A stretch of DNA of 64,000 nt, taken from positions 1 to 64,000 of the forward strand of contig JBBRUX010000015.1 in NCBI GenBank assembly GCA_038247415.1, written 5' to 3'. Of this stretch, positions 1 to 64,000 are shown in pieces (the stretch's first letter is position 1; each line of letters begins with the position of its first letter). Made by a program: the position numbers and the translations under genes. This DNA comes from Chitinivibrionales bacterium (GTDB taxonomy: Bacteria; Fibrobacterota; Chitinivibrionia; Chitinivibrionales; WJKA01). The notes below the pieces were generated by a model. The model was not told where the DNA came from. It saw only the letters and a list, made by a program, of their open reading frames with translations, and searched no databases.

Positions 1-248
1 ACGCTGCAGTGCCTGCTCTTGTAGTTGCGGCAGTAACCGTGACACGATATCTCCCCGGGCTGAAAACCGGAAAGACCAATCAAGAGTCGTGCCGATACGG
101 CGGATTGCCGCTGATGACCAGTATGGGCACTTGGGGTCGACTAACTATTTAGCTAAATAATTGCCTGCACATGATTGGCCTCCTTTTAAGGTTTTTGCTC
201 GAGCCAGGAGAGCTTATCTGAAAAATATACAGGCAAGAATGATAAAAT

Positions 249-938
249 ATGCTGAGACTTTTTCATTGTGAAGGAGACCACCTTGGCATTATGATGTTTG
301 GCTCGAACTTGCAGGACGGCACGAATTGGTTCGTCAATCTGGCCACCAATCTTGTCGGCGTGCCAAGTGGCGGAATGGACTTCATAGCACCGCGTTGGAG
401 CAACCACGTGCAGTACTTCACCGCCGCCTATCCCATGGGCGATAATTATGAATCGTATATGGAAGATCAAGCCGGCGCCATGCCCTGGGGACAGAGTGCA
501 ACGTGGGTGCAAACGCAGCTTGACATGCTCAAGATGCCGAAAGTCTTCATCGGCAAATTTTCCGCGGATTTCAGGACACAGGAAAAATCGATGCTGATAG
601 CCTCGGATCCCCGTTACGTACAGACCGGTGGCGACGCGTGGATTTGCAGCGGAACCACATACGGCAACCAGTGCGGTGGCACGAGCATGTCGCCGGCGAT
701 CCGGAGAGACGACCAGCTCCGGGGATTGTCGATCGTGCAAAGCGGTGCCTTCGTGAACATTGAATCGAATGGCAAAGCCACGGTCCGTATAACCGATGCC
801 CGGGGAAAGCTGGTGCGTCAGGTGACCGGCAGCGGATCGATCGCCGTTGACACCCGCGATCTGGCCACCGGCGCCTACATCGTTTCTGCACGTCAGCAAG
901 GTAGTCGGTTGACAAAGCAAGTGACGATTGCCCGGTAA
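249..938 (+). pseudogene. 5'-truncated paralog (C-terminal half) of the secreted protein at 1376-2829, retaining a T9SS/Por-type C-terminal sorting domain
   Basis: Aligns with 2125-2829 (FHCEGDH/YHCQGDH, MDFIAPRWSNH/MDFEAPRWTNH, FIGKFSADF). No signal peptide. Similarity begins abruptly at ~255 after AT-rich DNA. C-terminus ITDARGKLVR...LATGAYIV...TKQVTIAR. Confidence 0.7.
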
Positions 939-1375
939 TACCGGATAACCGTCGCTTGGCATATATAAATTTGGCAGCCATTTCCCATTACTTTATGAGC
1001 GCATGGGACAGGCAGAAATGGCTATGAAATTGCAAAACATTTTTCAAGAGATATCGAATCCGTCCTCCCTCTCGTTGGAGCCGGTTGTCTGGTGAACAGA
1101 TAACCAATTACCATCAGGATTCGGGAATCTGCGCGAATACCTGCCAATTGTTTGTTTATCCTGCTATATATATGGCCGTCGCATGACAATTAAGCTACGC
1201 CATAACTACTTGAAAAGCCTTTTAATTATATGATTCGTTGTTGTTATATCATTTTATAGATTACAGTAAATTATCGCTGCATATTTAAAGGTGACTTTCT
1301 TTTTAAATTAGTAACTAATGCATCGTTGCTTTTCGCATAATGTAAAGTAACGCTTTTTCATAGGAGCAATGTTAT

Positions 1376-2829
1376 ATGAATCGCCATGCTGCTCTTCTGA
1401 GTTTTGCTGTCGCACTCTTGTTCCAGAGCCTCTTCGCCTCTGCCAAAACAGATTCGATCGTCACCTTTCTCGGCGGCGCGAATGCCAAGTTTGTGTGGCA
1501 GCGCTGGGCATGGTGCAACGAGGACTACACGCCCAAGACTCAGGCGGCAGCGGCCACTGAGGGCAGGTCCCTCATGCTTTTGGATACGCGCACCGGCACA
1601 GAGCGTACCCTCGTCACGGGTTTGACCAAATGCCACACCATCCGCATCTCGCGCTCGGGAAAGTGGGTCACCTACATCGAGGGAACCACTACGTACATCA
1701 TTGATCTGACCTCGGCTTCCCCCGTCATAAACGTCCTCATGGCCAAATCCGATATGGCCAAATTCGATTGCTCCTACTGGGCCGTCAACGCCATGTGGGT
1801 CGATCCCGCCAATGGCGATGAGTATCTCTACTGTCTTGACAATGCCAAGTACCCCTCGAGCACGAGCGGCAACGGCATTTATAAAGTCAGGCTCACCGCC
1901 AATGGGACAGCCGATCGCAGCACCGCGACCAAGCTGACCATCAACAGCAGCTCAAGTGTTGACGAGTCATTCAGCGTCTCCGCCGATGGGAAAAAGCTGG
2001 GGGGAGCCTTTCCCTGGCCCAATACGTACATTCTCGACATTCCGACCGGCAGGCTCGACTCACGACATTATTGGGATGAGTCTTTCGGCTGCCAGGCCAA
2101 CATAGCGCCCGACAACAGCTATCGCTTCTATCATTGCCAGGGTGATCACCAAGGCGTTTACATGTTCGATGCGAACATGGTGAACACGGTTTGGTTCCTC
2201 AATCTCAGTATCAATCTGGCCGGCGTGCCGAATCCGAATAATGCATTAGCCATGGACTTCGAAGCGCCGCGTTGGACCAACCACCTGCAGTACTACTCCG
2301 CCGTATGCCCCATGGGCGACAATAACGAGGGCTACTGCACGGGTATGGGATGCTATATGGAGGACACGGTTCACTGTGGGGCAAATCCGCCTCCTGGGTG
2401 CAAACCCAGATTAACATGCTCAAAGTGCCCAAATTTTTCATAGGAAAATTCTCCGCGGATTTCAAGACTCAGGAGAAGTCGATCCAGATTGGTTCTGACC
2501 AGCGTTACATGCAATACGGCGGCGATGCGTGGATCTGCAACGGGACGACGTACGGAGACCAGTGCGGCGGCTCGACGAGCACGGTGCTGGCGATCCGGGG
2601 CGACCGCCTCCGGGGATTGTCGGTCGTGCAAATCGGCGCCTTCGTGAACATCGACGCTGATGGCAAATCCACGATCCGTATCACCGATGCGCAGGGACGA
2701 CTGGTGCGTCAGGTGACAGGCAGCGGATCGATCGCCGTCGATACCCGCGATCTGGCCATCGGCGCCTATATCGTCTCCGCATGTCACCATAGCGATCGGT
2801 TGACAAAGACAGTGACGATTGTCAAGTAG
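1376..2829 (+). pseudogene. Secreted protein (signal peptide, probable TolB-like beta-propeller, T9SS-type CTD) split by a 1-nt frameshift at ~2365
   Basis: ORFs 1376-2443 and 2350-2829 join into one protein by comparison with the paralog: YMED then HGSLWGKSASWVQTQ in another frame. RBS AGGAG precedes the ATG. Sec signal MNRHAALLSFAVALLFQSLFASA. Confidence 0.7.
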
Positions 2830-3154
2830 TCCGCGGGAACCGGAGTGAGCCGCGCCGATCGGCTCGACACCGTGACGGCCGTGGTGCGTGACTTCCTCTT
2901 TCAGTTGGCAAACGCACCGTCGGCCGTTTCGCGATTCCGTTTAGCGAGCGAGCCAGGTGTTGACATGAGGGGCAGGTCGTCCGATCCTGCCGGCCCGGGT
3001 TTTTTCGACTGCGCCGGCCGCCGCGCCGGGAGCAGACGTCGGCTCGCGGCCGGCAATTGACTGATTGACGGGCGATTAAGGAAGGCCGCCGATGCTGTCA
3101 ATCTCACGAGAGCAACGAGCATCCCCTCCCGCAATGAACCTGCTCGATTCCGCA

Positions 3155-4066
3155 TCAAACCGACCGAACGCGCGTCCGGTACTGCATTGGCGTGCAGCCG
3201 ATAGACCTCTTGAACGCCTGCGCGAAGTACCCCGCGTTTCCGAACCCGGTTCCGCGCGCGACAACCGCGACCCGGTAACCCCGGGCCAGCAGACCGCACG
3301 CCTGAACCATTCTTCGCTCCTGGACATACGCGTGCATGGAGAGCCCTGTTTCCTTTTTGAAAAGGCGGTTCAGGTAGTCTGGGTTGAGTTGATGGTTCTC
3401 GGCGATCTGTTCAATAGTCAGTTGACTAACCTGAAGCGGGTTATCGATATGGTGGTCGATATACTCTTTCACGCGGTCCACAAGAGACGCCGAAGAGGAG
3501 GTCGGTCCGGATTCTTTGTAGTAAAGAAAGTCGGCCGAGAGCGCCGACAGGAACGAGGCGACGAGACCGTCCTTTTCGCGGCGGAAACAGACGCGATTCT
3601 CGCAGAGCACGTAGCCCAAATTTTGCAGCGCCGCCCATCGCCTGGGTTGCATCACCGCCGGCACCACCAGCATGCGCACGTCGGGCGTTCCTTCGCCATA
3701 TATGTGCCGCGGTTGCGCTAGCGTAGTGCGTAGTTCGTCGGCGATCCGCTCATCGGCGCTCCTCTCCATTGCTGCGTCGAAGTGAAACCAGACATACCTG
3801 GTTGGTCCCGTTGATGTCCGGTATCCTTTCTGCACCGTGCCCTTCGGGTGTACGAGCACCGTTCCCCTCGATGCGGCGGTCTGCCGTCCGTCCGCCTCTA
3901 TGTAAAGCGTACCCTCTTCGACCAGGAACACTTCGGAGTTGGCAATCGGGCCGCGATTGATATGGCGGTGCCCGTGGTTTTCGCGAAAAAAACCACCGAC
4001 ATCGAAGCGGATCGGCCTGACGAGGCTGACGGTGTAAAGTGGCTCTTCGGATAGTCGCTTTTTCAT
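3155..4066 (-). CDS. AraC/XylS-family transcriptional regulator (N-terminal cupin-like sensor plus double HTH)
   Basis: IEQIAENHQLNPDYLNRLFKKETG and VARGTGFGNAGYFAQAFKRSIGCTPMQYR signature. Confidence 0.93.
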   Translation of the reverse strand: MKKRLSEEPLYTVSLVRPIRFDVGGFFRENHGHRHINRGPIANSEVFLVEEGTLYIEADGRQTAASRGTVLVHPKGTVQKGYRTSTGPTRYVWFHFDAAMERSADERIADELRTTLAQPRHIYGEGTPDVRMLVVPAVMQPRRWAALQNLGYVLCENRVCFRREKDGLVASFLSALSADFLYYKESGPTSSSASLVDRVKEYIDHHIDNPLQVSQLTIEQIAENHQLNPDYLNRLFKKETGLSMHAYVQERRMVQACGLLARGYRVAVVARGTGFGNAGYFAQAFKRSIGCTPMQYRTRVRSV

Positions 4067-4337
4067 AGGTTTTGTCGGGAAAGTGATAGCATCGCATCAG
4101 CCTCAAGTATAATATATTATCTGTGATGTTCGACCCGCGGTACAAAGGCGCCGTGCCGCGGGAAAATACGCTTAACCACGAAGGGAAGACCCATGTTAGT
4201 TCTTAAATTAAATTACATCAAGCGGACATTTTGCCTGAATCATACCGCCCGATCTCCGGTGTGAATGTTGGGCATTACTACAAATAAGTGGCTCTCTATT
4301 TAACGTATTCCTACATATTTTTAAATGAGGAGGGTTT

Positions 4338-5384
4338 ATGCGTTCTGCACGTATCGTTTCGGCTTCTTTGGGGTTAAGCATGATGATTGCAGGTCTTTTT
4401 GCAGGTGCACAAGCAGCGTGGATTCAGGATTCTATCGGAATTATCGGTTATTCGGTCACGCTTCCTCCAAATTACACACCCACTAAGAAATATCCCTTGT
4501 TTTTTTATCTCCATTCGGCAGGAACCAGTGCCACAGCAGATGGCTCGTGGCCCCATAATAATGAAAATGAGGGAGATGTAGCAATTTTGGCTTCAGGCGC
4601 AAATCAGGCAACGTATCCGTGTATTGTGTATGCCCCACAAGCACCCAAGTATAGCGCAGGTAACCATTGGGTAAATCTTCCTGGGAGTACTCCTGCAGAT
4701 CCCAATTGGGATACTGGATCATATTCTGTTGAAACAACCCCGCAAAGCACTTGTTTACGTGATGCACTTAAAGGCTTAGATTCAATGATTGCACGATACT
4801 CGGTTGATACAACGAGAATGTATATAGGTGGTGGTTCAATGGGTGGGTATGGAACCTACGATGTGCTCTGTAGGGGTAATTATACCCGGTTTGCATGTGC
4901 GCTTCCTGTTTCTGGAGGTGGTGATACCAGTAAGGCAAAATTATTTAAAGATTTGCCTTTATGGGCGTTTGCCGATAGTAGCGACAATATCATCCCGTTT
5001 AAATTTCAGGCGCAAATGGTCAAAGCGCTCCACAATGCTGGAGGGACTCCTAAGGTTGGTTTTTACTCAGATGCGTTTATAGAGGCTGCAAAAAACTATG
5101 GTGCTAAAATGGGTGGCCATATTTGGAATATACCTTTCACAATAGATTCACAGATTATGCCGTGGATATTTGCTCAAAAGAAAGCAGGAACTTCAATCGA
5201 GGTGCCAAAAAATGCTCAAGTAATTAAGCTCACAATTCATCAGGCTCGGTCTCTTGTCACGCTTGGATCTTTTGGAGCCACTGCAGTTGGTGTTCGCTTA
5301 GAGCAAGAACGAGCGGGAATAGTCAGAGCATTCGATTTGCAAGGGCGCCCTTTGGCCGCTCAAAGAATTTACAGTAAGAATTAA
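4338..5384 (+). CDS. Secreted alpha/beta-hydrolase (COG4099-type predicted peptidase/esterase) with a short CTD-like tail
   Basis: Signal peptide; KKYPLFFYLHSAG; nucleophile elbow GGSMGG; DTTRMYIGG; C-terminal RAFDLQGR; RBS GAGGAGG. Confidence 0.8.
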   Translation: MRSARIVSASLGLSMMIAGLFAGAQAAWIQDSIGIIGYSVTLPPNYTPTKKYPLFFYLHSAGTSATADGSWPHNNENEGDVAILASGANQATYPCIVYAPQAPKYSAGNHWVNLPGSTPADPNWDTGSYSVETTPQSTCLRDALKGLDSMIARYSVDTTRMYIGGGSMGGYGTYDVLCRGNYTRFACALPVSGGGDTSKAKLFKDLPLWAFADSSDNIIPFKFQAQMVKALHNAGGTPKVGFYSDAFIEAAKNYGAKMGGHIWNIPFTIDSQIMPWIFAQKKAGTSIEVPKNAQVIKLTIHQARSLVTLGSFGATAVGVRLEQERAGIVRAFDLQGRPLAAQRIYSKN

Positions 5385-5414
5385 AAAAAGTTTGTGGCTC
5401 TGTGGTTTGCATGT

Positions 5415-5443
5415 AAGCCTCTTCGTCAATAAGAGGCTTTTTT
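5415..5443 (+). terminator. Rho-independent terminator
   Basis: AAGCCTCTT-cgtcaat-AAGAGGCTT followed by a T-run, 30 nt after the stop at 5384. Confidence 0.8.
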
Positions 5444-6036
5444 ATTGGATTTGCAATGATACTGCTGTATTGTTTTAAAACTAGACTCGCACAGTAATAA
5501 ATCTGCTCACTATGAGAAAATATCTGGATAATGTTGGCAGCTCCAGAATTCTAAATGAAAACAGCCAAACCCCACGCACCGCTTCTTCTTGACCTTGACG
5601 CCCAAGCAAAATTGTGCTCCGAACAACACCCTCAAAAAAAAGGCCCACACGTCTGGGCGGCATAATATTTTGTCCAAAGAAAGATTGAGTAATGAGGCAA
5701 TCATGGGGATTTTTAGGGTAGGGAAGGGTTGAGATAAGAATGGTATATACGTGGAAGAGTCTGATATGAGCACTTTTTTGGGGGAAAGGCCGGAGTGTCG
5801 TATGGATTGTTGCACACCATGTGCCCGGCCCGAAAATAGGAAGCTGTGCGCCGAAGAAATACAACAAAAAAATGCAAAAGGAGATACTAAACAAATGAAG
5901 AAAAGAGGAATGAAAATACCAACTGACTATCAAACTTGGATAACAGAGATAGCCAAAGCGTATCAAGAAGCAAAGGAGACTATTCCGTATGGTGCCTCAA
6001 TTGGTGAAAAAAATAACAAAAAAAGAATTGTTTCCG

Positions 6037-6675
6037 ATGCGCAGCAAATTTTACGCCTCTCTTACAATTTTGTCAACTCTCTTATTATTACTCTCGTGCG
6101 ATGATTCCCCATTAGACCAAACCCTATCCGATTACCAGCTCCGCAATGGGGATATTCTTTTCCAATGCTTGGAAAATCTGCCCCTTGTTGACATGATCAA
6201 AGGCCTGACCCACTCCCCGTATGCCCATTGCGGCATTGTGGAACAAAAAGGATCAGTTTGGTATGTGATTGAGCCATTCCCAAAAGTTAAAGAGACCCGC
6301 CTTGCTAAATTTATCGGACGCGGCGCCGGTAAAACGGTCGATGCATACAGGCTTAAAGATGAATATCAGGGGGAAATACCGCAACTGCTGGATACGGTAA
6401 GAACTTTTTTTGGGCGGTCCTATGATTTTCAGTTTGAATTGGATGATAAGAAGGTTTATTGTTCCGAACTTATTTACACATGCTTTAAAAAAGTATATCA
6501 GGATACGCTGGGTCAATTGAAAGCATTAGGCGACATGGATTGGCAGCCTTATAAAGGCACTATCAAATTTCTCGCACAGGGGAAAATCCCCAAAGATCGA
6601 TTGATTATCTCGCCGTATGGGCTGTCATGTGCGTCGCAGTTGGATCTTGTTTACAAGGGGATTAAAATCAAATAG
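6037..6675 (+). CDS. YiiX/YebB-like permuted papain-like (NlpC/P60) amidase lipoprotein
   Basis: Lipobox LLLLSC; LRNGDILFQ, SPYAHCGIV (His), YDFQF..KVYCSELIY (Cys after His, the permuted order). Start moved to ATG 6037. Confidence 0.85.
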   Translation: MRSKFYASLTILSTLLLLLSCDDSPLDQTLSDYQLRNGDILFQCLENLPLVDMIKGLTHSPYAHCGIVEQKGSVWYVIEPFPKVKETRLAKFIGRGAGKTVDAYRLKDEYQGEIPQLLDTVRTFFGRSYDFQFELDDKKVYCSELIYTCFKKVYQDTLGQLKALGDMDWQPYKGTIKFLAQGKIPKDRLIISPYGLSCASQLDLVYKGIKIK

Positions 6676-6875
6676 GTAGCACTGTTGAGGTCTTTTCAGG
6701 GCCACACTTCATATTCTGCTTCTGCATTCTGGCGAACCTCGCCATACAAGTCTTAATTTGCTCCTCCTTCGCCTGTGCGTATATAAGTGCGTAGACGTCC
6801 ATTTTCTTTTTCCTTGAATTATCTATCTGAAATGGCCTAATTTAATTTATAATAGATGGGAAAAGGAGGTTTTCT

Positions 6876-7106
6876 ATGCTTGAAAATGAATTTCTTTATT
6901 ACGTCAAACATCAAAATGAGATTGTCTCAAAATATCAAGGTAAGTTTTTGGTTATCAAAGATCAATTAGTCATTAATGCATTTGAGTCTGAAATTGATGC
7001 TGTCATTGAAACATCCAAAAGATTTGACCTTGGAACCTTTTTGGTATAAAAATGCGAACCTGGAAAAGAAAATTACACTGCTATTTTTCACTCTCGAGTT
7101 GCTTAG
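6876..7106 (+). pseudogene. DUF5678-like small protein with an internal nonsense codon
   Basis: Not in the ORF track. RBS AGGAGG at 6864-6869. Reads MLENEFLYYVKHQNEIVSKYQGKFLVIKDQ...GTFLV*KCEPGKENYTAIFHSRVA*. TAA at 7047-7049 sits where homologues I recall carry Gln. Confidence 0.65.
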
Positions 7107-7262
7107 CATCTTATAAATCAAGGTGATTTTGCGATTTCAAAGTATCAAATGAAAACAGCTTTCACGTTCCGAATGCCTTCAATAGATCGAATCGATTTTT
7201 CTTTCAAGGATCCCGATCAAACAGTATTTTATTCCTATAAACCTGCCCCACCCCGTTTTTAA
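7107..7262 (+). pseudogene. C-terminal remnant of a retropepsin-like aspartyl protease
   Basis: Reads LINQGDFAISKYQMKTAFTFRMPSIDRIDF, resembling the ..GDFAVT..KTTFSFRxPS..IDF tail of that family. No start codon or catalytic DTG region remains. Confidence 0.5.
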
Positions 7263-7277
7263 TGAAAGTTTTGTAGC

Positions 7278-8114
7278 GTGTTTACTATTCACCAAGCCCT
7301 TGATACAATAGCCCGGGATCTTGCGAGCGTTGCGGGTGAGTGTGCGTCATTTGAGGCTCAAACAATTCTCATGCACTATCTCGGGTCAACACGAACTGCC
7401 TTATTTATTAATGATTCACATGCGCTTGCGGATGTGCAGTTAGATGCAGTCCTTGCCGCTGTTGCAAAACGGCACACTGGAATGCCTTTGGCATATGTCT
7501 TGGGTGTTGCGCATTTTTATGGGCGCACAATTAAAGTAACTCCCGATGTTCTTATCCCTCGTCCTGAGACCGAAGAACTCGTAAGCTATGTGATAAGTCA
7601 AGAAAAAAAAGATCCGGCGCTGTTTCTCGATCTGTGCACTGGTAGCGGGGCTATTGCCGCAACAGTATGTGAAGAGCGCCCCCAATGGCAGGGTATTGGG
7701 CTTGACATTTCAGAAGAGGCTCTTGCTGTTGCTAAAAAAAATTGTAATCAGAATGTGATGCTTGTGCAGGCCGATTTTCTTGCTGCTTGCGCGCCCCGCT
7801 GCTCTTTTGATTTTATCGTGTGCAATCCGCCTTATATAACAAAAAAAGAATATGCTGATCTTGATAGGCAAGTCCGGGATTTCGAACCGCAACAAGCGCT
7901 TGTTGGTGGTGATGATGGTTTGTTTTTTTATCGGCTTTTAGCACAACAGGCCTGCACACTCTTAAAGCCAGGCGGAAGAGTATATTGTGAAATAGGCGCC
8001 AATCAGAAAAAATCGGTAGAAGCATTGTTTGACATAAAAGAATTTACTACGATAAAAACGACCAGAGACATGAGTGGGCACGAGAGAATTTTTTATGCTA
8101 AGGCTTTTTTGTGA
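7278..8114 (+). CDS. prmC: Release factor glutamine methyltransferase PrmC/HemK
   Basis: VLIPRPETEELV, LDLCTGSGAI, NPPY motif. Confidence 0.95.
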   Translation: MFTIHQALDTIARDLASVAGECASFEAQTILMHYLGSTRTALFINDSHALADVQLDAVLAAVAKRHTGMPLAYVLGVAHFYGRTIKVTPDVLIPRPETEELVSYVISQEKKDPALFLDLCTGSGAIAATVCEERPQWQGIGLDISEEALAVAKKNCNQNVMLVQADFLAACAPRCSFDFIVCNPPYITKKEYADLDRQVRDFEPQQALVGGDDGLFFYRLLAQQACTLLKPGGRVYCEIGANQKKSVEALFDIKEFTTIKTTRDMSGHERIFYAKAFL

Positions 8115-8155
8115 GAACTGCTTAATAGATGAGCTGATACAACATTAGGGTAATC

Positions 8156-9220
8156 ATGGAACCACTAGGATCAGGACTACTACCACGGCTGCTGTCTAAG
8201 TTTTATGGCTTTGCTGTGCAATCTCGTATTAGTAAATTTGCAAAAAATCCTTCGCGGGCGCATCGTCATGCATGGCCTGTGATAAGTGTTGGGGGAATTC
8301 ATGCCGGTGGAGTGGGAAAAACTCCCCTGGTAGGATATATCATAGAGCATTTACAAGCGCAGGGATATTGTGTTGCATTGCTGTCTCGAGGATATAAAAA
8401 ACCGCACAAGGGATCGTGTATTGTAAAGCCTGGGGATAATGCCACGTGGCACATAACTGGCGATGAGCCCACCATGCTTCGCAATCGCTATCCTGGTTTG
8501 TGGCTGGGAATTGGAGCCAATCGATCGGCACTGGCACAACAGTTGGATACTATGCTTCCTTCAAAGAGCGTATATCTGCTTGATGATGGCTTTTCGCATC
8601 AAAAAATGCAGAGGGATGTAAATATTGTGTGCGTACCTGCACAGGTTTCTAAAACTGATATCCTTCTGCCTGCGGGATATTTGCGCGAGCCCTTTTCTGC
8701 ATTGCAACGCGCGACGGTAATTTGTGTAATGGGATCGGCACTTGAGGAAGATGCAATTCTTGGCCGCTCTCGTGAAATTGCCCGAAATTTTCCTGGATCA
8801 AGTGTGTGTGGTTTTAAGGCTCTCCCTGGAGTTTGGGTAAATATGAACACTCTAGAATCCCGTCTAACACCCCTCTCACATGGTTCAATAGCTCTTTTAA
8901 CGGGAATTGCCAATCCCAAACGATTTGTAGATATGGTTGATCAGAGTGGGATTTCGTATGATAGCGTGCATTCATTTGATGACCATTGTGCTTTTAAAGA
9001 AGGCGACATTGCGGCCATTGTTTCATCGGGAACCACAACTATTCTAACCACCGAAAAAGATATGATACGACTTGCGCGGAGTGGAGTTGTAAAAGATCAG
9101 ACAATTTGGTATCTTACTATACAATTGACCCCGGTCAACGAATCGTCGTCCTCGGCATTCTTGTCGGTGCTCGACACAACACTTTCTGCAACCTTTTCTT
9201 CATCCGGAGGTTTTCGATGA
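8156..9220 (+). CDS. lpxK: Tetraacyldisaccharide 4'-kinase
   Basis: PVISVGGIHAGGVGKTP, LSRGY, GDEP, LDDGFSH, LLPAGYLREP, TTEKD. Confidence 0.93.
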   Translation: MEPLGSGLLPRLLSKFYGFAVQSRISKFAKNPSRAHRHAWPVISVGGIHAGGVGKTPLVGYIIEHLQAQGYCVALLSRGYKKPHKGSCIVKPGDNATWHITGDEPTMLRNRYPGLWLGIGANRSALAQQLDTMLPSKSVYLLDDGFSHQKMQRDVNIVCVPAQVSKTDILLPAGYLREPFSALQRATVICVMGSALEEDAILGRSREIARNFPGSSVCGFKALPGVWVNMNTLESRLTPLSHGSIALLTGIANPKRFVDMVDQSGISYDSVHSFDDHCAFKEGDIAAIVSSGTTTILTTEKDMIRLARSGVVKDQTIWYLTIQLTPVNESSSSAFLSVLDTTLSATFSSSGGFR

Positions 9221-9591
9221 AGCATCTGATAGCGTTTTCTTGTTTTGCACTTTTGCTTGTAGGTCGGTTGTGTCCAACGATGGCTCAGGATGGTCAGATG
9301 GTTCTGATCAAGCAGTCGTTTGTTAACGTGTATGAAGAACTTGATCCAAAATCTAAGGTTCTCATGACTGCCAATAAAGGCGCTAAACTTGAGCTTGTGT
9401 ATGCTGGTGTCTCCTGGCTCCAGGTTAAAGTAAAAGATAAAACTGGCTGGGTCGAACGGCAGGCTGTGGAAATTGTTGATGGCGGCTTTCATTTTCCAGT
9501 TGTTCCTGTTTTGGTACTTCTTCTACTAGCAGCAATCACGTTTGTTATTGTATACTTAAATATTAAGAAGCAAAAAGAAGAAGAGCTTTGA
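9217..9591 (+). CDS. Small exported SH3b-domain protein with a C-terminal membrane anchor
   Basis: ATGA overlap with the lpxK stop; signal peptide; VNVYEE...WLQVKVKDKTGWV; C-terminal TM then KKQKEEEL. Confidence 0.75.
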   Translation: MKHLIAFSCFALLLVGRLCPTMAQDGQMVLIKQSFVNVYEELDPKSKVLMTANKGAKLELVYAGVSWLQVKVKDKTGWVERQAVEIVDGGFHFPVVPVLVLLLLAAITFVIVYLNIKKQKEEEL

Positions 9592-9610
9592 ACTTTAACT
9601 AGGTAAAAAT

Positions 9611-10966
9611 TTGCTCATGCAACGGGTACTCTACGCGGCTATTTCATTAATACTGTTTGTGGTTGGTGCGCAGATTACCTGGGGTCAGGAGGATTCGTTG
9701 TCCTCCGACTCTATTGCACCGGTTCCTACTACTGTACAAGAAAATCTTACCAATACAACACCCACTCAATCGGCAAGCTCGTTTAATTCGCGTCCTCCTT
9801 CACAACCGCCGCAAGCCGCAGATTCTCTTTTCGCAACTTTCGATTCTGCACGTGCTGATTCTGTGCCAGCCATAGTCCAACCTGTCGAGCCGTTAATAAT
9901 CGAGATTACTAAATCGCCTTCAAAAGTTTTAGCAATCCGCTCTCCAGAATCTCCAATGCTTGGATTAGTGTATAAGGGCGAAACCTACGAAGTTGTGCTC
10001 ATGGGCGAGTCGTGGTGTAAAATCAAGTATAAAGATACCGTGGGTTGGATTGAGCAAACATCGGTAAGGTCGTACCATCCAACTAAAGCCAACGCGATAC
10101 TGAAAAAATTACCGCTTTACATATTAGCTGGCCTAGCGGGAATATTGGTTTTGGTTTTTCTGCTCATGGGCATATCTGCATTATTCCGAAAGATTTTCGG
10201 ATCGGCAAGCGCCCAGGTTTCTATTCCTGTCGGAAAGACATGTTTAATTATTAGTTCTCAATCCACACGGGTTGGTACCGCTTTTTCTGAAGCGACTATG
10301 CCATTAGAACAGTGCTTTTCCGAAATTGGATTTGCGGTCTCTAACGCAGTGGATTTTTCAACCGCGCGTAATTTAATGATGCAGTATGTCCCTAATGTCA
10401 TGTGTATAGACTGGCGTGTTGATCCAGACCCAATGCAGCTCGTCGAAAGATTACTTCTGGGAAAAAGTACAGCCCCGGTTATCGTTTTTTACAATGTGGG
10501 AGATTCTACAGGGGCGCAGGCGCACAGTACCATAAAAGCTGCTCATTTCCTCGGTGTTAATATCAGCGACCGCGATATTTTTAAATTTGTAACGCCAATC
10601 ATTTTACAAAATCGTATGCCTCAATCCTCCATTGAAGGAGCAGAAATTCATGCGCTCGAAGGAGAGATTACTCCGGGTAGTCTCATGGAGCTTTTGCAGT
10701 TTCTCGAAATTGGTCACAAATCTGGATGCTTGCTTATAGAAAAAAACGGACCAGATGGTATGCTTTATTTGCAAGACGGGCAGGTAGTATATGCTACCAC
10801 ACAGAATTTTGTTTCACAAGAGGCAGTCCTGGCCATGCTCGGGATGCAATCGGGCAGATTTCGTTTAATACTCGATAAAAAGCCCCCTTCAGTCAATGTG
10901 ACCCAATCAACCCTCGAAATTCTTATGGCCTGGACAAAGGCAAGCGATGAAGCTTCTAAGCATTGA
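9611..10966 (+). CDS. Membrane protein: low-complexity linker plus SH3b (outside), TM, receiver-like domain plus DUF4388/PatA_N (inside)
   Basis: WCKIKYKDTVGWI; TM LYILAGLAGILVLVFLLMGI; PNVMCIDW; LEGEITPGSLMELLQFLEIGHKSGCLLI...GQVVYA. Confidence 0.75.
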   Translation: MLMQRVLYAAISLILFVVGAQITWGQEDSLSSDSIAPVPTTVQENLTNTTPTQSASSFNSRPPSQPPQAADSLFATFDSARADSVPAIVQPVEPLIIEITKSPSKVLAIRSPESPMLGLVYKGETYEVVLMGESWCKIKYKDTVGWIEQTSVRSYHPTKANAILKKLPLYILAGLAGILVLVFLLMGISALFRKIFGSASAQVSIPVGKTCLIISSQSTRVGTAFSEATMPLEQCFSEIGFAVSNAVDFSTARNLMMQYVPNVMCIDWRVDPDPMQLVERLLLGKSTAPVIVFYNVGDSTGAQAHSTIKAAHFLGVNISDRDIFKFVTPIILQNRMPQSSIEGAEIHALEGEITPGSLMELLQFLEIGHKSGCLLIEKNGPDGMLYLQDGQVVYATTQNFVSQEAVLAMLGMQSGRFRLILDKKPPSVNVTQSTLEILMAWTKASDEASKH

Positions 10967-11360
10967 TTATGGTCGCAAACGTATTGGAATAGCTGCAACC
11001 AGCGAGCTTGGCTTTGTCATTCGTAGCGTTGGTACGCTCTCGCATAATGGTACCCTGCACGATGCACTCGAAAAAACCGAGGCGTGTATTCGGGCAGAAA
11101 ACCCCGATGAATTGGTTTTTGGCGTGCCTCTCGATGGCTATGATAACGAAACCGAAATGTCTTTGGAGGTTCGAACATTCGCCGCGCATCTTAAAGAGAA
11201 AATCGATCTGCCACAGTTCTTTGTGGATGAGAGTTTTTCTTCTGTCTTTGCACATCAGATTCTATCAGAACGGCCAAAAAAGAAGCGACGTAAAAAAGCA
11301 GCAGTAGATAAAATTGCAGCGTGCTTGATTTTAGAGTCTTTTCTAAGGGAGCGTATGTGA
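10947..11360 (+). CDS. ruvX: YqgF/RuvX RNase H-like nuclease
   Basis: LSIDYGRKRIGIA, VFGVP, VDESFSS, VDKIAACLILESFL. Confidence 0.93.
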   Translation: MKLLSIDYGRKRIGIAATSELGFVIRSVGTLSHNGTLHDALEKTEACIRAENPDELVFGVPLDGYDNETEMSLEVRTFAAHLKEKIDLPQFFVDESFSSVFAHQILSERPKKKRRKKAAVDKIAACLILESFLRERM

Positions 11361-12094
11361 GCACTGCACAAGCGTTTGTTCGGATATTTTTATTACTAGC
11401 GTTTGCAGCGTCATGTTTGTGTATCACGAAAGCCCACTCGTATCCTCCCACATTATCCGCTCCAGTCACAATTTCCTCTAAGCTTGTTGCAAAAAAAGTT
11501 GATGGCTTGTATGTTCCCGCGATAGCACTTTCGTGGGCCCCTCCATCAGATACTGCTAATGCTGTGTCAACCTATAGCATTGAAAGAGCGATACTTGATA
11601 CGGCGCCTCTTAATTTTCAGATTGTGCAATCAGCAATACCGGATACTACGCTTCATTTTGAAGACCCTCTTAGTGCACGTGAATATCCTTTGCGAGGTGC
11701 TAAAAAGGTGCTGTATCGGGTATTTGCTTTCGATACTCTCGGTAGGCCATCAGATACATCAAGAATCGATACTTTTTATATGGCATTACCAGCACAATGG
11801 GACACACAAGCAGACACCCTCCAATCAGACACTATTTCCTGGAAAATGTTTGGATTATCAATACCGTATCGATCATGTTTTTTTGTATGGAATGATTCGG
11901 GATTATCCTTTCAAGGAGCGTGGTCGGAGTTTAAGTATGCCGGTGAATTTGAAACAGTGTTGTTTTTTGGCATACTGCCCGATTCTGTTATTGTAAAAAA
12001 ACCTGCACGACTATTTCTTGGCGCCTGGATAAAAACATATTCAGGCGATTATCGAGAATCACTTGTCATAAGGGCAGTGCATGTGCGTTCGTAA
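11357..12094 (+). CDS. Exported hypothetical protein with an FN3-like beta-sandwich
   Basis: GTG overlapping the ruvX stop; signal peptide; LSWAPPSD..YSIER..FED..YRVFAFD FN3 pattern. Confidence 0.65.
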   Translation: MSTAQAFVRIFLLLAFAASCLCITKAHSYPPTLSAPVTISSKLVAKKVDGLYVPAIALSWAPPSDTANAVSTYSIERAILDTAPLNFQIVQSAIPDTTLHFEDPLSAREYPLRGAKKVLYRVFAFDTLGRPSDTSRIDTFYMALPAQWDTQADTLQSDTISWKMFGLSIPYRSCFFVWNDSGLSFQGAWSEFKYAGEFETVLFFGILPDSVIVKKPARLFLGAWIKTYSGDYRESLVIRAVHVRS

Positions 12095-15000
12095 CCGATT
12101 TGTTTTTGTGTGTATAATAATCCTCGCATTCACGTCTGGCCTCTTTGCACGCATGCTCATTCGACCGGTATCGGTCTCTTCTCGTTCTGTTTCACTAGAA
12201 CTCGCAGATTCCCAATGTGTCGGATCAACACCTATGGTTGTGAGCATAGGTGCATCTGAAGGATCTCTGCCGCAGGTACATATCGAAAATATACAGGGAA
12301 GGTGTTATGGAACGGTAAAAAAAGCAGGCTTTGTTGGTCAAAACTACTTTGTATTTTTTGCCATAGATTCTTTGCGTGCAGACAATCAACATCTAAACGT
12401 TGTGATTTCTCTAAACTTTGATAGGAACGTTTATCAGGCAACCAACGTTGCGTCAATGAGCGTGAATAATAATAGTGTTCAAATTCCTCTGGTAGCAACA
12501 CTGCGCAAAACAGCGCGCACCCAGTCGTATACAGCACCGCCCTTTCGCAGGGGCTTGCGCATTGCAGTTGATAAGGATGGAATATATGCACTCACCGGGG
12601 ACTATCTTGCACAGCACGGTGTACCCATCGGATCTACACCACTAGAACGATATAGGCTTTTTGTTAATAATTTAGAAATGCCTTTGTACCTGTCAACGCT
12701 CCATAGATCAACCATGGCGCCCTCAGATACTCTTATGTTTTATGGAAAAGCTTTAAGGGGCGAAAAATCCTATTGGTCGCAATTTTCAAATACTAATGCT
12801 TATTGGCTAACATTTGATGAAGGGCGCGGAGTCCGTGTTGCGCTGGCGGATGGTACCCCCCGTAGAGATCCAACGCGGTACGGGACAGGATCCCAAAATT
12901 CACTCGTTGCACAGCCCTTTTACGATACCATTCATGTTGAAGAAGATAATGATATTCGATGGCTTGGTGGAGTTGGTACGGTTACAGAAATGGCATCTCC
13001 ACTCGAATCTGCCCCATTTACCGATGCTTGGTATTGGGATATTGTTGGAGAAAACAAAATTACCACGGTTCCCTTTACTGTGCAATCTCCTCTTGTGGGG
13101 AAAATGGCGCAGATCCGCGTTGCGCTCATGGGCCTTTCCGCTAATCAACAGGCATCGCCCGATCATAATCTGCAAATCCTTATAAATAATCAAGCGCTTG
13201 AAGGAACCGATGGCACAATACATTGGGATGGACAAACTCCCTATGTGTATAGCAGTCCTTCTTTCGACTCAAAAATTCTAGTAAACGGCACTAATACACT
13301 ATCGTTTATTACCGCAAGTATTGGGTTTCCCGATCAAAGCGCGCTCAATTATATCGAAGTGTTGTATACTCGGGGATTTACTGCAACCGACGATCGGCTT
13401 TATTTTCATTCAGCACCATCCGATACACAATCGGTGCGTCAATTTACGCTTGAGGGTTTTTCTTCACCCGCGGTTGAGATTTGGGATATCGATAATATGC
13501 GTTTAATTACTGGGGGAACAGTAAAAAACACAGGTACTGTAAAGAAACCAGGTTTTACACTTGTTTTTCAGGACAGTATCAAATACCCATCCCACTTTAT
13601 AGCTCAAACAATACGTCGTCGCCTTGCTCCTGGCGAGGCAGTTTTAGATACCATGCGAGATGTTGCAGCTCTTGCCTCTACCCTAGATCACCTTGTTATT
13701 ACTAAACGGGCTTTTGTTGGAACCAGCACGGTTTTATCCAAGTTTCATACCGCGCATAATCTTCCATCGGCAGTTTTTTGTATCGAGGATATTTACAACT
13801 GGTATACAGCAGGCGTAACCAATCCCGAGGCAATTCGCATGTTTGTTACCGATTGTTGTTCGCGATTTGGCGACCACATTCCAAGCTATCTTCTGTTAGC
13901 CGGAGATGCGACCCACGATGCGTATAAAAACGTGTTGCGTTCTAGTCAGACGGTTGTCCCCACGCACTTATCAACTGTTCCGGGATGGGGCGTTGCTTCT
14001 GATGATGGCTATTTTGGAACCGTGTTAGGCGACGATCTTTTTCCCGACGTGTGCGTAGGACGATTGCCGGCTTCCGATACAGCACAGCTTGCTCTCATGA
14101 TAGCAAAAACAATACAAGCGTGCACAACGCGAGATTATTCACCCTGGAGGGATAATGTGCTCCTGCTTGGCGGATACGAACCGCCTTTCACTCTTTTTAA
14201 TTCTGAAGTATCTGAGTATACGATCGGTGGGGCAATGAATATAGAACGCCTAGATGCAGAACCAACGTCATCGTATTATCGCAGCCCCGGCGATGCAACC
14301 TCGCAATGTGTGGCAGCAATTAATGCCGGAACATATTTGATCAATTTTAATGGTCATGGTGGGGGAAACGTCTGGTCGGATAATAATTTTTTTACAATAC
14401 CAGATGTCGCACGATTATATAACGACCGCTGGAAAAGTGGTCCCCGACTTCCAATTGTTGCGAGTTTTACATGCCTCACAGGATTTTTTGAGAGTATTTT
14501 CTATCCGTCTTTGGGAGAAGAATTCCTTCGTAGCGGAACCGGCGGAGCAGTTGCCTTTTTTGGGGCATCGGCATATACTTCACGCGAAGGCAATCTGGTT
14601 ATGAATCGAATTTTTTTAAACAAGGTGAGCCAGACTAAAAAAACAACAGTTGGTAGTTTGATTAACCAGACTAAAATTGCAATGCTTGCATTTGACAATC
14701 CAGGGTATATCCCTCTTATAGCAGAGTACAATCTTTTGGGTGATCCCGCACTTGTGTTTGAAACAATACCCGATTCCTTGGAACTTGCTCTAACAGTAAC
14801 TTCAGATGCTCTAACGTCTGCACCGGTGGTTCTTCCTATCCCGGCGTTGTTTGCGTCTACACAAATTATTGCAGATTCAAGGACATTACTTACGTCAAAA
14901 TGCTCGGTAGCGAATAATACCATTTCTCCAGTTTTTGTAGCGCTCAAAGATTCACTGGTTATTTCTTCGGGTTCCATGCGCATGTATGCCTGGAACGATA

Positions 15001-16718
15001 CCGCTGGTGTAAAGGGGACTGCATCTTTTTGTCATAATACAATTGGCGTACTACGTGCAACAATCAACCCACCACAACCGCATCCAGGCGATACCATACG
15101 CATTACCTGTACAACACCCCCGGCAACAGGTGTTACCATGCGATGTTTGTTTACTGTTGATAAAGCTGGAATCTCGACTGCATCGTTTCCGGCTGCGCAA
15201 GAACTCAGTATGAATCAGATCGATTCTAGTACATGGCAATCATCCACTATCGTTGTTCCTGCCATCGAGGCTGCTCAAGATCTTGCATTGTATGTGTCAT
15301 TTCGACTTTTAGGAACTACGACTCAATCGAGAACATTTCAGTTCCCTCTTGCTGGAATTGCAGATATACGCTTTACCAGTAAAAAAATCCGTTTTGGATT
15401 TGAGGCAGATTCTTTTATATGCATTGGCGAATGTATCAATACGGGAACTGCCCCAGCAACTCCTTTGTCGATAGCACTTTTTGAAGATTCAACAATGCTT
15501 GGAGTCTGGAATTCTTCGTCTAGCATTGGGCCCGGCAAGATTGCACCCTTTGCACTTCGAATGCCAGATCTATCGGGAGTTCATGTTGTTCGTGTAAAAC
15601 TTAATTACAATAATGCCGTTTACGAGAGATACACCGACGATAATGAATCACTCTGCACACTCTCGGTTGCATTTCAAGACATGAAAACTCTTACCGATAC
15701 CCTTAAGTCTGTCGACAACGGGTGCGCTTTAGCTCTTGTAAATCAGCCAACGTCCCCGGTGCGGCTCTTTATTGCAGACGAACAGATCGATTCTGTGGCA
15801 CCCTTCAAAACGCCCTCTGCATTTGTTTCGGTAGGCAACAATGGGGCTCGCGCATATTCGCTGTGGACGCGGCCAGCGGAAGTTTCTTCGCTTAAAAATT
15901 TTGCAATAACCCTAACGCCTCTCGACTCGAGTAGCAGTGTGCACGCTGCATATCCTCACACGGCGTTGGCCAGCGCAGATTCATTAACAAATGCGTGGCG
16001 GGTTATTGAGGGTTCTGTAGCGTCTTTGGTTCCGGCTCCGGTTAGTGTTCCGCTACGCTTTTGCGCAGTTGCTTTTGCCGATCAGGTTCCGCCCTCAATG
16101 AGTGTTTATGTGGGAGGACGAAAACTTGCCTTTTTTGATTATGCAGCAAAAGATCGGTCTTTCGATGTAACGATGAACGATCAAACCGGCATCGATCAGA
16201 GTTCTATCCGAATTAGATTAAATGGGTCACTTCTTGACAGTAGCAGAATTAGCGGGTCGTCGCTTTCCAATCAAGGTCAAACACTACGATTAACACTCGC
16301 TCCAAATAAACAATCGTCAATCGACTCGCTCACAATAACCGCTGCCGATTGGATCGGTAACGATACCAGCATTACCTTTAAGTATATACCAGGCGAAAAT
16401 CTTTCGATAAAATTTTTATCATGCCATCCTAATCCACTCAGGGCTTCTGTCGCCACGGGGGAAATTCGTGCCCGATTTGCCTTTGTGCTTACTGATATCG
16501 CAGAACATGCAACCCTTGCGATATATACTCAAAGTGGAAAAAAAATCCGCGAGTTTTCTCTCTATAATGTAATAGGATATCAAGAAATTGCCTGGGATGG
16601 AGCTACCCAGCACGGCTATAGGATCGCCAACGGTTTATATTATGCTAAGCTTACCGTTTCAAATGGATCAAAAAAAGCAACCTGTATCACCCGTATAGCA
16701 AAGCTGGAAGGATATTAA
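12081..16718 (+). CDS. C25-family (gingipain/PorU-like) cysteine peptidase with CARDB-like and FlgD-Ig/T9SS-type C-terminal domains
   Basis: YLLLAGDA, SDDGYFG, DVCVGRLP, catalytic NFNGHGG and FTCLTG, YNLLGDPAL; C-terminal HPNP...WDG....IANGLYYAKL. Confidence 0.88.
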   Translation: MCVRNRFVFVCIIILAFTSGLFARMLIRPVSVSSRSVSLELADSQCVGSTPMVVSIGASEGSLPQVHIENIQGRCYGTVKKAGFVGQNYFVFFAIDSLRADNQHLNVVISLNFDRNVYQATNVASMSVNNNSVQIPLVATLRKTARTQSYTAPPFRRGLRIAVDKDGIYALTGDYLAQHGVPIGSTPLERYRLFVNNLEMPLYLSTLHRSTMAPSDTLMFYGKALRGEKSYWSQFSNTNAYWLTFDEGRGVRVALADGTPRRDPTRYGTGSQNSLVAQPFYDTIHVEEDNDIRWLGGVGTVTEMASPLESAPFTDAWYWDIVGENKITTVPFTVQSPLVGKMAQIRVALMGLSANQQASPDHNLQILINNQALEGTDGTIHWDGQTPYVYSSPSFDSKILVNGTNTLSFITASIGFPDQSALNYIEVLYTRGFTATDDRLYFHSAPSDTQSVRQFTLEGFSSPAVEIWDIDNMRLITGGTVKNTGTVKKPGFTLVFQDSIKYPSHFIAQTIRRRLAPGEAVLDTMRDVAALASTLDHLVITKRAFVGTSTVLSKFHTAHNLPSAVFCIEDIYNWYTAGVTNPEAIRMFVTDCCSRFGDHIPSYLLLAGDATHDAYKNVLRSSQTVVPTHLSTVPGWGVASDDGYFGTVLGDDLFPDVCVGRLPASDTAQLALMIAKTIQACTTRDYSPWRDNVLLLGGYEPPFTLFNSEVSEYTIGGAMNIERLDAEPTSSYYRSPGDATSQCVAAINAGTYLINFNGHGGGNVWSDNNFFTIPDVARLYNDRWKSGPRLPIVASFTCLTGFFESIFYPSLGEEFLRSGTGGAVAFFGASAYTSREGNLVMNRIFLNKVSQTKKTTVGSLINQTKIAMLAFDNPGYIPLIAEYNLLGDPALVFETIPDSLELALTVTSDALTSAPVVLPIPALFASTQIIADSRTLLTSKCSVANNTISPVFVALKDSLVISSGSMRMYAWNDTAGVKGTASFCHNTIGVLRATINPPQPHPGDTIRITCTTPPATGVTMRCLFTVDKAGISTASFPAAQELSMNQIDSSTWQSSTIVVPAIEAAQDLALYVSFRLLGTTTQSRTFQFPLAGIADIRFTSKKIRFGFEADSFICIGECINTGTAPATPLSIALFEDSTMLGVWNSSSSIGPGKIAPFALRMPDLSGVHVVRVKLNYNNAVYERYTDDNESLCTLSVAFQDMKTLTDTLKSVDNGCALALVNQPTSPVRLFIADEQIDSVAPFKTPSAFVSVGNNGARAYSLWTRPAEVSSLKNFAITLTPLDSSSSVHAAYPHTALASADSLTNAWRVIEGSVASLVPAPVSVPLRFCAVAFADQVPPSMSVYVGGRKLAFFDYAAKDRSFDVTMNDQTGIDQSSIRIRLNGSLLDSSRISGSSLSNQGQTLRLTLAPNKQSSIDSLTITAADWIGNDTSITFKYIPGENLSIKFLSCHPNPLRASVATGEIRARFAFVLTDIAEHATLAIYTQSGKKIREFSLYNVIGYQEIAWDGATQHGYRIANGLYYAKLTVSNGSKKATCITRIAKLEGY

Positions 16719-16720
16719 GC

Positions 16721-16960
16721 ATGGCCAATTTTTTGCAGCACTTCGATAAAAGTACCGTTGGGCGGGCTGTTTTGTTTTTTACGCTCATTGTGGTAATCTT
16801 TTTTTGTATCGAGATAGCGCCGTTGCATTTTGGCAATCGACACCTTCCCTGGGATGCGCTTGGTCCCGAAATCAGCAAACGTTTGCCTCGAATACTTCTT
16901 GTTGCTATTGGAGCATCCTTGCTTATGGCTTTCAAGCAGAAAGATAAAGTAGAAAAATAA
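16721..16960 (+). CDS. Small two-TM membrane protein
   Basis: 79 aa, two hydrophobic stretches, starts 2 nt after the C25 stop. Confidence 0.55.
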   Translation: MANFLQHFDKSTVGRAVLFFTLIVVIFFCIEIAPLHFGNRHLPWDALGPEISKRLPRILLVAIGASLLMAFKQKDKVEK

Positions 16961-17033
16961 AAGTATCATTTCTCCAGATGTGGCTTTAATGGTACCATTA
17001 GGAACATTCTTCATGTAAAGGTAGCGCTGTCGC

Positions 17034-18173
17034 ATGTTTTTCGAATATCTTTATCAGTCAACGCATGTATATCTGTTTTATTCCAGACTTTTTGCTACGG
17101 GCATGGCCACGCTCATAGCCTTTGTTGCAGCAATGATTGCATTCCAGCCGTATATCAATTTTTTGCGTAAAAGTAATGTAACATCCGAGTTTGGTACGGC
17201 ACCTGGTGCCAATGAGCCGGTGATGCCAGCAGGAATCTTGTTTCTGCTCATTATTACCCCTATTGCGCTGCTCTGCTCGCGAATGAATTCGTATGTTGGG
17301 TCTGCATTAATCATTTATGTTGTTTTTGCAATTATTGGAGCTATCGATGATATCGCCAAAGTTGTTAATAAGAAAAAGCTTGCTGCAGGGCTTATCACTA
17401 AGCAGGATTATCAATACAAGGCAGACGGCATATCAGCTCGATTGCGGCTTGCGCTCTATCTAATCATTCCCCTTGTCGTGGCGATTCTTGCTTACAAATA
17501 TATTCCTAATATCAATGGTCATATCACCATTCCATTTTTGTCGATTCATAAAATTTTCCCCTATCTGCCGTTCTGGATTTTCATACTCCTTATGACCGCA
17601 GTTATTGCAGTGATGGCAAACGGCGTTAACTTTACCGATGGCTTCGATACCCTCGCTGCGGTACCGCTTATCACCTGTGCTACATTTGTTGGGCTCATTT
17701 CCTATGTTTCGAGCAATCTGCACTGGTGTTCCTATTTGCTTATTCCCTATATCCCCGGTGTAGAAGAAGTGTTGCCAATTATCGGGGCAACAAGTGGCGT
17801 ACTCCTGGCATTTTTGTGGTATAACTCACCTCCGTCAAGTATTATCATGGGCGATAGTGGCGCAGTGGGTCTTGGAGGTATGATCGGCATTATGTTTGTG
17901 TTCATTAAAGCCGAATTTTATATACCTATTGTTGGTATTATTTTCCTTATGGAATTTGTTTCGGATATTGTGCAGATTGGCTCATTTAAGTTGACAAAAA
18001 AGCGCATTTTTCTCATGGCGCCTATTCACCATCATTTTCAACTGAAAATGAAGCTTAACCCACGGTATGCAGCAAATCCATTTGCAATCAAGTCTAAAAT
18101 TACCTGGCGATTTCATATTGTCTCGGTGGTTATGCTTGTTGTTGGTCTTATTATTTTTCTAAAGGTACGCTAA
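17034..18173 (+). CDS. mraY: Phospho-N-acetylmuramoyl-pentapeptide transferase (MraY family, divergent)
   Basis: IGAIDDIAK, NGVNFTDGFDTLA, FLWYNSPP..IMGDSG, IFLMAPIHHHF; about 10 TM segments. Confidence 0.85.
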   Translation: MFFEYLYQSTHVYLFYSRLFATGMATLIAFVAAMIAFQPYINFLRKSNVTSEFGTAPGANEPVMPAGILFLLIITPIALLCSRMNSYVGSALIIYVVFAIIGAIDDIAKVVNKKKLAAGLITKQDYQYKADGISARLRLALYLIIPLVVAILAYKYIPNINGHITIPFLSIHKIFPYLPFWIFILLMTAVIAVMANGVNFTDGFDTLAAVPLITCATFVGLISYVSSNLHWCSYLLIPYIPGVEEVLPIIGATSGVLLAFLWYNSPPSSIIMGDSGAVGLGGMIGIMFVFIKAEFYIPIVGIIFLMEFVSDIVQIGSFKLTKKRIFLMAPIHHHFQLKMKLNPRYAANPFAIKSKITWRFHIVSVVMLVVGLIIFLKVR

Positions 18174-18177
18174 TTAC

Positions 18178-18906
18178 ATGGTTACCGATCTTTCATCGAA
18201 TTACACTTCTCCTGCGGGGCGCGAATGTACCATGGCGGCGGGCAAGTTTGCCATGATTTCTCCCGCCTCCCGTGTGCTGGATTTAGGGTGCGGTTATGGC
18301 GAGGGTGCTGTTACCATCGCCTCGGAATTTAGGGCCAGCGTTACCGCAATCGATACCTCATTAGAAAATCTTGTTTTTGCAAAGGAGTATGCTCGTTCGC
18401 GGGGAGTAGCTCATCTTATCACGTTTTTACACGAAGATATTACAACATTTCAAAATACTGCAGATCCCTTCGATTTGGTACTTGTCGAGGGGGGAGTACT
18501 CTCTTTTGTTAATCGAAGGGTTGGTATTGCTAAAGCGCGCGAGTTTCTATGTCCCCGTGGTTGGCTTGCCTTTTCAGATTTAGTGCTACATTCAGAAACT
18601 GTTGATGATGAAATTAAAACAGTTTTTGAAGAGAACAAATACCATTACGAAACAGAAGCAACATACCGACCGCTTTTGCGTAGTGCTGGATTTGAGCTTC
18701 AAATGCTTATGCTTATTCCGCAAAGCGGATGGGATAATTATTATGCACTGATGGCAAAAAGACTCGAAGATAATACCGGATTTTTTGCTGATAAGCGCGT
18801 TAAATTAGCCTTTCATAGGGAAATAGATGTGTTTTATAGGCTCAATGCATTCTCTCAGGTGGGATATCTTTTTGGGATTGCCCGAAAAGGTGATGATAAA
18901 ATGTGA
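18178..18906 (+). CDS. Class I SAM-dependent methyltransferase
   Basis: RVLDLGCGYG, VTAID, FDLV, LCPRGWLAFSD. Confidence 0.88.
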   Translation: MVTDLSSNYTSPAGRECTMAAGKFAMISPASRVLDLGCGYGEGAVTIASEFRASVTAIDTSLENLVFAKEYARSRGVAHLITFLHEDITTFQNTADPFDLVLVEGGVLSFVNRRVGIAKAREFLCPRGWLAFSDLVLHSETVDDEIKTVFEENKYHYETEATYRPLLRSAGFELQMLMLIPQSGWDNYYALMAKRLEDNTGFFADKRVKLAFHREIDVFYRLNAFSQVGYLFGIARKGDDKM

Positions 18907-18995
18907 TGCGCATCACAGAGATTAGCATGGCAATGAATTATTATTAATAAGTGTTCTAATTTTGTCAGTTCCTCGAAGGCTCATTAGGAGGTTGT

Positions 18996-19832
18996 ATGCG
19001 TAAGACGGCAAGTATGGTATTAAGTATCGTTGGCATGGCTGCAATAGCACATGCCCAAATGCAGCCGGTGGTCAATGGTCCCGACGGTAAAGGAGGTATC
19101 GACTGGAACGATCGTACGATTATTTCCACAGGTATTGGTGCCCCTAATCCCGATCTTCCCGAAGCAGCACAGCGAGGCGGGGCCGAACGTGCCGCGCAAA
19201 TGATCGCCTTGCGAAATGCGCTCGAAACCATCAAAGGAATTACTCTCACGGGGTCCACAACCGTCGAAAATTATATAACCAAGAACGATCAGGTGACCAC
19301 AAGTATTAATGGTTTTGTAAAAGGCTTTCAACAGCAAGGGCGCACTAAATACATGTCAGATGGCTCAGTTGAAATCACCATGAAGATCCCGCTTGATGGC
19401 ATCGGTGGTTTGGGAGAAAAATTAATGGATCCATCAATTTCTGATAAGCCATCGGCTGTCTTTGTAGATAGCAAAAGAAATAAGCCTGCAACAGTATTTT
19501 CAGGGCTCATCATCGATTGTACTGGTTTAAAGATTAAGCCAGCACTTAGCCCCAGAATTCTTGACGAATCGGGAAAAGAAGTGTATGGAAGTGCCTATGT
19601 GACACGTGAATGGGCAGTTAAATATGGAATAGTAGGATACGCGCGGGATGTAGCATCGGCAGCAAAGCTCGAACGTGTTGGCACAATGCCCGGTTCAATC
19701 AAGGGCCTTAGGGCATTGGGTGATAACAGTACCGACGTTATTATTAGTAACGCCGATGCATCAGATGTACGTAGTGCAGCAGAAAATCTCAAGTTTTTAT
19801 CCGAGTGCAGGGTTATTCTTGTAGTTAATTAA
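18996..19832 (+). CDS. Exported LPP20-like protein
   Basis: Signal peptide; AERAAQMIALRNALETIKGI..TTVEN; FSGLIIDCTG..KPALSPRILDESGKEVYG; RBS AGGAGG. Confidence 0.65.
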   Translation: MRKTASMVLSIVGMAAIAHAQMQPVVNGPDGKGGIDWNDRTIISTGIGAPNPDLPEAAQRGGAERAAQMIALRNALETIKGITLTGSTTVENYITKNDQVTTSINGFVKGFQQQGRTKYMSDGSVEITMKIPLDGIGGLGEKLMDPSISDKPSAVFVDSKRNKPATVFSGLIIDCTGLKIKPALSPRILDESGKEVYGSAYVTREWAVKYGIVGYARDVASAAKLERVGTMPGSIKGLRALGDNSTDVIISNADASDVRSAAENLKFLSECRVILVVN

Positions 19833-19876
19833 ATCTTTGTGTTGTAAAGCTTTTCACTGTTTTGCGAGGAGTATTC

Positions 19877-21082
19877 ATGAGTATATCAGCAGGTAATCTA
19901 ATACGATGGGGATTGGTCGCTTCGCTTTTTGTTTTCGCCGCAGGGTGTGCAAAAACGAGAAAGGCTGGCGGGCACATGGATACCCCAGAAGTGCATTATA
20001 AACAAGGTATGAAATATTTCGATCAGGACCAGATTGTCAAAGCGGAAGAAGAATTCAATCTGGCAAATTCACTGGATAAGAAATTTGGCCCCGCGTATGC
20101 AGGCCTTGCGTTAACAACGGCACGAAAAGCTTCTCAGGCTTCACAACTTTCAGACGAAAAGAAGGGGTTTGCACAGGCGCTATCCTTGGCGGATAAAGCG
20201 TGTGGCCTTTCGCCCAAAGACGCTGCTCCGTTTATTGCCAAAGGCATGGTGATCACCATGCAGTTCGAAGGCAAAAAACCTGCGAAAGAGTGGATTGACA
20301 ATGTCGAAAGCGAATTCTCAAAAGCACTAAAAAATGAGCCATCAAATGCAGAAGCGTATTATCGTCGAGGATATGCGTATAAAAAAGCGTTTCTCTTTTC
20401 AAAAGCAAAAGTCGATTTTTCAAAAGTTATCGAGCTGAATACAACATTTACCTCCGAAGCCGATAGAGAATTTAAAATTGTTAATGACATCGAGCGCGCA
20501 GCCCCAGGAACGGATATCGGAAAGAAAATTGCGCTTATCGAAAAATTAAGTCGTGCAGATATTTGTGCCCTGTTTATCGATGAATTGAAAATCGACAAGC
20601 TCGTTACGAAAAAGCGACCCAAGAAATATGATACCAGTTTCGAGGCGCCAGCCGATGGCCGCACCTTGAATGTTGACAAGATAACAACATTGCCTGCCAT
20701 AACCGATATGGCAAATCATTGGGCTAAAAATTTTGTTGGCGATATTGTTGATCTTGGAATTAGAGGACTTGAGCCCTATCCCGATCATACTTTTAAGCCA
20801 GATGAATTGGTAAACCGGGGTGAATATGCCATTATGGTAGAGGATGCAATTATTGCAGTAACAGGAGATGAATCCATCGCCACTAAAAATAGTGGGCAGG
20901 CAGAAAGCCGCTTCCCTGATGTGAATTCTTCTCATCCAGCATATAATGCAATATGCACGTGCGTCGACCGCGGAATCATGGCTGCAACAATAAGCGGGGA
21001 GTTTGGGGCGCGTCTGCCTGTTAGCGGACCCGATGCACTGCTCACGATCCGCCAGCTCAAGAATTTTCTAAAAATCGAGTAA
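19877..21082 (+). CDS. TPR plus SLH-domain lipoprotein
   Basis: Lipobox FAAGC; TPR-like AYYRRGYAY; SLH-like DMANHWAKNFV..YPDHTFKPDELVNRGEYA and FPDVNSSHPAYNAI. Confidence 0.8.
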   Translation: MSISAGNLIRWGLVASLFVFAAGCAKTRKAGGHMDTPEVHYKQGMKYFDQDQIVKAEEEFNLANSLDKKFGPAYAGLALTTARKASQASQLSDEKKGFAQALSLADKACGLSPKDAAPFIAKGMVITMQFEGKKPAKEWIDNVESEFSKALKNEPSNAEAYYRRGYAYKKAFLFSKAKVDFSKVIELNTTFTSEADREFKIVNDIERAAPGTDIGKKIALIEKLSRADICALFIDELKIDKLVTKKRPKKYDTSFEAPADGRTLNVDKITTLPAITDMANHWAKNFVGDIVDLGIRGLEPYPDHTFKPDELVNRGEYAIMVEDAIIAVTGDESIATKNSGQAESRFPDVNSSHPAYNAICTCVDRGIMAATISGEFGARLPVSGPDALLTIRQLKNFLKIE

Positions 21083-21105
21083 TTTTCTTTAAAAACGGCT
21101 TGTTG

Positions 21106-21140
21106 AGGGCTCAAGTATTCGTACTTGGGCCTTTTTTGTT
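21106..21140 (+). terminator. Rho-independent terminator (UUCG loop)
   Basis: GGGCTCAAGTA-ttcg-TACTTGGGCC followed by a T-run. Confidence 0.85.
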
Positions 21141-21286
21141 TTGTGAAAACAGCATACCCGATTTAGCGAGTCTGTCGATTGGTAATTTACTTTAATTATA
21201 CGTATTTTAAGAATCCCTCAGAAGGGCAGATCACATCGTAGAATTCATACTACTTCCTTTCGTTCCCCAGATAGGATTTGGCTCTT

Positions 21287-24200
21287 ATGCATTGTTCCAT
21301 AGGTATTGATATAGGATCGACTACCGTCAAAGCCGTGGTGATGGACACATCGCATTCGATCCTTTTTAAACGCTATGTGCGTCATAACACTCGCCAATTA
21401 GAGCACGTTTACGAGCTCCTTACGGCTATAGATGCCGAATTTCCTCATCATGCAAAACGCATTTATCTTACCGGAAGTGGATCACGACCTCTTATCGGTT
21501 TGCTCAAGGGTGTTTACATTCAAGAAGTTAATGCTGTTACCTATGCGGTAGAAAAGCTTTTCACCGATGTTGGCGCCGTGGTAGAGCTCGGAGGACAAGA
21601 TGCGAAGGTCATTGTTTGGAAGACCGATGCTGCAGGAAATAAGAGCGCGCTTACCTATATGAACGATAAATGCGCCGGTGGTACCGGAGCAACACTCGAT
21701 AAAATTGTTGCCAAAGTTGGCATAGATCCCTCTCTACTTGGTTCTATTTCAGATGAAGGTGCAATGATTTATCACATTGCAGCTAAATGCGGTGTGTTTG
21801 CAGAAACAGATGTGGTTGGGCTTTTAAAAAGTGGTGCGTCAAAAATCGATGTTATTGTCTCCCTCTGTCACGCAATTGTCAAACAAAATTTGGAGGTTTT
21901 GGTTCGCGGGAATGTATTGCGCGATCGCGTCTGCCTGCTTGGGGGACCGCATCGATTCTTGCCCGTGCTCGCATCGGTGTGGCGTCATTACATTCGAAAA
22001 ACATGGGCTCTTCATGGTCATGAGCCACGAACACTCCCCGATGACAAGCTCATTTTTGTTCCCGAAGACTCTCATTATTTTGCGGCTATGGGGGCAATCT
22101 TTTTTGGCGAAGCAAACAGCTCAAAGAGCGTTGTGTTGCAAGAAAACGACACGCTGTATGCAGGCCCCGGGGCACTTGCAGATTTTATAACTACCGATCG
22201 ATTAAAGCACCTTGAAGGAAGTGGCGCCATACGTGCTGGCCTTGTTGAAACCGAACAGGAAGTAGAATTGTTTGTTTCCCGTTATGGAATTCCGACTTTT
22301 AAAGCGCCTCAGTTTGAGCCAGGGGCTTCACTTTCAGGCTATCTTGGCATCGATGGTGGGTCGACATCAACCAAAATGGTGATTATTGACAAAAAGGGAT
22401 TAATCATATATCGCGACTATATGCTTTCGGGTGGAAATCCCGTTGCCGATGCTATTGCACTTTTCGGGCGCATGCAAAACTGGATACGCTGTGCGGGTAT
22501 TACTCTCGACATATGCGGAACCGCGGTTACAGGATATGCATCTGCGCTACTCAAGGCAGCATTCAAGCTCGATTGCGCTATTGTAGAAACAGTTGCTCAT
22601 ATGCGCTCTGCCGTGGCGAGCTATGGGGATGTAGATGTTATCTGCGATGTAGGAGGGCAGGATATAAAGGTTCTTTTTCTCAAGCATGGGCGCGTCGTAG
22701 ATTTCAAGCTCAATACGCAATGTAGTGCGGGAAACGGCTACTTTCTTCAGTCAATGGCCGAACAGTTTGGCGTGCCGCTTCACGAATACGCAGAGCGGGC
22801 ATTTACGGCTCGAAAAGCGCCTGCATTTAATTATGGATGCGCTGTATTTATGGAACAAGATCGGGTAAATTTTCAGCAACTCGGGTGGACAAATAGCGAA
22901 ATCATGGCCGGACTTGCCCTGGTACTTCCTTTAAATATCTGGAATTATGTAGTTCAAGAACCTCATATTGCCAAATTTGGTACCACCTTTCTTTTACAAG
23001 GAGGAACGCAGAAAAATGTAGCGGCAGCTAAAGCACAGGTCGATTATATCCTGCAAAAAGTACCCTCTGCCAAGGTACATGTTCATAAGCACGCAGAAAT
23101 ATGTGGAGCTTTAGGTGCAGCCATCGAAGCATCCGAACGCGTTACAACTTCAACGTTTGCAGGAGTTGCCGCGGCTGCTTTGGCAACCTTTACAACGAGC
23201 GCAAATGAAGAAACTCGGTGCGGGTTTTGTACCAATAAATGTCAACGAACATTTGTTGATGTAACGCTTTGTGCGAACACAATCCGCTTTATTACCGGAA
23301 ATCAATGTGAAAAAGGTCAGATGGCAAGTCTTGATGAAGTCCAGGAATTTATGAAAGTTTCTTCGCAACAGCTTACGGGTGTGCGCAATCTCGTGGGCGA
23401 GGCGGCAGTGTCTGTTTTCGCACAAACAAAAGTCGATTGCTTGCCGCCAGAGGGTACTTCTTGCGCACCGATCAAATGGTTCGATGGATCCCGTTCGTTT
23501 TACGGAGCAAACAAAAAGGGAAAATTTAGAAGATCCGATGAACATGCGTCGGCATTGAGAGCTTCAATGAAAATAGGTATGCCAAGGCTGCTCAATATGT
23601 ATTATGCAGCGCCTTTTTTTGATGCTTATTTTCGTACCCTAGGAATTGCCGAAATTATCTGGTCCGATTATACTAGTCAAGCGCTATGGCAGGAGGGTAA
23701 TACCTGGGGCTCAATAGATCCGTGTTTTCCTGCAAAAGTAGCCCCTGCTCATTTTTATAATTTACTCATGCATAAAGATGTAACCCATATCTGTTTTCCC
23801 ATCATTACGCACCTGTTAACAGATCTTTCCGATTCCCTTGCAAATACTGCGTGTGCAATTCAAATGGGAACGCCTGAAGTTGTTCACGCATCATTTACAA
23901 AAGAGCTAGATGTCCTGCTGCAAAAAAATATCGAATATTTTAAGCCGCTTGTAGTAATAGATCGACCCCTTGATGCATGTGGTCTCATGTACGATTATTT
24001 TGCAGACAGGCTCAAAATAACCCCCGATGAAAACCAATGGGCAGTTAGTCAAGGCTTTTTGGCACTAGCGCGGTATCAAGATGTGCTGCAACAGAGTGGG
24101 GTGCAGGTTTTAAATCATCTCGTTGAACATGATAGAATCGGTGTGCTTGCAATTGGGCATCCCTATCATCACGATCCTGGGCTTAATCATGGTATTTTAG

Positions 24201-24640
24201 ATGAATTCCAAAAGCGTGGATTTCCCGTTTTGTGTATCGAATCGTTGCCAACGAGTGACGATTTTTTAAAGCCGCTCTTCCCCGAATACGATACAACAAA
24301 TTCGCATAAAGCAATGGGCATTCGTTCGCTCTGGCAGCGAAATTTTAACCGCAATACGAATCAGAAAATATGGGCCGCTACCATTGCTGCACGCCATCCA
24401 AATCTTGCAGTGGTAGATTTTTCGAGCTTTAAATGTGGGCACGATGCTCCAACCTATTCCTATATCGATGCAATTTTAGATGCTTCCGAAACACCGCATT
24501 TTCTCTTTCACGACCTCGATCAAAATAAACCGCGGGCATCATTTCAGATCCGTTTGGAAACGATCGATTATTTCCTTCGTTTGGAAGAAGAAAAGCTTTG
24601 CGCGCGAGGTGTTGCACATAGTAAAGTTAATCAGGATTGA
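21287..24640 (+). CDS. Tandem BadF/BcrAD (ASKHA) activase plus DUF2229 protein, PlsA-like
   Basis: Two activase units (GIDIGSTTVK..LGGQDAK..MNDKCAGGTG; GIDGGSTSTK..VGGQDIK..LNTQCSAGNG), CGFCTNKC, DPCFPAK, SFKCGHDA. Start ATG 21287 or TTG 21278. Confidence 0.85.
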   Translation: MHCSIGIDIGSTTVKAVVMDTSHSILFKRYVRHNTRQLEHVYELLTAIDAEFPHHAKRIYLTGSGSRPLIGLLKGVYIQEVNAVTYAVEKLFTDVGAVVELGGQDAKVIVWKTDAAGNKSALTYMNDKCAGGTGATLDKIVAKVGIDPSLLGSISDEGAMIYHIAAKCGVFAETDVVGLLKSGASKIDVIVSLCHAIVKQNLEVLVRGNVLRDRVCLLGGPHRFLPVLASVWRHYIRKTWALHGHEPRTLPDDKLIFVPEDSHYFAAMGAIFFGEANSSKSVVLQENDTLYAGPGALADFITTDRLKHLEGSGAIRAGLVETEQEVELFVSRYGIPTFKAPQFEPGASLSGYLGIDGGSTSTKMVIIDKKGLIIYRDYMLSGGNPVADAIALFGRMQNWIRCAGITLDICGTAVTGYASALLKAAFKLDCAIVETVAHMRSAVASYGDVDVICDVGGQDIKVLFLKHGRVVDFKLNTQCSAGNGYFLQSMAEQFGVPLHEYAERAFTARKAPAFNYGCAVFMEQDRVNFQQLGWTNSEIMAGLALVLPLNIWNYVVQEPHIAKFGTTFLLQGGTQKNVAAAKAQVDYILQKVPSAKVHVHKHAEICGALGAAIEASERVTTSTFAGVAAAALATFTTSANEETRCGFCTNKCQRTFVDVTLCANTIRFITGNQCEKGQMASLDEVQEFMKVSSQQLTGVRNLVGEAAVSVFAQTKVDCLPPEGTSCAPIKWFDGSRSFYGANKKGKFRRSDEHASALRASMKIGMPRLLNMYYAAPFFDAYFRTLGIAEIIWSDYTSQALWQEGNTWGSIDPCFPAKVAPAHFYNLLMHKDVTHICFPIITHLLTDLSDSLANTACAIQMGTPEVVHASFTKELDVLLQKNIEYFKPLVVIDRPLDACGLMYDYFADRLKITPDENQWAVSQGFLALARYQDVLQQSGVQVLNHLVEHDRIGVLAIGHPYHHDPGLNHGILDEFQKRGFPVLCIESLPTSDDFLKPLFPEYDTTNSHKAMGIRSLWQRNFNRNTNQKIWAATIAARHPNLAVVDFSSFKCGHDAPTYSYIDAILDASETPHFLFHDLDQNKPRASFQIRLETIDYFLRLEEEKLCARGVAHSKVNQD

Positions 24641-24644
24641 TACC

Positions 24645-26060
24645 ATGAAAATAAATAAAACACAATCGGAATCACCGGGGGCTGTTGCGCCAAAGTTTGC
24701 TAAGAAGCAACAATGGAAGGGTTATGCCAATCCTCTGTGGCATAAGAAAGATAAAGCCGAGGTAACTATTATCTATAGCTTTATCGAACGGCGCAAATCA
24801 TTCTTGTTGCGGGCATATTTCGATCGTCATGGATATCGGTATCGCGACCTTGGCGACCATGTGCGCGAAGATGTCCGGTTTGGCAAAGAGTATGGAAATC
24901 GCATGGAATGCAATCCGATGTACTTTACGTCTGGTGCCCTTATCAAAACATTGTTTGCGATCGAAGCAGAAACAGGCCTTTCAAAAGAGGAAATTGTAAA
25001 AAAATATGTTTTTTTAGGCGGGGGCGGGCAGTGCGGCCCTTGTCGATATGGCATGTACCCTATGGAGTATTTCAAGGTTGTCAATGATGCGGGTTTTAAA
25101 AATTTTCGCATGTTTCTACTCACCTCAGATATCAACGAGCCCTCTCCTAAAGGTAGTGCATTCTCATTTGATATGCCTTTTTATCTTAATTTTACCATCG
25201 GATTTGTTCTGGGCGATCTCATGCATATGGCAGAATGCGCTTTGCGTCCGTATGCACTCGATAAAGGCAATGCGCTTGAAACGGTAGAGAATGTTCAGCA
25301 GCAACTCTATGAGGCTTTTAAAAGCAGATTGTTTTTATTTAAACTCCCTTTTGCATTGCATCGCGCTGGAACAATACTTGGTAATCTTCGTCGTAGTCTG
25401 GTTTCATTGCCCTACGTTTATATCACTGGAGAAGTTTTTGCCAATCTTGCTCACAATGAGGGTAATTATAACTTGCGCCGCTTTGTGATGGATGAGGGGT
25501 GTGAGGTAAACCCGGGTCTTTTTACCAACAGAGCACTTTACGATTTGTGGCGTCGCACTAAAGAAGCAGAACGACGTATTCGGTTTGCAAAGGATCCTTT
25601 AGAGCTAAAAACGTGGCGTAAGAGTTTGCGCAAACAAAAGACAAGCCGCTTTATTGTGCTTAGTGTTTATAAGCTATTTGTCAAGTTCTTTGATCCAGAG
25701 AAGTTTGGAGGCAAATACGAGCTGCACTCTATCGATCATTTGGCGGCTCTTGGCAAACCGTATTATCATCCCGAAATTTTTGGGGGAGAAGGCAATCTGG
25801 AAATTGGTGAAGCTATTGCAATGGCAGATACATGCGATGGATTTATATCGTCAAAACCATTTGGTTGTATGCCGTCATCAGGGGTATCGGATGGGGTTAT
25901 GTCAAAAATCTTAGGAATGTTTCCGCAGATAAATTTCGTATCTATCGAGACAAGTGGCGATAATGAAGTAAGTATTTTAAGTCGCGTTTCAATGCTCATT
26001 TTTAAAGCTCGTGAAAAAATGAAACGGCGCACGTCGGGTAGTAACAAGGAGTCCCTTTGA
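24645..26060 (+). CDS. 2-hydroxyacyl-CoA dehydratase-like partner (COG3581-type), PlsR-like
   Basis: GNRMECNPMYFTSG, GQCGPCRYGMY, ITGEVFA, GGEG, KPFGCMPS, IETSGD. ATG 4 nt after the upstream stop. Confidence 0.8.
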   Translation: MKINKTQSESPGAVAPKFAKKQQWKGYANPLWHKKDKAEVTIIYSFIERRKSFLLRAYFDRHGYRYRDLGDHVREDVRFGKEYGNRMECNPMYFTSGALIKTLFAIEAETGLSKEEIVKKYVFLGGGGQCGPCRYGMYPMEYFKVVNDAGFKNFRMFLLTSDINEPSPKGSAFSFDMPFYLNFTIGFVLGDLMHMAECALRPYALDKGNALETVENVQQQLYEAFKSRLFLFKLPFALHRAGTILGNLRRSLVSLPYVYITGEVFANLAHNEGNYNLRRFVMDEGCEVNPGLFTNRALYDLWRRTKEAERRIRFAKDPLELKTWRKSLRKQKTSRFIVLSVYKLFVKFFDPEKFGGKYELHSIDHLAALGKPYYHPEIFGGEGNLEIGEAIAMADTCDGFISSKPFGCMPSSGVSDGVMSKILGMFPQINFVSIETSGDNEVSILSRVSMLIFKAREKMKRRTSGSNKESL

Positions 26061-27094
26061 AAGTAATTCGCCTCGTGTTTATGGCTTTCTTGTGTGGTGC
26101 AGCCACAACGTTTGCAACAACCAAGATCCTTTTTTTGCCGTTTGATGATCGTGTCAAATTGAAGGATACCTGGGTATTGGGTGTTGATGTTCCTCGATAT
26201 TTTAGCACCATGGTAGATACCATTGGTTCTTACGGCAAATACGATTCGAGCCTTGCAATTGTTCCGTTTGATAGCGTTTTAAATTGTATCAAATCCAATT
26301 CTTGGAGCCGCGTAGAGTATACTTCTCCTTTATACATAGTAAAGTTGGCCCATCGATTTAAGGCCGATTATGTTATCAATGGAACCGTAGCCGTATTCAA
26401 GGTTGTAAAGCGTGCAGTCAATACAACTGCCCCCTTATACGGAGGTGCCGATCTTTCGTCGGTTGTTAAAAATACCACTGGGGGCGGGGGTATTACGGTC
26501 ATGGGCGGTCTTCAATCATATACCGCTACAGCCGTTATGGGACTCGACCTGCTCGATGGCAGTACAGGTCAGGCTCTTTTTCAAATTCCTCTTAATACAA
26601 GCGAAAAAGATGGTGGATTTAAAATTTATGCTACGTTTCAGTCCAATAATCCCGAGATGGATTATTACGAAATGAGTACTACGCCTTTTGGATCGCCTTC
26701 GTTTCAAAGAAGTGTGCCCGGTATCGTAATGAAAACGTTTTCGCAGGATATTCAAAACAAGGTGTGCCTTTATAAACCTGTCGAGAAACAACCCAAGCAA
26801 ACAGACCGCAGTTATAGCGTGGGAAGCGTCTTGGAAAGATCCGGTAGCGACGTGTACATTAATTTTGGTAGCGCAGACAATGTAATGCAAGGCGAAGAAA
26901 TAGAGGTGCAACGCCCAGATCATGCCATCATCGTGGCTGGCGATACGCTTGGATGGTCGGATAAGACCGTAGGAGTTATTCGAGTCCGCTTTATTAAATC
27001 ACCTCACTTGTCACAAGCAAGCATAGTTTCAGAGGTAGATTCTATCCGCTCTGGCGATGCAATACGCTTTGTAATGGTGCCATCTTCCCGATAA
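26057..27094 (+). CDS. Exported hypothetical protein (CsgG/TolB-N-like alpha/beta domain plus FlgT-C-like domain)
   Basis: TTGA overlap and RBS AAGGAG; signal peptide; KILFLPFDD..KADYVINGTV; VYINFGSADNVMQGEEIEV. Confidence 0.6.
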   Translation: MKVIRLVFMAFLCGAATTFATTKILFLPFDDRVKLKDTWVLGVDVPRYFSTMVDTIGSYGKYDSSLAIVPFDSVLNCIKSNSWSRVEYTSPLYIVKLAHRFKADYVINGTVAVFKVVKRAVNTTAPLYGGADLSSVVKNTTGGGGITVMGGLQSYTATAVMGLDLLDGSTGQALFQIPLNTSEKDGGFKIYATFQSNNPEMDYYEMSTTPFGSPSFQRSVPGIVMKTFSQDIQNKVCLYKPVEKQPKQTDRSYSVGSVLERSGSDVYINFGSADNVMQGEEIEVQRPDHAIIVAGDTLGWSDKTVGVIRVRFIKSPHLSQASIVSEVDSIRSGDAIRFVMVPSSR

Positions 27095-27397
27095 ACCCCC
27101 AATTGTGCGCCTTATTCTAGTAGGCGCATGTTGAAATTTGCATTCAACGATTTGTCAAACCCTGTGCAGCTTTCTACAAATTTCTAAGTATATTATAACG
27201 TAGAATCTCGATGTGAAAGCAGTTGGCGCCCTTACTAAATTGTCAATGCTCATAGTAGGTTTTAATATAAGACCGCTGTTGGGGTTGGTTTTGTCGAGAA
27301 AAATATATATTTTCTCATACGATTAAATTCCATGGGTAGAGGCTATCTGATTCCTATTGGATATTATTGTACTTGAAGCGTTCAAGGAGCTAGCCAC

Positions 27398-30300
27398 ATG
27401 AATCGCACGTTATCTATTCTTACTCTGAGCATTATTCTTACAATAGTAGGAAGCAGCGCTCAATCGCTTACCGATAAGCTTTCGGAATCGAATAACTTCT
27501 ATTCGAACTACGGTAAAGAACCCTACGCTAAGCTCAAGATCGAGAAAGATGTTATTGGCCTCTACGACCAATTTGGAGAGCATATCACCGATGGTATATT
27601 TATTTATGACTTGCATAATAGCGATTATAATATTCACAAAACACGCGATCGAACAATACCGGACTCATTAGCTTTCTCTCGAAGCAGCGAATTCCAAAAG
27701 AGCGATTTCTTTGATAAATTTTCAAATTTAGTGGTGACCCAAGATGCTATTGGTGGTACCAAATCATCTTTCATCCTTGGCGACCAAATTCAAACCCGTT
27801 TTACTCCATTGACATTTAATAAAGTAAATTTTAAAGGTGTTCGCTGGGATATTTGGTCGAGCAATCTCCAATTTACTGGGTTGTTATCTAGAACGAGCCC
27901 TGGCGCCTTGGCGAAAAAAAGCACAGATGCGATTTCTTTAGTTGAATACCCTTCGACAACCGAAAGCTTCCCTTATAATTATTATAATATCCAGGGTGAT
28001 CAGGGTCCTGGAGGAATCAATGGTCAAAATGATTTTTCTTCTAAATCGCCTTTTGGCGATTATAATTGGTTATGGGCTTTGCATGCACAACAAAATATTG
28101 CGAATAAGGTAGATGTTGGATTAACCTATATCAATCATCATGTTTCAGATACCAAAAAAGGTGAAAAGTGGTTTGAGGGAGATTTGCCCGAGGGTTGGAT
28201 GCCACGGGAAATTCATTTTGAATTTTTTGATGCAACGCCTCTCGATTCAAATGATGCTGGTGCCTATGTTAATGATGTTACAATGTATATCAATGGTAGC
28301 CTTGTTACATCTCGTTCTGGATACAAAAATAGAAATGTCTATGTTGGTGTTCCCGACTCTACGTTGTTGCCTAAGGAATTGCCATTATCAAGGCCGCAAT
28401 CAGGAAATATTCCTGTAATAGTTACTTTTAATACCGATCCTCAAACCTGGAAGTTTACAGACGGGAAACAGTCGCTAAAATCGGAAAGAGAAATTAAAGA
28501 AATTAACTTTAAATACATAGTAGCTGGTCAATATACTGTTTTCGTTTCCACGAGTAAGCAGATACCTCTGGGAATTCAGGGAACCAGCGATCCGCAAACA
28601 GGCGAAATTGTATATCAAAATATCGATAAAAGTGTAGAAGATATTTATAATGGGGATCAAAATTCTCCCATTAAAATTAGTGCAGGTACAACTTCCATGG
28701 GAGCTATTGGACCTAGATTTATTAACAGTCATTCAACCACCTATTTCGGCTCGTATATTCGTCAGTCTGCAAAACAATTACCCTGGACCTACGAGCAATT
28801 TAAAGACGCAATACTCCAACCCGGGTTTGTAGATAATCCTACCTCAGTAGATAAGTATAATCTTGGCAAGTACGAATACAAATTTGGATCCAATATTTCC
28901 TCTATAACGTATGGTGTAGATTTTAAAGGTGAAATTGGGGGCGTAAACTTTAAAGGGGAATTTGCCTGGAATAAGAAAAAAGACAAATTTCCTGGTGGAG
29001 ATGTTATCGATTCAATCGGTGATTTTGGTAGAAATAATCGCTGGGTGGGTACCCTCAAATTAGATAAGAATCTTACGCCTAAAATGACTATTGCTTCCGA
29101 TCTGTATTACATTTCTCCAGATTGGAAAACAAATCTCGATTTACTTCAAGCGAGTAGGTATTTCAAGGAAACTAATTACAAACAGTTTATCTCAATCAAT
29201 CCCGATTATGCAGGAGGGTCGCTTCCAGACTATCTTTCCTATCCAAAACCATTTAATGCTGGATGGAACAATATCGACGATAATGATGATAACGATTATT
29301 ACCCAGAAAATGATGTGCGCAGGTATCCTGCAGATCAGAGTGCCGATGCACAGGGAGCCTTTTATACAGACGGAAAAATTAAAGGTTCTTTACAAAAATT
29401 AGTGCGACTGCCTTCAAACATGTATATCCCCTATGATGACATTGATGGTGTTGTTGCATCAAAAAGCGATAGAAATCGAAACGGGGTTCCCGATTACTTA
29501 GAAGATTTTCTGCTTTTTAGCTCTGATCCTTCTGTGTTTGAAATGGGAAACGATTTAAATCATAATAGCATTCCCGATGATCAGGACGATGATCTACAAC
29601 CAGATTATGGGCACCCAGTGGGGTCTGAAATTACAGCAGATGGAATCAAGACTACCGGTATTAAAGGCATTCGATTGAATACAAAATGGACTCTTTCTAA
29701 TAACCTAACAGTAGATGCGGGGCTTGTTGGTGAGTCTATACTGGATTACGATCTTGATGGGATATCAGACGCGTTTCAGTCTGTTAAAGTTGACCATGGA
29801 GATTTCTTTGATAAAAAATCCTTTGAATTATACAATCTGATTTCTTTTCAGGCTGTCAAACGTACCGAAGGTATAATGTATCAGCTCGGCAATGAGTTTA
29901 GAGCAACAAAGGATGTTATTCGAGATGATGTCATTAGATCCCGTGGTTTGAATGGCAACGGAAAATATATTGTTGATTACGAGTTTTATATCGATCCTCT
30001 CGATTATCGGCAAGCAATTACAGATAACATTGTGGGTAGTGTTACCTATACTAATATTAAAAATTTTTACTATGGCATTCGTGCAAAAATTGGCTTGCAA
30101 GGAAGAATAGGCATTCCTGATCGACAATTTAGTCGTCCCTATAGCTTTTATGATAACTATTCTGGAAATACTATTTTTGCGGCAGTTCAGGATTCGTATC
30201 CCACCCGATTTCTTACCGATTTGTATCTCTCCAATAAAGTGAGCTATAACTTTAATTTTAAAATCGACGAAGACGATTGGCGAAAGTCGTTCATGTTCCT

Positions 30301-30841
30301 TAATAATCTTGAGATTATTCCTCAATATAAAATTCTTGTATATAATTCTCGTGAAATGTATGGGCCAAATTCAGGAGGAGATCCTTCGAATTTGAATGTA
30401 AACCTGAGGTATGATGCCAATCGAGATCTTCTGATTGATAGTCTTGATGATAAATCAGATCTAAATAATACTACCAATGCGCGTCAAGCCCGAGTTGCAT
30501 CAGAAAAATTTCGCAACGCAAATTTCACTCGAGTTTCAAATGTCCCTATTGTGCGGATAAATTATAAGATTGCAGAAAATACCCAGCTTCAATTTGGTGT
30601 TCAAGGGTATCAATTTCTCGATTTTGTTACGCCAAATAATAATGTTTTTTCTTGGACTTGGCTTGGGCAGGTCGTTGCTAAATCGAGTTATAAAGGATAC
30701 AATGTCACAATTTTTCTCGGCGCTCGACAAAAGGATGTGTATTATAATGCAAATGCATATGATCCCGTATTACAAACGGGCCAACCATTTCTCAGTCTGA
30801 AAAACTCTGAATTCTTTGTTCAAGTTTTCTCCGGAAGTTAA
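27398..30841 (+). CDS. Large exported, probable outer-membrane beta-barrel protein with Ca-binding-type Dx[DN]xDG repeats
   Basis: Signal peptide; many amphipathic beta-strands (YGVDFKGEIGGVNFKGEFAW, QLQFGVQG, FFVQVFSG); DRNRNGVPD, DLNHNSIPD, DYDLDGISD, DDNDDND; RBS AAGGAG. Confidence 0.7.
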   Translation: MNRTLSILTLSIILTIVGSSAQSLTDKLSESNNFYSNYGKEPYAKLKIEKDVIGLYDQFGEHITDGIFIYDLHNSDYNIHKTRDRTIPDSLAFSRSSEFQKSDFFDKFSNLVVTQDAIGGTKSSFILGDQIQTRFTPLTFNKVNFKGVRWDIWSSNLQFTGLLSRTSPGALAKKSTDAISLVEYPSTTESFPYNYYNIQGDQGPGGINGQNDFSSKSPFGDYNWLWALHAQQNIANKVDVGLTYINHHVSDTKKGEKWFEGDLPEGWMPREIHFEFFDATPLDSNDAGAYVNDVTMYINGSLVTSRSGYKNRNVYVGVPDSTLLPKELPLSRPQSGNIPVIVTFNTDPQTWKFTDGKQSLKSEREIKEINFKYIVAGQYTVFVSTSKQIPLGIQGTSDPQTGEIVYQNIDKSVEDIYNGDQNSPIKISAGTTSMGAIGPRFINSHSTTYFGSYIRQSAKQLPWTYEQFKDAILQPGFVDNPTSVDKYNLGKYEYKFGSNISSITYGVDFKGEIGGVNFKGEFAWNKKKDKFPGGDVIDSIGDFGRNNRWVGTLKLDKNLTPKMTIASDLYYISPDWKTNLDLLQASRYFKETNYKQFISINPDYAGGSLPDYLSYPKPFNAGWNNIDDNDDNDYYPENDVRRYPADQSADAQGAFYTDGKIKGSLQKLVRLPSNMYIPYDDIDGVVASKSDRNRNGVPDYLEDFLLFSSDPSVFEMGNDLNHNSIPDDQDDDLQPDYGHPVGSEITADGIKTTGIKGIRLNTKWTLSNNLTVDAGLVGESILDYDLDGISDAFQSVKVDHGDFFDKKSFELYNLISFQAVKRTEGIMYQLGNEFRATKDVIRDDVIRSRGLNGNGKYIVDYEFYIDPLDYRQAITDNIVGSVTYTNIKNFYYGIRAKIGLQGRIGIPDRQFSRPYSFYDNYSGNTIFAAVQDSYPTRFLTDLYLSNKVSYNFNFKIDEDDWRKSFMFLNNLEIIPQYKILVYNSREMYGPNSGGDPSNLNVNLRYDANRDLLIDSLDDKSDLNNTTNARQARVASEKFRNANFTRVSNVPIVRINYKIAENTQLQFGVQGYQFLDFVTPNNNVFSWTWLGQVVAKSSYKGYNVTIFLGARQKDVYYNANAYDPVLQTGQPFLSLKNSEFFVQVFSGS

Positions 30842-30864
30842 GCGACGATTAAAGAGGAGCTACT

Positions 30865-31383
30865 ATGAAAAATTTAAAGTGTCAAGCGTATTGCGTTGGG
30901 CTCATTGCTGTTATTATGGTGTCGTTATGCAGCGCACGAGATGGCGGAATTGTTATTGGTTCGGTGGCTTTTCCAGGTATGGGACAGCTCTCCAATGGGC
31001 AAACTGCTAAAGGACTTTCCATTATGGCATCCGAAGCGTTGCTTATTAGTTTAACATTTAATCAAATGGCAACCATGAATGCATCCGAATACGAAACCAA
31101 GTATCGCAAAATTGAATTTGAGCGAGGTGGGTCGTATACCGATGTAAACGAAACATTTGCACTATGGCAAGATGCATATAACCGAACAAATAAAGCAAAG
31201 GTTAATACGTGGGTTTTTGGAGGGTTGTCGGTTGGTTTGTGGGTGCTAAATATTGCCGATGCTTTCTTTTTTCAAAAAGAAACTGCAGACGTTGAAACGT
31301 CGTTATTGCATACCCTTCGAAAAAATATGCAACTTTCTGCAACAACTCAAGGTGCAACCTTAAATTATACAGTACAGTTTTAA
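30865..31383 (+). CDS. DUF5683-like membrane protein
   Basis: SVAFPGMGQL..KG hairpin; second hydrophobic WVLNIADAF; C-terminal LNYTVQF. Confidence 0.65.
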   Translation: MKNLKCQAYCVGLIAVIMVSLCSARDGGIVIGSVAFPGMGQLSNGQTAKGLSIMASEALLISLTFNQMATMNASEYETKYRKIEFERGGSYTDVNETFALWQDAYNRTNKAKVNTWVFGGLSVGLWVLNIADAFFFQKETADVETSLLHTLRKNMQLSATTQGATLNYTVQF

Positions 31384-31408
31384 TGTTAAAATATCAGAGG
31401 ATAAAGCT

Positions 31409-33523
31409 ATGAAAAACTTTTTATTATTTGGGCTGTGTGTTTGTCTTCTCATAGTATCGTGCGTAAATCCTATTGCGGTTGGTGAGAAGCTTGCCCCCAA
31501 TGAAGTACAAAATGTTAAGGTGAATTTTGACGCAGGACGTAATCAGGTACTGGTCACCTGGGATAAACTTCCAAATGATCAAGTAAGTTTTTATCAAATA
31601 TATCGGATAACGCTCGATAGCCTAGATCCTTCAATTGAATATCAAAATTGGCTTCCAACTGAACGTAGAGCTGCAATAAATAAAGATAGTAGCAGTTTTT
31701 GGGATGTGTTGGGCCTAAGCAATACAATTTACTGTTATGGAGTACGGGCTGCTGTAATATCTTTACGATATAATGGCTATGCTGATACCTCATATGGATT
31801 AATGAAAGCATCGGATTTAAAGCAAATTCCGGTTGGTGCTGACATTGGATTTAGCATAAATAATAACGCTTTGTTTACATCAGATGATCATGTGAAATTA
31901 GTAAATATTGATCCTGATTCCAGGCTTAAAAGTGTTAGATACACCAATAGTATTCACACTTTTTTGCGAAATAAGATTTCAGGAAATAAAGTAGAAGTTA
32001 ACTTTAGTGATCCAAAAAATCCTCCAGACACAAATTTCCTCAAGCAATTAGTTCCTACCTTTATTAAGGATTATACTTATACTCTTTTGACTGCAGATGT
32101 TGAAATGGTTGATATTCCCGATTTTGACGCTCCAGATTCCCTAAATATTGTTAAAAGTCAAGATCCGCCATTTGATGAGCAGCATAATTTTTTATGGCGA
32201 CTTAAGCATGGCAATGGTGATAAAAAAGTGTATGTAGAAAGAGCCTACAAAACAGATCTTCAAGGCAAAACGCAAAAAACCGATACTGTGGTTGATGATA
32301 TTAAAATTGCGCCCTATAGAATAAAAATGGACATTCGCAATCAAACCTCAGGCGCGAATATCACAATGCGTAAAGTAATTCAGACAGCGAGCGGGAATAT
32401 AGATTTATATGTGTATAAGCCATTTATCAATTTCTCTGTTTCGATTTTTGCAGATACTACTATCGAGCAAGATTTCTCATATTGGATTGCTATTGGTGAT
32501 AGTTCCCAAGGGCCCTTGGATGGCAAGGCAGCACAATTTCTTGAGACTGCTCCTCGCTTTGCAAAATTGACAGGTTTGGGCGCGACCCATGATGATGATA
32601 AGGTATATAGCTACTCGTTTGATCCTTCTAATGCCGAGGGAAAAGTCAATTTATCTCAATTGATTAAGACCTTAGGTAGGGGGCCGAATATTCCGGAAAT
32701 TGATGGAGGTCAGCTACCACCTTTGTTTAAACTTCGTGGTTCGAGCACACGGCTCAACGAAACTGCAGTTCCTGGCTCATATTATGGAAAAAATCCGCAG
32801 CGGTTGGTAGGAACAACGTTATCCGGGAGCCAATTAACAATATCTGGTACCCCGAATGAGCTGTATAATCGCATTTTAAATATGAGCAAAACGCAACGCT
32901 TTGTCTATGGGCAAAAAGAGGTTATAGTGTTTGCCAGATTTGTTGGAAAAAAATTTGGGGATACTCGTATGTGTACAATTGGATCTACTTTATCTGGCGA
33001 CCCGCTTCAAAAGCTTACTAAAACGCGTTTTGATTTATATGCGCCCGCAGTACTTTTTAATACAGATGTCACTTCAAGTACGACTCTTAATAATGCGTCT
33101 TTGCCAATAACTGCGCCATTTGTATTTGCATTGCAAGGATCAGGCGGGGTTAGAGATGGCGGTGCTGCTAATGTAGTAGGAATAGACTTAATCATATCAA
33201 AAGTTGACGATCAACTTAATTGGGTAACGCCAGTATATACGCCTCTTCCTCCAGGTACTATTCCTCCTATAATATTCGCAGACACGATATCGGTCGATTA
33301 TTTATTGGCTCAACGTCATAGTGTGTTCCCATTTCCTATAAAAACAATTTCAGCAAATATCGCTGGAGTGCAATGGAAACTTGATCCTTCCGATTGGCCA
33401 AGCGGCAGGTATCTTATGGCTGTTGTTACAAAAGATCAGTTTGGAAATACAGGACTCGCGCCAGCAACTTCAACAGCGCTTTTTTCAAATCCTTGGCTTG
33501 TTACGGTTCAAACGGGGAAATAA
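31409..33523 (+). CDS. Large lipoprotein with an N-terminal FN3-like domain
   Basis: Lipobox LIVSC; VLVTWD..FYQIYR..FWD..YCYGVRA; C-terminal Ig-like GRYLMAVVTKDQFGN. Confidence 0.75.
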   Translation: MKNFLLFGLCVCLLIVSCVNPIAVGEKLAPNEVQNVKVNFDAGRNQVLVTWDKLPNDQVSFYQIYRITLDSLDPSIEYQNWLPTERRAAINKDSSSFWDVLGLSNTIYCYGVRAAVISLRYNGYADTSYGLMKASDLKQIPVGADIGFSINNNALFTSDDHVKLVNIDPDSRLKSVRYTNSIHTFLRNKISGNKVEVNFSDPKNPPDTNFLKQLVPTFIKDYTYTLLTADVEMVDIPDFDAPDSLNIVKSQDPPFDEQHNFLWRLKHGNGDKKVYVERAYKTDLQGKTQKTDTVVDDIKIAPYRIKMDIRNQTSGANITMRKVIQTASGNIDLYVYKPFINFSVSIFADTTIEQDFSYWIAIGDSSQGPLDGKAAQFLETAPRFAKLTGLGATHDDDKVYSYSFDPSNAEGKVNLSQLIKTLGRGPNIPEIDGGQLPPLFKLRGSSTRLNETAVPGSYYGKNPQRLVGTTLSGSQLTISGTPNELYNRILNMSKTQRFVYGQKEVIVFARFVGKKFGDTRMCTIGSTLSGDPLQKLTKTRFDLYAPAVLFNTDVTSSTTLNNASLPITAPFVFALQGSGGVRDGGAANVVGIDLIISKVDDQLNWVTPVYTPLPPGTIPPIIFADTISVDYLLAQRHSVFPFPIKTISANIAGVQWKLDPSDWPSGRYLMAVVTKDQFGNTGLAPATSTALFSNPWLVTVQTGK

Positions 33524-33554
33524 TCATTTTTCTTTTAGTAGGCATTAAATTGTA

Positions 33555-36500
33555 ATGGGCATACTTATCAATATTATAGCGGTTGGCATAGCCGCATTGT
33601 TTCTTTCAATTCCGGTATTGAATAAGAATGTTTTTCATACGGTAAATATTGATAAAGTTATTGCCGAGGGCAAAGATGGTATTTCGGCAATTCAGGATCG
33701 ATTTGGCAAATCGGAATACGATTCTTCACGGGCGCGTGCCGATTATTTGATCGATCTTTTCCGCAGCGATTCGATCGTTTTTTTTACCCCCGATATCATA
33801 CAGTGGGATTCCGTTTACGCCCTCTATAATAAACCAGAATCTGATTTTGGCGCTACTATTCTCAAACTTCGGCTTAATGACGAAGATATTGATACCATGA
33901 AAGTCCGATGCGAAGCTATGGCTTTGCAAAGTAGTCCTTCCAAATCCGATTCGATTCGGGTTACTAAAAAGAAGATTCCCCCTTCATCAATTTTCGCCCT
34001 TAAAATTGTTAAAGTTCTTAATGTCCTTAAGGATAATCTTGGTTTTTATGTTGAGAATGCAGAACGTCTTGAAATAAGCAAGCATAAAGATCTGCGTGCA
34101 AAATTAGATGATTTGCTTGCAAAAGGTATACTTATAAAACTTTCGGATTCTTATACTATTAAAAAGAATATGACGGTTGTTGAGCTTGTCGCTCTTAAAA
34201 AATTTCACGGATTAATTCTCGAAAAAGTAGTTTTCCCGCGTTGGCTTTATAAAGATTTATTGAGAAATCGTGATTGGGCAAGTGAGTACATTGTACAAAC
34301 TGCCATGTATTTTGTTGGTGCGAGTTATTACGCTCAACAGGATTACGAAAAAGCAATCGAACAATACGATCTGCTTATAGAACAATATCCCAAAACGATA
34401 TATGCCGAAAATCTCTTTTTGCAAATTGGTCGATTGTTAACGACCCAGGGAACAGAGAGTATTTCAAAGGGTAAAAACACTGAAGCAATGGAACTTTTGC
34501 ATCGTGCAATTCGCTATCTCGAAAAAATAGAGCGCAACCGAGAAATAGCTCGTGATTTTCCCAAGTATCGAAATACAGAACTTAACCCTGGTGTATATGT
34601 CAATATCGATGAAGCATCTAAAGCCAAGCGCAATCTAAAAGAAAAATCAAAAATTTATACGCTCGCCCAAGAAAAAGCAGAACTTGCTCTCGAAGGAAAA
34701 AATGTAGAGAGCGGATCAACTCTCGAAGATGCTATTAAACAGATTGGTCAATGCTATATCCTTCTTGGATCCCCAGACTCTGCGCGGATGCAGTTTAGTT
34801 TGCTTGGACAGTTTTTTCCAGAATCGGATAACCTTGCCGAAGCTCAAAAACTTATTGCAGATTCGTATGTTAAAGAAGGCGATCTGGTTTTTGAAACTAA
34901 AGATAGTAGTAGTGAGTCTAAAAAAATTGCCTTTAATGCCTACGAAAAGGCAGTAAAAGAATATCTTAAATTTGTTAATATATTTTCACAAACTAAGCTT
35001 ATTTCCGATGTGTATATAGCTCTTGGGGACGTTTACAATAAGCTTGGCAAACCTGCCGAGGGCACCAAAGCATTTGCAGCCGCGCTGGATCTTTCTAAAG
35101 AAATCGAGAAAAAAGCAAATGTACAGCTTAAAATAGGAACGTACTATTTCGAGAAAAAACGGTTCGGTGAAGCTATTAAAGCCTATCAGGTAATTCTTAA
35201 TACCTTCATGTCAACAGAGGTTGCAGCAAATGCGCAGTATCTTTTAGGCGATTGCTACATTTCTCTTTCCGATACTACTAAGGCAATCGAAGCCTATAAG
35301 AGCGTTGTTGCTAATTTTAAAAAGTCTTCTTACTTTGCAGGTTCTGCAAAAAAAGTAGCCGACTGGAACTTTGCTCGCAAAAATTACAAAGAAGCTCTCC
35401 ATTACTATCTTAATGGTTATGTATACGATCAGAATGGCCCCCTCGCAGCACAATGTTTATTACAGGCGGGGCTTGTATGGGTTGCAATGGCGCAAGAGAG
35501 TACTGGCGAAGACCAGAAACAAAATTATGCCGAAGCGATAAAGCAATTCAATAAAATTATTGAAAATCCAGAATTTGTCAATATGCGTGAGTCTGATCAG
35601 GCCCGCTATCAACTCACCGAATGCTATGTTTTGCTAGGTAATCCCGATGCTGCTAAAAAAGCAAGCAAAGATATAAAAAGTCGTGATATTATTATTGCAT
35701 CTATAAAATTGATTGGTGTGGATGTAGATAATCCCGAAAAGGAGCTCGAGTACTGGGAAGGGCTTTATAAAGATGCCGTAGAAGATGAAGAACGGGCTTC
35801 GGTATTGTACGATAAAGCAATGATATTGCTTGACAAATTAAAAAGGCTTGACGAAGCAATGGCCGTATTTCGGCAAATTATTGGATATACTAAAGATGAA
35901 ACTAAAAACCTTAATGCTCGTATAGGAATTTCCAGAACGTTTATTGCTCAGAAATCGTACGCAGATGCAGAAACGACCATAGTCAATATTCTTAAAAACA
36001 CAAAATTGCAACCAGAATTAGCTAAACAGCTCCAGGTTCAATTGTACGATGTGTACTTTAAGAGTAAAGAATTTGATAAATCCTATGAAGGGTTTGATAA
36101 ATTTGTTACTTTAAATCCACAGCATGTGCTTGCGCCCTATGCTCAGTATCGTGTGGGGCTTATTTTTGCCGAACAAAAAGAAAACCAAAAATCAATTGAC
36201 GCTATGAAAGTTATTCTTTCAACATATGCAACATCGGACTATTTCGATAAAGCATCGTTAAGTATTGGCGACCAGCTTATTGCCATGGGAAAACCATCTG
36301 AGGGTGTAGATTATTTAGAAAAGTATCTTAAGAAACACCCGCTCGATTCTATTCCGTCGGCTCCAAATTTCTATATGAAAATTGCAGAAGGGTATTATAA
36401 AGGTCTTAATAATAAGGAAAAAGCTGCGGCTGCTTATAAGGCATTGCTCGACACATTTCCCGATGATCCTCTGTTTTCATACGCCTCGTATCAATTAGGA

Positions 36501-37406
36501 TCTATTTACAAAGACGAAGGCAAGGACAAAGAAGCAATTTCTACCTATGCGCGGGTTCTTAAAAAAGATGGCCAGATTTATCGCGCTTCACAAGCCGAAA
36601 TTGGAAAAATACTTTCAAAGACCGATCCCGAAGCGGCAATTAAGAATTATCAGGAGATTGTTGCTCAAAGTGAAACTGCGGAAGATAGTGCAATTGCTCT
36701 TATAGGAATTGGCGATGTTTATGTGGGCATGCAAAAATGGGAGTTAGCCGCTGCAACTTTTGAGAATGTTTATACTTTTTATAAAGGTAAAGAAAAGTCG
36801 ATGCTCGTTGGCGCACTTGTTAAATGGACTGATGCGCTTAATAATGCAAAAAAATATAAAGAAGCAATTGCAGCTGCTCAAATAATGCAACAAATGTTTC
36901 CCGATAGTGCATATACCGAAAATACCATGTATTTTGAAGCTGCTGCTTATATGGCGCTTAAAAACTATGCAGACTCACGCAAAGCATTTCAAAAACTTGT
37001 TGCAAGTGGAAAAAACCCAGTTCTTTTAGAAATTGCTTATTTGCAAAAAGCAGACTGTTTGTTTTTTGGCCAGAAAAAAGCTGAGGCGATTAGAGAATAC
37101 GATGAGTATCTTAAGAAATATCCAGAGGGCAAGTACAATGCGCAAGCGCTCTTTATGCAGGGCAATATTTATTGGGCAGATGATAATTTTGCCCTGGCTG
37201 CTAAAAAATTTGGAGATGTTGTAACTAAATATCCTACTTTTGCTGATGTGTGCAGTGCAAAAAATTATTATGCCTTTTCTCTTAATAAAATAGACAAGTG
37301 GAAAGATGCATTAAAAGTATATGGCGATGTTATTAAGGGAAATTGTGGGGCAGACCCGGTTAAATTTGCGCGGGAACATGCCGAATCTATAAAAACAGCT
37401 CATTAA
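33555..37406 (+). CDS. 1283-aa TPR-repeat protein with an N-terminal membrane anchor (CpoB/BamD-type TPRs)
   Basis: N-terminal hydrophobic helix; repeated motifs such as AQYLLGDCY, AQYRVGLIF, EYLKKYPEGKYNAQALFMQG. Confidence 0.88.
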   Translation: MGILINIIAVGIAALFLSIPVLNKNVFHTVNIDKVIAEGKDGISAIQDRFGKSEYDSSRARADYLIDLFRSDSIVFFTPDIIQWDSVYALYNKPESDFGATILKLRLNDEDIDTMKVRCEAMALQSSPSKSDSIRVTKKKIPPSSIFALKIVKVLNVLKDNLGFYVENAERLEISKHKDLRAKLDDLLAKGILIKLSDSYTIKKNMTVVELVALKKFHGLILEKVVFPRWLYKDLLRNRDWASEYIVQTAMYFVGASYYAQQDYEKAIEQYDLLIEQYPKTIYAENLFLQIGRLLTTQGTESISKGKNTEAMELLHRAIRYLEKIERNREIARDFPKYRNTELNPGVYVNIDEASKAKRNLKEKSKIYTLAQEKAELALEGKNVESGSTLEDAIKQIGQCYILLGSPDSARMQFSLLGQFFPESDNLAEAQKLIADSYVKEGDLVFETKDSSSESKKIAFNAYEKAVKEYLKFVNIFSQTKLISDVYIALGDVYNKLGKPAEGTKAFAAALDLSKEIEKKANVQLKIGTYYFEKKRFGEAIKAYQVILNTFMSTEVAANAQYLLGDCYISLSDTTKAIEAYKSVVANFKKSSYFAGSAKKVADWNFARKNYKEALHYYLNGYVYDQNGPLAAQCLLQAGLVWVAMAQESTGEDQKQNYAEAIKQFNKIIENPEFVNMRESDQARYQLTECYVLLGNPDAAKKASKDIKSRDIIIASIKLIGVDVDNPEKELEYWEGLYKDAVEDEERASVLYDKAMILLDKLKRLDEAMAVFRQIIGYTKDETKNLNARIGISRTFIAQKSYADAETTIVNILKNTKLQPELAKQLQVQLYDVYFKSKEFDKSYEGFDKFVTLNPQHVLAPYAQYRVGLIFAEQKENQKSIDAMKVILSTYATSDYFDKASLSIGDQLIAMGKPSEGVDYLEKYLKKHPLDSIPSAPNFYMKIAEGYYKGLNNKEKAAAAYKALLDTFPDDPLFSYASYQLGSIYKDEGKDKEAISTYARVLKKDGQIYRASQAEIGKILSKTDPEAAIKNYQEIVAQSETAEDSAIALIGIGDVYVGMQKWELAAATFENVYTFYKGKEKSMLVGALVKWTDALNNAKKYKEAIAAAQIMQQMFPDSAYTENTMYFEAAAYMALKNYADSRKAFQKLVASGKNPVLLEIAYLQKADCLFFGQKKAEAIREYDEYLKKYPEGKYNAQALFMQGNIYWADDNFALAAKKFGDVVTKYPTFADVCSAKNYYAFSLNKIDKWKDALKVYGDVIKGNCGADPVKFAREHAESIKTAH

Positions 37407-37433
37407 TAGTAAAACTTTTGTCAAGGAGCAGGT

Positions 37434-38114
37434 ATGACGGCTGGTGGAAAACTTAATCTTGTGGAGCTCTTTATTGCCGGTGGCTGGGTTATGTACCCAA
37501 TTGCCTTACTATCGGTAGTCATGATGGCAATTACACTTGAACGGCTTATTGTCATTTTTCTTGAAAAATGGAAATTTGCCCCTTCAAATGCTATTAAAAT
37601 TTTTGCTGCGGCTCTGGATAAACACGGAAATGATAAAGTAAAAGCAATTGATGAGATTACTCCTGTTCTCAAAAAGAAGGGAACTATTCTCTCGGAAATT
37701 CTTTTAACCATTATAGAAAAATATCATTATGCAAAAGATAAAAATTTAAGTCCAATGGAGATGAAATCGTGGCTTAAAAATGCTACTGAGGAAAAAGCTG
37801 GTGTTGAATTACCCGCGCTCGATGCACACTTAGGATGGCTTGCTATTATTTCAAACGTTGCAACATTGGTTGGGTTGTTTGGAACGGTTATTGGTATGAT
37901 CGAATCTTTTACTGCTATGTCTAATTCTGCTGGTGGTGTTAAGGCCGATGAAATGGCAGGTGGTATTGCCGTTGCGCTTGTTGCTACCGCCGGCGGATTG
38001 GTTGTTGCTGTTCCTTCTCTCCTTATTTTTAACTGGCTTAAAAACACCGCAGAAGCGCATGTTATACAAATAGAAGAAACAACCGTAAAAGTTATAGATA
38101 CTTTAGCAGAATAA
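37434..38114 (+). CDS. MotA/TolQ/ExbB proton-channel protein
   Basis: GGWVMYPI..ERL; ATLVGLFGTVIGMIESF; GGIAVALVATAGGLVVAVP. Confidence 0.93.
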   Translation: MTAGGKLNLVELFIAGGWVMYPIALLSVVMMAITLERLIVIFLEKWKFAPSNAIKIFAAALDKHGNDKVKAIDEITPVLKKKGTILSEILLTIIEKYHYAKDKNLSPMEMKSWLKNATEEKAGVELPALDAHLGWLAIISNVATLVGLFGTVIGMIESFTAMSNSAGGVKADEMAGGIAVALVATAGGLVVAVPSLLIFNWLKNTAEAHVIQIEETTVKVIDTLAE

Positions 38115-38135
38115 TAGAGCTGAGTTAGAAGAGCT

Positions 38136-38930
38136 ATGGGCTTTAAAAAAACTAAATTAAAAGCTGAGTCGAATATCAATCTAACCTCTATGATTGATGT
38201 AACAAGCTTTATTTTGCTCGCGCTTGCGATTCTTAATATTTCAATGAAAAAGGAAGCTTCGCTCGATAACCTTTTAAAGTTGCCGCCTGTCTATAATGCA
38301 TCTAAGCAAGATAAGTCTCAATTACAAATTTATATCATGCCTGCTTCTATCTTGCCGGGTGGGTATATAAATCCCGACTCGACAGGGCTTGTTGCATTTG
38401 TTGGGAAAGGAAAAGCCCCCGATAAATGTCCTCAATGTGGGCTGCAGCTACGCAATGAAAAAGGTGAATATCTGGCTCATTCACTCCTAGATCGCTTTAA
38501 AAAACCAATACCTTCAATGGAACCCTCATCTTCTGCCGAAGATCAGGATAAAGTATTAAATGAGCTACCACCTGCATATTGGTGCAGCAAGTGCAATTTT
38601 GAGATTAGTCCATACCTCAAGCTCGAGCAAATTCCCCAAGCATTGCACGATAAGAAAAAAGAGGTTGTGGATATAGAGGTTAAAGCGCGTAACTATTCGC
38701 GGCTTAAAAATAATTTACAGCCCTTAACAGAAAAAGAAATCAAAGATTCTATAGCCGACGATATCCCACTAATGATCAAGGCTGATAACCAGGCGTTTTA
38801 TGGTCGAATATTGCAGGTTGTAAATATGGCAAAAGATACGCTGTGTGATATTAAAAAATTTGCATTTGTGACGTTGGCATCTGCATCAAAAGAAGCTCAG
38901 AAAAAACCCGACGAAAAGAAAAAGAAATAG
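38136..38930 (+). CDS. ExbD/TolR-family protein with a long Cys4-containing insertion
   Basis: INLTSMIDV (conserved TM Asp21); C-terminal LMIKADNQAFYGRILQVVNMAK; insertion CPQC...CSKC. Confidence 0.85.
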   Translation: MGFKKTKLKAESNINLTSMIDVTSFILLALAILNISMKKEASLDNLLKLPPVYNASKQDKSQLQIYIMPASILPGGYINPDSTGLVAFVGKGKAPDKCPQCGLQLRNEKGEYLAHSLLDRFKKPIPSMEPSSSAEDQDKVLNELPPAYWCSKCNFEISPYLKLEQIPQALHDKKKEVVDIEVKARNYSRLKNNLQPLTEKEIKDSIADDIPLMIKADNQAFYGRILQVVNMAKDTLCDIKKFAFVTLASASKEAQKKPDEKKKK

Positions 38931-38940
38931 GCATAGTGTT

Positions 38941-39444
38941 ATGAAAATAAAAACCGATATGGAAGCAGATGTTAATATCACCGCGCTTATCGATTGTCTC
39001 ATGCAGTGCATCATTTTCTTTATGGTTATTATGTCGGCTCAGTATGTGTATGGTGTTGCAATTAAGTTTCCTCCTCCGGGTGCTGCAAAGGCAAAATCTG
39101 AGCAGAAACAAGAAAAAAATATTGTTGTGTATGTACAATCCGACGTTTTAGATCGCGCTGCAGATGGCAGCCATTACGTTCGGCAAGATGGCGTGGTCAA
39201 GCTCAATGGGGAAGAAATTGCACTGGCCGTTTCGGGCAATAGGACAAACTGGGAAAACGAACGCAAACGGGGCTTTGACGAATTAAAGTTTAAAATGGAT
39301 CAACGGCTTAAAGAGGGTTATAAAAATGATATTCTCCTTATACAGGGAGATATGAAAACGTACCATGGAAAAATCATGCATGTTATTGATATTGCCAAAG
39401 ATCTTAAAATTGATGGATTCTCTTTAGTACCTCCACAATCCTGA
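38941..39444 (+). CDS. ExbD/TolR-family protein
   Basis: VNITALIDCL..IFFMV (TM Asp18); LLIQGDMKTYHGKIMHVIDIAK. Confidence 0.88.
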   Translation: MKIKTDMEADVNITALIDCLMQCIIFFMVIMSAQYVYGVAIKFPPPGAAKAKSEQKQEKNIVVYVQSDVLDRAADGSHYVRQDGVVKLNGEEIALAVSGNRTNWENERKRGFDELKFKMDQRLKEGYKNDILLIQGDMKTYHGKIMHVIDIAKDLKIDGFSLVPPQS

Positions 39445-39481
39445 TCGTGCACAAGGGTTATTGAATTTCTTTGGTTTGTGT

Positions 39482-39509
39482 AAAGCGGAATCTTCTCCGC
39501 TTTTTTTTT
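39482..39509 (+). terminator. Rho-independent terminator closing the motor operon
   Basis: AAAGCGGA-atcttc-TCCGCTTT followed by a long T-run. Confidence 0.8.
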
Positions 39510-39560
39510 AGCATCGCACTTTTGAGGTTTGTTTCAAAGCCTTTACCTGGGTATATAAGA

Positions 39561-41570
39561 ATGCTTAATTCATCCCGCACTGTATCTTCGTCTCATATAA
39601 CCAGCAAAGTTTCCAAACCGTGGGTTATCAAGAAACTTGCCCTTATCATTATAAGCCTAGTGCTTATTGCAGGGATTATTTGGGTTGTTATTCCAATGCA
39701 AAAGGCCGTGCATGACTTTCAACAGTCGGTTATTTTTGATGCGCATAAACTTGTTCGTTTACACGAGGTGAGTCGAGTTTATACGATTGAGAAAGATCCT
39801 TTTGATACAACCATGCTGTGGTTTGGTACCGCAGAAGGAATCCATGTTCTTAATACCACTACATTCGAATGGCGCAGAATCGGACTTGATCACGGATTAC
39901 CTTCCGAAAAGGTAACGGGATTTTGTTTTACTAGCGACAGAGTCTGGATTTCAACCCTTGGGGGAATGTGTTCTCTAAAACGAGGCGCTAATCTCGTTGA
40001 TAGCTGCAAAAGCGCTCAAAAAAGTCCTTCGCGAATAGTAGCGTTAGTAAATATTCCAGGAATTGGCGTTGTTGGTTCTGCGCAAGGCGAAGGGCTCTTT
40101 GTAGTGAGATCTCCCGACAGTGTTCCGCAACCATTTAAAGTATCAGATGGCATCGATTGTGTAACCGTCACCTCACTTCGCATGATATCGGGGAGCCTCT
40201 TTGTTGGAACTAATGCGGGCATTCTGGTTTCGTATGATATTGCTTCGGGAAAAGTTACCAAAATTCCATGCCCGGGCTCTGTTTCAAAATCGTCTACAAT
40301 ATGGGATGTGCTACAAAGGCCAGAGGGTCTCTATATTGCAACATCAGATGCTGGGGTGTATGTTAAAAAGACCGGGTGTGACACAGCCTATGAAGATAAA
40401 AGTTTTCCTTGTAAAGGGGCTTTTTGTTTTTCGAATGAGGAAGATGGCTTTTTTTGCGCTACTCCGTATGGATTGTGGCGTTATCACGCTGCAAATACTA
40501 TTTGGCTTCAGTTTGTAAATCCTGCACAGCAATCTCCAACCGATTTTTCTATTACCTCTCTTGTTTCGAGTGGAGATTTGCTCTGGTATGGCGTACTTGA
40601 TGGAAAAAGTGGCTATCTTACTAAAACACGCGTAACGTGGCAACCATTGCGGGCAGGATTGTCGCATCCCAATGTTGCTGCTCTAGCAGTTGACGATTCG
40701 GTTATGTGGACGTCGTACGGGTATCAAAGCGGATTTCTTGATAGATTTTCTTCGAACACGTTGCAGTACCATCATAATTATGGGCTTGCATCGGGTATTT
40801 CCGATCCAACCATTCAAACCTTATTTGCATCTCATGGGGTGTTGTTTTACGGCGGATTCGAATCGTTTGGTTGGATTGCTCCAGACGTTGGCACCGGTCG
40901 GCATTATACCCTGGAAAACGGGCTTCCTCATGCCGATATTGCAGCAATTGTGCCAGAGAGCAGAACAACTCTTTTATTAGCAAGCAGTAGTGGAATTCTT
41001 CGATATGTCACAATTAATGAAACATTCGAGATCCTTAAGGAAAGTGGCATTGATAGAACAACGTGCATGGCTCTTAGCGATACAACGCTCTGGTACGGAA
41101 CTCTTGCTGGTGGAGTGAAGCAGTATGATATAAGACATCAAAAGATAGTGGCAACGTACGGAGAGAATGTATCCCGAATTATGGGGATTTTTATGCTTGA
41201 CGAAAACAATCTTTTTGTAGTAACAAAAACCAACGGATGTTATACTATAAACAGCGCATTAAAAAGGTGGAATGAAGTTGCTATTCCCAAAGCACTGTAT
41301 GGGACCTCTATGGCGGATGACCCTAATAATTGCATGTGCGCCCGGCAGATTGATGGAAGGATGTATCTTGGAACACGCGATCATGGATGCTTTGTGTATA
41401 CACCCTCAACAAAACACTGGAATACCATTTCGTTTTTTGATGGTTTAGTTACCGATCAGATCAGATCGTTTGACTCAGATTCTGTAAATATCTATATTGG
41501 TGGATACGGGGGAGTTACTAAAATTCCCAAGCAGTATATAGATAGTTTGTTTTTAGCTCAAAAAAAGTAA
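39561..41570 (+). CDS. Membrane-anchored double beta-propeller protein (Reg_prop-like repeats)
   Basis: N-terminal TM; repeats LWFGTAEG, DHGLPSEKV, ENGLPHADI, LWYGTLAGG, FDGLVTDQI. Confidence 0.8.
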   Translation: MLNSSRTVSSSHITSKVSKPWVIKKLALIIISLVLIAGIIWVVIPMQKAVHDFQQSVIFDAHKLVRLHEVSRVYTIEKDPFDTTMLWFGTAEGIHVLNTTTFEWRRIGLDHGLPSEKVTGFCFTSDRVWISTLGGMCSLKRGANLVDSCKSAQKSPSRIVALVNIPGIGVVGSAQGEGLFVVRSPDSVPQPFKVSDGIDCVTVTSLRMISGSLFVGTNAGILVSYDIASGKVTKIPCPGSVSKSSTIWDVLQRPEGLYIATSDAGVYVKKTGCDTAYEDKSFPCKGAFCFSNEEDGFFCATPYGLWRYHAANTIWLQFVNPAQQSPTDFSITSLVSSGDLLWYGVLDGKSGYLTKTRVTWQPLRAGLSHPNVAALAVDDSVMWTSYGYQSGFLDRFSSNTLQYHHNYGLASGISDPTIQTLFASHGVLFYGGFESFGWIAPDVGTGRHYTLENGLPHADIAAIVPESRTTLLLASSSGILRYVTINETFEILKESGIDRTTCMALSDTTLWYGTLAGGVKQYDIRHQKIVATYGENVSRIMGIFMLDENNLFVVTKTNGCYTINSALKRWNEVAIPKALYGTSMADDPNNCMCARQIDGRMYLGTRDHGCFVYTPSTKHWNTISFFDGLVTDQIRSFDSDSVNIYIGGYGGVTKIPKQYIDSLFLAQKK

Positions 41571-41609
41571 GCCTTGACAACAATTAATGATCGAGTAGGA
41601 GGTAGTGCT

Positions 41610-43211
41610 ATGAAATATTCGAATTTTGTACGAGCTCTTTTTGTGGTAAGTTGTATTGGTCTGGGATCTCGTGTGTTTGCGGTAAGCACCCCTCCGACAA
41701 ACGACAACCTTTCTAAAGGGCTTATTGCTCTTGGTCATAACGAAATCCCCGAAGCAATTAAATTGCTAAATGCGGCCCTCTTGGATGACTCGTTATCCTC
41801 TCGTGCCTACATGGGTCTTGGTAATGCTTACATAAAATCTGGTGATTATGCGCAAGCCGCCACAATGCTTGAAAAGGCTGCGCAACTTGACCCTACGCAT
41901 ACCGGCGTGCAATCGAATTTGGCCACTGCGTATGTATTGAATGGATTTCCACATAAGGCTATTGCACTGTATCAAAAGCTTATTCTGAATGAAACAACAA
42001 ATGCAGAGTGGCACAATAATTTGGCGGCTGTGTATCAATCTATCAATAATTTACCTTCGGCAATTGCCGAATGGGAACGAGCAATAGGCTTAAAGCCAAC
42101 CGAAATGTCGTATTATATTCGGGTTGCGAGTTTGTATGAAACCATGAATGCTATTCAGAAAGCGCAGCATACCTATGAAAAAGCCATTGCTATAAATCCC
42201 CGAAGTGATGAGGTGTTGGTTTCTTTGGGGGTTCTGTATCGTAATCAATCGAATTATGAGAAGGCTTCAGAATTTTTTATTCGCGCTCAAAAGGCCTCGC
42301 CAGAGTCGTATCGGGCTGTTGGCGAAATGGGTGTACTTCTTGATATGCAGGGAAAACTTGATGCTGCTATTGTCCGTTATTCACAAGCAGTTTCCCTCAA
42401 TCGGAAAGATACAAAGTATATGGAGGCGCTTGCCGGAGCGCATGTGCGAAAAGGGGATTTTGCAGCAGCGGGGAGTTATTTCAGACAATTACTCTCTAAA
42501 AATCCCGACTCGAAGCGTTTACATGGAGAGCTTGGTATCTGTTTGCTTAATGGGAAAGACTATTATGCAGCCATTGGGGAACTTAAAATTGCAACTGCCG
42601 ATTCGCTCCTGATGCGTAAATATTTGAATGCTTTGGGTTTAGCGTATGTTGGTTTAGAAAAATACGAATTGGCACTGAGTTGCTACGAAGATGTAATAAA
42701 AGTAGACCCAGATAATCGTGATGCTCGTTTGCAAACGGGCATTATTGCTTATAAATTAAATCAGTATCCCAAAGCCGAAAAATACCTGAGGGGTGTGCTC
42801 GCCCTTGCTCCTGGGGAATCCGATGCGGTATTCTATATGGGAATGATACAAATTGCACAAAGTAATTTTGATGGCGCTCTCAAGTTTTTTCAAGATTTAC
42901 TTTCGCTCTCTCAGATCGACGCTCGAGCATATTACGGAAGGGGATTGGTGTATGCTAAAAAATCTAATCCTCAAAAAGCAATCGAAAATTTTCTGGAGTG
43001 TATTAAAATAAACAATACATATTTAGATGCGCATTGGGAGCTTGGAAAGCTTTATGAAGGCGTTGGATATATGCAGGATGCCTATAACGAATATAAGAAG
43101 ATTCTGACCATTAATCCTAATTATACCTATCGGGATCTTGTAAAGGAAAAACTTGTAAGATTACATGATGGCAAAGCTGGTATAGTTGATAACGATTGGA
43201 AAAATTATTAA
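41610..43211 (+). CDS. Exported TPR-repeat protein
   Basis: RBS AGGAGGT; signal peptide; canonical TPRs (AYMGLGNAY, AYYGRGLVY, AHWELGKLY). Confidence 0.9.
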   Translation: MKYSNFVRALFVVSCIGLGSRVFAVSTPPTNDNLSKGLIALGHNEIPEAIKLLNAALLDDSLSSRAYMGLGNAYIKSGDYAQAATMLEKAAQLDPTHTGVQSNLATAYVLNGFPHKAIALYQKLILNETTNAEWHNNLAAVYQSINNLPSAIAEWERAIGLKPTEMSYYIRVASLYETMNAIQKAQHTYEKAIAINPRSDEVLVSLGVLYRNQSNYEKASEFFIRAQKASPESYRAVGEMGVLLDMQGKLDAAIVRYSQAVSLNRKDTKYMEALAGAHVRKGDFAAAGSYFRQLLSKNPDSKRLHGELGICLLNGKDYYAAIGELKIATADSLLMRKYLNALGLAYVGLEKYELALSCYEDVIKVDPDNRDARLQTGIIAYKLNQYPKAEKYLRGVLALAPGESDAVFYMGMIQIAQSNFDGALKFFQDLLSLSQIDARAYYGRGLVYAKKSNPQKAIENFLECIKINNTYLDAHWELGKLYEGVGYMQDAYNEYKKILTINPNYTYRDLVKEKLVRLHDGKAGIVDNDWKNY

Positions 43212-43230
43212 TTGTAATATTGATACTTGA

Positions 43231-43254
43231 TGTGTGGGGAATCTATCCCACACA
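43231..43254. terminator. Hairpin between convergent genes (likely bidirectional terminator)
   Basis: TGTGTGGG-gaatctat-CCCACACA between the TPR gene and uvrA 3' ends. Confidence 0.6.
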
Positions 43255-43279
43255 ATCGTTAAGTTTTATTCTCTCGAAT

Positions 43280-46108
43280 TTATAAATATTCCTTTAAAAA
43301 TTTCCCCGTCACCGATGCTTTGTTTGCAACAATCTCCTCAGGGGTTCCCGTTGCAACGATAATTCCGCCTTTGTCCCCACCATCGGGTCCAAGATCAAGA
43401 ATATAATCGGCACATTTGATTACATCGAGATTGTGCTCAATAACAACAATAGTATTGCCTCTGTCAACAAGTTCGGCAAGTACGGTCATGAGCAACCGGA
43501 TATCTTCAAAATGAAGACCTGTGGTAGGCTCATCGAGAATATAGAGGGTTTGGCCCGTGGCACGTTTAGAGAGTTCTGCTGCAAGCTTAATGCGTTGCGC
43601 TTCCCCGCCAGAGAGCGTTGTAGCTTGTTGGCCAAGATGGATATATCCCAGACCAACGGACGAAAGAACCGATAGCTTCGATTTGAGCTGCGGGATTTTA
43701 TCAAAGAATAAAAGAGCTTCGTCGATCGTCATATCTAGAATATCTGCAATAGATTTTCCTTTAAAGGTAATTTCGAGAGTTTCTCTATTGTATCGTTTCC
43801 CATGGCATGCTTCGCATTCAACATACACATCGGGAAGAAAATGCATCTCGATTTTATTGACACCATCGCCCTCACAAGATTCGCAACGTCCGCCCTTTAC
43901 ATTGAACGAAAACCGCCCTGGTTCATAGCCACGAATCTTGCTTTCTGGGAGTGTCGCAAACAGCGTGCGAATTGGATCGAATGTTTTTGTATACGTCGCT
44001 GGGTTTGATCGAGGGGTACGTCCAATGGGAGATTGATCGATTGCGATAACTTTATCGAGATTTGACAATCCCTTGATAGCCTTATAGGCTAATGGTTGAG
44101 CTTTGGCATTATAGAGCTTTTTAGCAAGCGCAGGATAGAGCGTTTGGTTAATGAGCGAACTCTTTCCCGAGCCGCTTACTCCGGTTACGCACACCATAGT
44201 GCCTAAAGGAAATGATGCTGAAACATTTTTGAGATTGTGTCCCGATGCCCCGGTAATTTCTATGTGCTTTCCATTGCCCGGTCGCCGAGAGGTTGGAGCG
44301 GGAATAGATTTTTTGCCGGTGAGATAAGGCCCTGTTACAGATGCCGGATTGGCCATGATTTCTTTTGGGGTACCCATAGCGACTATAGATCCGCCCTTGA
44401 CTCCTGCTCCGGGCCCCATATCAATAATACAATCTGCAGCAAACATGGTTTCTTTGTCGTGCTCGATAACGATTACGGTGTTGCCAATGTCGCGCAATGA
44501 GGTGAGTGTCGAAAGCAATTTTTCGTTATCGCGGGGATGAAGCCCTATACTTGGTTCATCGAGAATGTAAATGACCCCTGTTAGCTTAGATCCTATTTGT
44601 GTTGCAAGCCTAATGCGTTGAGATTCTCCACCAGAAAGGGTGGCGGAGTTTCGCGAAAGTGACAAATAGGATAATCCAACATTTTTTAAAAAATCGAGCC
44701 TTTGTGAAACTTCTTTAAGAATAGGACGGGCAATTTGTTCGTGACGTTTTGTGAGTGTGATATCTTTAAAAAAGAGCCCGAGTGTTTCTATTGACATTTT
44801 GGATAATTCGGCTATGGAGCGATTGCCAATAAAAATGGCAAGGCTTTCTTTGCGGAGTCGATCTCCTTTGCACGCAGGACAGGGCTTTTGAGACATGTAG
44901 CCCTCAATCCATCGACGAACATCTTCGGAGGAGGATTCTTTGTAGCGTCGCAAGAGATTTGGTGTAACTCCTTCGAAATGCTTATTGAATTGGCCATGAC
45001 CTTCTCCCGAACGCGCTTGCCATTTCATGGTTATTTTTTCGTCGCCGGCACCCATAAAGAGAATCTCTTTTTGGCTTTGCGATAGCGATGAAAAGGGCTT
45101 GTCGAGGGGAATTCCAAAGTGTTTACTAACAGAAACCAGGATTTGATGATTCCAACCCCCCATAATGGTTGCACCATTCCAAGGAACAATGGCTCCCTCA
45201 AGAAGCGTTTTTGATGTGTCGGGAACGCACAGGTCGGGATCTATTTCCAAAAGGTAACCAAGGCCATCGCAGGTTGGGCATGCACCAAAAGGATTGTTAA
45301 ACGAAAACATGCGGGGTGTGAGTTCGTCGTAGCTTATCGAGCAATGAGGACACGCTAAGCGTTCCGAATAAATAGCTTCGTCGCCCTCGACAAGGTGAAT
45401 TTTAATGGTTCCGTTAGAAGAGAGCTTAAAGGCAGTTTCGAGCGATTCGGTAAGGCGCGACCGAACGTTGCTCTGATTTACAAGACGGTCGATGATAACA
45501 TCGATCGAATGCTTTTTGTTTTTATCCAGGGGGATTGGATCTTCGAGAAGATGATCTATGTTGTCGACACGAGCCCTGACAAATCCATCTTTAAGAAGTT
45601 TATCGAAAAGATCTTTGTATTCGCCTTTTCGTCCGGAAACAACGGGCGACAAAACGGAAAATTTTGTCCCCACAGCGAAGGCCATAATTTTGTCGGTTAT
45701 TTCCTGAATTGTTTGTCGGGTGATGGGGCGATGGCATTTATAACAGGTTGGGTCTCCAACGCGAGCATACAAGAGACGAAGATAATCGTGAATTTCTGTA
45801 ACTGTGCCTACAGTTGATCGAGGATTATGACTGGTCGTTTTTTGCTCAATTGATATAGCGGGTGAAAGACCCTCGATGGAATCGACATCGGGTTTTTCCA
45901 TAAGCCCCAGAAATTGCCGCGCATAGGCCGAGAGCGATTCTACATACCGCCGTTGACCTTCTGAGTAGATCGTGTCAAATGCCAGCGAAGATTTACCCGA
46001 ACCGGACAATCCGGTAATAACGGTAAGTTCGTTACGTGGAATTGAGACGCTGATGTTTTTAAGGTTGTGCTCTCGAGCACCCTTTATCGTTATAAAATTG
46101 CTTTGCAT
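43280..46108 (-). CDS. uvrA: Excinuclease ABC subunit A
   Basis: [18 protein letters not shown], zinc fingers, [25 protein letters not shown]. Start moved to ATG 46108. Confidence 0.97.
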
Positions 46109-46134
46109 ATTTTTTACAAGAGGGGGGAAAAGGA

Positions 46135-46560
46135 TTAGATTGCGGTGGTAATGCCCTGCAGATCTTTGTGGTAAGAAACCCATGCACTAGCAATACCTTC
46201 GGCCACTTTATTGCGATCGAATGGTTTGAAAAAGAAAGGGCATTTCATGGTTTTATTAATTTTTACGAGGGTGTGCTTAGGATTATAGCCAAAACCAGTC
46301 ATAAGGGCTGTTTGGCACGGGATCTTGAGTTCCCTGATTTTGGAAATGAACTCATATCCATCCATCTCGGGCATGGCAATATCGGTAAGCACGAGAAAGA
46401 ACGATTTGTTTTCGAGCTTTGTAAAGGCGATGTTAACCGAATTTACAACGGTAACAACCCACCCAAGCGATTCGAGAAAGATGCGCAAGAAATCCAGAAC
46501 GTCATCTTCGTCGTCTACTACCAGGATATGGCGATTATTTTCTTTTTGTAAATAGTTCAT
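46135..46560 (-). CDS. Stand-alone response regulator receiver protein
   Basis: [26 protein letters not shown]. Confidence 0.9.
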
Positions 46561-46912
46561 CTATTTTTGTCAACAATTCTTTTTTGCCAAAGGGTTTGGT
46601 AATGTACGCATCGGCCTTCATGACATGTAATCCAACCATTTCATCGAAGCCGGCCGCTCGAGCAGTAAGAATGCCTATGGGAAGCGATTTGAAATCGGGG
46701 TTATTGCGCACCTTTTTAAATATCTCCCAACCATCAATGCCGGGCATGTGGAGATCCAGCAAAAGTGCTTCTGGTTTTAAATCGAGAACTCGTTGATATG
46801 CAGAGAGCGGATCGAGTTCGGTAAATACTTCGTATTCGCCGTTTGTTTCGAGAACAAGTTTAACGAGCTCTGCAATATCCGGTTCGTCATCAACAACAAG
46901 AATCTTTTTCAT
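46535..46912 (-). CDS. Stand-alone response regulator receiver protein
   Basis: KKILVVDDE, LLDLHMPGIDG, ILTAR, YITKPF. Confidence 0.92.
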   Translation of the reverse strand: MKKILVVDDEPDIAELVKLVLETNGEYEVFTELDPLSAYQRVLDLKPEALLLDLHMPGIDGWEIFKKVRNNPDFKSLPIGILTARAAGFDEMVGLHVMKADAYITKPFGKKELLTKIDELFTKRK

Positions 46913-46922
46913 TCGATACATC

Positions 46923-47222
46923 CTATCGCTTCAAGTGTTCTCCAAAGAGCCAATGCCAATAAGGCAGAATGGCGATAACTGCAAGGACTCCGGCAATGAA
47001 TCGAAGAATTGAGGATACATAGTCGGGAATATGAACGGTAAAGCTGTATCTGAGTGAATCGAGACCAAATGCGAAAAACACAAGCGCAATGCTCAGGTAT
47101 AAGAGCTTGTAAATCGGAGTGATTTTAAGCGCAGACCCGAGCTGATAGGAAAGATGTGCCAACAGCAAAAACAAAAGGATGGTGGCACAATCAAAAAGAA
47201 ATAAATATTCAAACATGATCAT
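46923..47222 (-). CDS. Small three-TM membrane protein (KaiC-like ATPase associated)
   Basis: Three hydrophobic helices; LAHLSYQLGSALKITPIYK and PYWHWLFGE. Confidence 0.7.
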   Translation of the reverse strand: MIMFEYLFLFDCATILLFLLLAHLSYQLGSALKITPIYKLLYLSIALVFFAFGLDSLRYSFTVHIPDYVSSILRFIAGVLAVIAILPYWHWLFGEHLKR

Positions 47223-47244
47223 GGTGCTTAAAATGCCCCACAGT

Positions 47245-47544
47245 TTATTTACGTATGCGTTTCATTCGATAGTACAGACTAATAACATTTAGTGCCATTG
47301 CAATAGCACAGGAAATAAGGCCAATCGTTTGAGCAGCTGCAATAATCAGGGACGGATTCTTAAAAATGGGAACGCTAAGAGCAACAACTAACCCAATGAC
47401 TGCTGCAAATAAAAAACCAGCCTTTGGGGAGTACTCGGAAAATTTTCGTTGATAAAATGACGAAATAAGATAGCATACGATATTAAGAAATACTACACTC
47501 ACGATGTATCCGGCAACAAGGATTCCAATCATGGTGCTATTCAT
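47245..47544 (-). CDS. Small three-TM membrane protein (KaiC-like ATPase associated)
   Basis: Three hydrophobic helices; ISSFYQRKFSE; basic C-terminus. Confidence 0.7.
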   Translation of the reverse strand: MNSTMIGILVAGYIVSVVFLNIVCYLISSFYQRKFSEYSPKAGFLFAAVIGLVVALSVPIFKNPSLIIAAAQTIGLISCAIAMALNVISLYYRMKRIRK

Positions 47545-47550
47545 AATTCT

Positions 47551-48324
47551 TTATTTCTTTTTTCCAAATACATTAACAAATGCATCTTGCGGGGTGTGAT
47601 GAGTTATACCGCTCATGATACCTTCGCGTCCTGAAAATTTAGCTTCTACTTCGATGCCTGTTGGCGTTGTGCGGAAGCAACGAATGTCTTTATCGTGATT
47701 TGATCCGCGCATTTTTAGCACAATGAGTGCCTTTTCGATTGCACTATCGATTTCTACATACCGAAGGAGCATGTAGGTATCCACGATGAATGGAGTCTTG
47801 CTTGTCACACGACTCATTTCTCCCAAAAGACTATCATTTTCACGAAGCAATAGACTCGTGACGCCTTCTCGCTTGAGCGAATTGATAAATCGGCGTTCGA
47901 TTTCCCGTCGATCGAATTCATCGATGGAGAGAGATTCGAAATGGGTCATGCTATCGATGGCCACGCGCTTAATTCCCATTTTTTCGATAATGGAAACAAA
48001 TTCGCCGTCGAGTTTATCCAGTTCCTGAACTGTTGTCTCTGGATCTGAGAAAATAATTTTTAAGGTACCTTGTGCTTCGAGCGCTTTGAGATCCCAGCCA
48101 AGCTGCAGAGCATCGTGGTAATATTGTTGTGGAAATTCCTCGAAGGTGATAATAAGCCCGGGTTCATTGAACTTGGTAATGCCATTAAAAATAAATTGCA
48201 TTGCCAAGGTGGTTTTTCCGGTGCCAGGAGCACCTTCAATCAAATTTGCCGATCCGGGTAACAAGCCACCATCGACCATTTTGTCGAGGGCTTTGATCCC
48301 GAACGGAACGCGGACATCTGCCAT
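47551..48324 (-). CDS. Single-domain KaiC/RAD55-like RecA-superfamily ATPase
   Basis: GIKALDKMVDGG, Walker A GAPGTGKT, ITFEE, RVAIDS, VLKMRGSNH. Confidence 0.9.
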   Translation of the reverse strand: MADVRVPFGIKALDKMVDGGLLPGSANLIEGAPGTGKTTLAMQFIFNGITKFNEPGLIITFEEFPQQYYHDALQLGWDLKALEAQGTLKIIFSDPETTVQELDKLDGEFVSIIEKMGIKRVAIDSMTHFESLSIDEFDRREIERRFINSLKREGVTSLLLRENDSLLGEMSRVTSKTPFIVDTYMLLRYVEIDSAIEKALIVLKMRGSNHDKDIRCFRTTPTGIEVEAKFSGREGIMSGITHHTPQDAFVNVFGKKK

Positions 48325-48347
48325 GGTAGTGCCTTCCGTTAATGGTA

Positions 48348-49277
48348 TCAGGAAAACAAATGGGCGATAACCGCCTTTTGAATATGTAAGCGGTTTTCCG
48401 CTTCGTCAAACGCTATCGAATTTTCAGAATCGAGAACATCGCTTGAAATCTCTTCCCCGCGATGAGCTGGTAAACAGTGAGAGACGAATGCATGCTTAGG
48501 CGCATGCGACATTAATTCGGTATTTACCTGAAATGCCTTAAAATCTTGTTTGCGTTTTTCGGCTTCGTTTTCTTGCCCCATGCTTGCCCAGACATCGGTA
48601 TATACTACTGTAGCCTTTGCAACCGCTTCTTTTGGGCTTGTGTTCACGGAAATAGTACTACCCGATTTTTGGGCGAGTACTAAGCATTCATCGAGCATCT
48701 GCTTGCGTGGTTCGTATCCATGCGGGCTAGCAATAACAAAGTTGTTTCCAGTAATTGCGCATAACGCCATTAAAGAATTGCAGACATTGTTACCATCGCC
48801 AATAAATACAACCGTGTGTCCGGAAAAAGATCCGGTTCTCTCGAAAATAGTTAGCGCCAACGCAAGTGCTTGGCATGGGTGGTGTTCGTCGGAAAGCGCA
48901 TTGATAACGGGAACAGAGCAGTGTCGAGCAAGTTCGGCAATTGTTGTATGATAAAAGGTTCTCGCTATGATGCAATGCACAATTCGTTCGAGGTTACGGG
49001 CAACATCGGCAACAGTCTCCCGTTTACCGATTTGAACCATGGAGGGATCGAGGTTAATAGGATGTCCGCCAAGTTCGTGAATTGCTGTTTCGAATGAAAT
49101 GCGTGTTCGAAGTGATGGTTTTTCGAAAATAAGTACGCATGTTTTGCCAGCAAGAGTTTTCGGGTCGGAAATAAGTCTGTTTTTTTTAAGCCCGACCGCT
49201 GCTACGAGAAGGTGTTGGATTTCTTCATGAGACAAATCGGCTATACTAAGCAAGTCTTTAGCGTGTGAAAATGTCAT
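48348..49277 (-). CDS. argF: Ornithine carbamoyltransferase
   Basis: FEKPSLRT, HPCQ, GDGNN, DVWASMG, HCLP. Confidence 0.93.
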   Translation of the reverse strand: MTFSHAKDLLSIADLSHEEIQHLLVAAVGLKKNRLISDPKTLAGKTCVLIFEKPSLRTRISFETAIHELGGHPINLDPSMVQIGKRETVADVARNLERIVHCIIARTFYHTTIAELARHCSVPVINALSDEHHPCQALALALTIFERTGSFSGHTVVFIGDGNNVCNSLMALCAITGNNFVIASPHGYEPRKQMLDECLVLAQKSGSTISVNTSPKEAVAKATVVYTDVWASMGQENEAEKRKQDFKAFQVNTELMSHAPKHAFVSHCLPAHRGEEISSDVLDSENSIAFDEAENRLHIQKAVIAHLFS

Positions 49278-49530
49278 ACCTGATGCTTCCTGAATTCGAA
49301 CCTCACATCCAATATTATGAATGCATAGGCAAAATAAGAAAGTTTATAAAATACATGTTTCCGGTAGCTCGTTGGCAAGTTGGATCAATTTATTCTCAAA
49401 CCTTTTTTTTAAAGATCTTGCGTTTACATTGTACACCACACATATTAATGAAAGAAGTCTTCGTGGCACTAATTTGCCATTTGTTGACAAAACACGCTTT
49501 GATGACCTGAATTCAAGAGGGGGCGATCAC

Positions 49531-49848
49531 GTGGAAATCACCGAAGTACGTATCAGTTTGCGCAGTGAGGAGAAGCTTAAAGCTTTCGCAAGCATCACGT
49601 TTGATGACTGCTTTGTTGTGCGGGGTCTTAAAGTAATCAACGGGTCGGACGGCTACTTTGTGTCGATGCCAAGCCGCAAGCATAAGGATGGCACCTATCA
49701 CGATATCGCCCATCCAATCAATAACGATATGAGAAAACTGATCGAAGATCGGGTATTAGATTCTTTTGAGCAGGAACTTAATCGGGCACAGGCAAACCCT
49801 CCCGTGGCAGGAGCCGATGAATCTGCATCGGACGATGCAGCTTATTAA
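49531..49848 (+). CDS. spoVG: SpoVG nucleic-acid-binding regulator
   Basis: GTG start; EITEVRI..LKAFASITFDDCFVVRGLKVI..FVSMPSRK..DIAHPIN. Confidence 0.93.
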   Translation: MEITEVRISLRSEEKLKAFASITFDDCFVVRGLKVINGSDGYFVSMPSRKHKDGTYHDIAHPINNDMRKLIEDRVLDSFEQELNRAQANPPVAGADESASDDAAY

Positions 49849-50013
49849 TCTACGAAAGTATACTGAGATACAGATTGAGCCAGCATTTCGCGCCCCCAAA
49901 AGGGGCGTCTCGCGACCGAAATGGAACTTACGATGGTCTTGCAGGCTTCCGCGAAAAAAAGTATTTTCCTCTTTCTGCTGCCAAATAGTATATTAAACAG
50001 TTTCCATTTCTAC

Positions 50014-50085
50014 TGGGGCGTCGACAAGCGGTAAGTCACGTGGTTTTGGTCCACGTATTCGGAGGTTCGAATCCTTCCGCCCCAG
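50014..50085 (+). tRNA. tRNA-Gln (anticodon TTG), CCA not encoded
   Basis: Acceptor TGGGGCG/CGCCCCA, D-arm GAC/GTC, anticodon arm CGTGG-TTTTGGT-CCACG, T-arm GGAGG-TTCGAAT-CCTTC. Confidence 0.95.
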
Positions 50086-50128
50086 CTTCTTTTTGAATAT
50101 TTTTTTTTAATAAACAGGAGGATGTACC

Positions 50129-50812
50129 GTGGATATTGTCAAGCTGAAATCACAAGGTCGCCAAGGCAGTGGCACTGGATATTGCCGCAAAGCACGTGTT
50201 CGTGGCTGGATTCCGGCAGTGTATTATGGTCATGGCGAACAGAGCAAAAACATCGAAGTTGAAGCCGCCGATTTCGCACGCCTTGTTCGCGCAAGAAAAA
50301 CTGCTCATCTTATCGATCTTTCGCTTGAAGGTGAAACCGATTCAGTTGCGGTCATCAAAGAAGTTCAAAAGCATGTGCTTATCGATGGTCATTACATCCA
50401 TTTGGATTTTCAGCATGTGAATATGAAAGAAAACGTAACCATGGCGGTACCGCTCGAAATGGTCGGTCTTTCTATTGGTGTTAAAGATTTTGGTGGCATT
50501 TTAGGGCATCCTATGAAAGAAATCCTTGTAGAATGTCTGCCTCTTAATATTCCCGAAAAAATCATTGTTGATGTATCTGCACTTAATGTTGGTGAATCTA
50601 TACATATTAAAGATTTAACTCCTCCTGCAAACGTAACATTCAAATCTTCTCCAGACGAAGTGGTGGCTGTTGTTACTCGTCCTGCAAAAGAAGAAGAAAA
50701 AGCAGTTGTTGCAGATGCCGCAGCCCCTGCTGCCGGTAAGGGAGACGACAAGAAAAAGGCTGATGCGGCTAAAAAGCCTGATGCAGCAAAAAAGCCAGAA
50801 GCAAAGAAGTAA
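50129..50812 (+). CDS. rplY: 50S ribosomal protein L25/Ctc
   Basis: GWIPAVYYG, KEVQKH..HLDF, long Ctc-type C-terminal domain. Confidence 0.95.
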   Translation: MDIVKLKSQGRQGSGTGYCRKARVRGWIPAVYYGHGEQSKNIEVEAADFARLVRARKTAHLIDLSLEGETDSVAVIKEVQKHVLIDGHYIHLDFQHVNMKENVTMAVPLEMVGLSIGVKDFGGILGHPMKEILVECLPLNIPEKIIVDVSALNVGESIHIKDLTPPANVTFKSSPDEVVAVVTRPAKEEEKAVVADAAAPAAGKGDDKKKADAAKKPDAAKKPEAKK

Positions 50813-50821
50813 TTTCGCCGT

Positions 50822-51448
50822 ATGGCGTTTCGCCGGTTCTTTGAACGACTCTTTGGATCTTTCGCTGGGCGAGAGAGCAAACCTATCGACTTTCTTGTTG
50901 TCGGCATAGGCAACATCGGATCTCGCTACGAAAAAACCCGCCATAATGTTGGTTTTTTTGTGGCAGATTTATTGTGGCAACGCATGGGCACACCACGAAA
51001 ACAACCTTTGAATCATGCCTTGGTGGCGTGTGGAGATTGTGCCGGAAAACATATTGCACTCGTATGGCCGCAAGAATTTGTTAACCGAAGTGGTGAAGCT
51101 GTTGCAGAGTTGGTTCAAAAGTTTTCGATTTCTAAAGAATCGGTTCTTGTACTTGTAGATGATTTTAGCTTGCCGGTTGGAGCGCTGCGGCTACGGGCAA
51201 AAGGTTCTGATGGTGGTCATAATGGTCTTAAGTCTATTATATCTGGCATTGGCGATCAATTCCCCCGTATTCGCATTGGCATAGGCCCGCTTCCTCCAGG
51301 TGCAAATGTAGTTGATTTTGTTCTTGGGGAATTTGCAGAAACAGAACAACCTGTTTTGCAGGCGGTGGTTAAGCGCGCAGCTGATGTTTGTGAAATGTGT
51401 TTAACAGAGGGCATTGCTAAAGCACTCAATGCTTATAATCGGGTTTAG
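50822..51448 (+). CDS. pth: Peptidyl-tRNA hydrolase
   Basis: VVGIGNIG..YEKTRHNVGF, GSDGGHNGLKS, RIRIGIG. Confidence 0.95.
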   Translation: MAFRRFFERLFGSFAGRESKPIDFLVVGIGNIGSRYEKTRHNVGFFVADLLWQRMGTPRKQPLNHALVACGDCAGKHIALVWPQEFVNRSGEAVAELVQKFSISKESVLVLVDDFSLPVGALRLRAKGSDGGHNGLKSIISGIGDQFPRIRIGIGPLPPGANVVDFVLGEFAETEQPVLQAVVKRAADVCEMCLTEGIAKALNAYNRV

Positions 51449-51510
51449 ATAGCATACTGTATAGTTTTGGTTTGCCGGGTTATCCGGGTAGTTCTTTTTT
51501 TCTTCATTAT

Positions 51511-51556
51511 AATCCTGTTCGGAACAAATGTTCCGGGCCATTCGACCAGAGGAGGT
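51511..51556 (+). promoter_or_regulatory. Putative S6:S18 ribosomal-protein leader RNA
   Basis: TCCTG can pair with CAGAGGA over the RBS; inner hairpin CGGAAC-aaat-GTTCCG; unpaired CCA (CCR motif); lies immediately upstream of rpsF. Confidence 0.65.
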
Positions 51557-51561
51557 TCTGC

Positions 51562-51936
51562 GTGATTAAGGCTTACGAAACCGCCGTCGTATTTGACGGC
51601 TCACTGCCCGATGATGTTCTTGCAGCTCAGCAGCAGAAAATCGAGCAGTTTCTTGCACAAAATGGAACATTCGAAAAAACAGATGTGTGGGGAAAGCAGC
51701 AGCTCGCCTACGAGCTTAAAGGTAAACGTTTAGGCTTTTACTGCATATTCCTTTATAAGGGTGAGAGCGGTACTTCCGATAAACTTGAACATGACTTCGA
51801 CTTGAATACCGCCATTCTTCGATTCTTGTCGCTTGTTCGCGATGAGTCTAAGGTAGTATTGCCATTCGATATTGATGCTTCAAAATTAGCGCAAGCGTCA
51901 CAGTCATCAATGGAAGGAGAAGACAGCGATGAATAG
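51562..51936 (+). CDS. rpsF: 30S ribosomal protein S6
   Basis: GTG after [29 protein letters not shown]. Confidence 0.93.
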
Positions 51937-52219
51937 CAGAGATAATCGTCATTCGTCACGTGGAGAAGGTCGGTCTGAAGGCCGTGGAAATAAAAGGTTT
52001 TCTCGTGCTCGCAAAACCTGCTGGTTTGATGAGGTTAAAGTTGAGCCCGATTATAAAAACCCTCGAATTCTTCGTCGGTTTGTAACTGAGCGTGGTAAAA
52101 TTCTACCTCGTCGCACAACTGCAACCTGTGCTTGTCACCAACGTGCTCTCGCTTTGGCAATCAAGCGTGCGCGTCATTTGGCCCTCTTGCCGTTTGTTGC
52201 AGAGAACGTAAATCGCTAA
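51929..52219 (+). CDS. rpsR: 30S ribosomal protein S18
   Basis: [35 protein letters not shown]. Confidence 0.96.
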
Positions 52220-52270
52220 TATTTGAATACTTATTAATCAGAAACCGTTTGTCAAGGAGTATCGATACTC

Positions 52271-52723
52271 ATGCAAGTCATCCTTAAAAAAGACCAAGAG
52301 AATCTCGGCGAAGCCCTCTCTGTGGTAAACGTCAAGGACGGATATGCGCGTAACTTTCTGTTTCCGCGTGGTATTGCAGTTCTGGCGACCGAAGGTAATA
52401 AGAAAGCCGTGGCTGAAGCACGAAAGTTAACTGAGAAGCGCGAAGAGAAGAAGCAGAAGGAAGCTCGTCAGATTGCCAAGAAAATCGAAGGTATTTCTTG
52501 CACTATACCTGTGAAGGTTGGTGAAGAGGATAAGCTTTTTGGTTCGGTTGGCAATGGCGAAATTGCAGAATTCCTTAAGAAGGAAGGGTTTGATATCGAT
52601 AAACGCGATATCGACCTCGAAGACCCGATCCGTAGTCTTGGTGTGTACACAGTTCCTGTTAAGTTGTACAAAGATGTTTTTGCCAAGCTTAAGGTGTGGG
52701 TAGTTAAAGAAACCGTTGCCTAA
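52271..52723 (+). CDS. rplI: 50S ribosomal protein L9
   Basis: MQVILKKD, VKDGYARNFLFP, KLFGSV, PIRSLGVY. Confidence 0.96.
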   Translation: MQVILKKDQENLGEALSVVNVKDGYARNFLFPRGIAVLATEGNKKAVAEARKLTEKREEKKQKEARQIAKKIEGISCTIPVKVGEEDKLFGSVGNGEIAEFLKKEGFDIDKRDIDLEDPIRSLGVYTVPVKLYKDVFAKLKVWVVKETVA

Positions 52724-52753
52724 GAGGCAGATCGCATAAAGCGCATGAGCGCA

Positions 52754-52787
52754 GCACAAGGGCGATCTAACAAGATCGCCCTTGTGC
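52754..52787. repeat. Perfect 15-bp inverted repeat
   Basis: GCACAAGGGCGATCT-aaca-AGATCGCCCTTGTGC; no U-tract immediately on either side. Confidence 0.85.
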
Positions 52788-52836
52788 CAGTTACCCCAAA
52801 AAAATACCACTTGTCAATTTTAGGCGTGGAGGCGTT

Positions 52837-53718
52837 ATGAATTTTAAAGGTTGTTATGTAGCAATTGTTACGCCGTTTACAGCAGATGGTGCTGTGGATG
52901 AAGCCGGACTACGAAGCAATATAGACTATCTGATCGCGCGCGGTGTTGCTGGTGTAGTTCCATGCGGAACAACCGGTGAATCGGCCACATTGTCGTGGGA
53001 AGAGCATAATCGAGTTGTTGATATTGCCATCGACCAGGTTAAAAAAAGAGTGCAGGTGATTGCTGGTGCGGGGTCCAATAATACACTCGAATCGATACGG
53101 GCTGCAACGCATGCACAGGAAGCAGGTGCCGATGCTATTCTGAGCATAACGCCGTACTATAATAAGCCCACGCAAGAAGGATTATATCAGCATTATAAAA
53201 CAGTTGCCGAAAAAGTAGACATTCCGATGGTACTTTATAATGTACCTGGCAGAACTGGTGTGAATCTCATGCCAGAAACCGTGGAACGGTTATGTTCGCT
53301 TAAATCGATAGTAGCAGTTAAAGAGGCCAGCGGTGATGTAACACAGGTCTCCGAAATTCATAGGCGTTGCGGTGAGCACCTGGCAGTTTTGTCGGGCGAC
53401 GATGCATTAACCCTGCCAATACTAGCCTGCGGTGGATGCGGCGTGATCTCGGTAGTGGCAAATCTTGTGCCTACCCCTATGGTTGATATGATCAATGCGT
53501 TTTTTGCTGGCGATATGGCACAAGCATTAGTGTTGCACGAACGATTGTTGACTTTGTCACGTACTATTTTTATCGAAACGAATCCGAGCCCCATTAAAGC
53601 CGCAATGGCGTTTGCAGGTTTAGCTGCTGGGCCTCTGCGTTTGCCGCTCGTGGGAATGGAAGAGGGCAATAAAAATAAACTCCTGGGCGTAGTGAGGGAG
53701 TCTGGTTTGCTATCGTAA
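52837..53718 (+). CDS. dapA: 4-hydroxy-tetrahydrodipicolinate synthase
   Basis: GTTGES, PYYNKP, LYNVPGRTG, VKEASG. Confidence 0.96.
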   Translation: MNFKGCYVAIVTPFTADGAVDEAGLRSNIDYLIARGVAGVVPCGTTGESATLSWEEHNRVVDIAIDQVKKRVQVIAGAGSNNTLESIRAATHAQEAGADAILSITPYYNKPTQEGLYQHYKTVAEKVDIPMVLYNVPGRTGVNLMPETVERLCSLKSIVAVKEASGDVTQVSEIHRRCGEHLAVLSGDDALTLPILACGGCGVISVVANLVPTPMVDMINAFFAGDMAQALVLHERLLTLSRTIFIETNPSPIKAAMAFAGLAAGPLRLPLVGMEEGNKNKLLGVVRESGLLS

Positions 53719-53769
53719 ATGTGCCATAGAGGGTTGTGCGGTATACCTTTCAGTATTCAAGGAGCATGT

Positions 53770-54579
53770 GTGAGCGTAACTATTGGTGTTGTGGGCGCTT
53801 TGGGGAGAATGGGTCGTGAGATTGGGACGGTGATACTTGACACTTCTAACGCTCGTCTTGCGTTGGGTTCCGAAATAGCCACACATGCTCTTATTGGTCA
53901 AGACTATGGAACTCTTCTTGGCCGTCAACCAATTGGTGTGCCGATTGTGGGAACGCTTGATCCCACAAAAATTGCTCATATGGTTGTCATATCATTTCCC
54001 ACTGCCGAAGCGGTGCAGGATGTGCTCGATGCCGTGGCAGCGCAACCAACTGCCCGATTGGTAATTGGCACAACGGGGCTCAAAGCTCCCATGGTACAAA
54101 AAATTCACGATCTGGCACGAACTAACCCTGTGGTGTATAGTCCGAATATGAGCCTTGGGGTTAATCTGCTTTTTCATATCACCGCACAGGTATCCAAAGC
54201 GCTTGCGCATCAGTTTGATGTCGAAATCATAGAAGCGCATCATCGTCTCAAGAAAGATGCCCCCAGCGGAACGGCTGTTAGACTTGGTGAGATTGTTGCT
54301 GCCGAGATAGGTAAATCGTACGACGAAGCTATACGACATGGGCGCGTGGGCATGGTTGGTGAAAGAACTTCTACCGAGGTCGGCATGCATGCTGTACGAG
54401 GTGGTGATATTGTTGGCGATCATACCGTTTTATTCGCTGGTGATGGCGAACGTCTGGAATTACGGCATATGGCGCACAGCCGTAAAACATTTGCCAAAGG
54501 GGCAGTTACTGCCGCGCTCTGGCTTGCAGATAAAAAACCTGGTCTTTACACCATGCATGATGTTTTAGGATTGGCATAA
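53770..54579 (+). CDS. dapB: 4-hydroxy-tetrahydrodipicolinate reductase
   Basis: GALGRMG, IGTTG, SPNMSLG, EAHHRLKKDAPSGTA. GTG start at 53770. Confidence 0.95.
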   Translation: MSVTIGVVGALGRMGREIGTVILDTSNARLALGSEIATHALIGQDYGTLLGRQPIGVPIVGTLDPTKIAHMVVISFPTAEAVQDVLDAVAAQPTARLVIGTTGLKAPMVQKIHDLARTNPVVYSPNMSLGVNLLFHITAQVSKALAHQFDVEIIEAHHRLKKDAPSGTAVRLGEIVAAEIGKSYDEAIRHGRVGMVGERTSTEVGMHAVRGGDIVGDHTVLFAGDGERLELRHMAHSRKTFAKGAVTAALWLADKKPGLYTMHDVLGLA

Positions 54580-54605
54580 CCATATCGATTGGAAGGTAGT
54601 GTGCA

Positions 54606-56009
54606 ATGAGAGAAATTCGTAACCTGATCTCTTGGGGCTCTTTTGCAATACTTGTATGGGCGATGCCAGTTGCGCTCGTAGCTGCACCCGATTCTACCAA
54701 TACTATGTTTAATCAAGGGCATCGCAGTGCTATGCGGTCGAATCCGCGTGAGGTGCCAATGCCTTTTACAGGCAAAGGTGCTCCCGATACTGCAAAACCT
54801 TCTGCCACGCCTACATTAACTCCGCTGCCAAAAATTTCGGAAGATGAAGACATTCTTATAGAAGAGGGCGCTGAAACGGCTGTTCCAACCCCAGAACAAA
54901 AAGCTGTACCCGACAGTTCGAGTGGTGTGGCCATTGAAGCAAAATCAGATTCTGTAAATCAGGTTGCACCGCCTCAAAATGTCTTGGTAGCTCCTGCGCT
55001 AAGCACGCCAGATACCGCCAAACCAGCTGCTCCTGCTGAACCCGTTGTGCCACTCGTAATAGAAAAACCTTCGTCTATTAATTTTGCAGAAAATCTGAAA
55101 GAATACCGAAATCCTAAAATTGCCATGCTGCTGTCGCTTCTTGTGCCAGGACTCGGGCAAGCGTATTCGAAACATTATGCCCGGGGAGCAATTTATTTTG
55201 GTGTCGAATTGGCTGGAATGGCAACAAGCTTTGCTTTTATAAATCGCGGAAATAAATACGATAAAGAAGCGAGAGCTTTCGCAGATGTACATTTTTCTTC
55301 TGTAAAATTTGATTCTGCATATACGACACTTCGTAATGCTTTAATCAACCGGACCAATAATGCGAAATATGTAGACACCCTTCTACAAATCCAATATGGA
55401 GGTTGGGATTCGACGGGGCCTGTGTATCGGGATACATTGCTGTATCTTGCTGGGCGCACCGATGAAATCAGCAAAAAATCGTATTATGCCATGCTCAATG
55501 ATGCCAATGGTGAAAAAAATATCTATAGTCAAGGATGGGATGATTGTACTCCAACCTTATTGAGTGATACGATAGCGAGTAAGCTTGGAAATGTTGCTGC
55601 AAAAAATAACGATCTTGTTTTTACAAAGGGCGATACAACGTATAAATTGTCAACAACAGATACGACTGCGAGTGAGGGCGTCCCCGCATTTTTGTTCACC
55701 CGTTTTATTAATAATGTTATTGTTTCTGATAAAAATGATGTCAATAAGTTTGGATTTTCATCGAATTACGATGAATTTCATTCGATTATGTCTAAAAAAG
55801 AAACTAAATATCGACTTGGAACCTATGTGCTGTATGGTTTGCTTGTCAATCATCTTATAAGCGCCATCGATGCAGGGATAATGGCCAAATCATATAATAG
55901 TCGCATGCTTGGCAAAGGATCTGTTTTAGATAGAATCAAGATTATGCCTCAATTATATGCTTCTGCGTGGGATGTGACTAGTGGAGTAACCCTCTGCCTA
56001 AGGTTTTAA
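54606..56009 (+). CDS. DUF5683-like exported/membrane protein with a Pro/Thr/Ala-rich N-terminus
   Basis: NPKIAMLLSLLVPGLGQAY; LLVNHLISAIDA; ends VTLCLRF. Confidence 0.7.
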   Translation: MREIRNLISWGSFAILVWAMPVALVAAPDSTNTMFNQGHRSAMRSNPREVPMPFTGKGAPDTAKPSATPTLTPLPKISEDEDILIEEGAETAVPTPEQKAVPDSSSGVAIEAKSDSVNQVAPPQNVLVAPALSTPDTAKPAAPAEPVVPLVIEKPSSINFAENLKEYRNPKIAMLLSLLVPGLGQAYSKHYARGAIYFGVELAGMATSFAFINRGNKYDKEARAFADVHFSSVKFDSAYTTLRNALINRTNNAKYVDTLLQIQYGGWDSTGPVYRDTLLYLAGRTDEISKKSYYAMLNDANGEKNIYSQGWDDCTPTLLSDTIASKLGNVAAKNNDLVFTKGDTTYKLSTTDTTASEGVPAFLFTRFINNVIVSDKNDVNKFGFSSNYDEFHSIMSKKETKYRLGTYVLYGLLVNHLISAIDAGIMAKSYNSRMLGKGSVLDRIKIMPQLYASAWDVTSGVTLCLRF

Positions 56010-56010
56010 C

Positions 56011-56706
56011 ATGTGCTATAAATCCTGGTTTTTTGCTTGCATTTTAATTGCTTTGGGTGCGTTGTCAAGCACAGCTCAAATTATTATCGAGTCTGAGCCA
56101 ACTACCGATAGTGTCAACCTGTTTGTTCCTCGTAAAGAATCTAAAATGCCCCAGATCTACGCTCTTGGCGGCTCTATTCTTTTGCCTGGTTTAGGGCATT
56201 ATTACATGGGCAAGCCAGAGCATGCTTTTGGCTATTTTATTACCGAAGCGGTTTCTATTGGAGCCATAGTATTTTGCAATCAATCGGCCAATGGCCTAGA
56301 GAACGATGCCCATGGCTATGCACAAACATGGGCTCACACATCCGGGGGACCTGGGGCTGATAAAGCATTTTGGACGCAGGTTGGGCGATATGGTTCAAGC
56401 GTTGAATACAATCGGATACCCGAGTATAACCGCGACGAAACCATGAAAAAATATACCGAAGATAATTTGCAGTGGAGTTGGGATGCCGATTCATTGCGCA
56501 AAGAATATGGGAAAATTATCGAACGCGCTACATCGTATCGAGTAGTATCAAATGTCTTTTTAGCTGCCATGGTACTCGATCGCGTAATTGCTTTTATCGA
56601 TGCGCGCTATGCCATAAATCGAGGCGCACTCTCAGCGCTTTCTGTTAAGCCAACGCTCGATCCTATCTCAGGCAGTGCTGGCCTTTCTTATTCTACCGAA
56701 TTCTAA
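56011..56706 (+). CDS. DUF5683-like membrane protein (paralog of the upstream gene)
   Basis: SILLPGLGHYYMG; VLDRVIAFIDA; ends LSYSTEF. Confidence 0.7.
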   Translation: MCYKSWFFACILIALGALSSTAQIIIESEPTTDSVNLFVPRKESKMPQIYALGGSILLPGLGHYYMGKPEHAFGYFITEAVSIGAIVFCNQSANGLENDAHGYAQTWAHTSGGPGADKAFWTQVGRYGSSVEYNRIPEYNRDETMKKYTEDNLQWSWDADSLRKEYGKIIERATSYRVVSNVFLAAMVLDRVIAFIDARYAINRGALSALSVKPTLDPISGSAGLSYSTEF

Positions 56707-56719
56707 CCAAGGAGGATCT

Positions 56720-57331
56720 ATGAAGACACTTGCACGAATACTGCTCGTGGCGATATCGCTTTCGAGTCTTTCTCTTGCTGCTCAAGGATCTGCGCCTATG
56801 GCTAATACAGCAGGATTTGGCGGAAAAATAGGGCTCGATATAGTTGATAATGAAGGAGCTGCATTTGGTTGGGGCGGACATTTTTTATACGGGATCGATT
56901 TACGAGGTGCGGGAACCTTGGCATTGTATCCTAATATCGAATTTTGGGTTAACCGCCATGAATATATCGATTATAATCCAAACCCAAATCGCTATTGGTA
57001 TACTACCCTCTTTGAGGCAAATATCAACTTTGACGCACGGTATTATTTCCCTTTACGAGCATCAATTCCTGTTAATCCTTTTGTGGGTTTGGGAATAGGA
57101 CCAAATATCGCAACGTGGCATCCCGATGCAGATTATAATAATTATTATAATAATAATTATGGCCAGTATCATGGGCCAACAAATACAGATGTTGGAATAT
57201 TATTCAGCATTTTTGGAGGTATCGACATTCCTGTAAGTAGCAACATTCGGCCTTTTTTCGAAATGCGGCTAAAAACTGGTGACTTTTATACCGTATTTAA
57301 AATGACCGCCGGGCTTACGTTTCTTTTGTAA
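56720..57331 (+). CDS. Small outer-membrane beta-barrel protein
   Basis: RBS AGGAGG; signal peptide; NFDARYYF, NPFVGLGIG, RPFFEMR, MTAGLTF strands. Confidence 0.75.
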   Translation: MKTLARILLVAISLSSLSLAAQGSAPMANTAGFGGKIGLDIVDNEGAAFGWGGHFLYGIDLRGAGTLALYPNIEFWVNRHEYIDYNPNPNRYWYTTLFEANINFDARYYFPLRASIPVNPFVGLGIGPNIATWHPDADYNNYYNNNYGQYHGPTNTDVGILFSIFGGIDIPVSSNIRPFFEMRLKTGDFYTVFKMTAGLTFLL

Positions 57332-57336
57332 ATTAG

Positions 57337-57687
57337 CTACAGGTAAAATGCGTTTTTAAGGTGGTCAATGTCATTGCCTGATACGGCAATGACATCAAAT
57401 CGGCAGCGAACTGAGGTAGACCCATGATCTATAAGGTATGCTTGTGCCATTCTTGACAATTGGGTTTGCTTGGCACGAGTAACCCAATAGAGTGGATTAC
57501 CCGCCTTTTTCCCCATCGCGCTTTTAACCTCTACGAATACAATAGATTGATCCTTTGGGTCGCTCGCGATACAATCTATTTCTCCAAATTTAGTTCGGTA
57601 ATTTCGTGATATAATAGTAAAGCCATTTTGAACCAGATGTTCAACGGCTTTTTCTTCGCCGTGGGCACCTTTTTGTCGGGTGTTCAT
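57337..57687 (-). CDS. yraN: YraN/UPF0102 PD-(D/E)XK endonuclease-like protein
   Basis: GAHGEEKA, RNYRTKFGEIDCI, VFVEVK, RFDVIAV. Confidence 0.92.
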   Translation of the reverse strand: MNTRQKGAHGEEKAVEHLVQNGFTIISRNYRTKFGEIDCIASDPKDQSIVFVEVKSAMGKKAGNPLYWVTRAKQTQLSRMAQAYLIDHGSTSVRCRFDVIAVSGNDIDHLKNAFYL

Positions 57688-58787
57688 GGCAGAATATGAG
57701 CCAGGTGCAAAAAGAGCACTGCGGTGAGACCGCAAATAAGTAAAAGGGAAAGCCACTGAGACCTAATAGTATCAATCCAAAATGAGAGGGTCAAGGGCGA
57801 ATCGTTTTCGAGGCGGTCATACATGCCTTTGCGAAAATCTCGCCTATCGCCATTTCTGCGATCGGTGATTCGCTTGTCTGCTGCGCGTTGCGCTGAGGAT
57901 TTTTTGCTCGGGATTGAAAACACTGCTGTTGCCCGACCTGTGGATTCATTTATGTCAACAGAATCGAGATGATCCAGCATTTCTTCTACCGTGGCATAGC
58001 GCTCAGATTTATCTTTTTTGAGTGCTTTAAGGATAATGAGTTCAAGACGTTTGGGTATATCCTTACGTTTGCTGGAGGGAGGAGGAGGCAATTCGTGAAC
58101 CTGTTTGTAAGCCACAGCAATAGGATTATCACCGGTAAAGGGGGGCATTTTGGTGATCATCTCGTACATGACAATGCCCAGGGAATAAATGTCTGTTTGC
58201 TGGTCGGGAGATTTGCCTTCGGCTTGCTCGGGCGACATATATTCTGGAGTGCCTACCGCAACACCGGTCATGGTGATGTTGACTTGCGAAAAGATTTTGG
58301 CGATACCAAAATCTGATAGTCGCGCTACTCCTTCGTTATCGAGCAAAATGTTTTGAGGCTTGATATCTCGATGGACAATGTTTTTTCCGTGTGCATACCG
58401 AAGTCCCCTGCAAATCTGTTTGGAAATGTCTATGACTTCGGTGTAGGACATGGGCTTTTTTTCTGCTATTTTTTTAGATAAATCGCATCCGTCAACATAC
58501 TGCATCGCAAAATAGCGATAATCTCCCTCGATGCCATATTCGTAGATATTGACAATATTATGATGCTGCAAGAGGGAAATTGCCCGCGCTTCTATTTCGA
58601 AGCGCTGCAAGGATTCTTCGTTGTTGTGGGATAATGGGAGCAAAACCTTAAGGGCTACAACACGGTCCAGAGATTCCTGAATCGCTTTGTAGATTACACC
58701 CATCCCTCCCATGCCCAAGGTGCTTTCTATACGGTAATTTCCAATACGTTCTGGAAGCCAATTTGCAGAGTTTGGGAGTTGTTTCAT
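57684..58787 (-). CDS. Hanks-type Ser/Thr protein kinase with a C-terminal TM
   Basis: LGMGGMG, VALK, HRDIKPQN, DFG, GTPEYMSPEQ, DIYSLG. Confidence 0.95.
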   Translation of the reverse strand: MKQLPNSANWLPERIGNYRIESTLGMGGMGVIYKAIQESLDRVVALKVLLPLSHNNEESLQRFEIEARAISLLQHHNIVNIYEYGIEGDYRYFAMQYVDGCDLSKKIAEKKPMSYTEVIDISKQICRGLRYAHGKNIVHRDIKPQNILLDNEGVARLSDFGIAKIFSQVNITMTGVAVGTPEYMSPEQAEGKSPDQQTDIYSLGIVMYEMITKMPPFTGDNPIAVAYKQVHELPPPPSSKRKDIPKRLELIILKALKKDKSERYATVEEMLDHLDSVDINESTGRATAVFSIPSKKSSAQRAADKRITDRRNGDRRDFRKGMYDRLENDSPLTLSFWIDTIRSQWLSLLLICGLTAVLFLHLAHILP

Positions 58788-58788
58788 A

Positions 58789-60960
58789 TTAGCGTTTTAC
58801 CCTAATAGTACGAAAGCGAAGTATACTATACATAAAAATAATTAAAAGGGATCCAATGATTTCAAGCGATATCCATTCGGCCCCGCTGGGCAGACCTATT
58901 CCTAGAATGCAGTGCTGCTTGAGAAGGCTAAAAATTGGTTTTACAAGCGTTGCGAGGGCAATTTGGGCCCCTCCCAGGGGCATAGAATCTAATGGTACGA
59001 GGGCCCCGCTAAAAAATATTTGGGGAATAAAAACCAGGGGCAATATTCCACTGGCAAATGCCGGTGTGCGGCTTACGGTGCTAATGCAAAGACCCAGAAG
59101 CATGCCAGCAAGCGATCCACATAGAAGAATGATAAAGACAACTCCAGAAAAGCCAAGAATATGAAAAATGGAGCCTCCCAGAATCCAGAAGAGCGTAGCT
59201 TGTAAAAGCGCAGATAAGCTCCCAATGGCAATTTTGACGCTTGTAAATGCTCCCGCCGAGAGTCCACAGCGAAATTCTCTGTCGTAGATAGCCCATTCGC
59301 GCGTTATTTGTGAGGAGGCGTTGGCGCAGCTACACCAGAGCACTGATATTGCTATACAAAAATAGAAAGAAACGGGCATAAATTGCGCCGAGGTCGAATA
59401 AAGAAAGGTAAGCAAGAAGAGGATAAAGGCAGGCTGCCCCATCAAAAGAAACAATCCCTTAGTATCGCGCATTGTTAAGGTGCAATAGCGTATAAAAAGA
59501 ACCCCAAGCTGACGATGCCAGGCAACGGCATTGAGTCTGTGGTGTGCAGATTCATGAGGCATTGTGTGATGCGCTACCGTGTATGAATCGGTAGGTGCGG
59601 TGGTGTTGTTTTTGGGGAGTGTGGTTGCCGTATACACGTCTGCAATGGTGGGCACTTCAAAGGCTTGTGCGCATGCTTGTGGCGGGCCATTATAAATAAG
59701 TGCTCCATCCCGCATGAACAACACTCGATGGGCTAAATCTAGTTTGTCGAGCGTATGCGTTGTGAGAACAAGCGTATGTCCTTTGTCGCAGATGCGTTTA
59801 AAAAGCTCCATAAACGAACATACTAATCCGCTGTCAAGGCCAGCCAAGGGTTCGTCTAAAAAAAGAACAGCAGGTGAGGGGAGCAATTCGATGCCAAGAT
59901 GCACCCTTTTTTTCTCGCCCCCTGATAATTTACGAACAAGAATATTCCGCTTTTCTACGAGCGAGAGCTGCGTTAGAAGATCGTCGATTCTGGCGTGGCG
60001 TTCCGCCCGCGACCAATCTTTGGGGAGTCGCAAAATTGCCTGTTGCGCAAAAGTCTCCCACACGGTGAGATCTTCGTGCAAACGGGTATCTTGGGCCACA
60101 TATCCGATACGTGCTGCAAAAGCAGATCCATATCGTGTGTGGGAGAGTCCGTTGTAAAGTATGGTTCCGCTTCTAACCGGAAGCAATCCGGCGAGAGCAT
60201 TTATAAGGGAAGTTTTACCTGCACCAGAAGGGCCTAAAAGGACAATGAATTCTCCCGGTGGGAGCGTACAATTGACAGAGCGAACCTGCATTGATGTGGC
60301 AGTACCAATAACAAGATGTGATGCTTCTATGGTTACAGAATCATGATCGTTGATTTCGATTATGGATACGCCATCAAAAGAGAATCGTCGAGGCCCAACT
60401 AGGATGATATCCCCTTTGGTAAGCAATATTCGACGAACTTTGCAGCCATTGACATAAACCCCGTTGGTACTGCCCAAATCGGTGAGAATAGATCCTGTAG
60501 CGCGTAGAGAAATCGTAGCATGAAAGCGTGATGCTAAGGGATGATCGATGACCAGCGTGTTGGAAGCATCACGACCGAGTGTATAGAGTTTGGCGCTCAC
60601 TACCGTGTCTGAATCAAGCGGGTCGGCAGATGTTTCATGCGCATCGCTCACTGGGCGCTCTTGCGCAATGTGCAGTACCCCATGCTCAAACGTGATGCGA
60701 AGGTTAACTACGCCAATAGTAACAATATCGCCGTGGGCAAGTTCAACAGTCGATGGTGCTGTATGATTTACAAGAACGATATTTTTGTCGCACGCTGTAA
60801 GAATAGTACTGTGTTTTGTTCGTTCGAGAGATGCATGAAATCGGGAAATTCCTATTCCAGAAAGTACCAATGAATTAGATGCATCCCGGCCAATTGATAT
60901 AGGCGAATTCTCCAGAGAAAACGCCCAGATACCTAACCTTTGATCGTGTGGTGGTGTCAT
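58789..60960 (-). CDS. FHA-FHA-ABC(G) exporter fusion (Rv1747-like)
   Basis: Two FHA domains (IGRD..ISRFHA; LGRD..ASRFHA..DLGSTNG), GPSGAGKT, LSGGE, LDEP, C-terminal ABC2 membrane domain. Confidence 0.9.
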   Translation of the reverse strand: MTPPHDQRLGIWAFSLENSPISIGRDASNSLVLSGIGISRFHASLERTKHSTILTACDKNIVLVNHTAPSTVELAHGDIVTIGVVNLRITFEHGVLHIAQERPVSDAHETSADPLDSDTVVSAKLYTLGRDASNTLVIDHPLASRFHATISLRATGSILTDLGSTNGVYVNGCKVRRILLTKGDIILVGPRRFSFDGVSIIEINDHDSVTIEASHLVIGTATSMQVRSVNCTLPPGEFIVLLGPSGAGKTSLINALAGLLPVRSGTILYNGLSHTRYGSAFAARIGYVAQDTRLHEDLTVWETFAQQAILRLPKDWSRAERHARIDDLLTQLSLVEKRNILVRKLSGGEKKRVHLGIELLPSPAVLFLDEPLAGLDSGLVCSFMELFKRICDKGHTLVLTTHTLDKLDLAHRVLFMRDGALIYNGPPQACAQAFEVPTIADVYTATTLPKNNTTAPTDSYTVAHHTMPHESAHHRLNAVAWHRQLGVLFIRYCTLTMRDTKGLFLLMGQPAFILFLLTFLYSTSAQFMPVSFYFCIAISVLWCSCANASSQITREWAIYDREFRCGLSAGAFTSVKIAIGSLSALLQATLFWILGGSIFHILGFSGVVFIILLCGSLAGMLLGLCISTVSRTPAFASGILPLVFIPQIFFSGALVPLDSMPLGGAQIALATLVKPIFSLLKQHCILGIGLPSGAEWISLEIIGSLLIIFMYSILRFRTIRVKR

Positions 60961-60962
60961 GG

Positions 60963-61541
60963 TTATCCTGCGGTTATGGCATCCACCATTGAGAGTATGT
61001 GCACCTGTGCTGCTTCGAGCTTGTCGTTTATAAGCGTGTACTGATACGATCCAAATTCCTGGGCGAATTCGATTTCTTTATGGGCCGCATTAAGTCGTAT
61101 TTGGAGTGCTTGCGGTGTTTCTGTTGAACGAGAAGATAGCCTTTTGTTGAGTTCGTCAAGAGATGGAGGCATAATGAGGATTCCCGAAGCCTTCGGATAG
61201 ACCGCATCAAATTTTTTCTTGCCGTATACGTCGATATCCATTACGATATGGCTTCCCAATTTAATGGTGGTATCGATAAACGATTTTGGTGTTCCGTAAA
61301 AATTACCGAAGACTTCTTGCCATTCGGCAAATTCGTTATTTCTAATACGTACTTCGAACTCGCTTTTTGAAAGAAAGAAATAATGGATCCCATTCACTTC
61401 GTGGGGGCGAGGCTTTCTCGTTGTCGCAGAAATCGAATACACCATACCAGGGCGATTTTTACGTACATGGTCAAGGAGCGTGGTTTTGCCTGCACCCGAA
61501 GGAGCAGAAACGACTATTATTTTTCCTACACGATGTGTCAA
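60963..61541 (-). CDS. gmk: Guanylate kinase
   Basis: SAPSGAGKTT, SISATTRKPR, FYGTP, DIDVYG. Confidence 0.95.
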   Translation of the reverse strand: MTHRVGKIIVVSAPSGAGKTTLLDHVRKNRPGMVYSISATTRKPRPHEVNGIHYFFLSKSEFEVRIRNNEFAEWQEVFGNFYGTPKSFIDTTIKLGSHIVMDIDVYGKKKFDAVYPKASGILIMPPSLDELNKRLSSRSTETPQALQIRLNAAHKEIEFAQEFGSYQYTLINDKLEAAQVHILSMVDAITAG

Positions 61542-61550
61542 AATAAACTC

Positions 61551-61772
61551 CTAAGCTCGGCTGCCATTATTACGACGGTATTCTTCTGCTTTTTCTTCAT
61601 TGAGAATGCGTTTAATTTCCAGCGATTCTCTTTTGAAATCTAATTCTTTAACCAGGAGATATTCAATTTTTGAAAGGGCATTTATAATTGAATTAAGCGT
61701 TTGACTAATGACAAGAAACAAAATAAAGATCCCGCAAAAAGCAGCGACGGCAATAATGAGCTGTGGTATCAT
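61551..61772 (-). CDS. Small single-TM coiled-coil protein
   Basis: N-terminal TM, charged helical tail; ATGA overlap with the upstream gene. Confidence 0.65.
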   Translation of the reverse strand: MIPQLIIAVAAFCGIFILFLVISQTLNSIINALSKIEYLLVKELDFKRESLEIKRILNEEKAEEYRRNNGSRA

Positions 61773-62434
61773 ACGTAAGCTCCCAGATTAATTAAAAAGA
61801 GAAAGAATGAATAGAATGGTTTGAAAAGGGGATACAGAACAAGTGAAATTGTTGGTATCTTAAACATCCATTCTACTGCAATAAGAATCAAAAGGATCAT
61901 GGGAACATGCCGCATCATGTTAAGATAGGGGATAACTTTGTCCCGGGGGAGAAATCCTATAAGTATATTAGACCCATCGAGCGGGGGAACGGGAATCAGA
62001 TTAAAAAAAGCAATGCCAAGATTGATTTGTATAAAGAGACTAAAAAAAATGTGGATATACGATCCAAAACTGACAAATGAGAGGTAGGGAAGTATCGCAA
62101 AACGAAAGAGATACCCGCCTATAAGAGCAAGTGCCATATTGCTTAAGGGCCCGGCAAAGCTGACCCAGATAATATCTTTTTTGGGATTTTTAAGGTTTGA
62201 GGCATTGACGGGAACAGGTTTTGCCCAACCAAAAGGGCCAAAAAAGAGCATCAGTGCGCCAAATGGATCGAGATGGCTTATGGGATTAAAGGTGAGTCTG
62301 CCTGCACGTGCAGCAGTAGAATCTCCACGCAGAAAGGCAACATAACCATGCGCATATTCGTGAATGGTGAGCGCTATAAGAATTACCGGAATCGAAAGAA
62401 TCTTTTGTTCTAACCAACCAGGGTCAAAATTCAT
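61769..62434 (-). CDS. Site-2 protease (M50 family)
   Basis: HEYAH, GDSTA..GRLTFNP..HLD, AGPLSN, FNLIPVPPLDG. Confidence 0.93.
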   Translation of the reverse strand: MNFDPGWLEQKILSIPVILIALTIHEYAHGYVAFLRGDSTAARAGRLTFNPISHLDPFGALMLFFGPFGWAKPVPVNASNLKNPKKDIIWVSFAGPLSNMALALIGGYLFRFAILPYLSFVSFGSYIHIFFSLFIQINLGIAFFNLIPVPPLDGSNILIGFLPRDKVIPYLNMMRHVPMILLILIAVEWMFKIPTISLVLYPLFKPFYSFFLFLINLGAYV

Positions 62435-63542
62435 CGGAGATGCCTTTCTTAGACGAAATCGAGGGAGTTGTAACAGGTGTTGATGGCATAGTATCCAAGA
62501 GCTGGGAAACAACTTTAAATGAATATCCCAAGTGCGTTAGTGTATCGATAAGTGTTCCTAATGCTCGATAGGTTTGCTGCGTTGAGTCTGTTCGTTGAGT
62601 ACCCATATGCATTAAAATAATGCCTCCGGATAATCCGTGGGGAAGTTGTTGTGCAAGTTTCACAAACTTAGCTACAAGTTGCTTTGGAGTGCGGTATCCA
62701 GGTTGATCTGGTGATGCGATCCAATCCCCACTATCAAACGATTGATCGAAGGTTGCGCCATGTACCCAACCAACATGAGTGTACCCAGCAGTGCGCGCAT
62801 AATCGATGATCTGGTTATTGATATCGCCAAACGGGGCTCGCCATAAAGGCGCACAATGAATGCCAAAATTTTTAAAAAGTGCGCTGTCGGTGAGGGCCAA
62901 TTCATGAGCAATGGTTGCGGAAGTTACGGTTGGCAGTGTTTGCTCATGGCGATTGATTGAATAGGTTGTTAAATGGGGGTGCGAATAGGTGTGATTCCCA
63001 ATTTCGTGTTGGTCCGCAATCATACGAGCCACAATGCTTTGGTTGCGATTGATAAATACGCCTGTGAGAAACATGGTTGCCCTAATGTTACGTGATGCGA
63101 GCGTGTCAAGGATATTGCGAGCGCTGGTTGTATTTGAGCCCCCATCAAAGGTGAGTGCTATTTGTTTACATTGAGTATTTCCCCGGTCAAATGAATGAGA
63201 TGCACTTTCAAATGCATCGTAATGCCCGGAAGTACCTTGTATACAACGAGCTTGAGGAACGTCATCGAAAAAAGATTGTGCCGCTGAGTTTGTACTATCT
63301 GAATAAGCAGTGCTTGAGTAGATGATTGCTTGTGGAGATTGAGTTGTGCGAGAAGCACGCGGAGTGCTTTGTGGCGATTGCGCAATTCTATGAGCAAGAT
63401 AGAGCCAAAAAAAGATGCCCGATAAAAAGAGAGTAAGTGCTGCGCATGCCCAAACGTAGCGTGGAAGACCACGGTGGGTAAACTCCATGGGCGAATTTGA
63501 TTTTGCAGGTTTTTGTACGTGAAAATGTTTTTGTTGGTTCAT
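62424..63542 (-). CDS. Membrane-anchored NodB-like polysaccharide deacetylase (CE4)
   Basis: N-terminal TM; IALTFDGG, ATMFLTG, IGNHTYSH, WRAPFG, IILMH. Confidence 0.88.
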   Translation of the reverse strand: MNQQKHFHVQKPAKSNSPMEFTHRGLPRYVWACAALTLFLSGIFFWLYLAHRIAQSPQSTPRASRTTQSPQAIIYSSTAYSDSTNSAAQSFFDDVPQARCIQGTSGHYDAFESASHSFDRGNTQCKQIALTFDGGSNTTSARNILDTLASRNIRATMFLTGVFINRNQSIVARMIADQHEIGNHTYSHPHLTTYSINRHEQTLPTVTSATIAHELALTDSALFKNFGIHCAPLWRAPFGDINNQIIDYARTAGYTHVGWVHGATFDQSFDSGDWIASPDQPGYRTPKQLVAKFVKLAQQLPHGLSGGIILMHMGTQRTDSTQQTYRALGTLIDTLTHLGYSFKVVSQLLDTMPSTPVTTPSISSKKGISDEF

Positions 63543-63552
63543 GAAGATAAAA

Positions 63553-64000
63553 CTAGAAGGTAAATGACCAAATTGTAAATACTGTGCCCCACGCAAATCC
63601 GAGCGCCCCAACACCCGCCCCAAGGTAATATCCTGTTTTTTGTTCCTGTGTGAGCGCTAATGCACTCTTATCATGCATACCTTGATATATGGTAAAAGCT
63701 GCAAGGCCCCCTCCCAGTGCTCCCGATATCAGAAGGGTTATCCCACCACTGCGAACGAGCGCGCGTTTGGTTTTTAGGGGATCATCGAGTTTTGTAAGCG
63801 GTACGGTAGAAAGGGCCTGGTCGGAGATGGTAAGTGAATATTCACATGGCATATTTCCTGTTGTTTGGCGCACACCTTCGATGGATAATGCATCGGGCCT
63901 TGTGTGTAAAAAAAGGCATGATGCAAGCTCGATATACCGGGTTGCCGAAACGAGTCCTTCTGCGGCATACAAAATGGCACAGAAGCGCAAGGTAGATCCC
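63553..64000 (-). CDS. Hypothetical membrane protein, 5' end outside the window
   Basis: Frame stays open to the window edge; two Gly-rich hydrophobic helices; ends WSFTF. Confidence 0.55.
   Translation of the reverse strand, partial: GSTLRFCAILYAAEGLVSATRYIELASCLFLHTRPDALSIEGVRQTTGNMPCEYSLTISDQALSTVPLTKLDDPLKTKRALVRSGGITLLISGALGGGLAAFTIYQGMHDKSALALTQEQKTGYYLGAGVGALGFAWGTVFTIWSFTF

Follow-up and report, generated by a model that had tools for sequence, protein, structure and literature searches.

The window, that is, the whole 64,000-nt stretch of Chitinivibrionales DNA analysed here, holds seven forward-strand open reading frames between 27398 and 39444, where an earlier note on this DNA had placed them. 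Separated from g1 to g7 by gaps of 23, 25, 31, 27, 21 and 10 nt, they form a real operon, which is listed here with its leader, its terminator-like element and its neighbors.

26057–27094, +, u1, secreted protein of 345 aa, conserved upstream neighbor
27095–27397, +, intergenic leader of 303 nt 5′ of g1, as read from the sequence
27398–30841, +, g1, predicted outer-membrane barrel, 1147 aa
30865–31383, +, g2, DUF5683-like protein, 172 aa
31409–33523, +, g3, putative lipoprotein, 704 aa
33555–37406, +, g4, TPR protein, 1283 aa
37434–38114, +, g5, ExbB-like subunit, 226 aa
38136–38930, +, g6, ExbD-like subunit, 264 aa
38941–39444, +, g7, ExbD-like subunit, 167 aa
39482–39509, +, terminator-like hairpin 3′ of g7, 8-bp stem with 4 G-C pairs followed by a T-run (T9)
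39561–41570, +, g8, N-terminal membrane helix followed by ~620 aa of beta-propeller-type repeats
41574–43211, +, g9, TPR protein of 545 aa matching 40 TPR-type Pfam families

The co-oriented arrangement, the long leader, the terminator and the AT-rich composition described in the earlier note are all borne out. The leader matches no Rfam family at the gathering score and contains a promoter-like site (27240–27268), from a scan whose total was not above that of shuffled sequence. The terminator scan was similarly without excess (18 sites vs 16.5 in shuffled sequence), so the assignment of 39482–39509 depends on its position, 8-bp stem and T9. The G+C content of the operon is 38.4% as compared to 43.7% for the genome, and 0.5% of 12-kb genome windows (n = 975) are equally low.

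The conserved block exceeds the seven genes originally outlined; u1 upstream and g8 and g9 downstream travel with the operon. The u1 gene is found 5′ of g1 in loci L017–L020, L125–L128 and L136, g8 lies 3′ of g7 in L125, L126, L128, L129 and L136, and g9 follows g8 in L125 and L136. While u1 has no Pfam match, protein-language features suggest a CsgG/LpoB/FlgT_C-like protein (Atlas score of 0.95 to CsgG and FlgT_C clusters, 198 of 256 features in common). The g8 product, outside the block of the earlier note, has Reg_prop and WD40-type matches; its start was set at 39561 because the reading frame listed from 39471 overlaps the terminator. The match of g9 to GltE (78 bits, cut-off 225) reflects generic TPR similarity. 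A PorU-like C25 peptidase is encoded 11 kb upstream of the operon in the same window.

The earlier note had read the seven products as an outer-membrane-type protein, a DUF5683-like protein, an FN3 lipoprotein, a membrane-anchored TPR protein, an ExbB and two ExbD subunits retaining the essential membrane Asp. Our searches uphold the outer-membrane, TPR and motor assignments, and those of g2 and g3 in part. The g5 product matches MotA_ExbB (Pfam, 1.8e-28) and falls far below both equivalog cut-offs (TolQ, 82 bits vs 221; ExbB, 61.7 bits vs 206). In an ExbB tree, g5 groups with the ExbB proteins encoded at g1 loci of other Fibrobacterota (clade support 98/96), separate from five other ExbB genes of the same genome (100/100); orthology to the ExbB proteins of the distant-phylum clusters has a support of only 50/20. 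The ExbD match of g6 (Pfam, 3.9e-09) covers only residues 11–68, with a weak TolR match at residues 172–235 and an insert of ~100 aa carrying two CxxC motifs. In alignments, only the closest relatives have the insert with its Cys pairs, and the membrane Asp (D21, in MIDV) is kept in 6/6 operon-type sequences. A g6 paralogue on contig C6 has Asn at this position. The g7 product matches ExbD (Pfam, 1.3e-13), and its membrane Asp (D18, in LIDC) is invariant in all ten aligned g7-type sequences, among them sequences from Ignavibacteriota, Zixibacteria and one Lentisphaeria-labelled locus. Among equivalogs, g5 and g7 score highest with TolQ and TolR, respectively. The g5 channel subunit and two Asp-bearing ExbD subunits share an operon with g1, g2 and g4.

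The g1 product carries a signal peptide and models as a plug-less giant outer-membrane barrel that is so far unstudied. The AF2 model (pLDDT 67.7, pTM 0.70) is of middling confidence, with 308 residues below pLDDT 50, and its ~30 strands and barrel closure are our reading of the secondary-structure string. A beta-sandwich is predicted to be inserted at ~265–410, together with an Asp-rich segment at ~595–740. The top structural match is the barrel of Deinococcus SlpA, from the S-layer deinoxanthin-binding complex (PDB 7zgx, chain A; Z 14.9, 429 aligned residues). The two differ by an rmsd of 8.6 Å at 8% identity, and g1 lacks the SLH domain and the coiled-coil stalk. MtrB, porins, TonB-dependent receptors and SprA (Z 9.9) follow, all with low TM-scores. 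Searches of Pfam and NCBIfam with E values allowed up to 5 gave no family match for g1, not even to PF00593 and PF07715 (no plug domain), PF21620 or, by Pfam, the SLH and OmpA wall-binding domains. Identification of g1 as an ordinary TonB-dependent receptor was considered and rejected, given the lack of any receptor-barrel or plug family match and the plug-less model, in agreement with the earlier note. The gene is single-copy in the genome, and a search of 1.84 billion sequences found 329 representatives of its family (E ≤ 1e-3). PF21620 (SlpA_C) occurs on 9 of the 120 relatives listed for an Ignavibacteria g1 homologue; matches to it in some distant g1 relatives are weak.

The g2 product is like DUF5683 proteins, as had been claimed, with a score just under the Pfam cut-off (26.2 vs 26.7 bits), and would be a small membrane protein. 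It lies directly 3′ of g1 in Fibrobacterota loci, and 20 of the 79 distant loci contain DUF5683-like reading frames. For g3, the lipobox (LIVSC) sustains the lipoprotein half of the earlier assignment, and the FN3 half is only suggested. No Pfam or NCBIfam family, fn3 included, was matched even at E up to 5, the predicted structure is poor (pLDDT 55), Foldseek returned MG/FN3 domain chains at a TM-score of ~0.12, and Atlas feature scores for FN3/Big_7 were 0.90–0.92. It is probably a beta-rich lipoprotein built as a string of Ig/FN3-like domains. Its slot in the cluster is fast-evolving: relatives are 28–36% identical, a word-based search found one other cluster only, and related loci have one to three genes there, as in L130, L132, L133 and L135, where three tandem genes of ~760–890 aa each are without Pfam matches. 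The g4 product matches 17 TPR-type Pfam families, with eight stretches of YbgF/CpoB-type repeats (TIGR02795, 233 bits), BamD-type repeats and a sub-threshold PorW/SprE match (79 bits, cut-off 250). From its single N-terminal hydrophobic helix we infer a periplasmic scaffold anchored in the inner membrane; distant homologues share such a helix, followed by FIPSP. The helix could alternatively be a signal peptide.

Gene order was compared in 12 Fibrobacterota (Chitinivibrionales-type) loci. All five that span g1–g7 keep the same order, and five further loci agree as far as their DNA extends, so the synteny expected from the earlier note is found in other genomes of the phylum. The operon is patchily distributed, with g1 present in 23 of 296 Fibrobacterota genomes and in 0 of 151 from the largest family, presumably Fibrobacteraceae. 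In a wider comparison across phyla, g1 relatives were found on 235 of 608 candidate stretches, and 79 loci were retained. A TPR gene adjoins the barrel gene in 58 of these 79, making this the most conserved pair. Where at least 4 kb 3′ of g1 is available (55 loci), a g4-type TPR gene comes directly next in 34 and is present anywhere in the locus in 49, and g4 and the TPR gene 3′ of g1 in distant phyla are each other's best matches. Of the 79 loci, 32 contain ExbB; where distant loci extend 8 kb or more downstream, it was found in 23 of 51, showing that the motor does not always adjoin g1–g4. In several layouts ExbB may lie past the fetched flank. The g1–g4 pairing, often together with ExbB-ExbD, is conserved across phyla, including Ignavibacteriota, Latescibacterota, Zixibacteria and others.

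Three distant loci were read by family search. Each encodes, in this order, a T9SS-tailed discoidin protein, a PorV/PorQ-like protein, g1, TPR, ExbB, ExbD and DUF4159, mostly followed by a second DUF4159-like gene and a T9SS-tailed GHL10 gene and, in L029, also by DUF5683. The window’s operon has no PorV/PorQ-like, T9SS-tailed or GHL10 gene, and its g1 is 21–30% identical to the distant-phylum relatives. Taken together, the operon seems to represent, in Chitinivibrionales-type Fibrobacterota, a motor-driven envelope machine that is uncharacterised and conserved across FCB phyla.

The earlier note had called the system TonB-less. This stands within the operon, where no protein matches TonB_C, TolA, TolB, Pal, a plug or a TonB-dependent-receptor barrel (Pfam/NCBIfam), but not genome-wide. 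A search of the genome for TonB genes returned 11 TonB_C matches alongside 8 MotA/ExbB and 3 TonB-dependent-receptor barrel matches, and a protein of TonB architecture lies on a different contig from the operon:

G000:C4:121729–123588, candidate coupler, 620 aa, TonB architecture

Its features are a membrane helix, a tract of 11 prolines and a head whose DUF4159 match is weak and below the cut-off (20.2 bits). Each of the 11 orthologues fetched has the same basic tail, the helix and the proline tract. When the coupler family was compared with the DUF4159 proteins that are membrane-anchored in the distant loci, hhalign gave a probability of 97.1 (E 5e-11), the homology being limited to the last ~87 columns. 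In other phyla, a coupler-type (DUF4159) gene lies directly 3′ of exbD. Across the 296 Fibrobacterota genomes, the coupler is present in 20 and g1 in 23 (19 with both, 4 with g1 only, 1 with the coupler only and 272 with neither), so that the two co-occur in 19 of the 24 genomes having either; because related genomes are non-independent, this count overstates the evidence. Presence and absence agree within four mixed families (f3, f7, f9 and f15). The coupler gene is unlinked to the g1 operon in all five genomes checked, and in two genomes a paralogue of its head lies directly 5′ of g1.

As in Ton systems, the operon combines ExbB/ExbD subunits bearing the membrane Asp with an outer-membrane barrel target, and the candidate coupler shares the TonB design of a membrane helix and a proline-rich rod. 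It departs from them in having no TonB_C gene, a DUF4159-related coupler head, a ~30-strand barrel without plug, PF00593 or PF07715, and a giant TPR protein (g4) and a DUF5683 protein (g2) integral to the cluster. A published motor cluster shows the same gene grammar as here, with TPR, tolQ-like, tolR-like, tolR-like and a membrane-tethered transducer with a non-TonB head; the available part of its source proposes that such clusters form a motor-driven class not yet explored. That transducer has a vWA head, whereas the head here is DUF4159-related, set apart by annotation, and the transducer gene here is unlinked; the same part of the source mentions no giant g1-family barrel. Within the phylum, the accessible text of PMC6851124 reports Fibrobacter succinogenes FSU_2396–FSU_2403 (OmpA, two TPR, ExbB, two ExbD, TonB) as upregulated on cellulose. 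There too giant TPR proteins are encoded directly 5′ of ExbB-ExbD-ExbD. As described in that text, however, the layout is that of the contig C35 locus of the present genome (538 aa, TPR 1164, TPR 1019, ExbB, ExbD, ExbD, TonB) rather than that of the window’s operon, and the largest family of the phylum, presumed to include it, is the one without g1.

We favor, at roughly even confidence, a motor-driven envelope machine, so far uncharacterised, in which the large g1 barrel is energised. An ExbB pentamer would surround two ExbD subunits, perhaps one each of g6 and g7, and turn proton flow into mechanical work that could reach the outer membrane via the TonB-built protein, with its basic tail, membrane helix, polyproline rod and a DUF4159-related head in place of TonB_C; given the 11 TonB_C matches, an ordinary TonB could also serve the motor. 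The g4 scaffold would span the periplasm, and the target would be the g1 barrel, perhaps contacted through its conserved ~45-residue N-terminal segment. Without a plug domain, a barrel this wide could not stay open and would need gating. The most likely role would be the motor-driven passage of a large substrate, polymer or protein, through g1. By analogy to Sus-type loci we lean slightly toward import of glycan chains, in view of the surface discoidin protein, PorQ-like anchor and T9SS-exported GHL10 glycosidase-like protein of the distant clusters. The operon in the window lacks these genes, so the analogy is drawn from relatives 21–30% identical in g1. The earlier proposal of a dedicated energised outer-membrane machine holds for a dedicated, conserved, envelope-spanning motor operon, and the polymer uptake, secretion or surface motility that it suggested would be candidate functions.

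Export or surface assembly is the strongest alternative, though we consider it clearly less probable. The TPR protein and barrel would be scaffold and conduit, as in synthase-dependent export (BcsC, PgaA, AlgK/AlgE), or a T9SS accessory using force from the motor to position or move surface proteins. TPR beside barrel is indeed the most conserved pair, and GHL10-like glycosidases, one of which flanks the cluster in the three distant loci together with T9SS-tailed proteins and a PorV/PorQ-family barrel, are common in exopolysaccharide operons. Nevertheless, the conserved block contains no glycosyltransferase or synthase, and no ExbBD-type motor is known to act in polysaccharide export. The T9SS variant draws on the sub-threshold PorW/SprE match of g4, the nearby PorU-like peptidase, the PorV-family matches and canonical SprA encoded outside the operon, the PorV/PorQ-family gene 5′ of distant g1, and the general use of a TPR protein and a 5:2-type motor by the T9SS (SprA, PorV, PorW, GldLM). 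Against it, the motor is ExbBD and not GldLM, g1 is outside the SprA family and, with SprA elsewhere, is not needed as a T9SS pore, and the window’s operon is without PorV/PorQ-like or T9SS-tailed genes.

A surface motility or adhesion engine of the Agl-Glt kind, in which the motor drives periplasmic TPR and outer-membrane proteins holding an adhesin, is improbable. Like the Myxococcus system, the operon pairs one TolQ/ExbB-like and two TolR/ExbD-like subunits with large TPR and outer-membrane partners, which the earlier note took to be unlike standard Ton loci. That contrast fails: two ExbD genes stand together at four of the seven ExbD loci in this genome, three of them next to a TonB_C-type gene (in one case a weak match), making the argument from the AglRQS layout a weak one. 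GltG and GltJ, the TonB-like components of Agl-Glt, have no counterpart in the operon, no Glt-specific family scored above its cut-off (GltE only on g9, 78 vs 225 bits), and the block has no cytoplasmic track partner. The distant discoidin protein beside its PorQ/PorV-like anchor does resemble an adhesin-anchor pair. In the available part of PMC4814513, cultured relatives attach to chitin particles, in line with adhesion, and one swims by a flagellum, which speaks against a motility engine but is still compatible with gliding.

No more probable is a Tol-Pal-type role in envelope integrity, in which the motor and a CpoB-like TPR protein act by way of an SlpA-like barrel to tether the outer membrane or remodel it. 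The g4 YbgF/CpoB repeats, the TolQ and TolR scores of g5 and g7, the SlpA_C matches among the listed relatives of the Ignavibacteria homologue and the SlpA barrel as top fold match of g1, itself part of an outer-membrane-to-wall connector, are consistent with this reading. A canonical Tol-Pal-like locus is, however, already present on contig C45 (TolQ-like, TolR 96.6 bits, TonB_C/TolA-like, TolB 319.8 bits, Pal 123.7 bits), wall-binding domains of the SLH or OmpA type are missing from g1, and its presence in 23 of 296 genomes is too patchy for a housekeeping function. Finally, an ordinary extra Ton motor serving classical TonB and receptors beside functionally unrelated large genes is very improbable, since, common as multiple Ton motors are and despite the 11 TonB_C and 8 MotA/ExbB matches, the genome has just 3 receptor-barrel matches, the g1–g7 order is conserved and tightly spaced, g5 belongs to its own ExbB clade travelling with g1, and g1-TPR-ExbB-ExbD recurs in other phyla.

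The operon appears to belong to a motor-driven trans-envelope system with a hitherto undescribed outer-membrane (OM) partner and candidate coupler head. Its seven co-oriented forward-strand ORFs (g1–g7, window 27398–39444) lie exactly at the positions proposed in an earlier, sequence-only note.

Genes of the operon, its neighbours and the candidate coupler.
26057–27094, + strand: u1, upstream neighbour of g1
27398–30841, + strand: g1, 1147 aa; without a family in Pfam or NCBIfam (E up to 5)
30865–31383, + strand: g2, 172 aa; DUF5683 (PF18935) at 26.2 bits, cut-off 26.7
31409–33523, + strand: g3, 704 aa; without a family in Pfam or NCBIfam (E up to 5)
33555–37406, + strand: g4, 1283 aa; many TPR families
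37434–38114, + strand: g5, 226 aa; MotA/ExbB family (PF01618, 1.8e-28)
38136–38930, + strand: g6, 264 aa; ExbD family (PF02472, 3.9e-09)
38941–39444, + strand: g7, 167 aa; ExbD family (PF02472, 1.3e-13)
39561–41570: g8, propeller-type downstream neighbour
41574–43211: g9, TPR downstream neighbour
G000:C4:121729–123588 (= L137:9726–11588), - strand: candidate coupler, 620 aa, alone on its contig (C4) of the same genome (G000)

The intergenic gaps from g1 to g7 are 23, 25, 31, 27, 21, and 10 nt. An intergenic leader of 303 nt precedes g1, and an Rfam scan of the window placed no family there (the sole match in the window is a tRNA). At 39482–39509, 38 nt past the g7 stop, a hairpin with an 8-bp, G+C-containing stem and, after it, nine T residues form a putative terminator; this assignment is made on position and quality only, because the terminator scan overall gave sites no more numerous than in shuffled sequence. 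The AT-richness ascribed to the operon was borne out by a G+C content of 38.4% as compared to 43.7% for the genome. Among 975 12-kb windows of the genome, G+C is as low in only 0.5%, and the conserved flanking genes u1, g8, and g9 are at 41–44%. Separately, a 2-kb stretch at window 2001–4000 has 58.8% G+C against a window average of 43.7%, overlapping an AraC-type regulator gene (3155–4066, - strand) and an ORF without a Pfam match (1376–2443). For none of the seven proteins did PADLOC return a defence-system match; the only hits were generic TPR ones, for g9.

The structure of g1 was predicted with AlphaFold2 from a family alignment of 23 sequences (31–54% identity to the query), giving a pLDDT of 67.7 and a pTM of 0.70. 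An inserted beta-sandwich (residues ~265–410) is the best-predicted part of the model and an Asp-rich segment (~595–740) is poorly predicted; outside these, ~31 long strands were counted in the DSSP string (8 in residues 66–250, 6 in 450–572, and 17 in 755–1146). A Foldseek search with the model ranked MtrB first (E 1e-10, TM 0.36 on target), followed by SlpA, LptD, and TonB-dependent receptors at TM 0.2–0.3. The VIA fold search, which is independent of Foldseek, placed the 30-strand Deinococcus SlpA barrel on top (Z 14.9, 429 aligned, rmsd 8.6), with ordinary porins at Z 11–13 and SprA at Z 9.9. The matches of both searches are generic similarities to large OM barrels. Comparison of the g1 family profile with solved structures gave nothing meaningful (best E 0.52, a designed scaffold). 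Neither the model nor Pfam reveals a plug-like N-terminal domain or PF00593/PF07715, in line with the earlier statement that no plug-barrel receptor is recognisable here. Lacking both plug domain and TonB-dependent-receptor signature, and with ~30 long strands in the model, g1 is as modelled an OM barrel of an undescribed family.

Window g1 has no Pfam match to SlpA_C (PF21620); a single distant homologue reaches 23.7 bits where the cut-off is 35, and a precomputed match is present in 9 among 120 listed relatives of an Ignavibacteria homologue. Ten distant or partial representatives of the g1 family gave no matches in a Pfam scan. All source-given names of g1 relatives are "hypothetical protein", and the names attached to close relatives are Chitinivibrionales. 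Among 1.84 billion representatives, the g1 profile matched 329 at E≤1e-3, 194 at ≤1e-10, and 55 at ≤1e-30; in G000 itself the gene is single-copy. Across phyla, conservation is strong over the first ~45 positions of the mature protein. The mature chain begins Q-F-I in 45 of 85 g1-family ORFs, and the last residue is F, Y, or W in 55 of these 85, some of them cut by locus ends (window g1 ends in FSGS).

Alignments of g6 and g7 show that both ExbD-like proteins retain the membrane Asp, as previously claimed. Additionally, an insert of ~100 residues separates the membrane helix of g6 from its C-terminal domain; the two CxxC motifs in this insert are shared by the closest relatives only. None of g5–g7 reaches the TolQ, ExbB, TolR, or ExbD equivalog cut-off in NCBIfam (TolQ, 82 bits vs 221; TolR, 36.1 and 20.1 bits vs 127.3). 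In an ExbB tree of 46 rows, the window ExbB groups with those of other Fibrobacterota g1 loci in one clade (support 98/96), and five other ExbB genes of G000 form a separate clade (100/100). A complex prediction of g4 residues 1–120 with g6 and g7 scored 0.00, a value that was obtained without controls and is uninformative in both directions.

Ton systems employ as OM partner a 22-strand barrel with an N-terminal plug (PF00593/PF07715). The operon resembles them in its ExbB (MotA_ExbB) and ExbD family subunits with membrane Asp, but differs in having no TonB_C protein and in that g1 does not model as a plugged 22-strand barrel. Across G000 there are 8 MotA/ExbB matches, 3 TonB-dependent-receptor barrel matches, and 12 ExbD matches at seven loci, four of which (on contigs C1, C15, C35, and C6) have two ExbD genes. 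The C35 locus reads 538-aa protein, TPR (1164 aa), TPR (1019 aa), ExbB, ExbD, ExbD, TonB; that on C6 reads OmpA, TPR-barrel (811 aa), TPR (1244 aa), ExbB, ExbD (268 aa), ExbD (167 aa), and a 456-aa protein with a weak TonB_C match. The order giant TPR–ExbB–ExbD–ExbD is thus a recurrent module in this genome. The C35 and C6 copies come with a TonB_C-type gene; that in the window has none and is the one joined to g1. The Chitinivibrio/Chitinispirillum genome paper nowhere mentions TonB or ExbB (PMC4814513).

The operon had been described as TonB-less. Pfam and NCBIfam do place no TonB_C on any of the seven proteins or on the flanking proteins, and the 11 TonB_C matches in G000 all lie outside the window. 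The description nonetheless has to be qualified, as a protein of TonB-like architecture that co-occurs with g1 is encoded on C4. In G000, this candidate coupler alone gives a DUF4159-like match, at 20.2 bits and below the cut-off of 25.9. Its sequence reads as a Lys-rich basic tail, one membrane helix with a His, an eleven-proline run, a low-complexity linker, and a ~450-residue head, which is the architecture of TonB with a different head. Tail, helix, and proline tract recur in 11 of 11 fetched orthologues, and the helix His in 5 of 12 coupler sequences, that of G000 included. In hhalign, the coupler family profile aligned with the membrane-anchored DUF4159 profile of loci from distant phyla (probability 97.1, E 5e-11) over the last 87 columns only.

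The coupler was matched in 20 of 296 Fibrobacterota genomes at E≤1e-10. Both g1 and coupler are present in 19 of the 296, g1 only in 4, the coupler only in 1, and neither in 272. Three of the g1-only genomes were matched only in the Asp-rich segment (E 1e-15 to 1e-18) and the fourth is 77% complete; the coupler-only genome is 91% complete, its match being cut by a contig end. The presence and absence of the two genes agree within each of the four families of mixed trait (f3, f7, f9, f15). Related genomes are non-independent, so this co-occurrence across the phylum is suggestive rather than a statistic. The coupler is unlinked to g1 in all five genomes checked (on another contig in four and 35 kb away in one). 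A paralogue of its head, 34% identical over 471 residues, lies directly upstream of g1 in two genomes.

Within the 296 genomes, the g1 profile matched 23 at E≤1e-5, or 12 of 172 when only high-quality genomes are counted. Of the 6 other genomes in the family of G000, 5 have a match; the three largest Fibrobacterota families have none (0/151, 0/46, and 0/32). Twelve Fibrobacterota loci were fetched around g1 matches: five span g1–g7, five more agree up to the end of the DNA, one has g1–g2 and a large ORF, and one is a lone second g1 copy. All five complete loci share the window order, the kind of conservation on which the earlier proposal had depended. Of the twelve, 5 have u1 ahead of g1, 5 have g8 after g7, and 2 have g9 after g8. 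One locus (L129:3332–10050, genome G001) has two g1-like ORFs of 350 and 753 aa directly upstream of a full-length g1, which may be a broken or duplicated copy.

Beyond the phylum, each species was represented by one genome in a pattern scan that gave 608 candidate stretches. A g1 relative is encoded in 235 of them, and 79 loci were retained. These come from Ignavibacteriota, Latescibacterota, Zixibacteria, Marinimicrobia/Fidelibacterota, and Gemmatimonadaceae, as well as from MAGs labelled Bacteroidota, Lentisphaeria, and Zhuqueibacterota; the distant g1 relatives are 21–34% identical to window g1. Gene content was assessed with window proteins as single phmmer queries (E≤1e-3). A g4-type TPR gene directly follows g1 in 34 of the 55 loci with ≥4 kb downstream and is in the locus in 49, and a same-strand ExbB is found in 23 of the 51 loci with ≥8 kb downstream. 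Counted over the full set of 79, 58 loci have a g4-type gene, 32 an ExbB, 20 a DUF5683-like gene, and 7 tandem copies of g1. In L064, L067, L090, and L093 (Latescibacterota) and in L076/L077 (Gemmatimonadaceae-labelled), each locus has three or four genes of the g1 family, in tandem or close to one another. Family scans of three distant-phylum loci (L029, L044, and L074) gave a common gene order.

Common gene order in L029, L044, and L074.
Position 1: T9SS-tailed discoidin protein
Position 2: PorV/PorQ-family barrel (56–84 bits, cut-off 90)
Position 3: g1
Position 4: TPR protein of ~1040 aa
Position 5: ExbB
Position 6: one ExbD
Position 7: DUF4159
Position 8: second DUF4159-like or another gene
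Position 9: GHL10 with T9SS type A tail
Position 10: DUF5683, L029 only

Window g1 and g4 are reciprocal best matches of the L029 pair, and with ExbB and ExbD following, the window displays the g1–TPR–ExbBD pattern. Unlike the cluster of the FCB superphylum, it has no DUF4159 gene (Pfam), either after exbD or elsewhere, and the operon contains no PorV/PorQ-like or T9SS-tailed gene. The DUF4159 protein of L029 is matched by 78 ORFs in these loci at E≤1e-10. Some of these proteins are membrane-anchored and have a His in the helix, and the others are of lipoprotein type.

These observations argue for a dedicated motor-plus-barrel system. On the basis of architecture, homology, and co-occurrence, we infer a coupling path in which the motor would act on the proline-rod protein, whose DUF4159-type head would in turn engage the g1 barrel, with g4 as a scaffold in the path. 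In most cases, ExbBD motors serve import. In the distant clusters, a binding protein and a glycosidase-like enzyme, both at the surface, accompany a barrel and an energiser, which makes these clusters resemble a Sus-type locus built from other parts. For these two reasons, and because classical receptors are few in G000, we lean slightly towards import as the role the system may have; export or surface assembly is retained as a rival.

Motility or adhesion is likewise retained. The earlier note took one ExbB with two ExbD subunits as a likeness to the Myxococcus AglRQS-Glt machine and as a departure from Ton loci. The operon does share with Agl-Glt one TolQ-like and two TolR-like subunits (g5, g6, and g7), but the layout is not discriminating since it is present at three other loci of G000, which weakens that argument. 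An NCBIfam scan found no Glt-specific component at its cut-off: GltE (NF033758) appeared only on g9, outside the operon (78.4 bits vs 225), and g4 is not among its matches. A function in envelope integrity is the third rival kept. Neither TolB nor Pal was found in the operon (Pfam, NCBIfam), as the sequence had first suggested. A canonical Tol-Pal-like locus on C45 holds the best TolB (319.8 bits) and best Pal (123.7 bits) with TolQ-like and TolR-like genes, and the operon was therefore rejected as the Tol-Pal system of the cell. g1 as a replacement T9SS pore was also rejected because SprA is present on contig C21; g1 has no NCBIfam match to the SprA family, and the 12 PorV-family matches of G000 are all outside the window. 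Separately, a 1545-aa protein encoded 11 kb upstream of g1 (12081–16718, + strand) combines a Peptidase_C25 domain (3.1e-63) with an FlgD_ig-type domain at its C terminus, and looks like the T9SS sortase PorU. A cellulose-induced cluster of F. succinogenes (FSU_2396–2403) is reported to have the C35-type layout (PMC6851124), and orthology of the operon to it was rejected, as the C35 locus of G000 fits that layout better.

To our knowledge, ExbB/ExbD-type motors are the sole means of energy delivery to the OM in Gram-negative cells, and the understood output devices are few: TonB receptors, Tol-Pal, and Agl-Glt. The cluster joins such a motor to an OM barrel family that neither Pfam nor NCBIfam models. 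Should it prove to be a transport route, the cluster would be a new entry on the short list of energised OM processes. It might account for uptake of large substrates where TonB-dependent receptors are very few, as in G000 (3 receptor barrels vs 8 MotA/ExbB); several of the phyla with the cluster dominate polymer degradation in sediments and soils. Cultured relatives growing only on insoluble chitin would offer a direct experimental handle, if they carry the operon. A broader proposal, which we put forward tentatively and consider possible rather than probable, is that the motor-plus-barrel system represents an undescribed class of pmf-driven trans-envelope machine in the FCB superphylum. A TonB-architecture protein with a DUF4159-type head, not TonB_C, would couple ExbB–ExbD to a plug-less ~30-strand barrel across a 1000-residue TPR scaffold, as a TonB- and SusC-independent polymer route through the OM; in Fibrobacterota, the coupler gene would have split off the operon, with a second ExbD and Ig-like lipoproteins added. 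The nearest published idea that we found is the proposal of transducers with non-TonB (vWA) heads beside TPR-tolQ-tolR-tolR genes (PMC12204202); the head here is DUF4159-type. A literature search mostly outside subscription journals, supplements excluded, found no paper on the g1 family, DUF4159 function, or the g1–TPR–ExbBD cluster. For DUF4159, the sole match, again mostly outside subscription journals, was the Pfam database paper, which describes no function.

The remaining operon proteins are g2, g3, and g4. The L029 DUF5683 protein, itself above cut-off (28.6 bits), weakly matches g2, and a literature search on DUF5683, mostly outside subscription journals, gave no functional study. A second, longer DUF5683 protein is encoded in the window at 54606–56009 (+ strand; 467 aa, 31.8 bits, above cut-off). 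The description of g3 as an FN3 lipoprotein stands for its lipoprotein signal (LIVSC); the FN3 part derives from a poor model and language-model features, from which g3 reads as beta-rich and probably built of Ig/FN3-like domains. That model (7-row alignment; pLDDT 55, pTM 0.36) retrieved generic chains of Ig-like domains only. The slot is variable, with one gene in the window and three tandem genes of 755–890 aa in four Fibrobacterota loci; a Pfam scan of 10 g3-slot proteins and a g3 homologue from other Fibrobacterota loci gave nothing. g4 has a single N-terminal hydrophobic helix followed by YbgF/CpoB-type and BamD-type TPR units. Upstream, u1 has no Pfam match and its protein-language features point to CsgG and FlgT_C/LpoB clusters (score 0.95); one Bacteroidota-labelled locus (L071) has a u1 homologue on the downstream side of the cluster (E 9e-14). 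We rejected the 526-aa ORF at 24480–26060 as a system member, given its cytoplasmic-looking product, its place behind a CoA-enzyme activase gene, and its lack of conservation with g1. SLH (S-layer-homology) domains are the wall-binding module of SlpA-type OM tethers. A 406-aa protein with TPR repeats and an SLH domain is encoded at 19862–21082 (+ strand); the SlpA barrel is the best fold match of g1.
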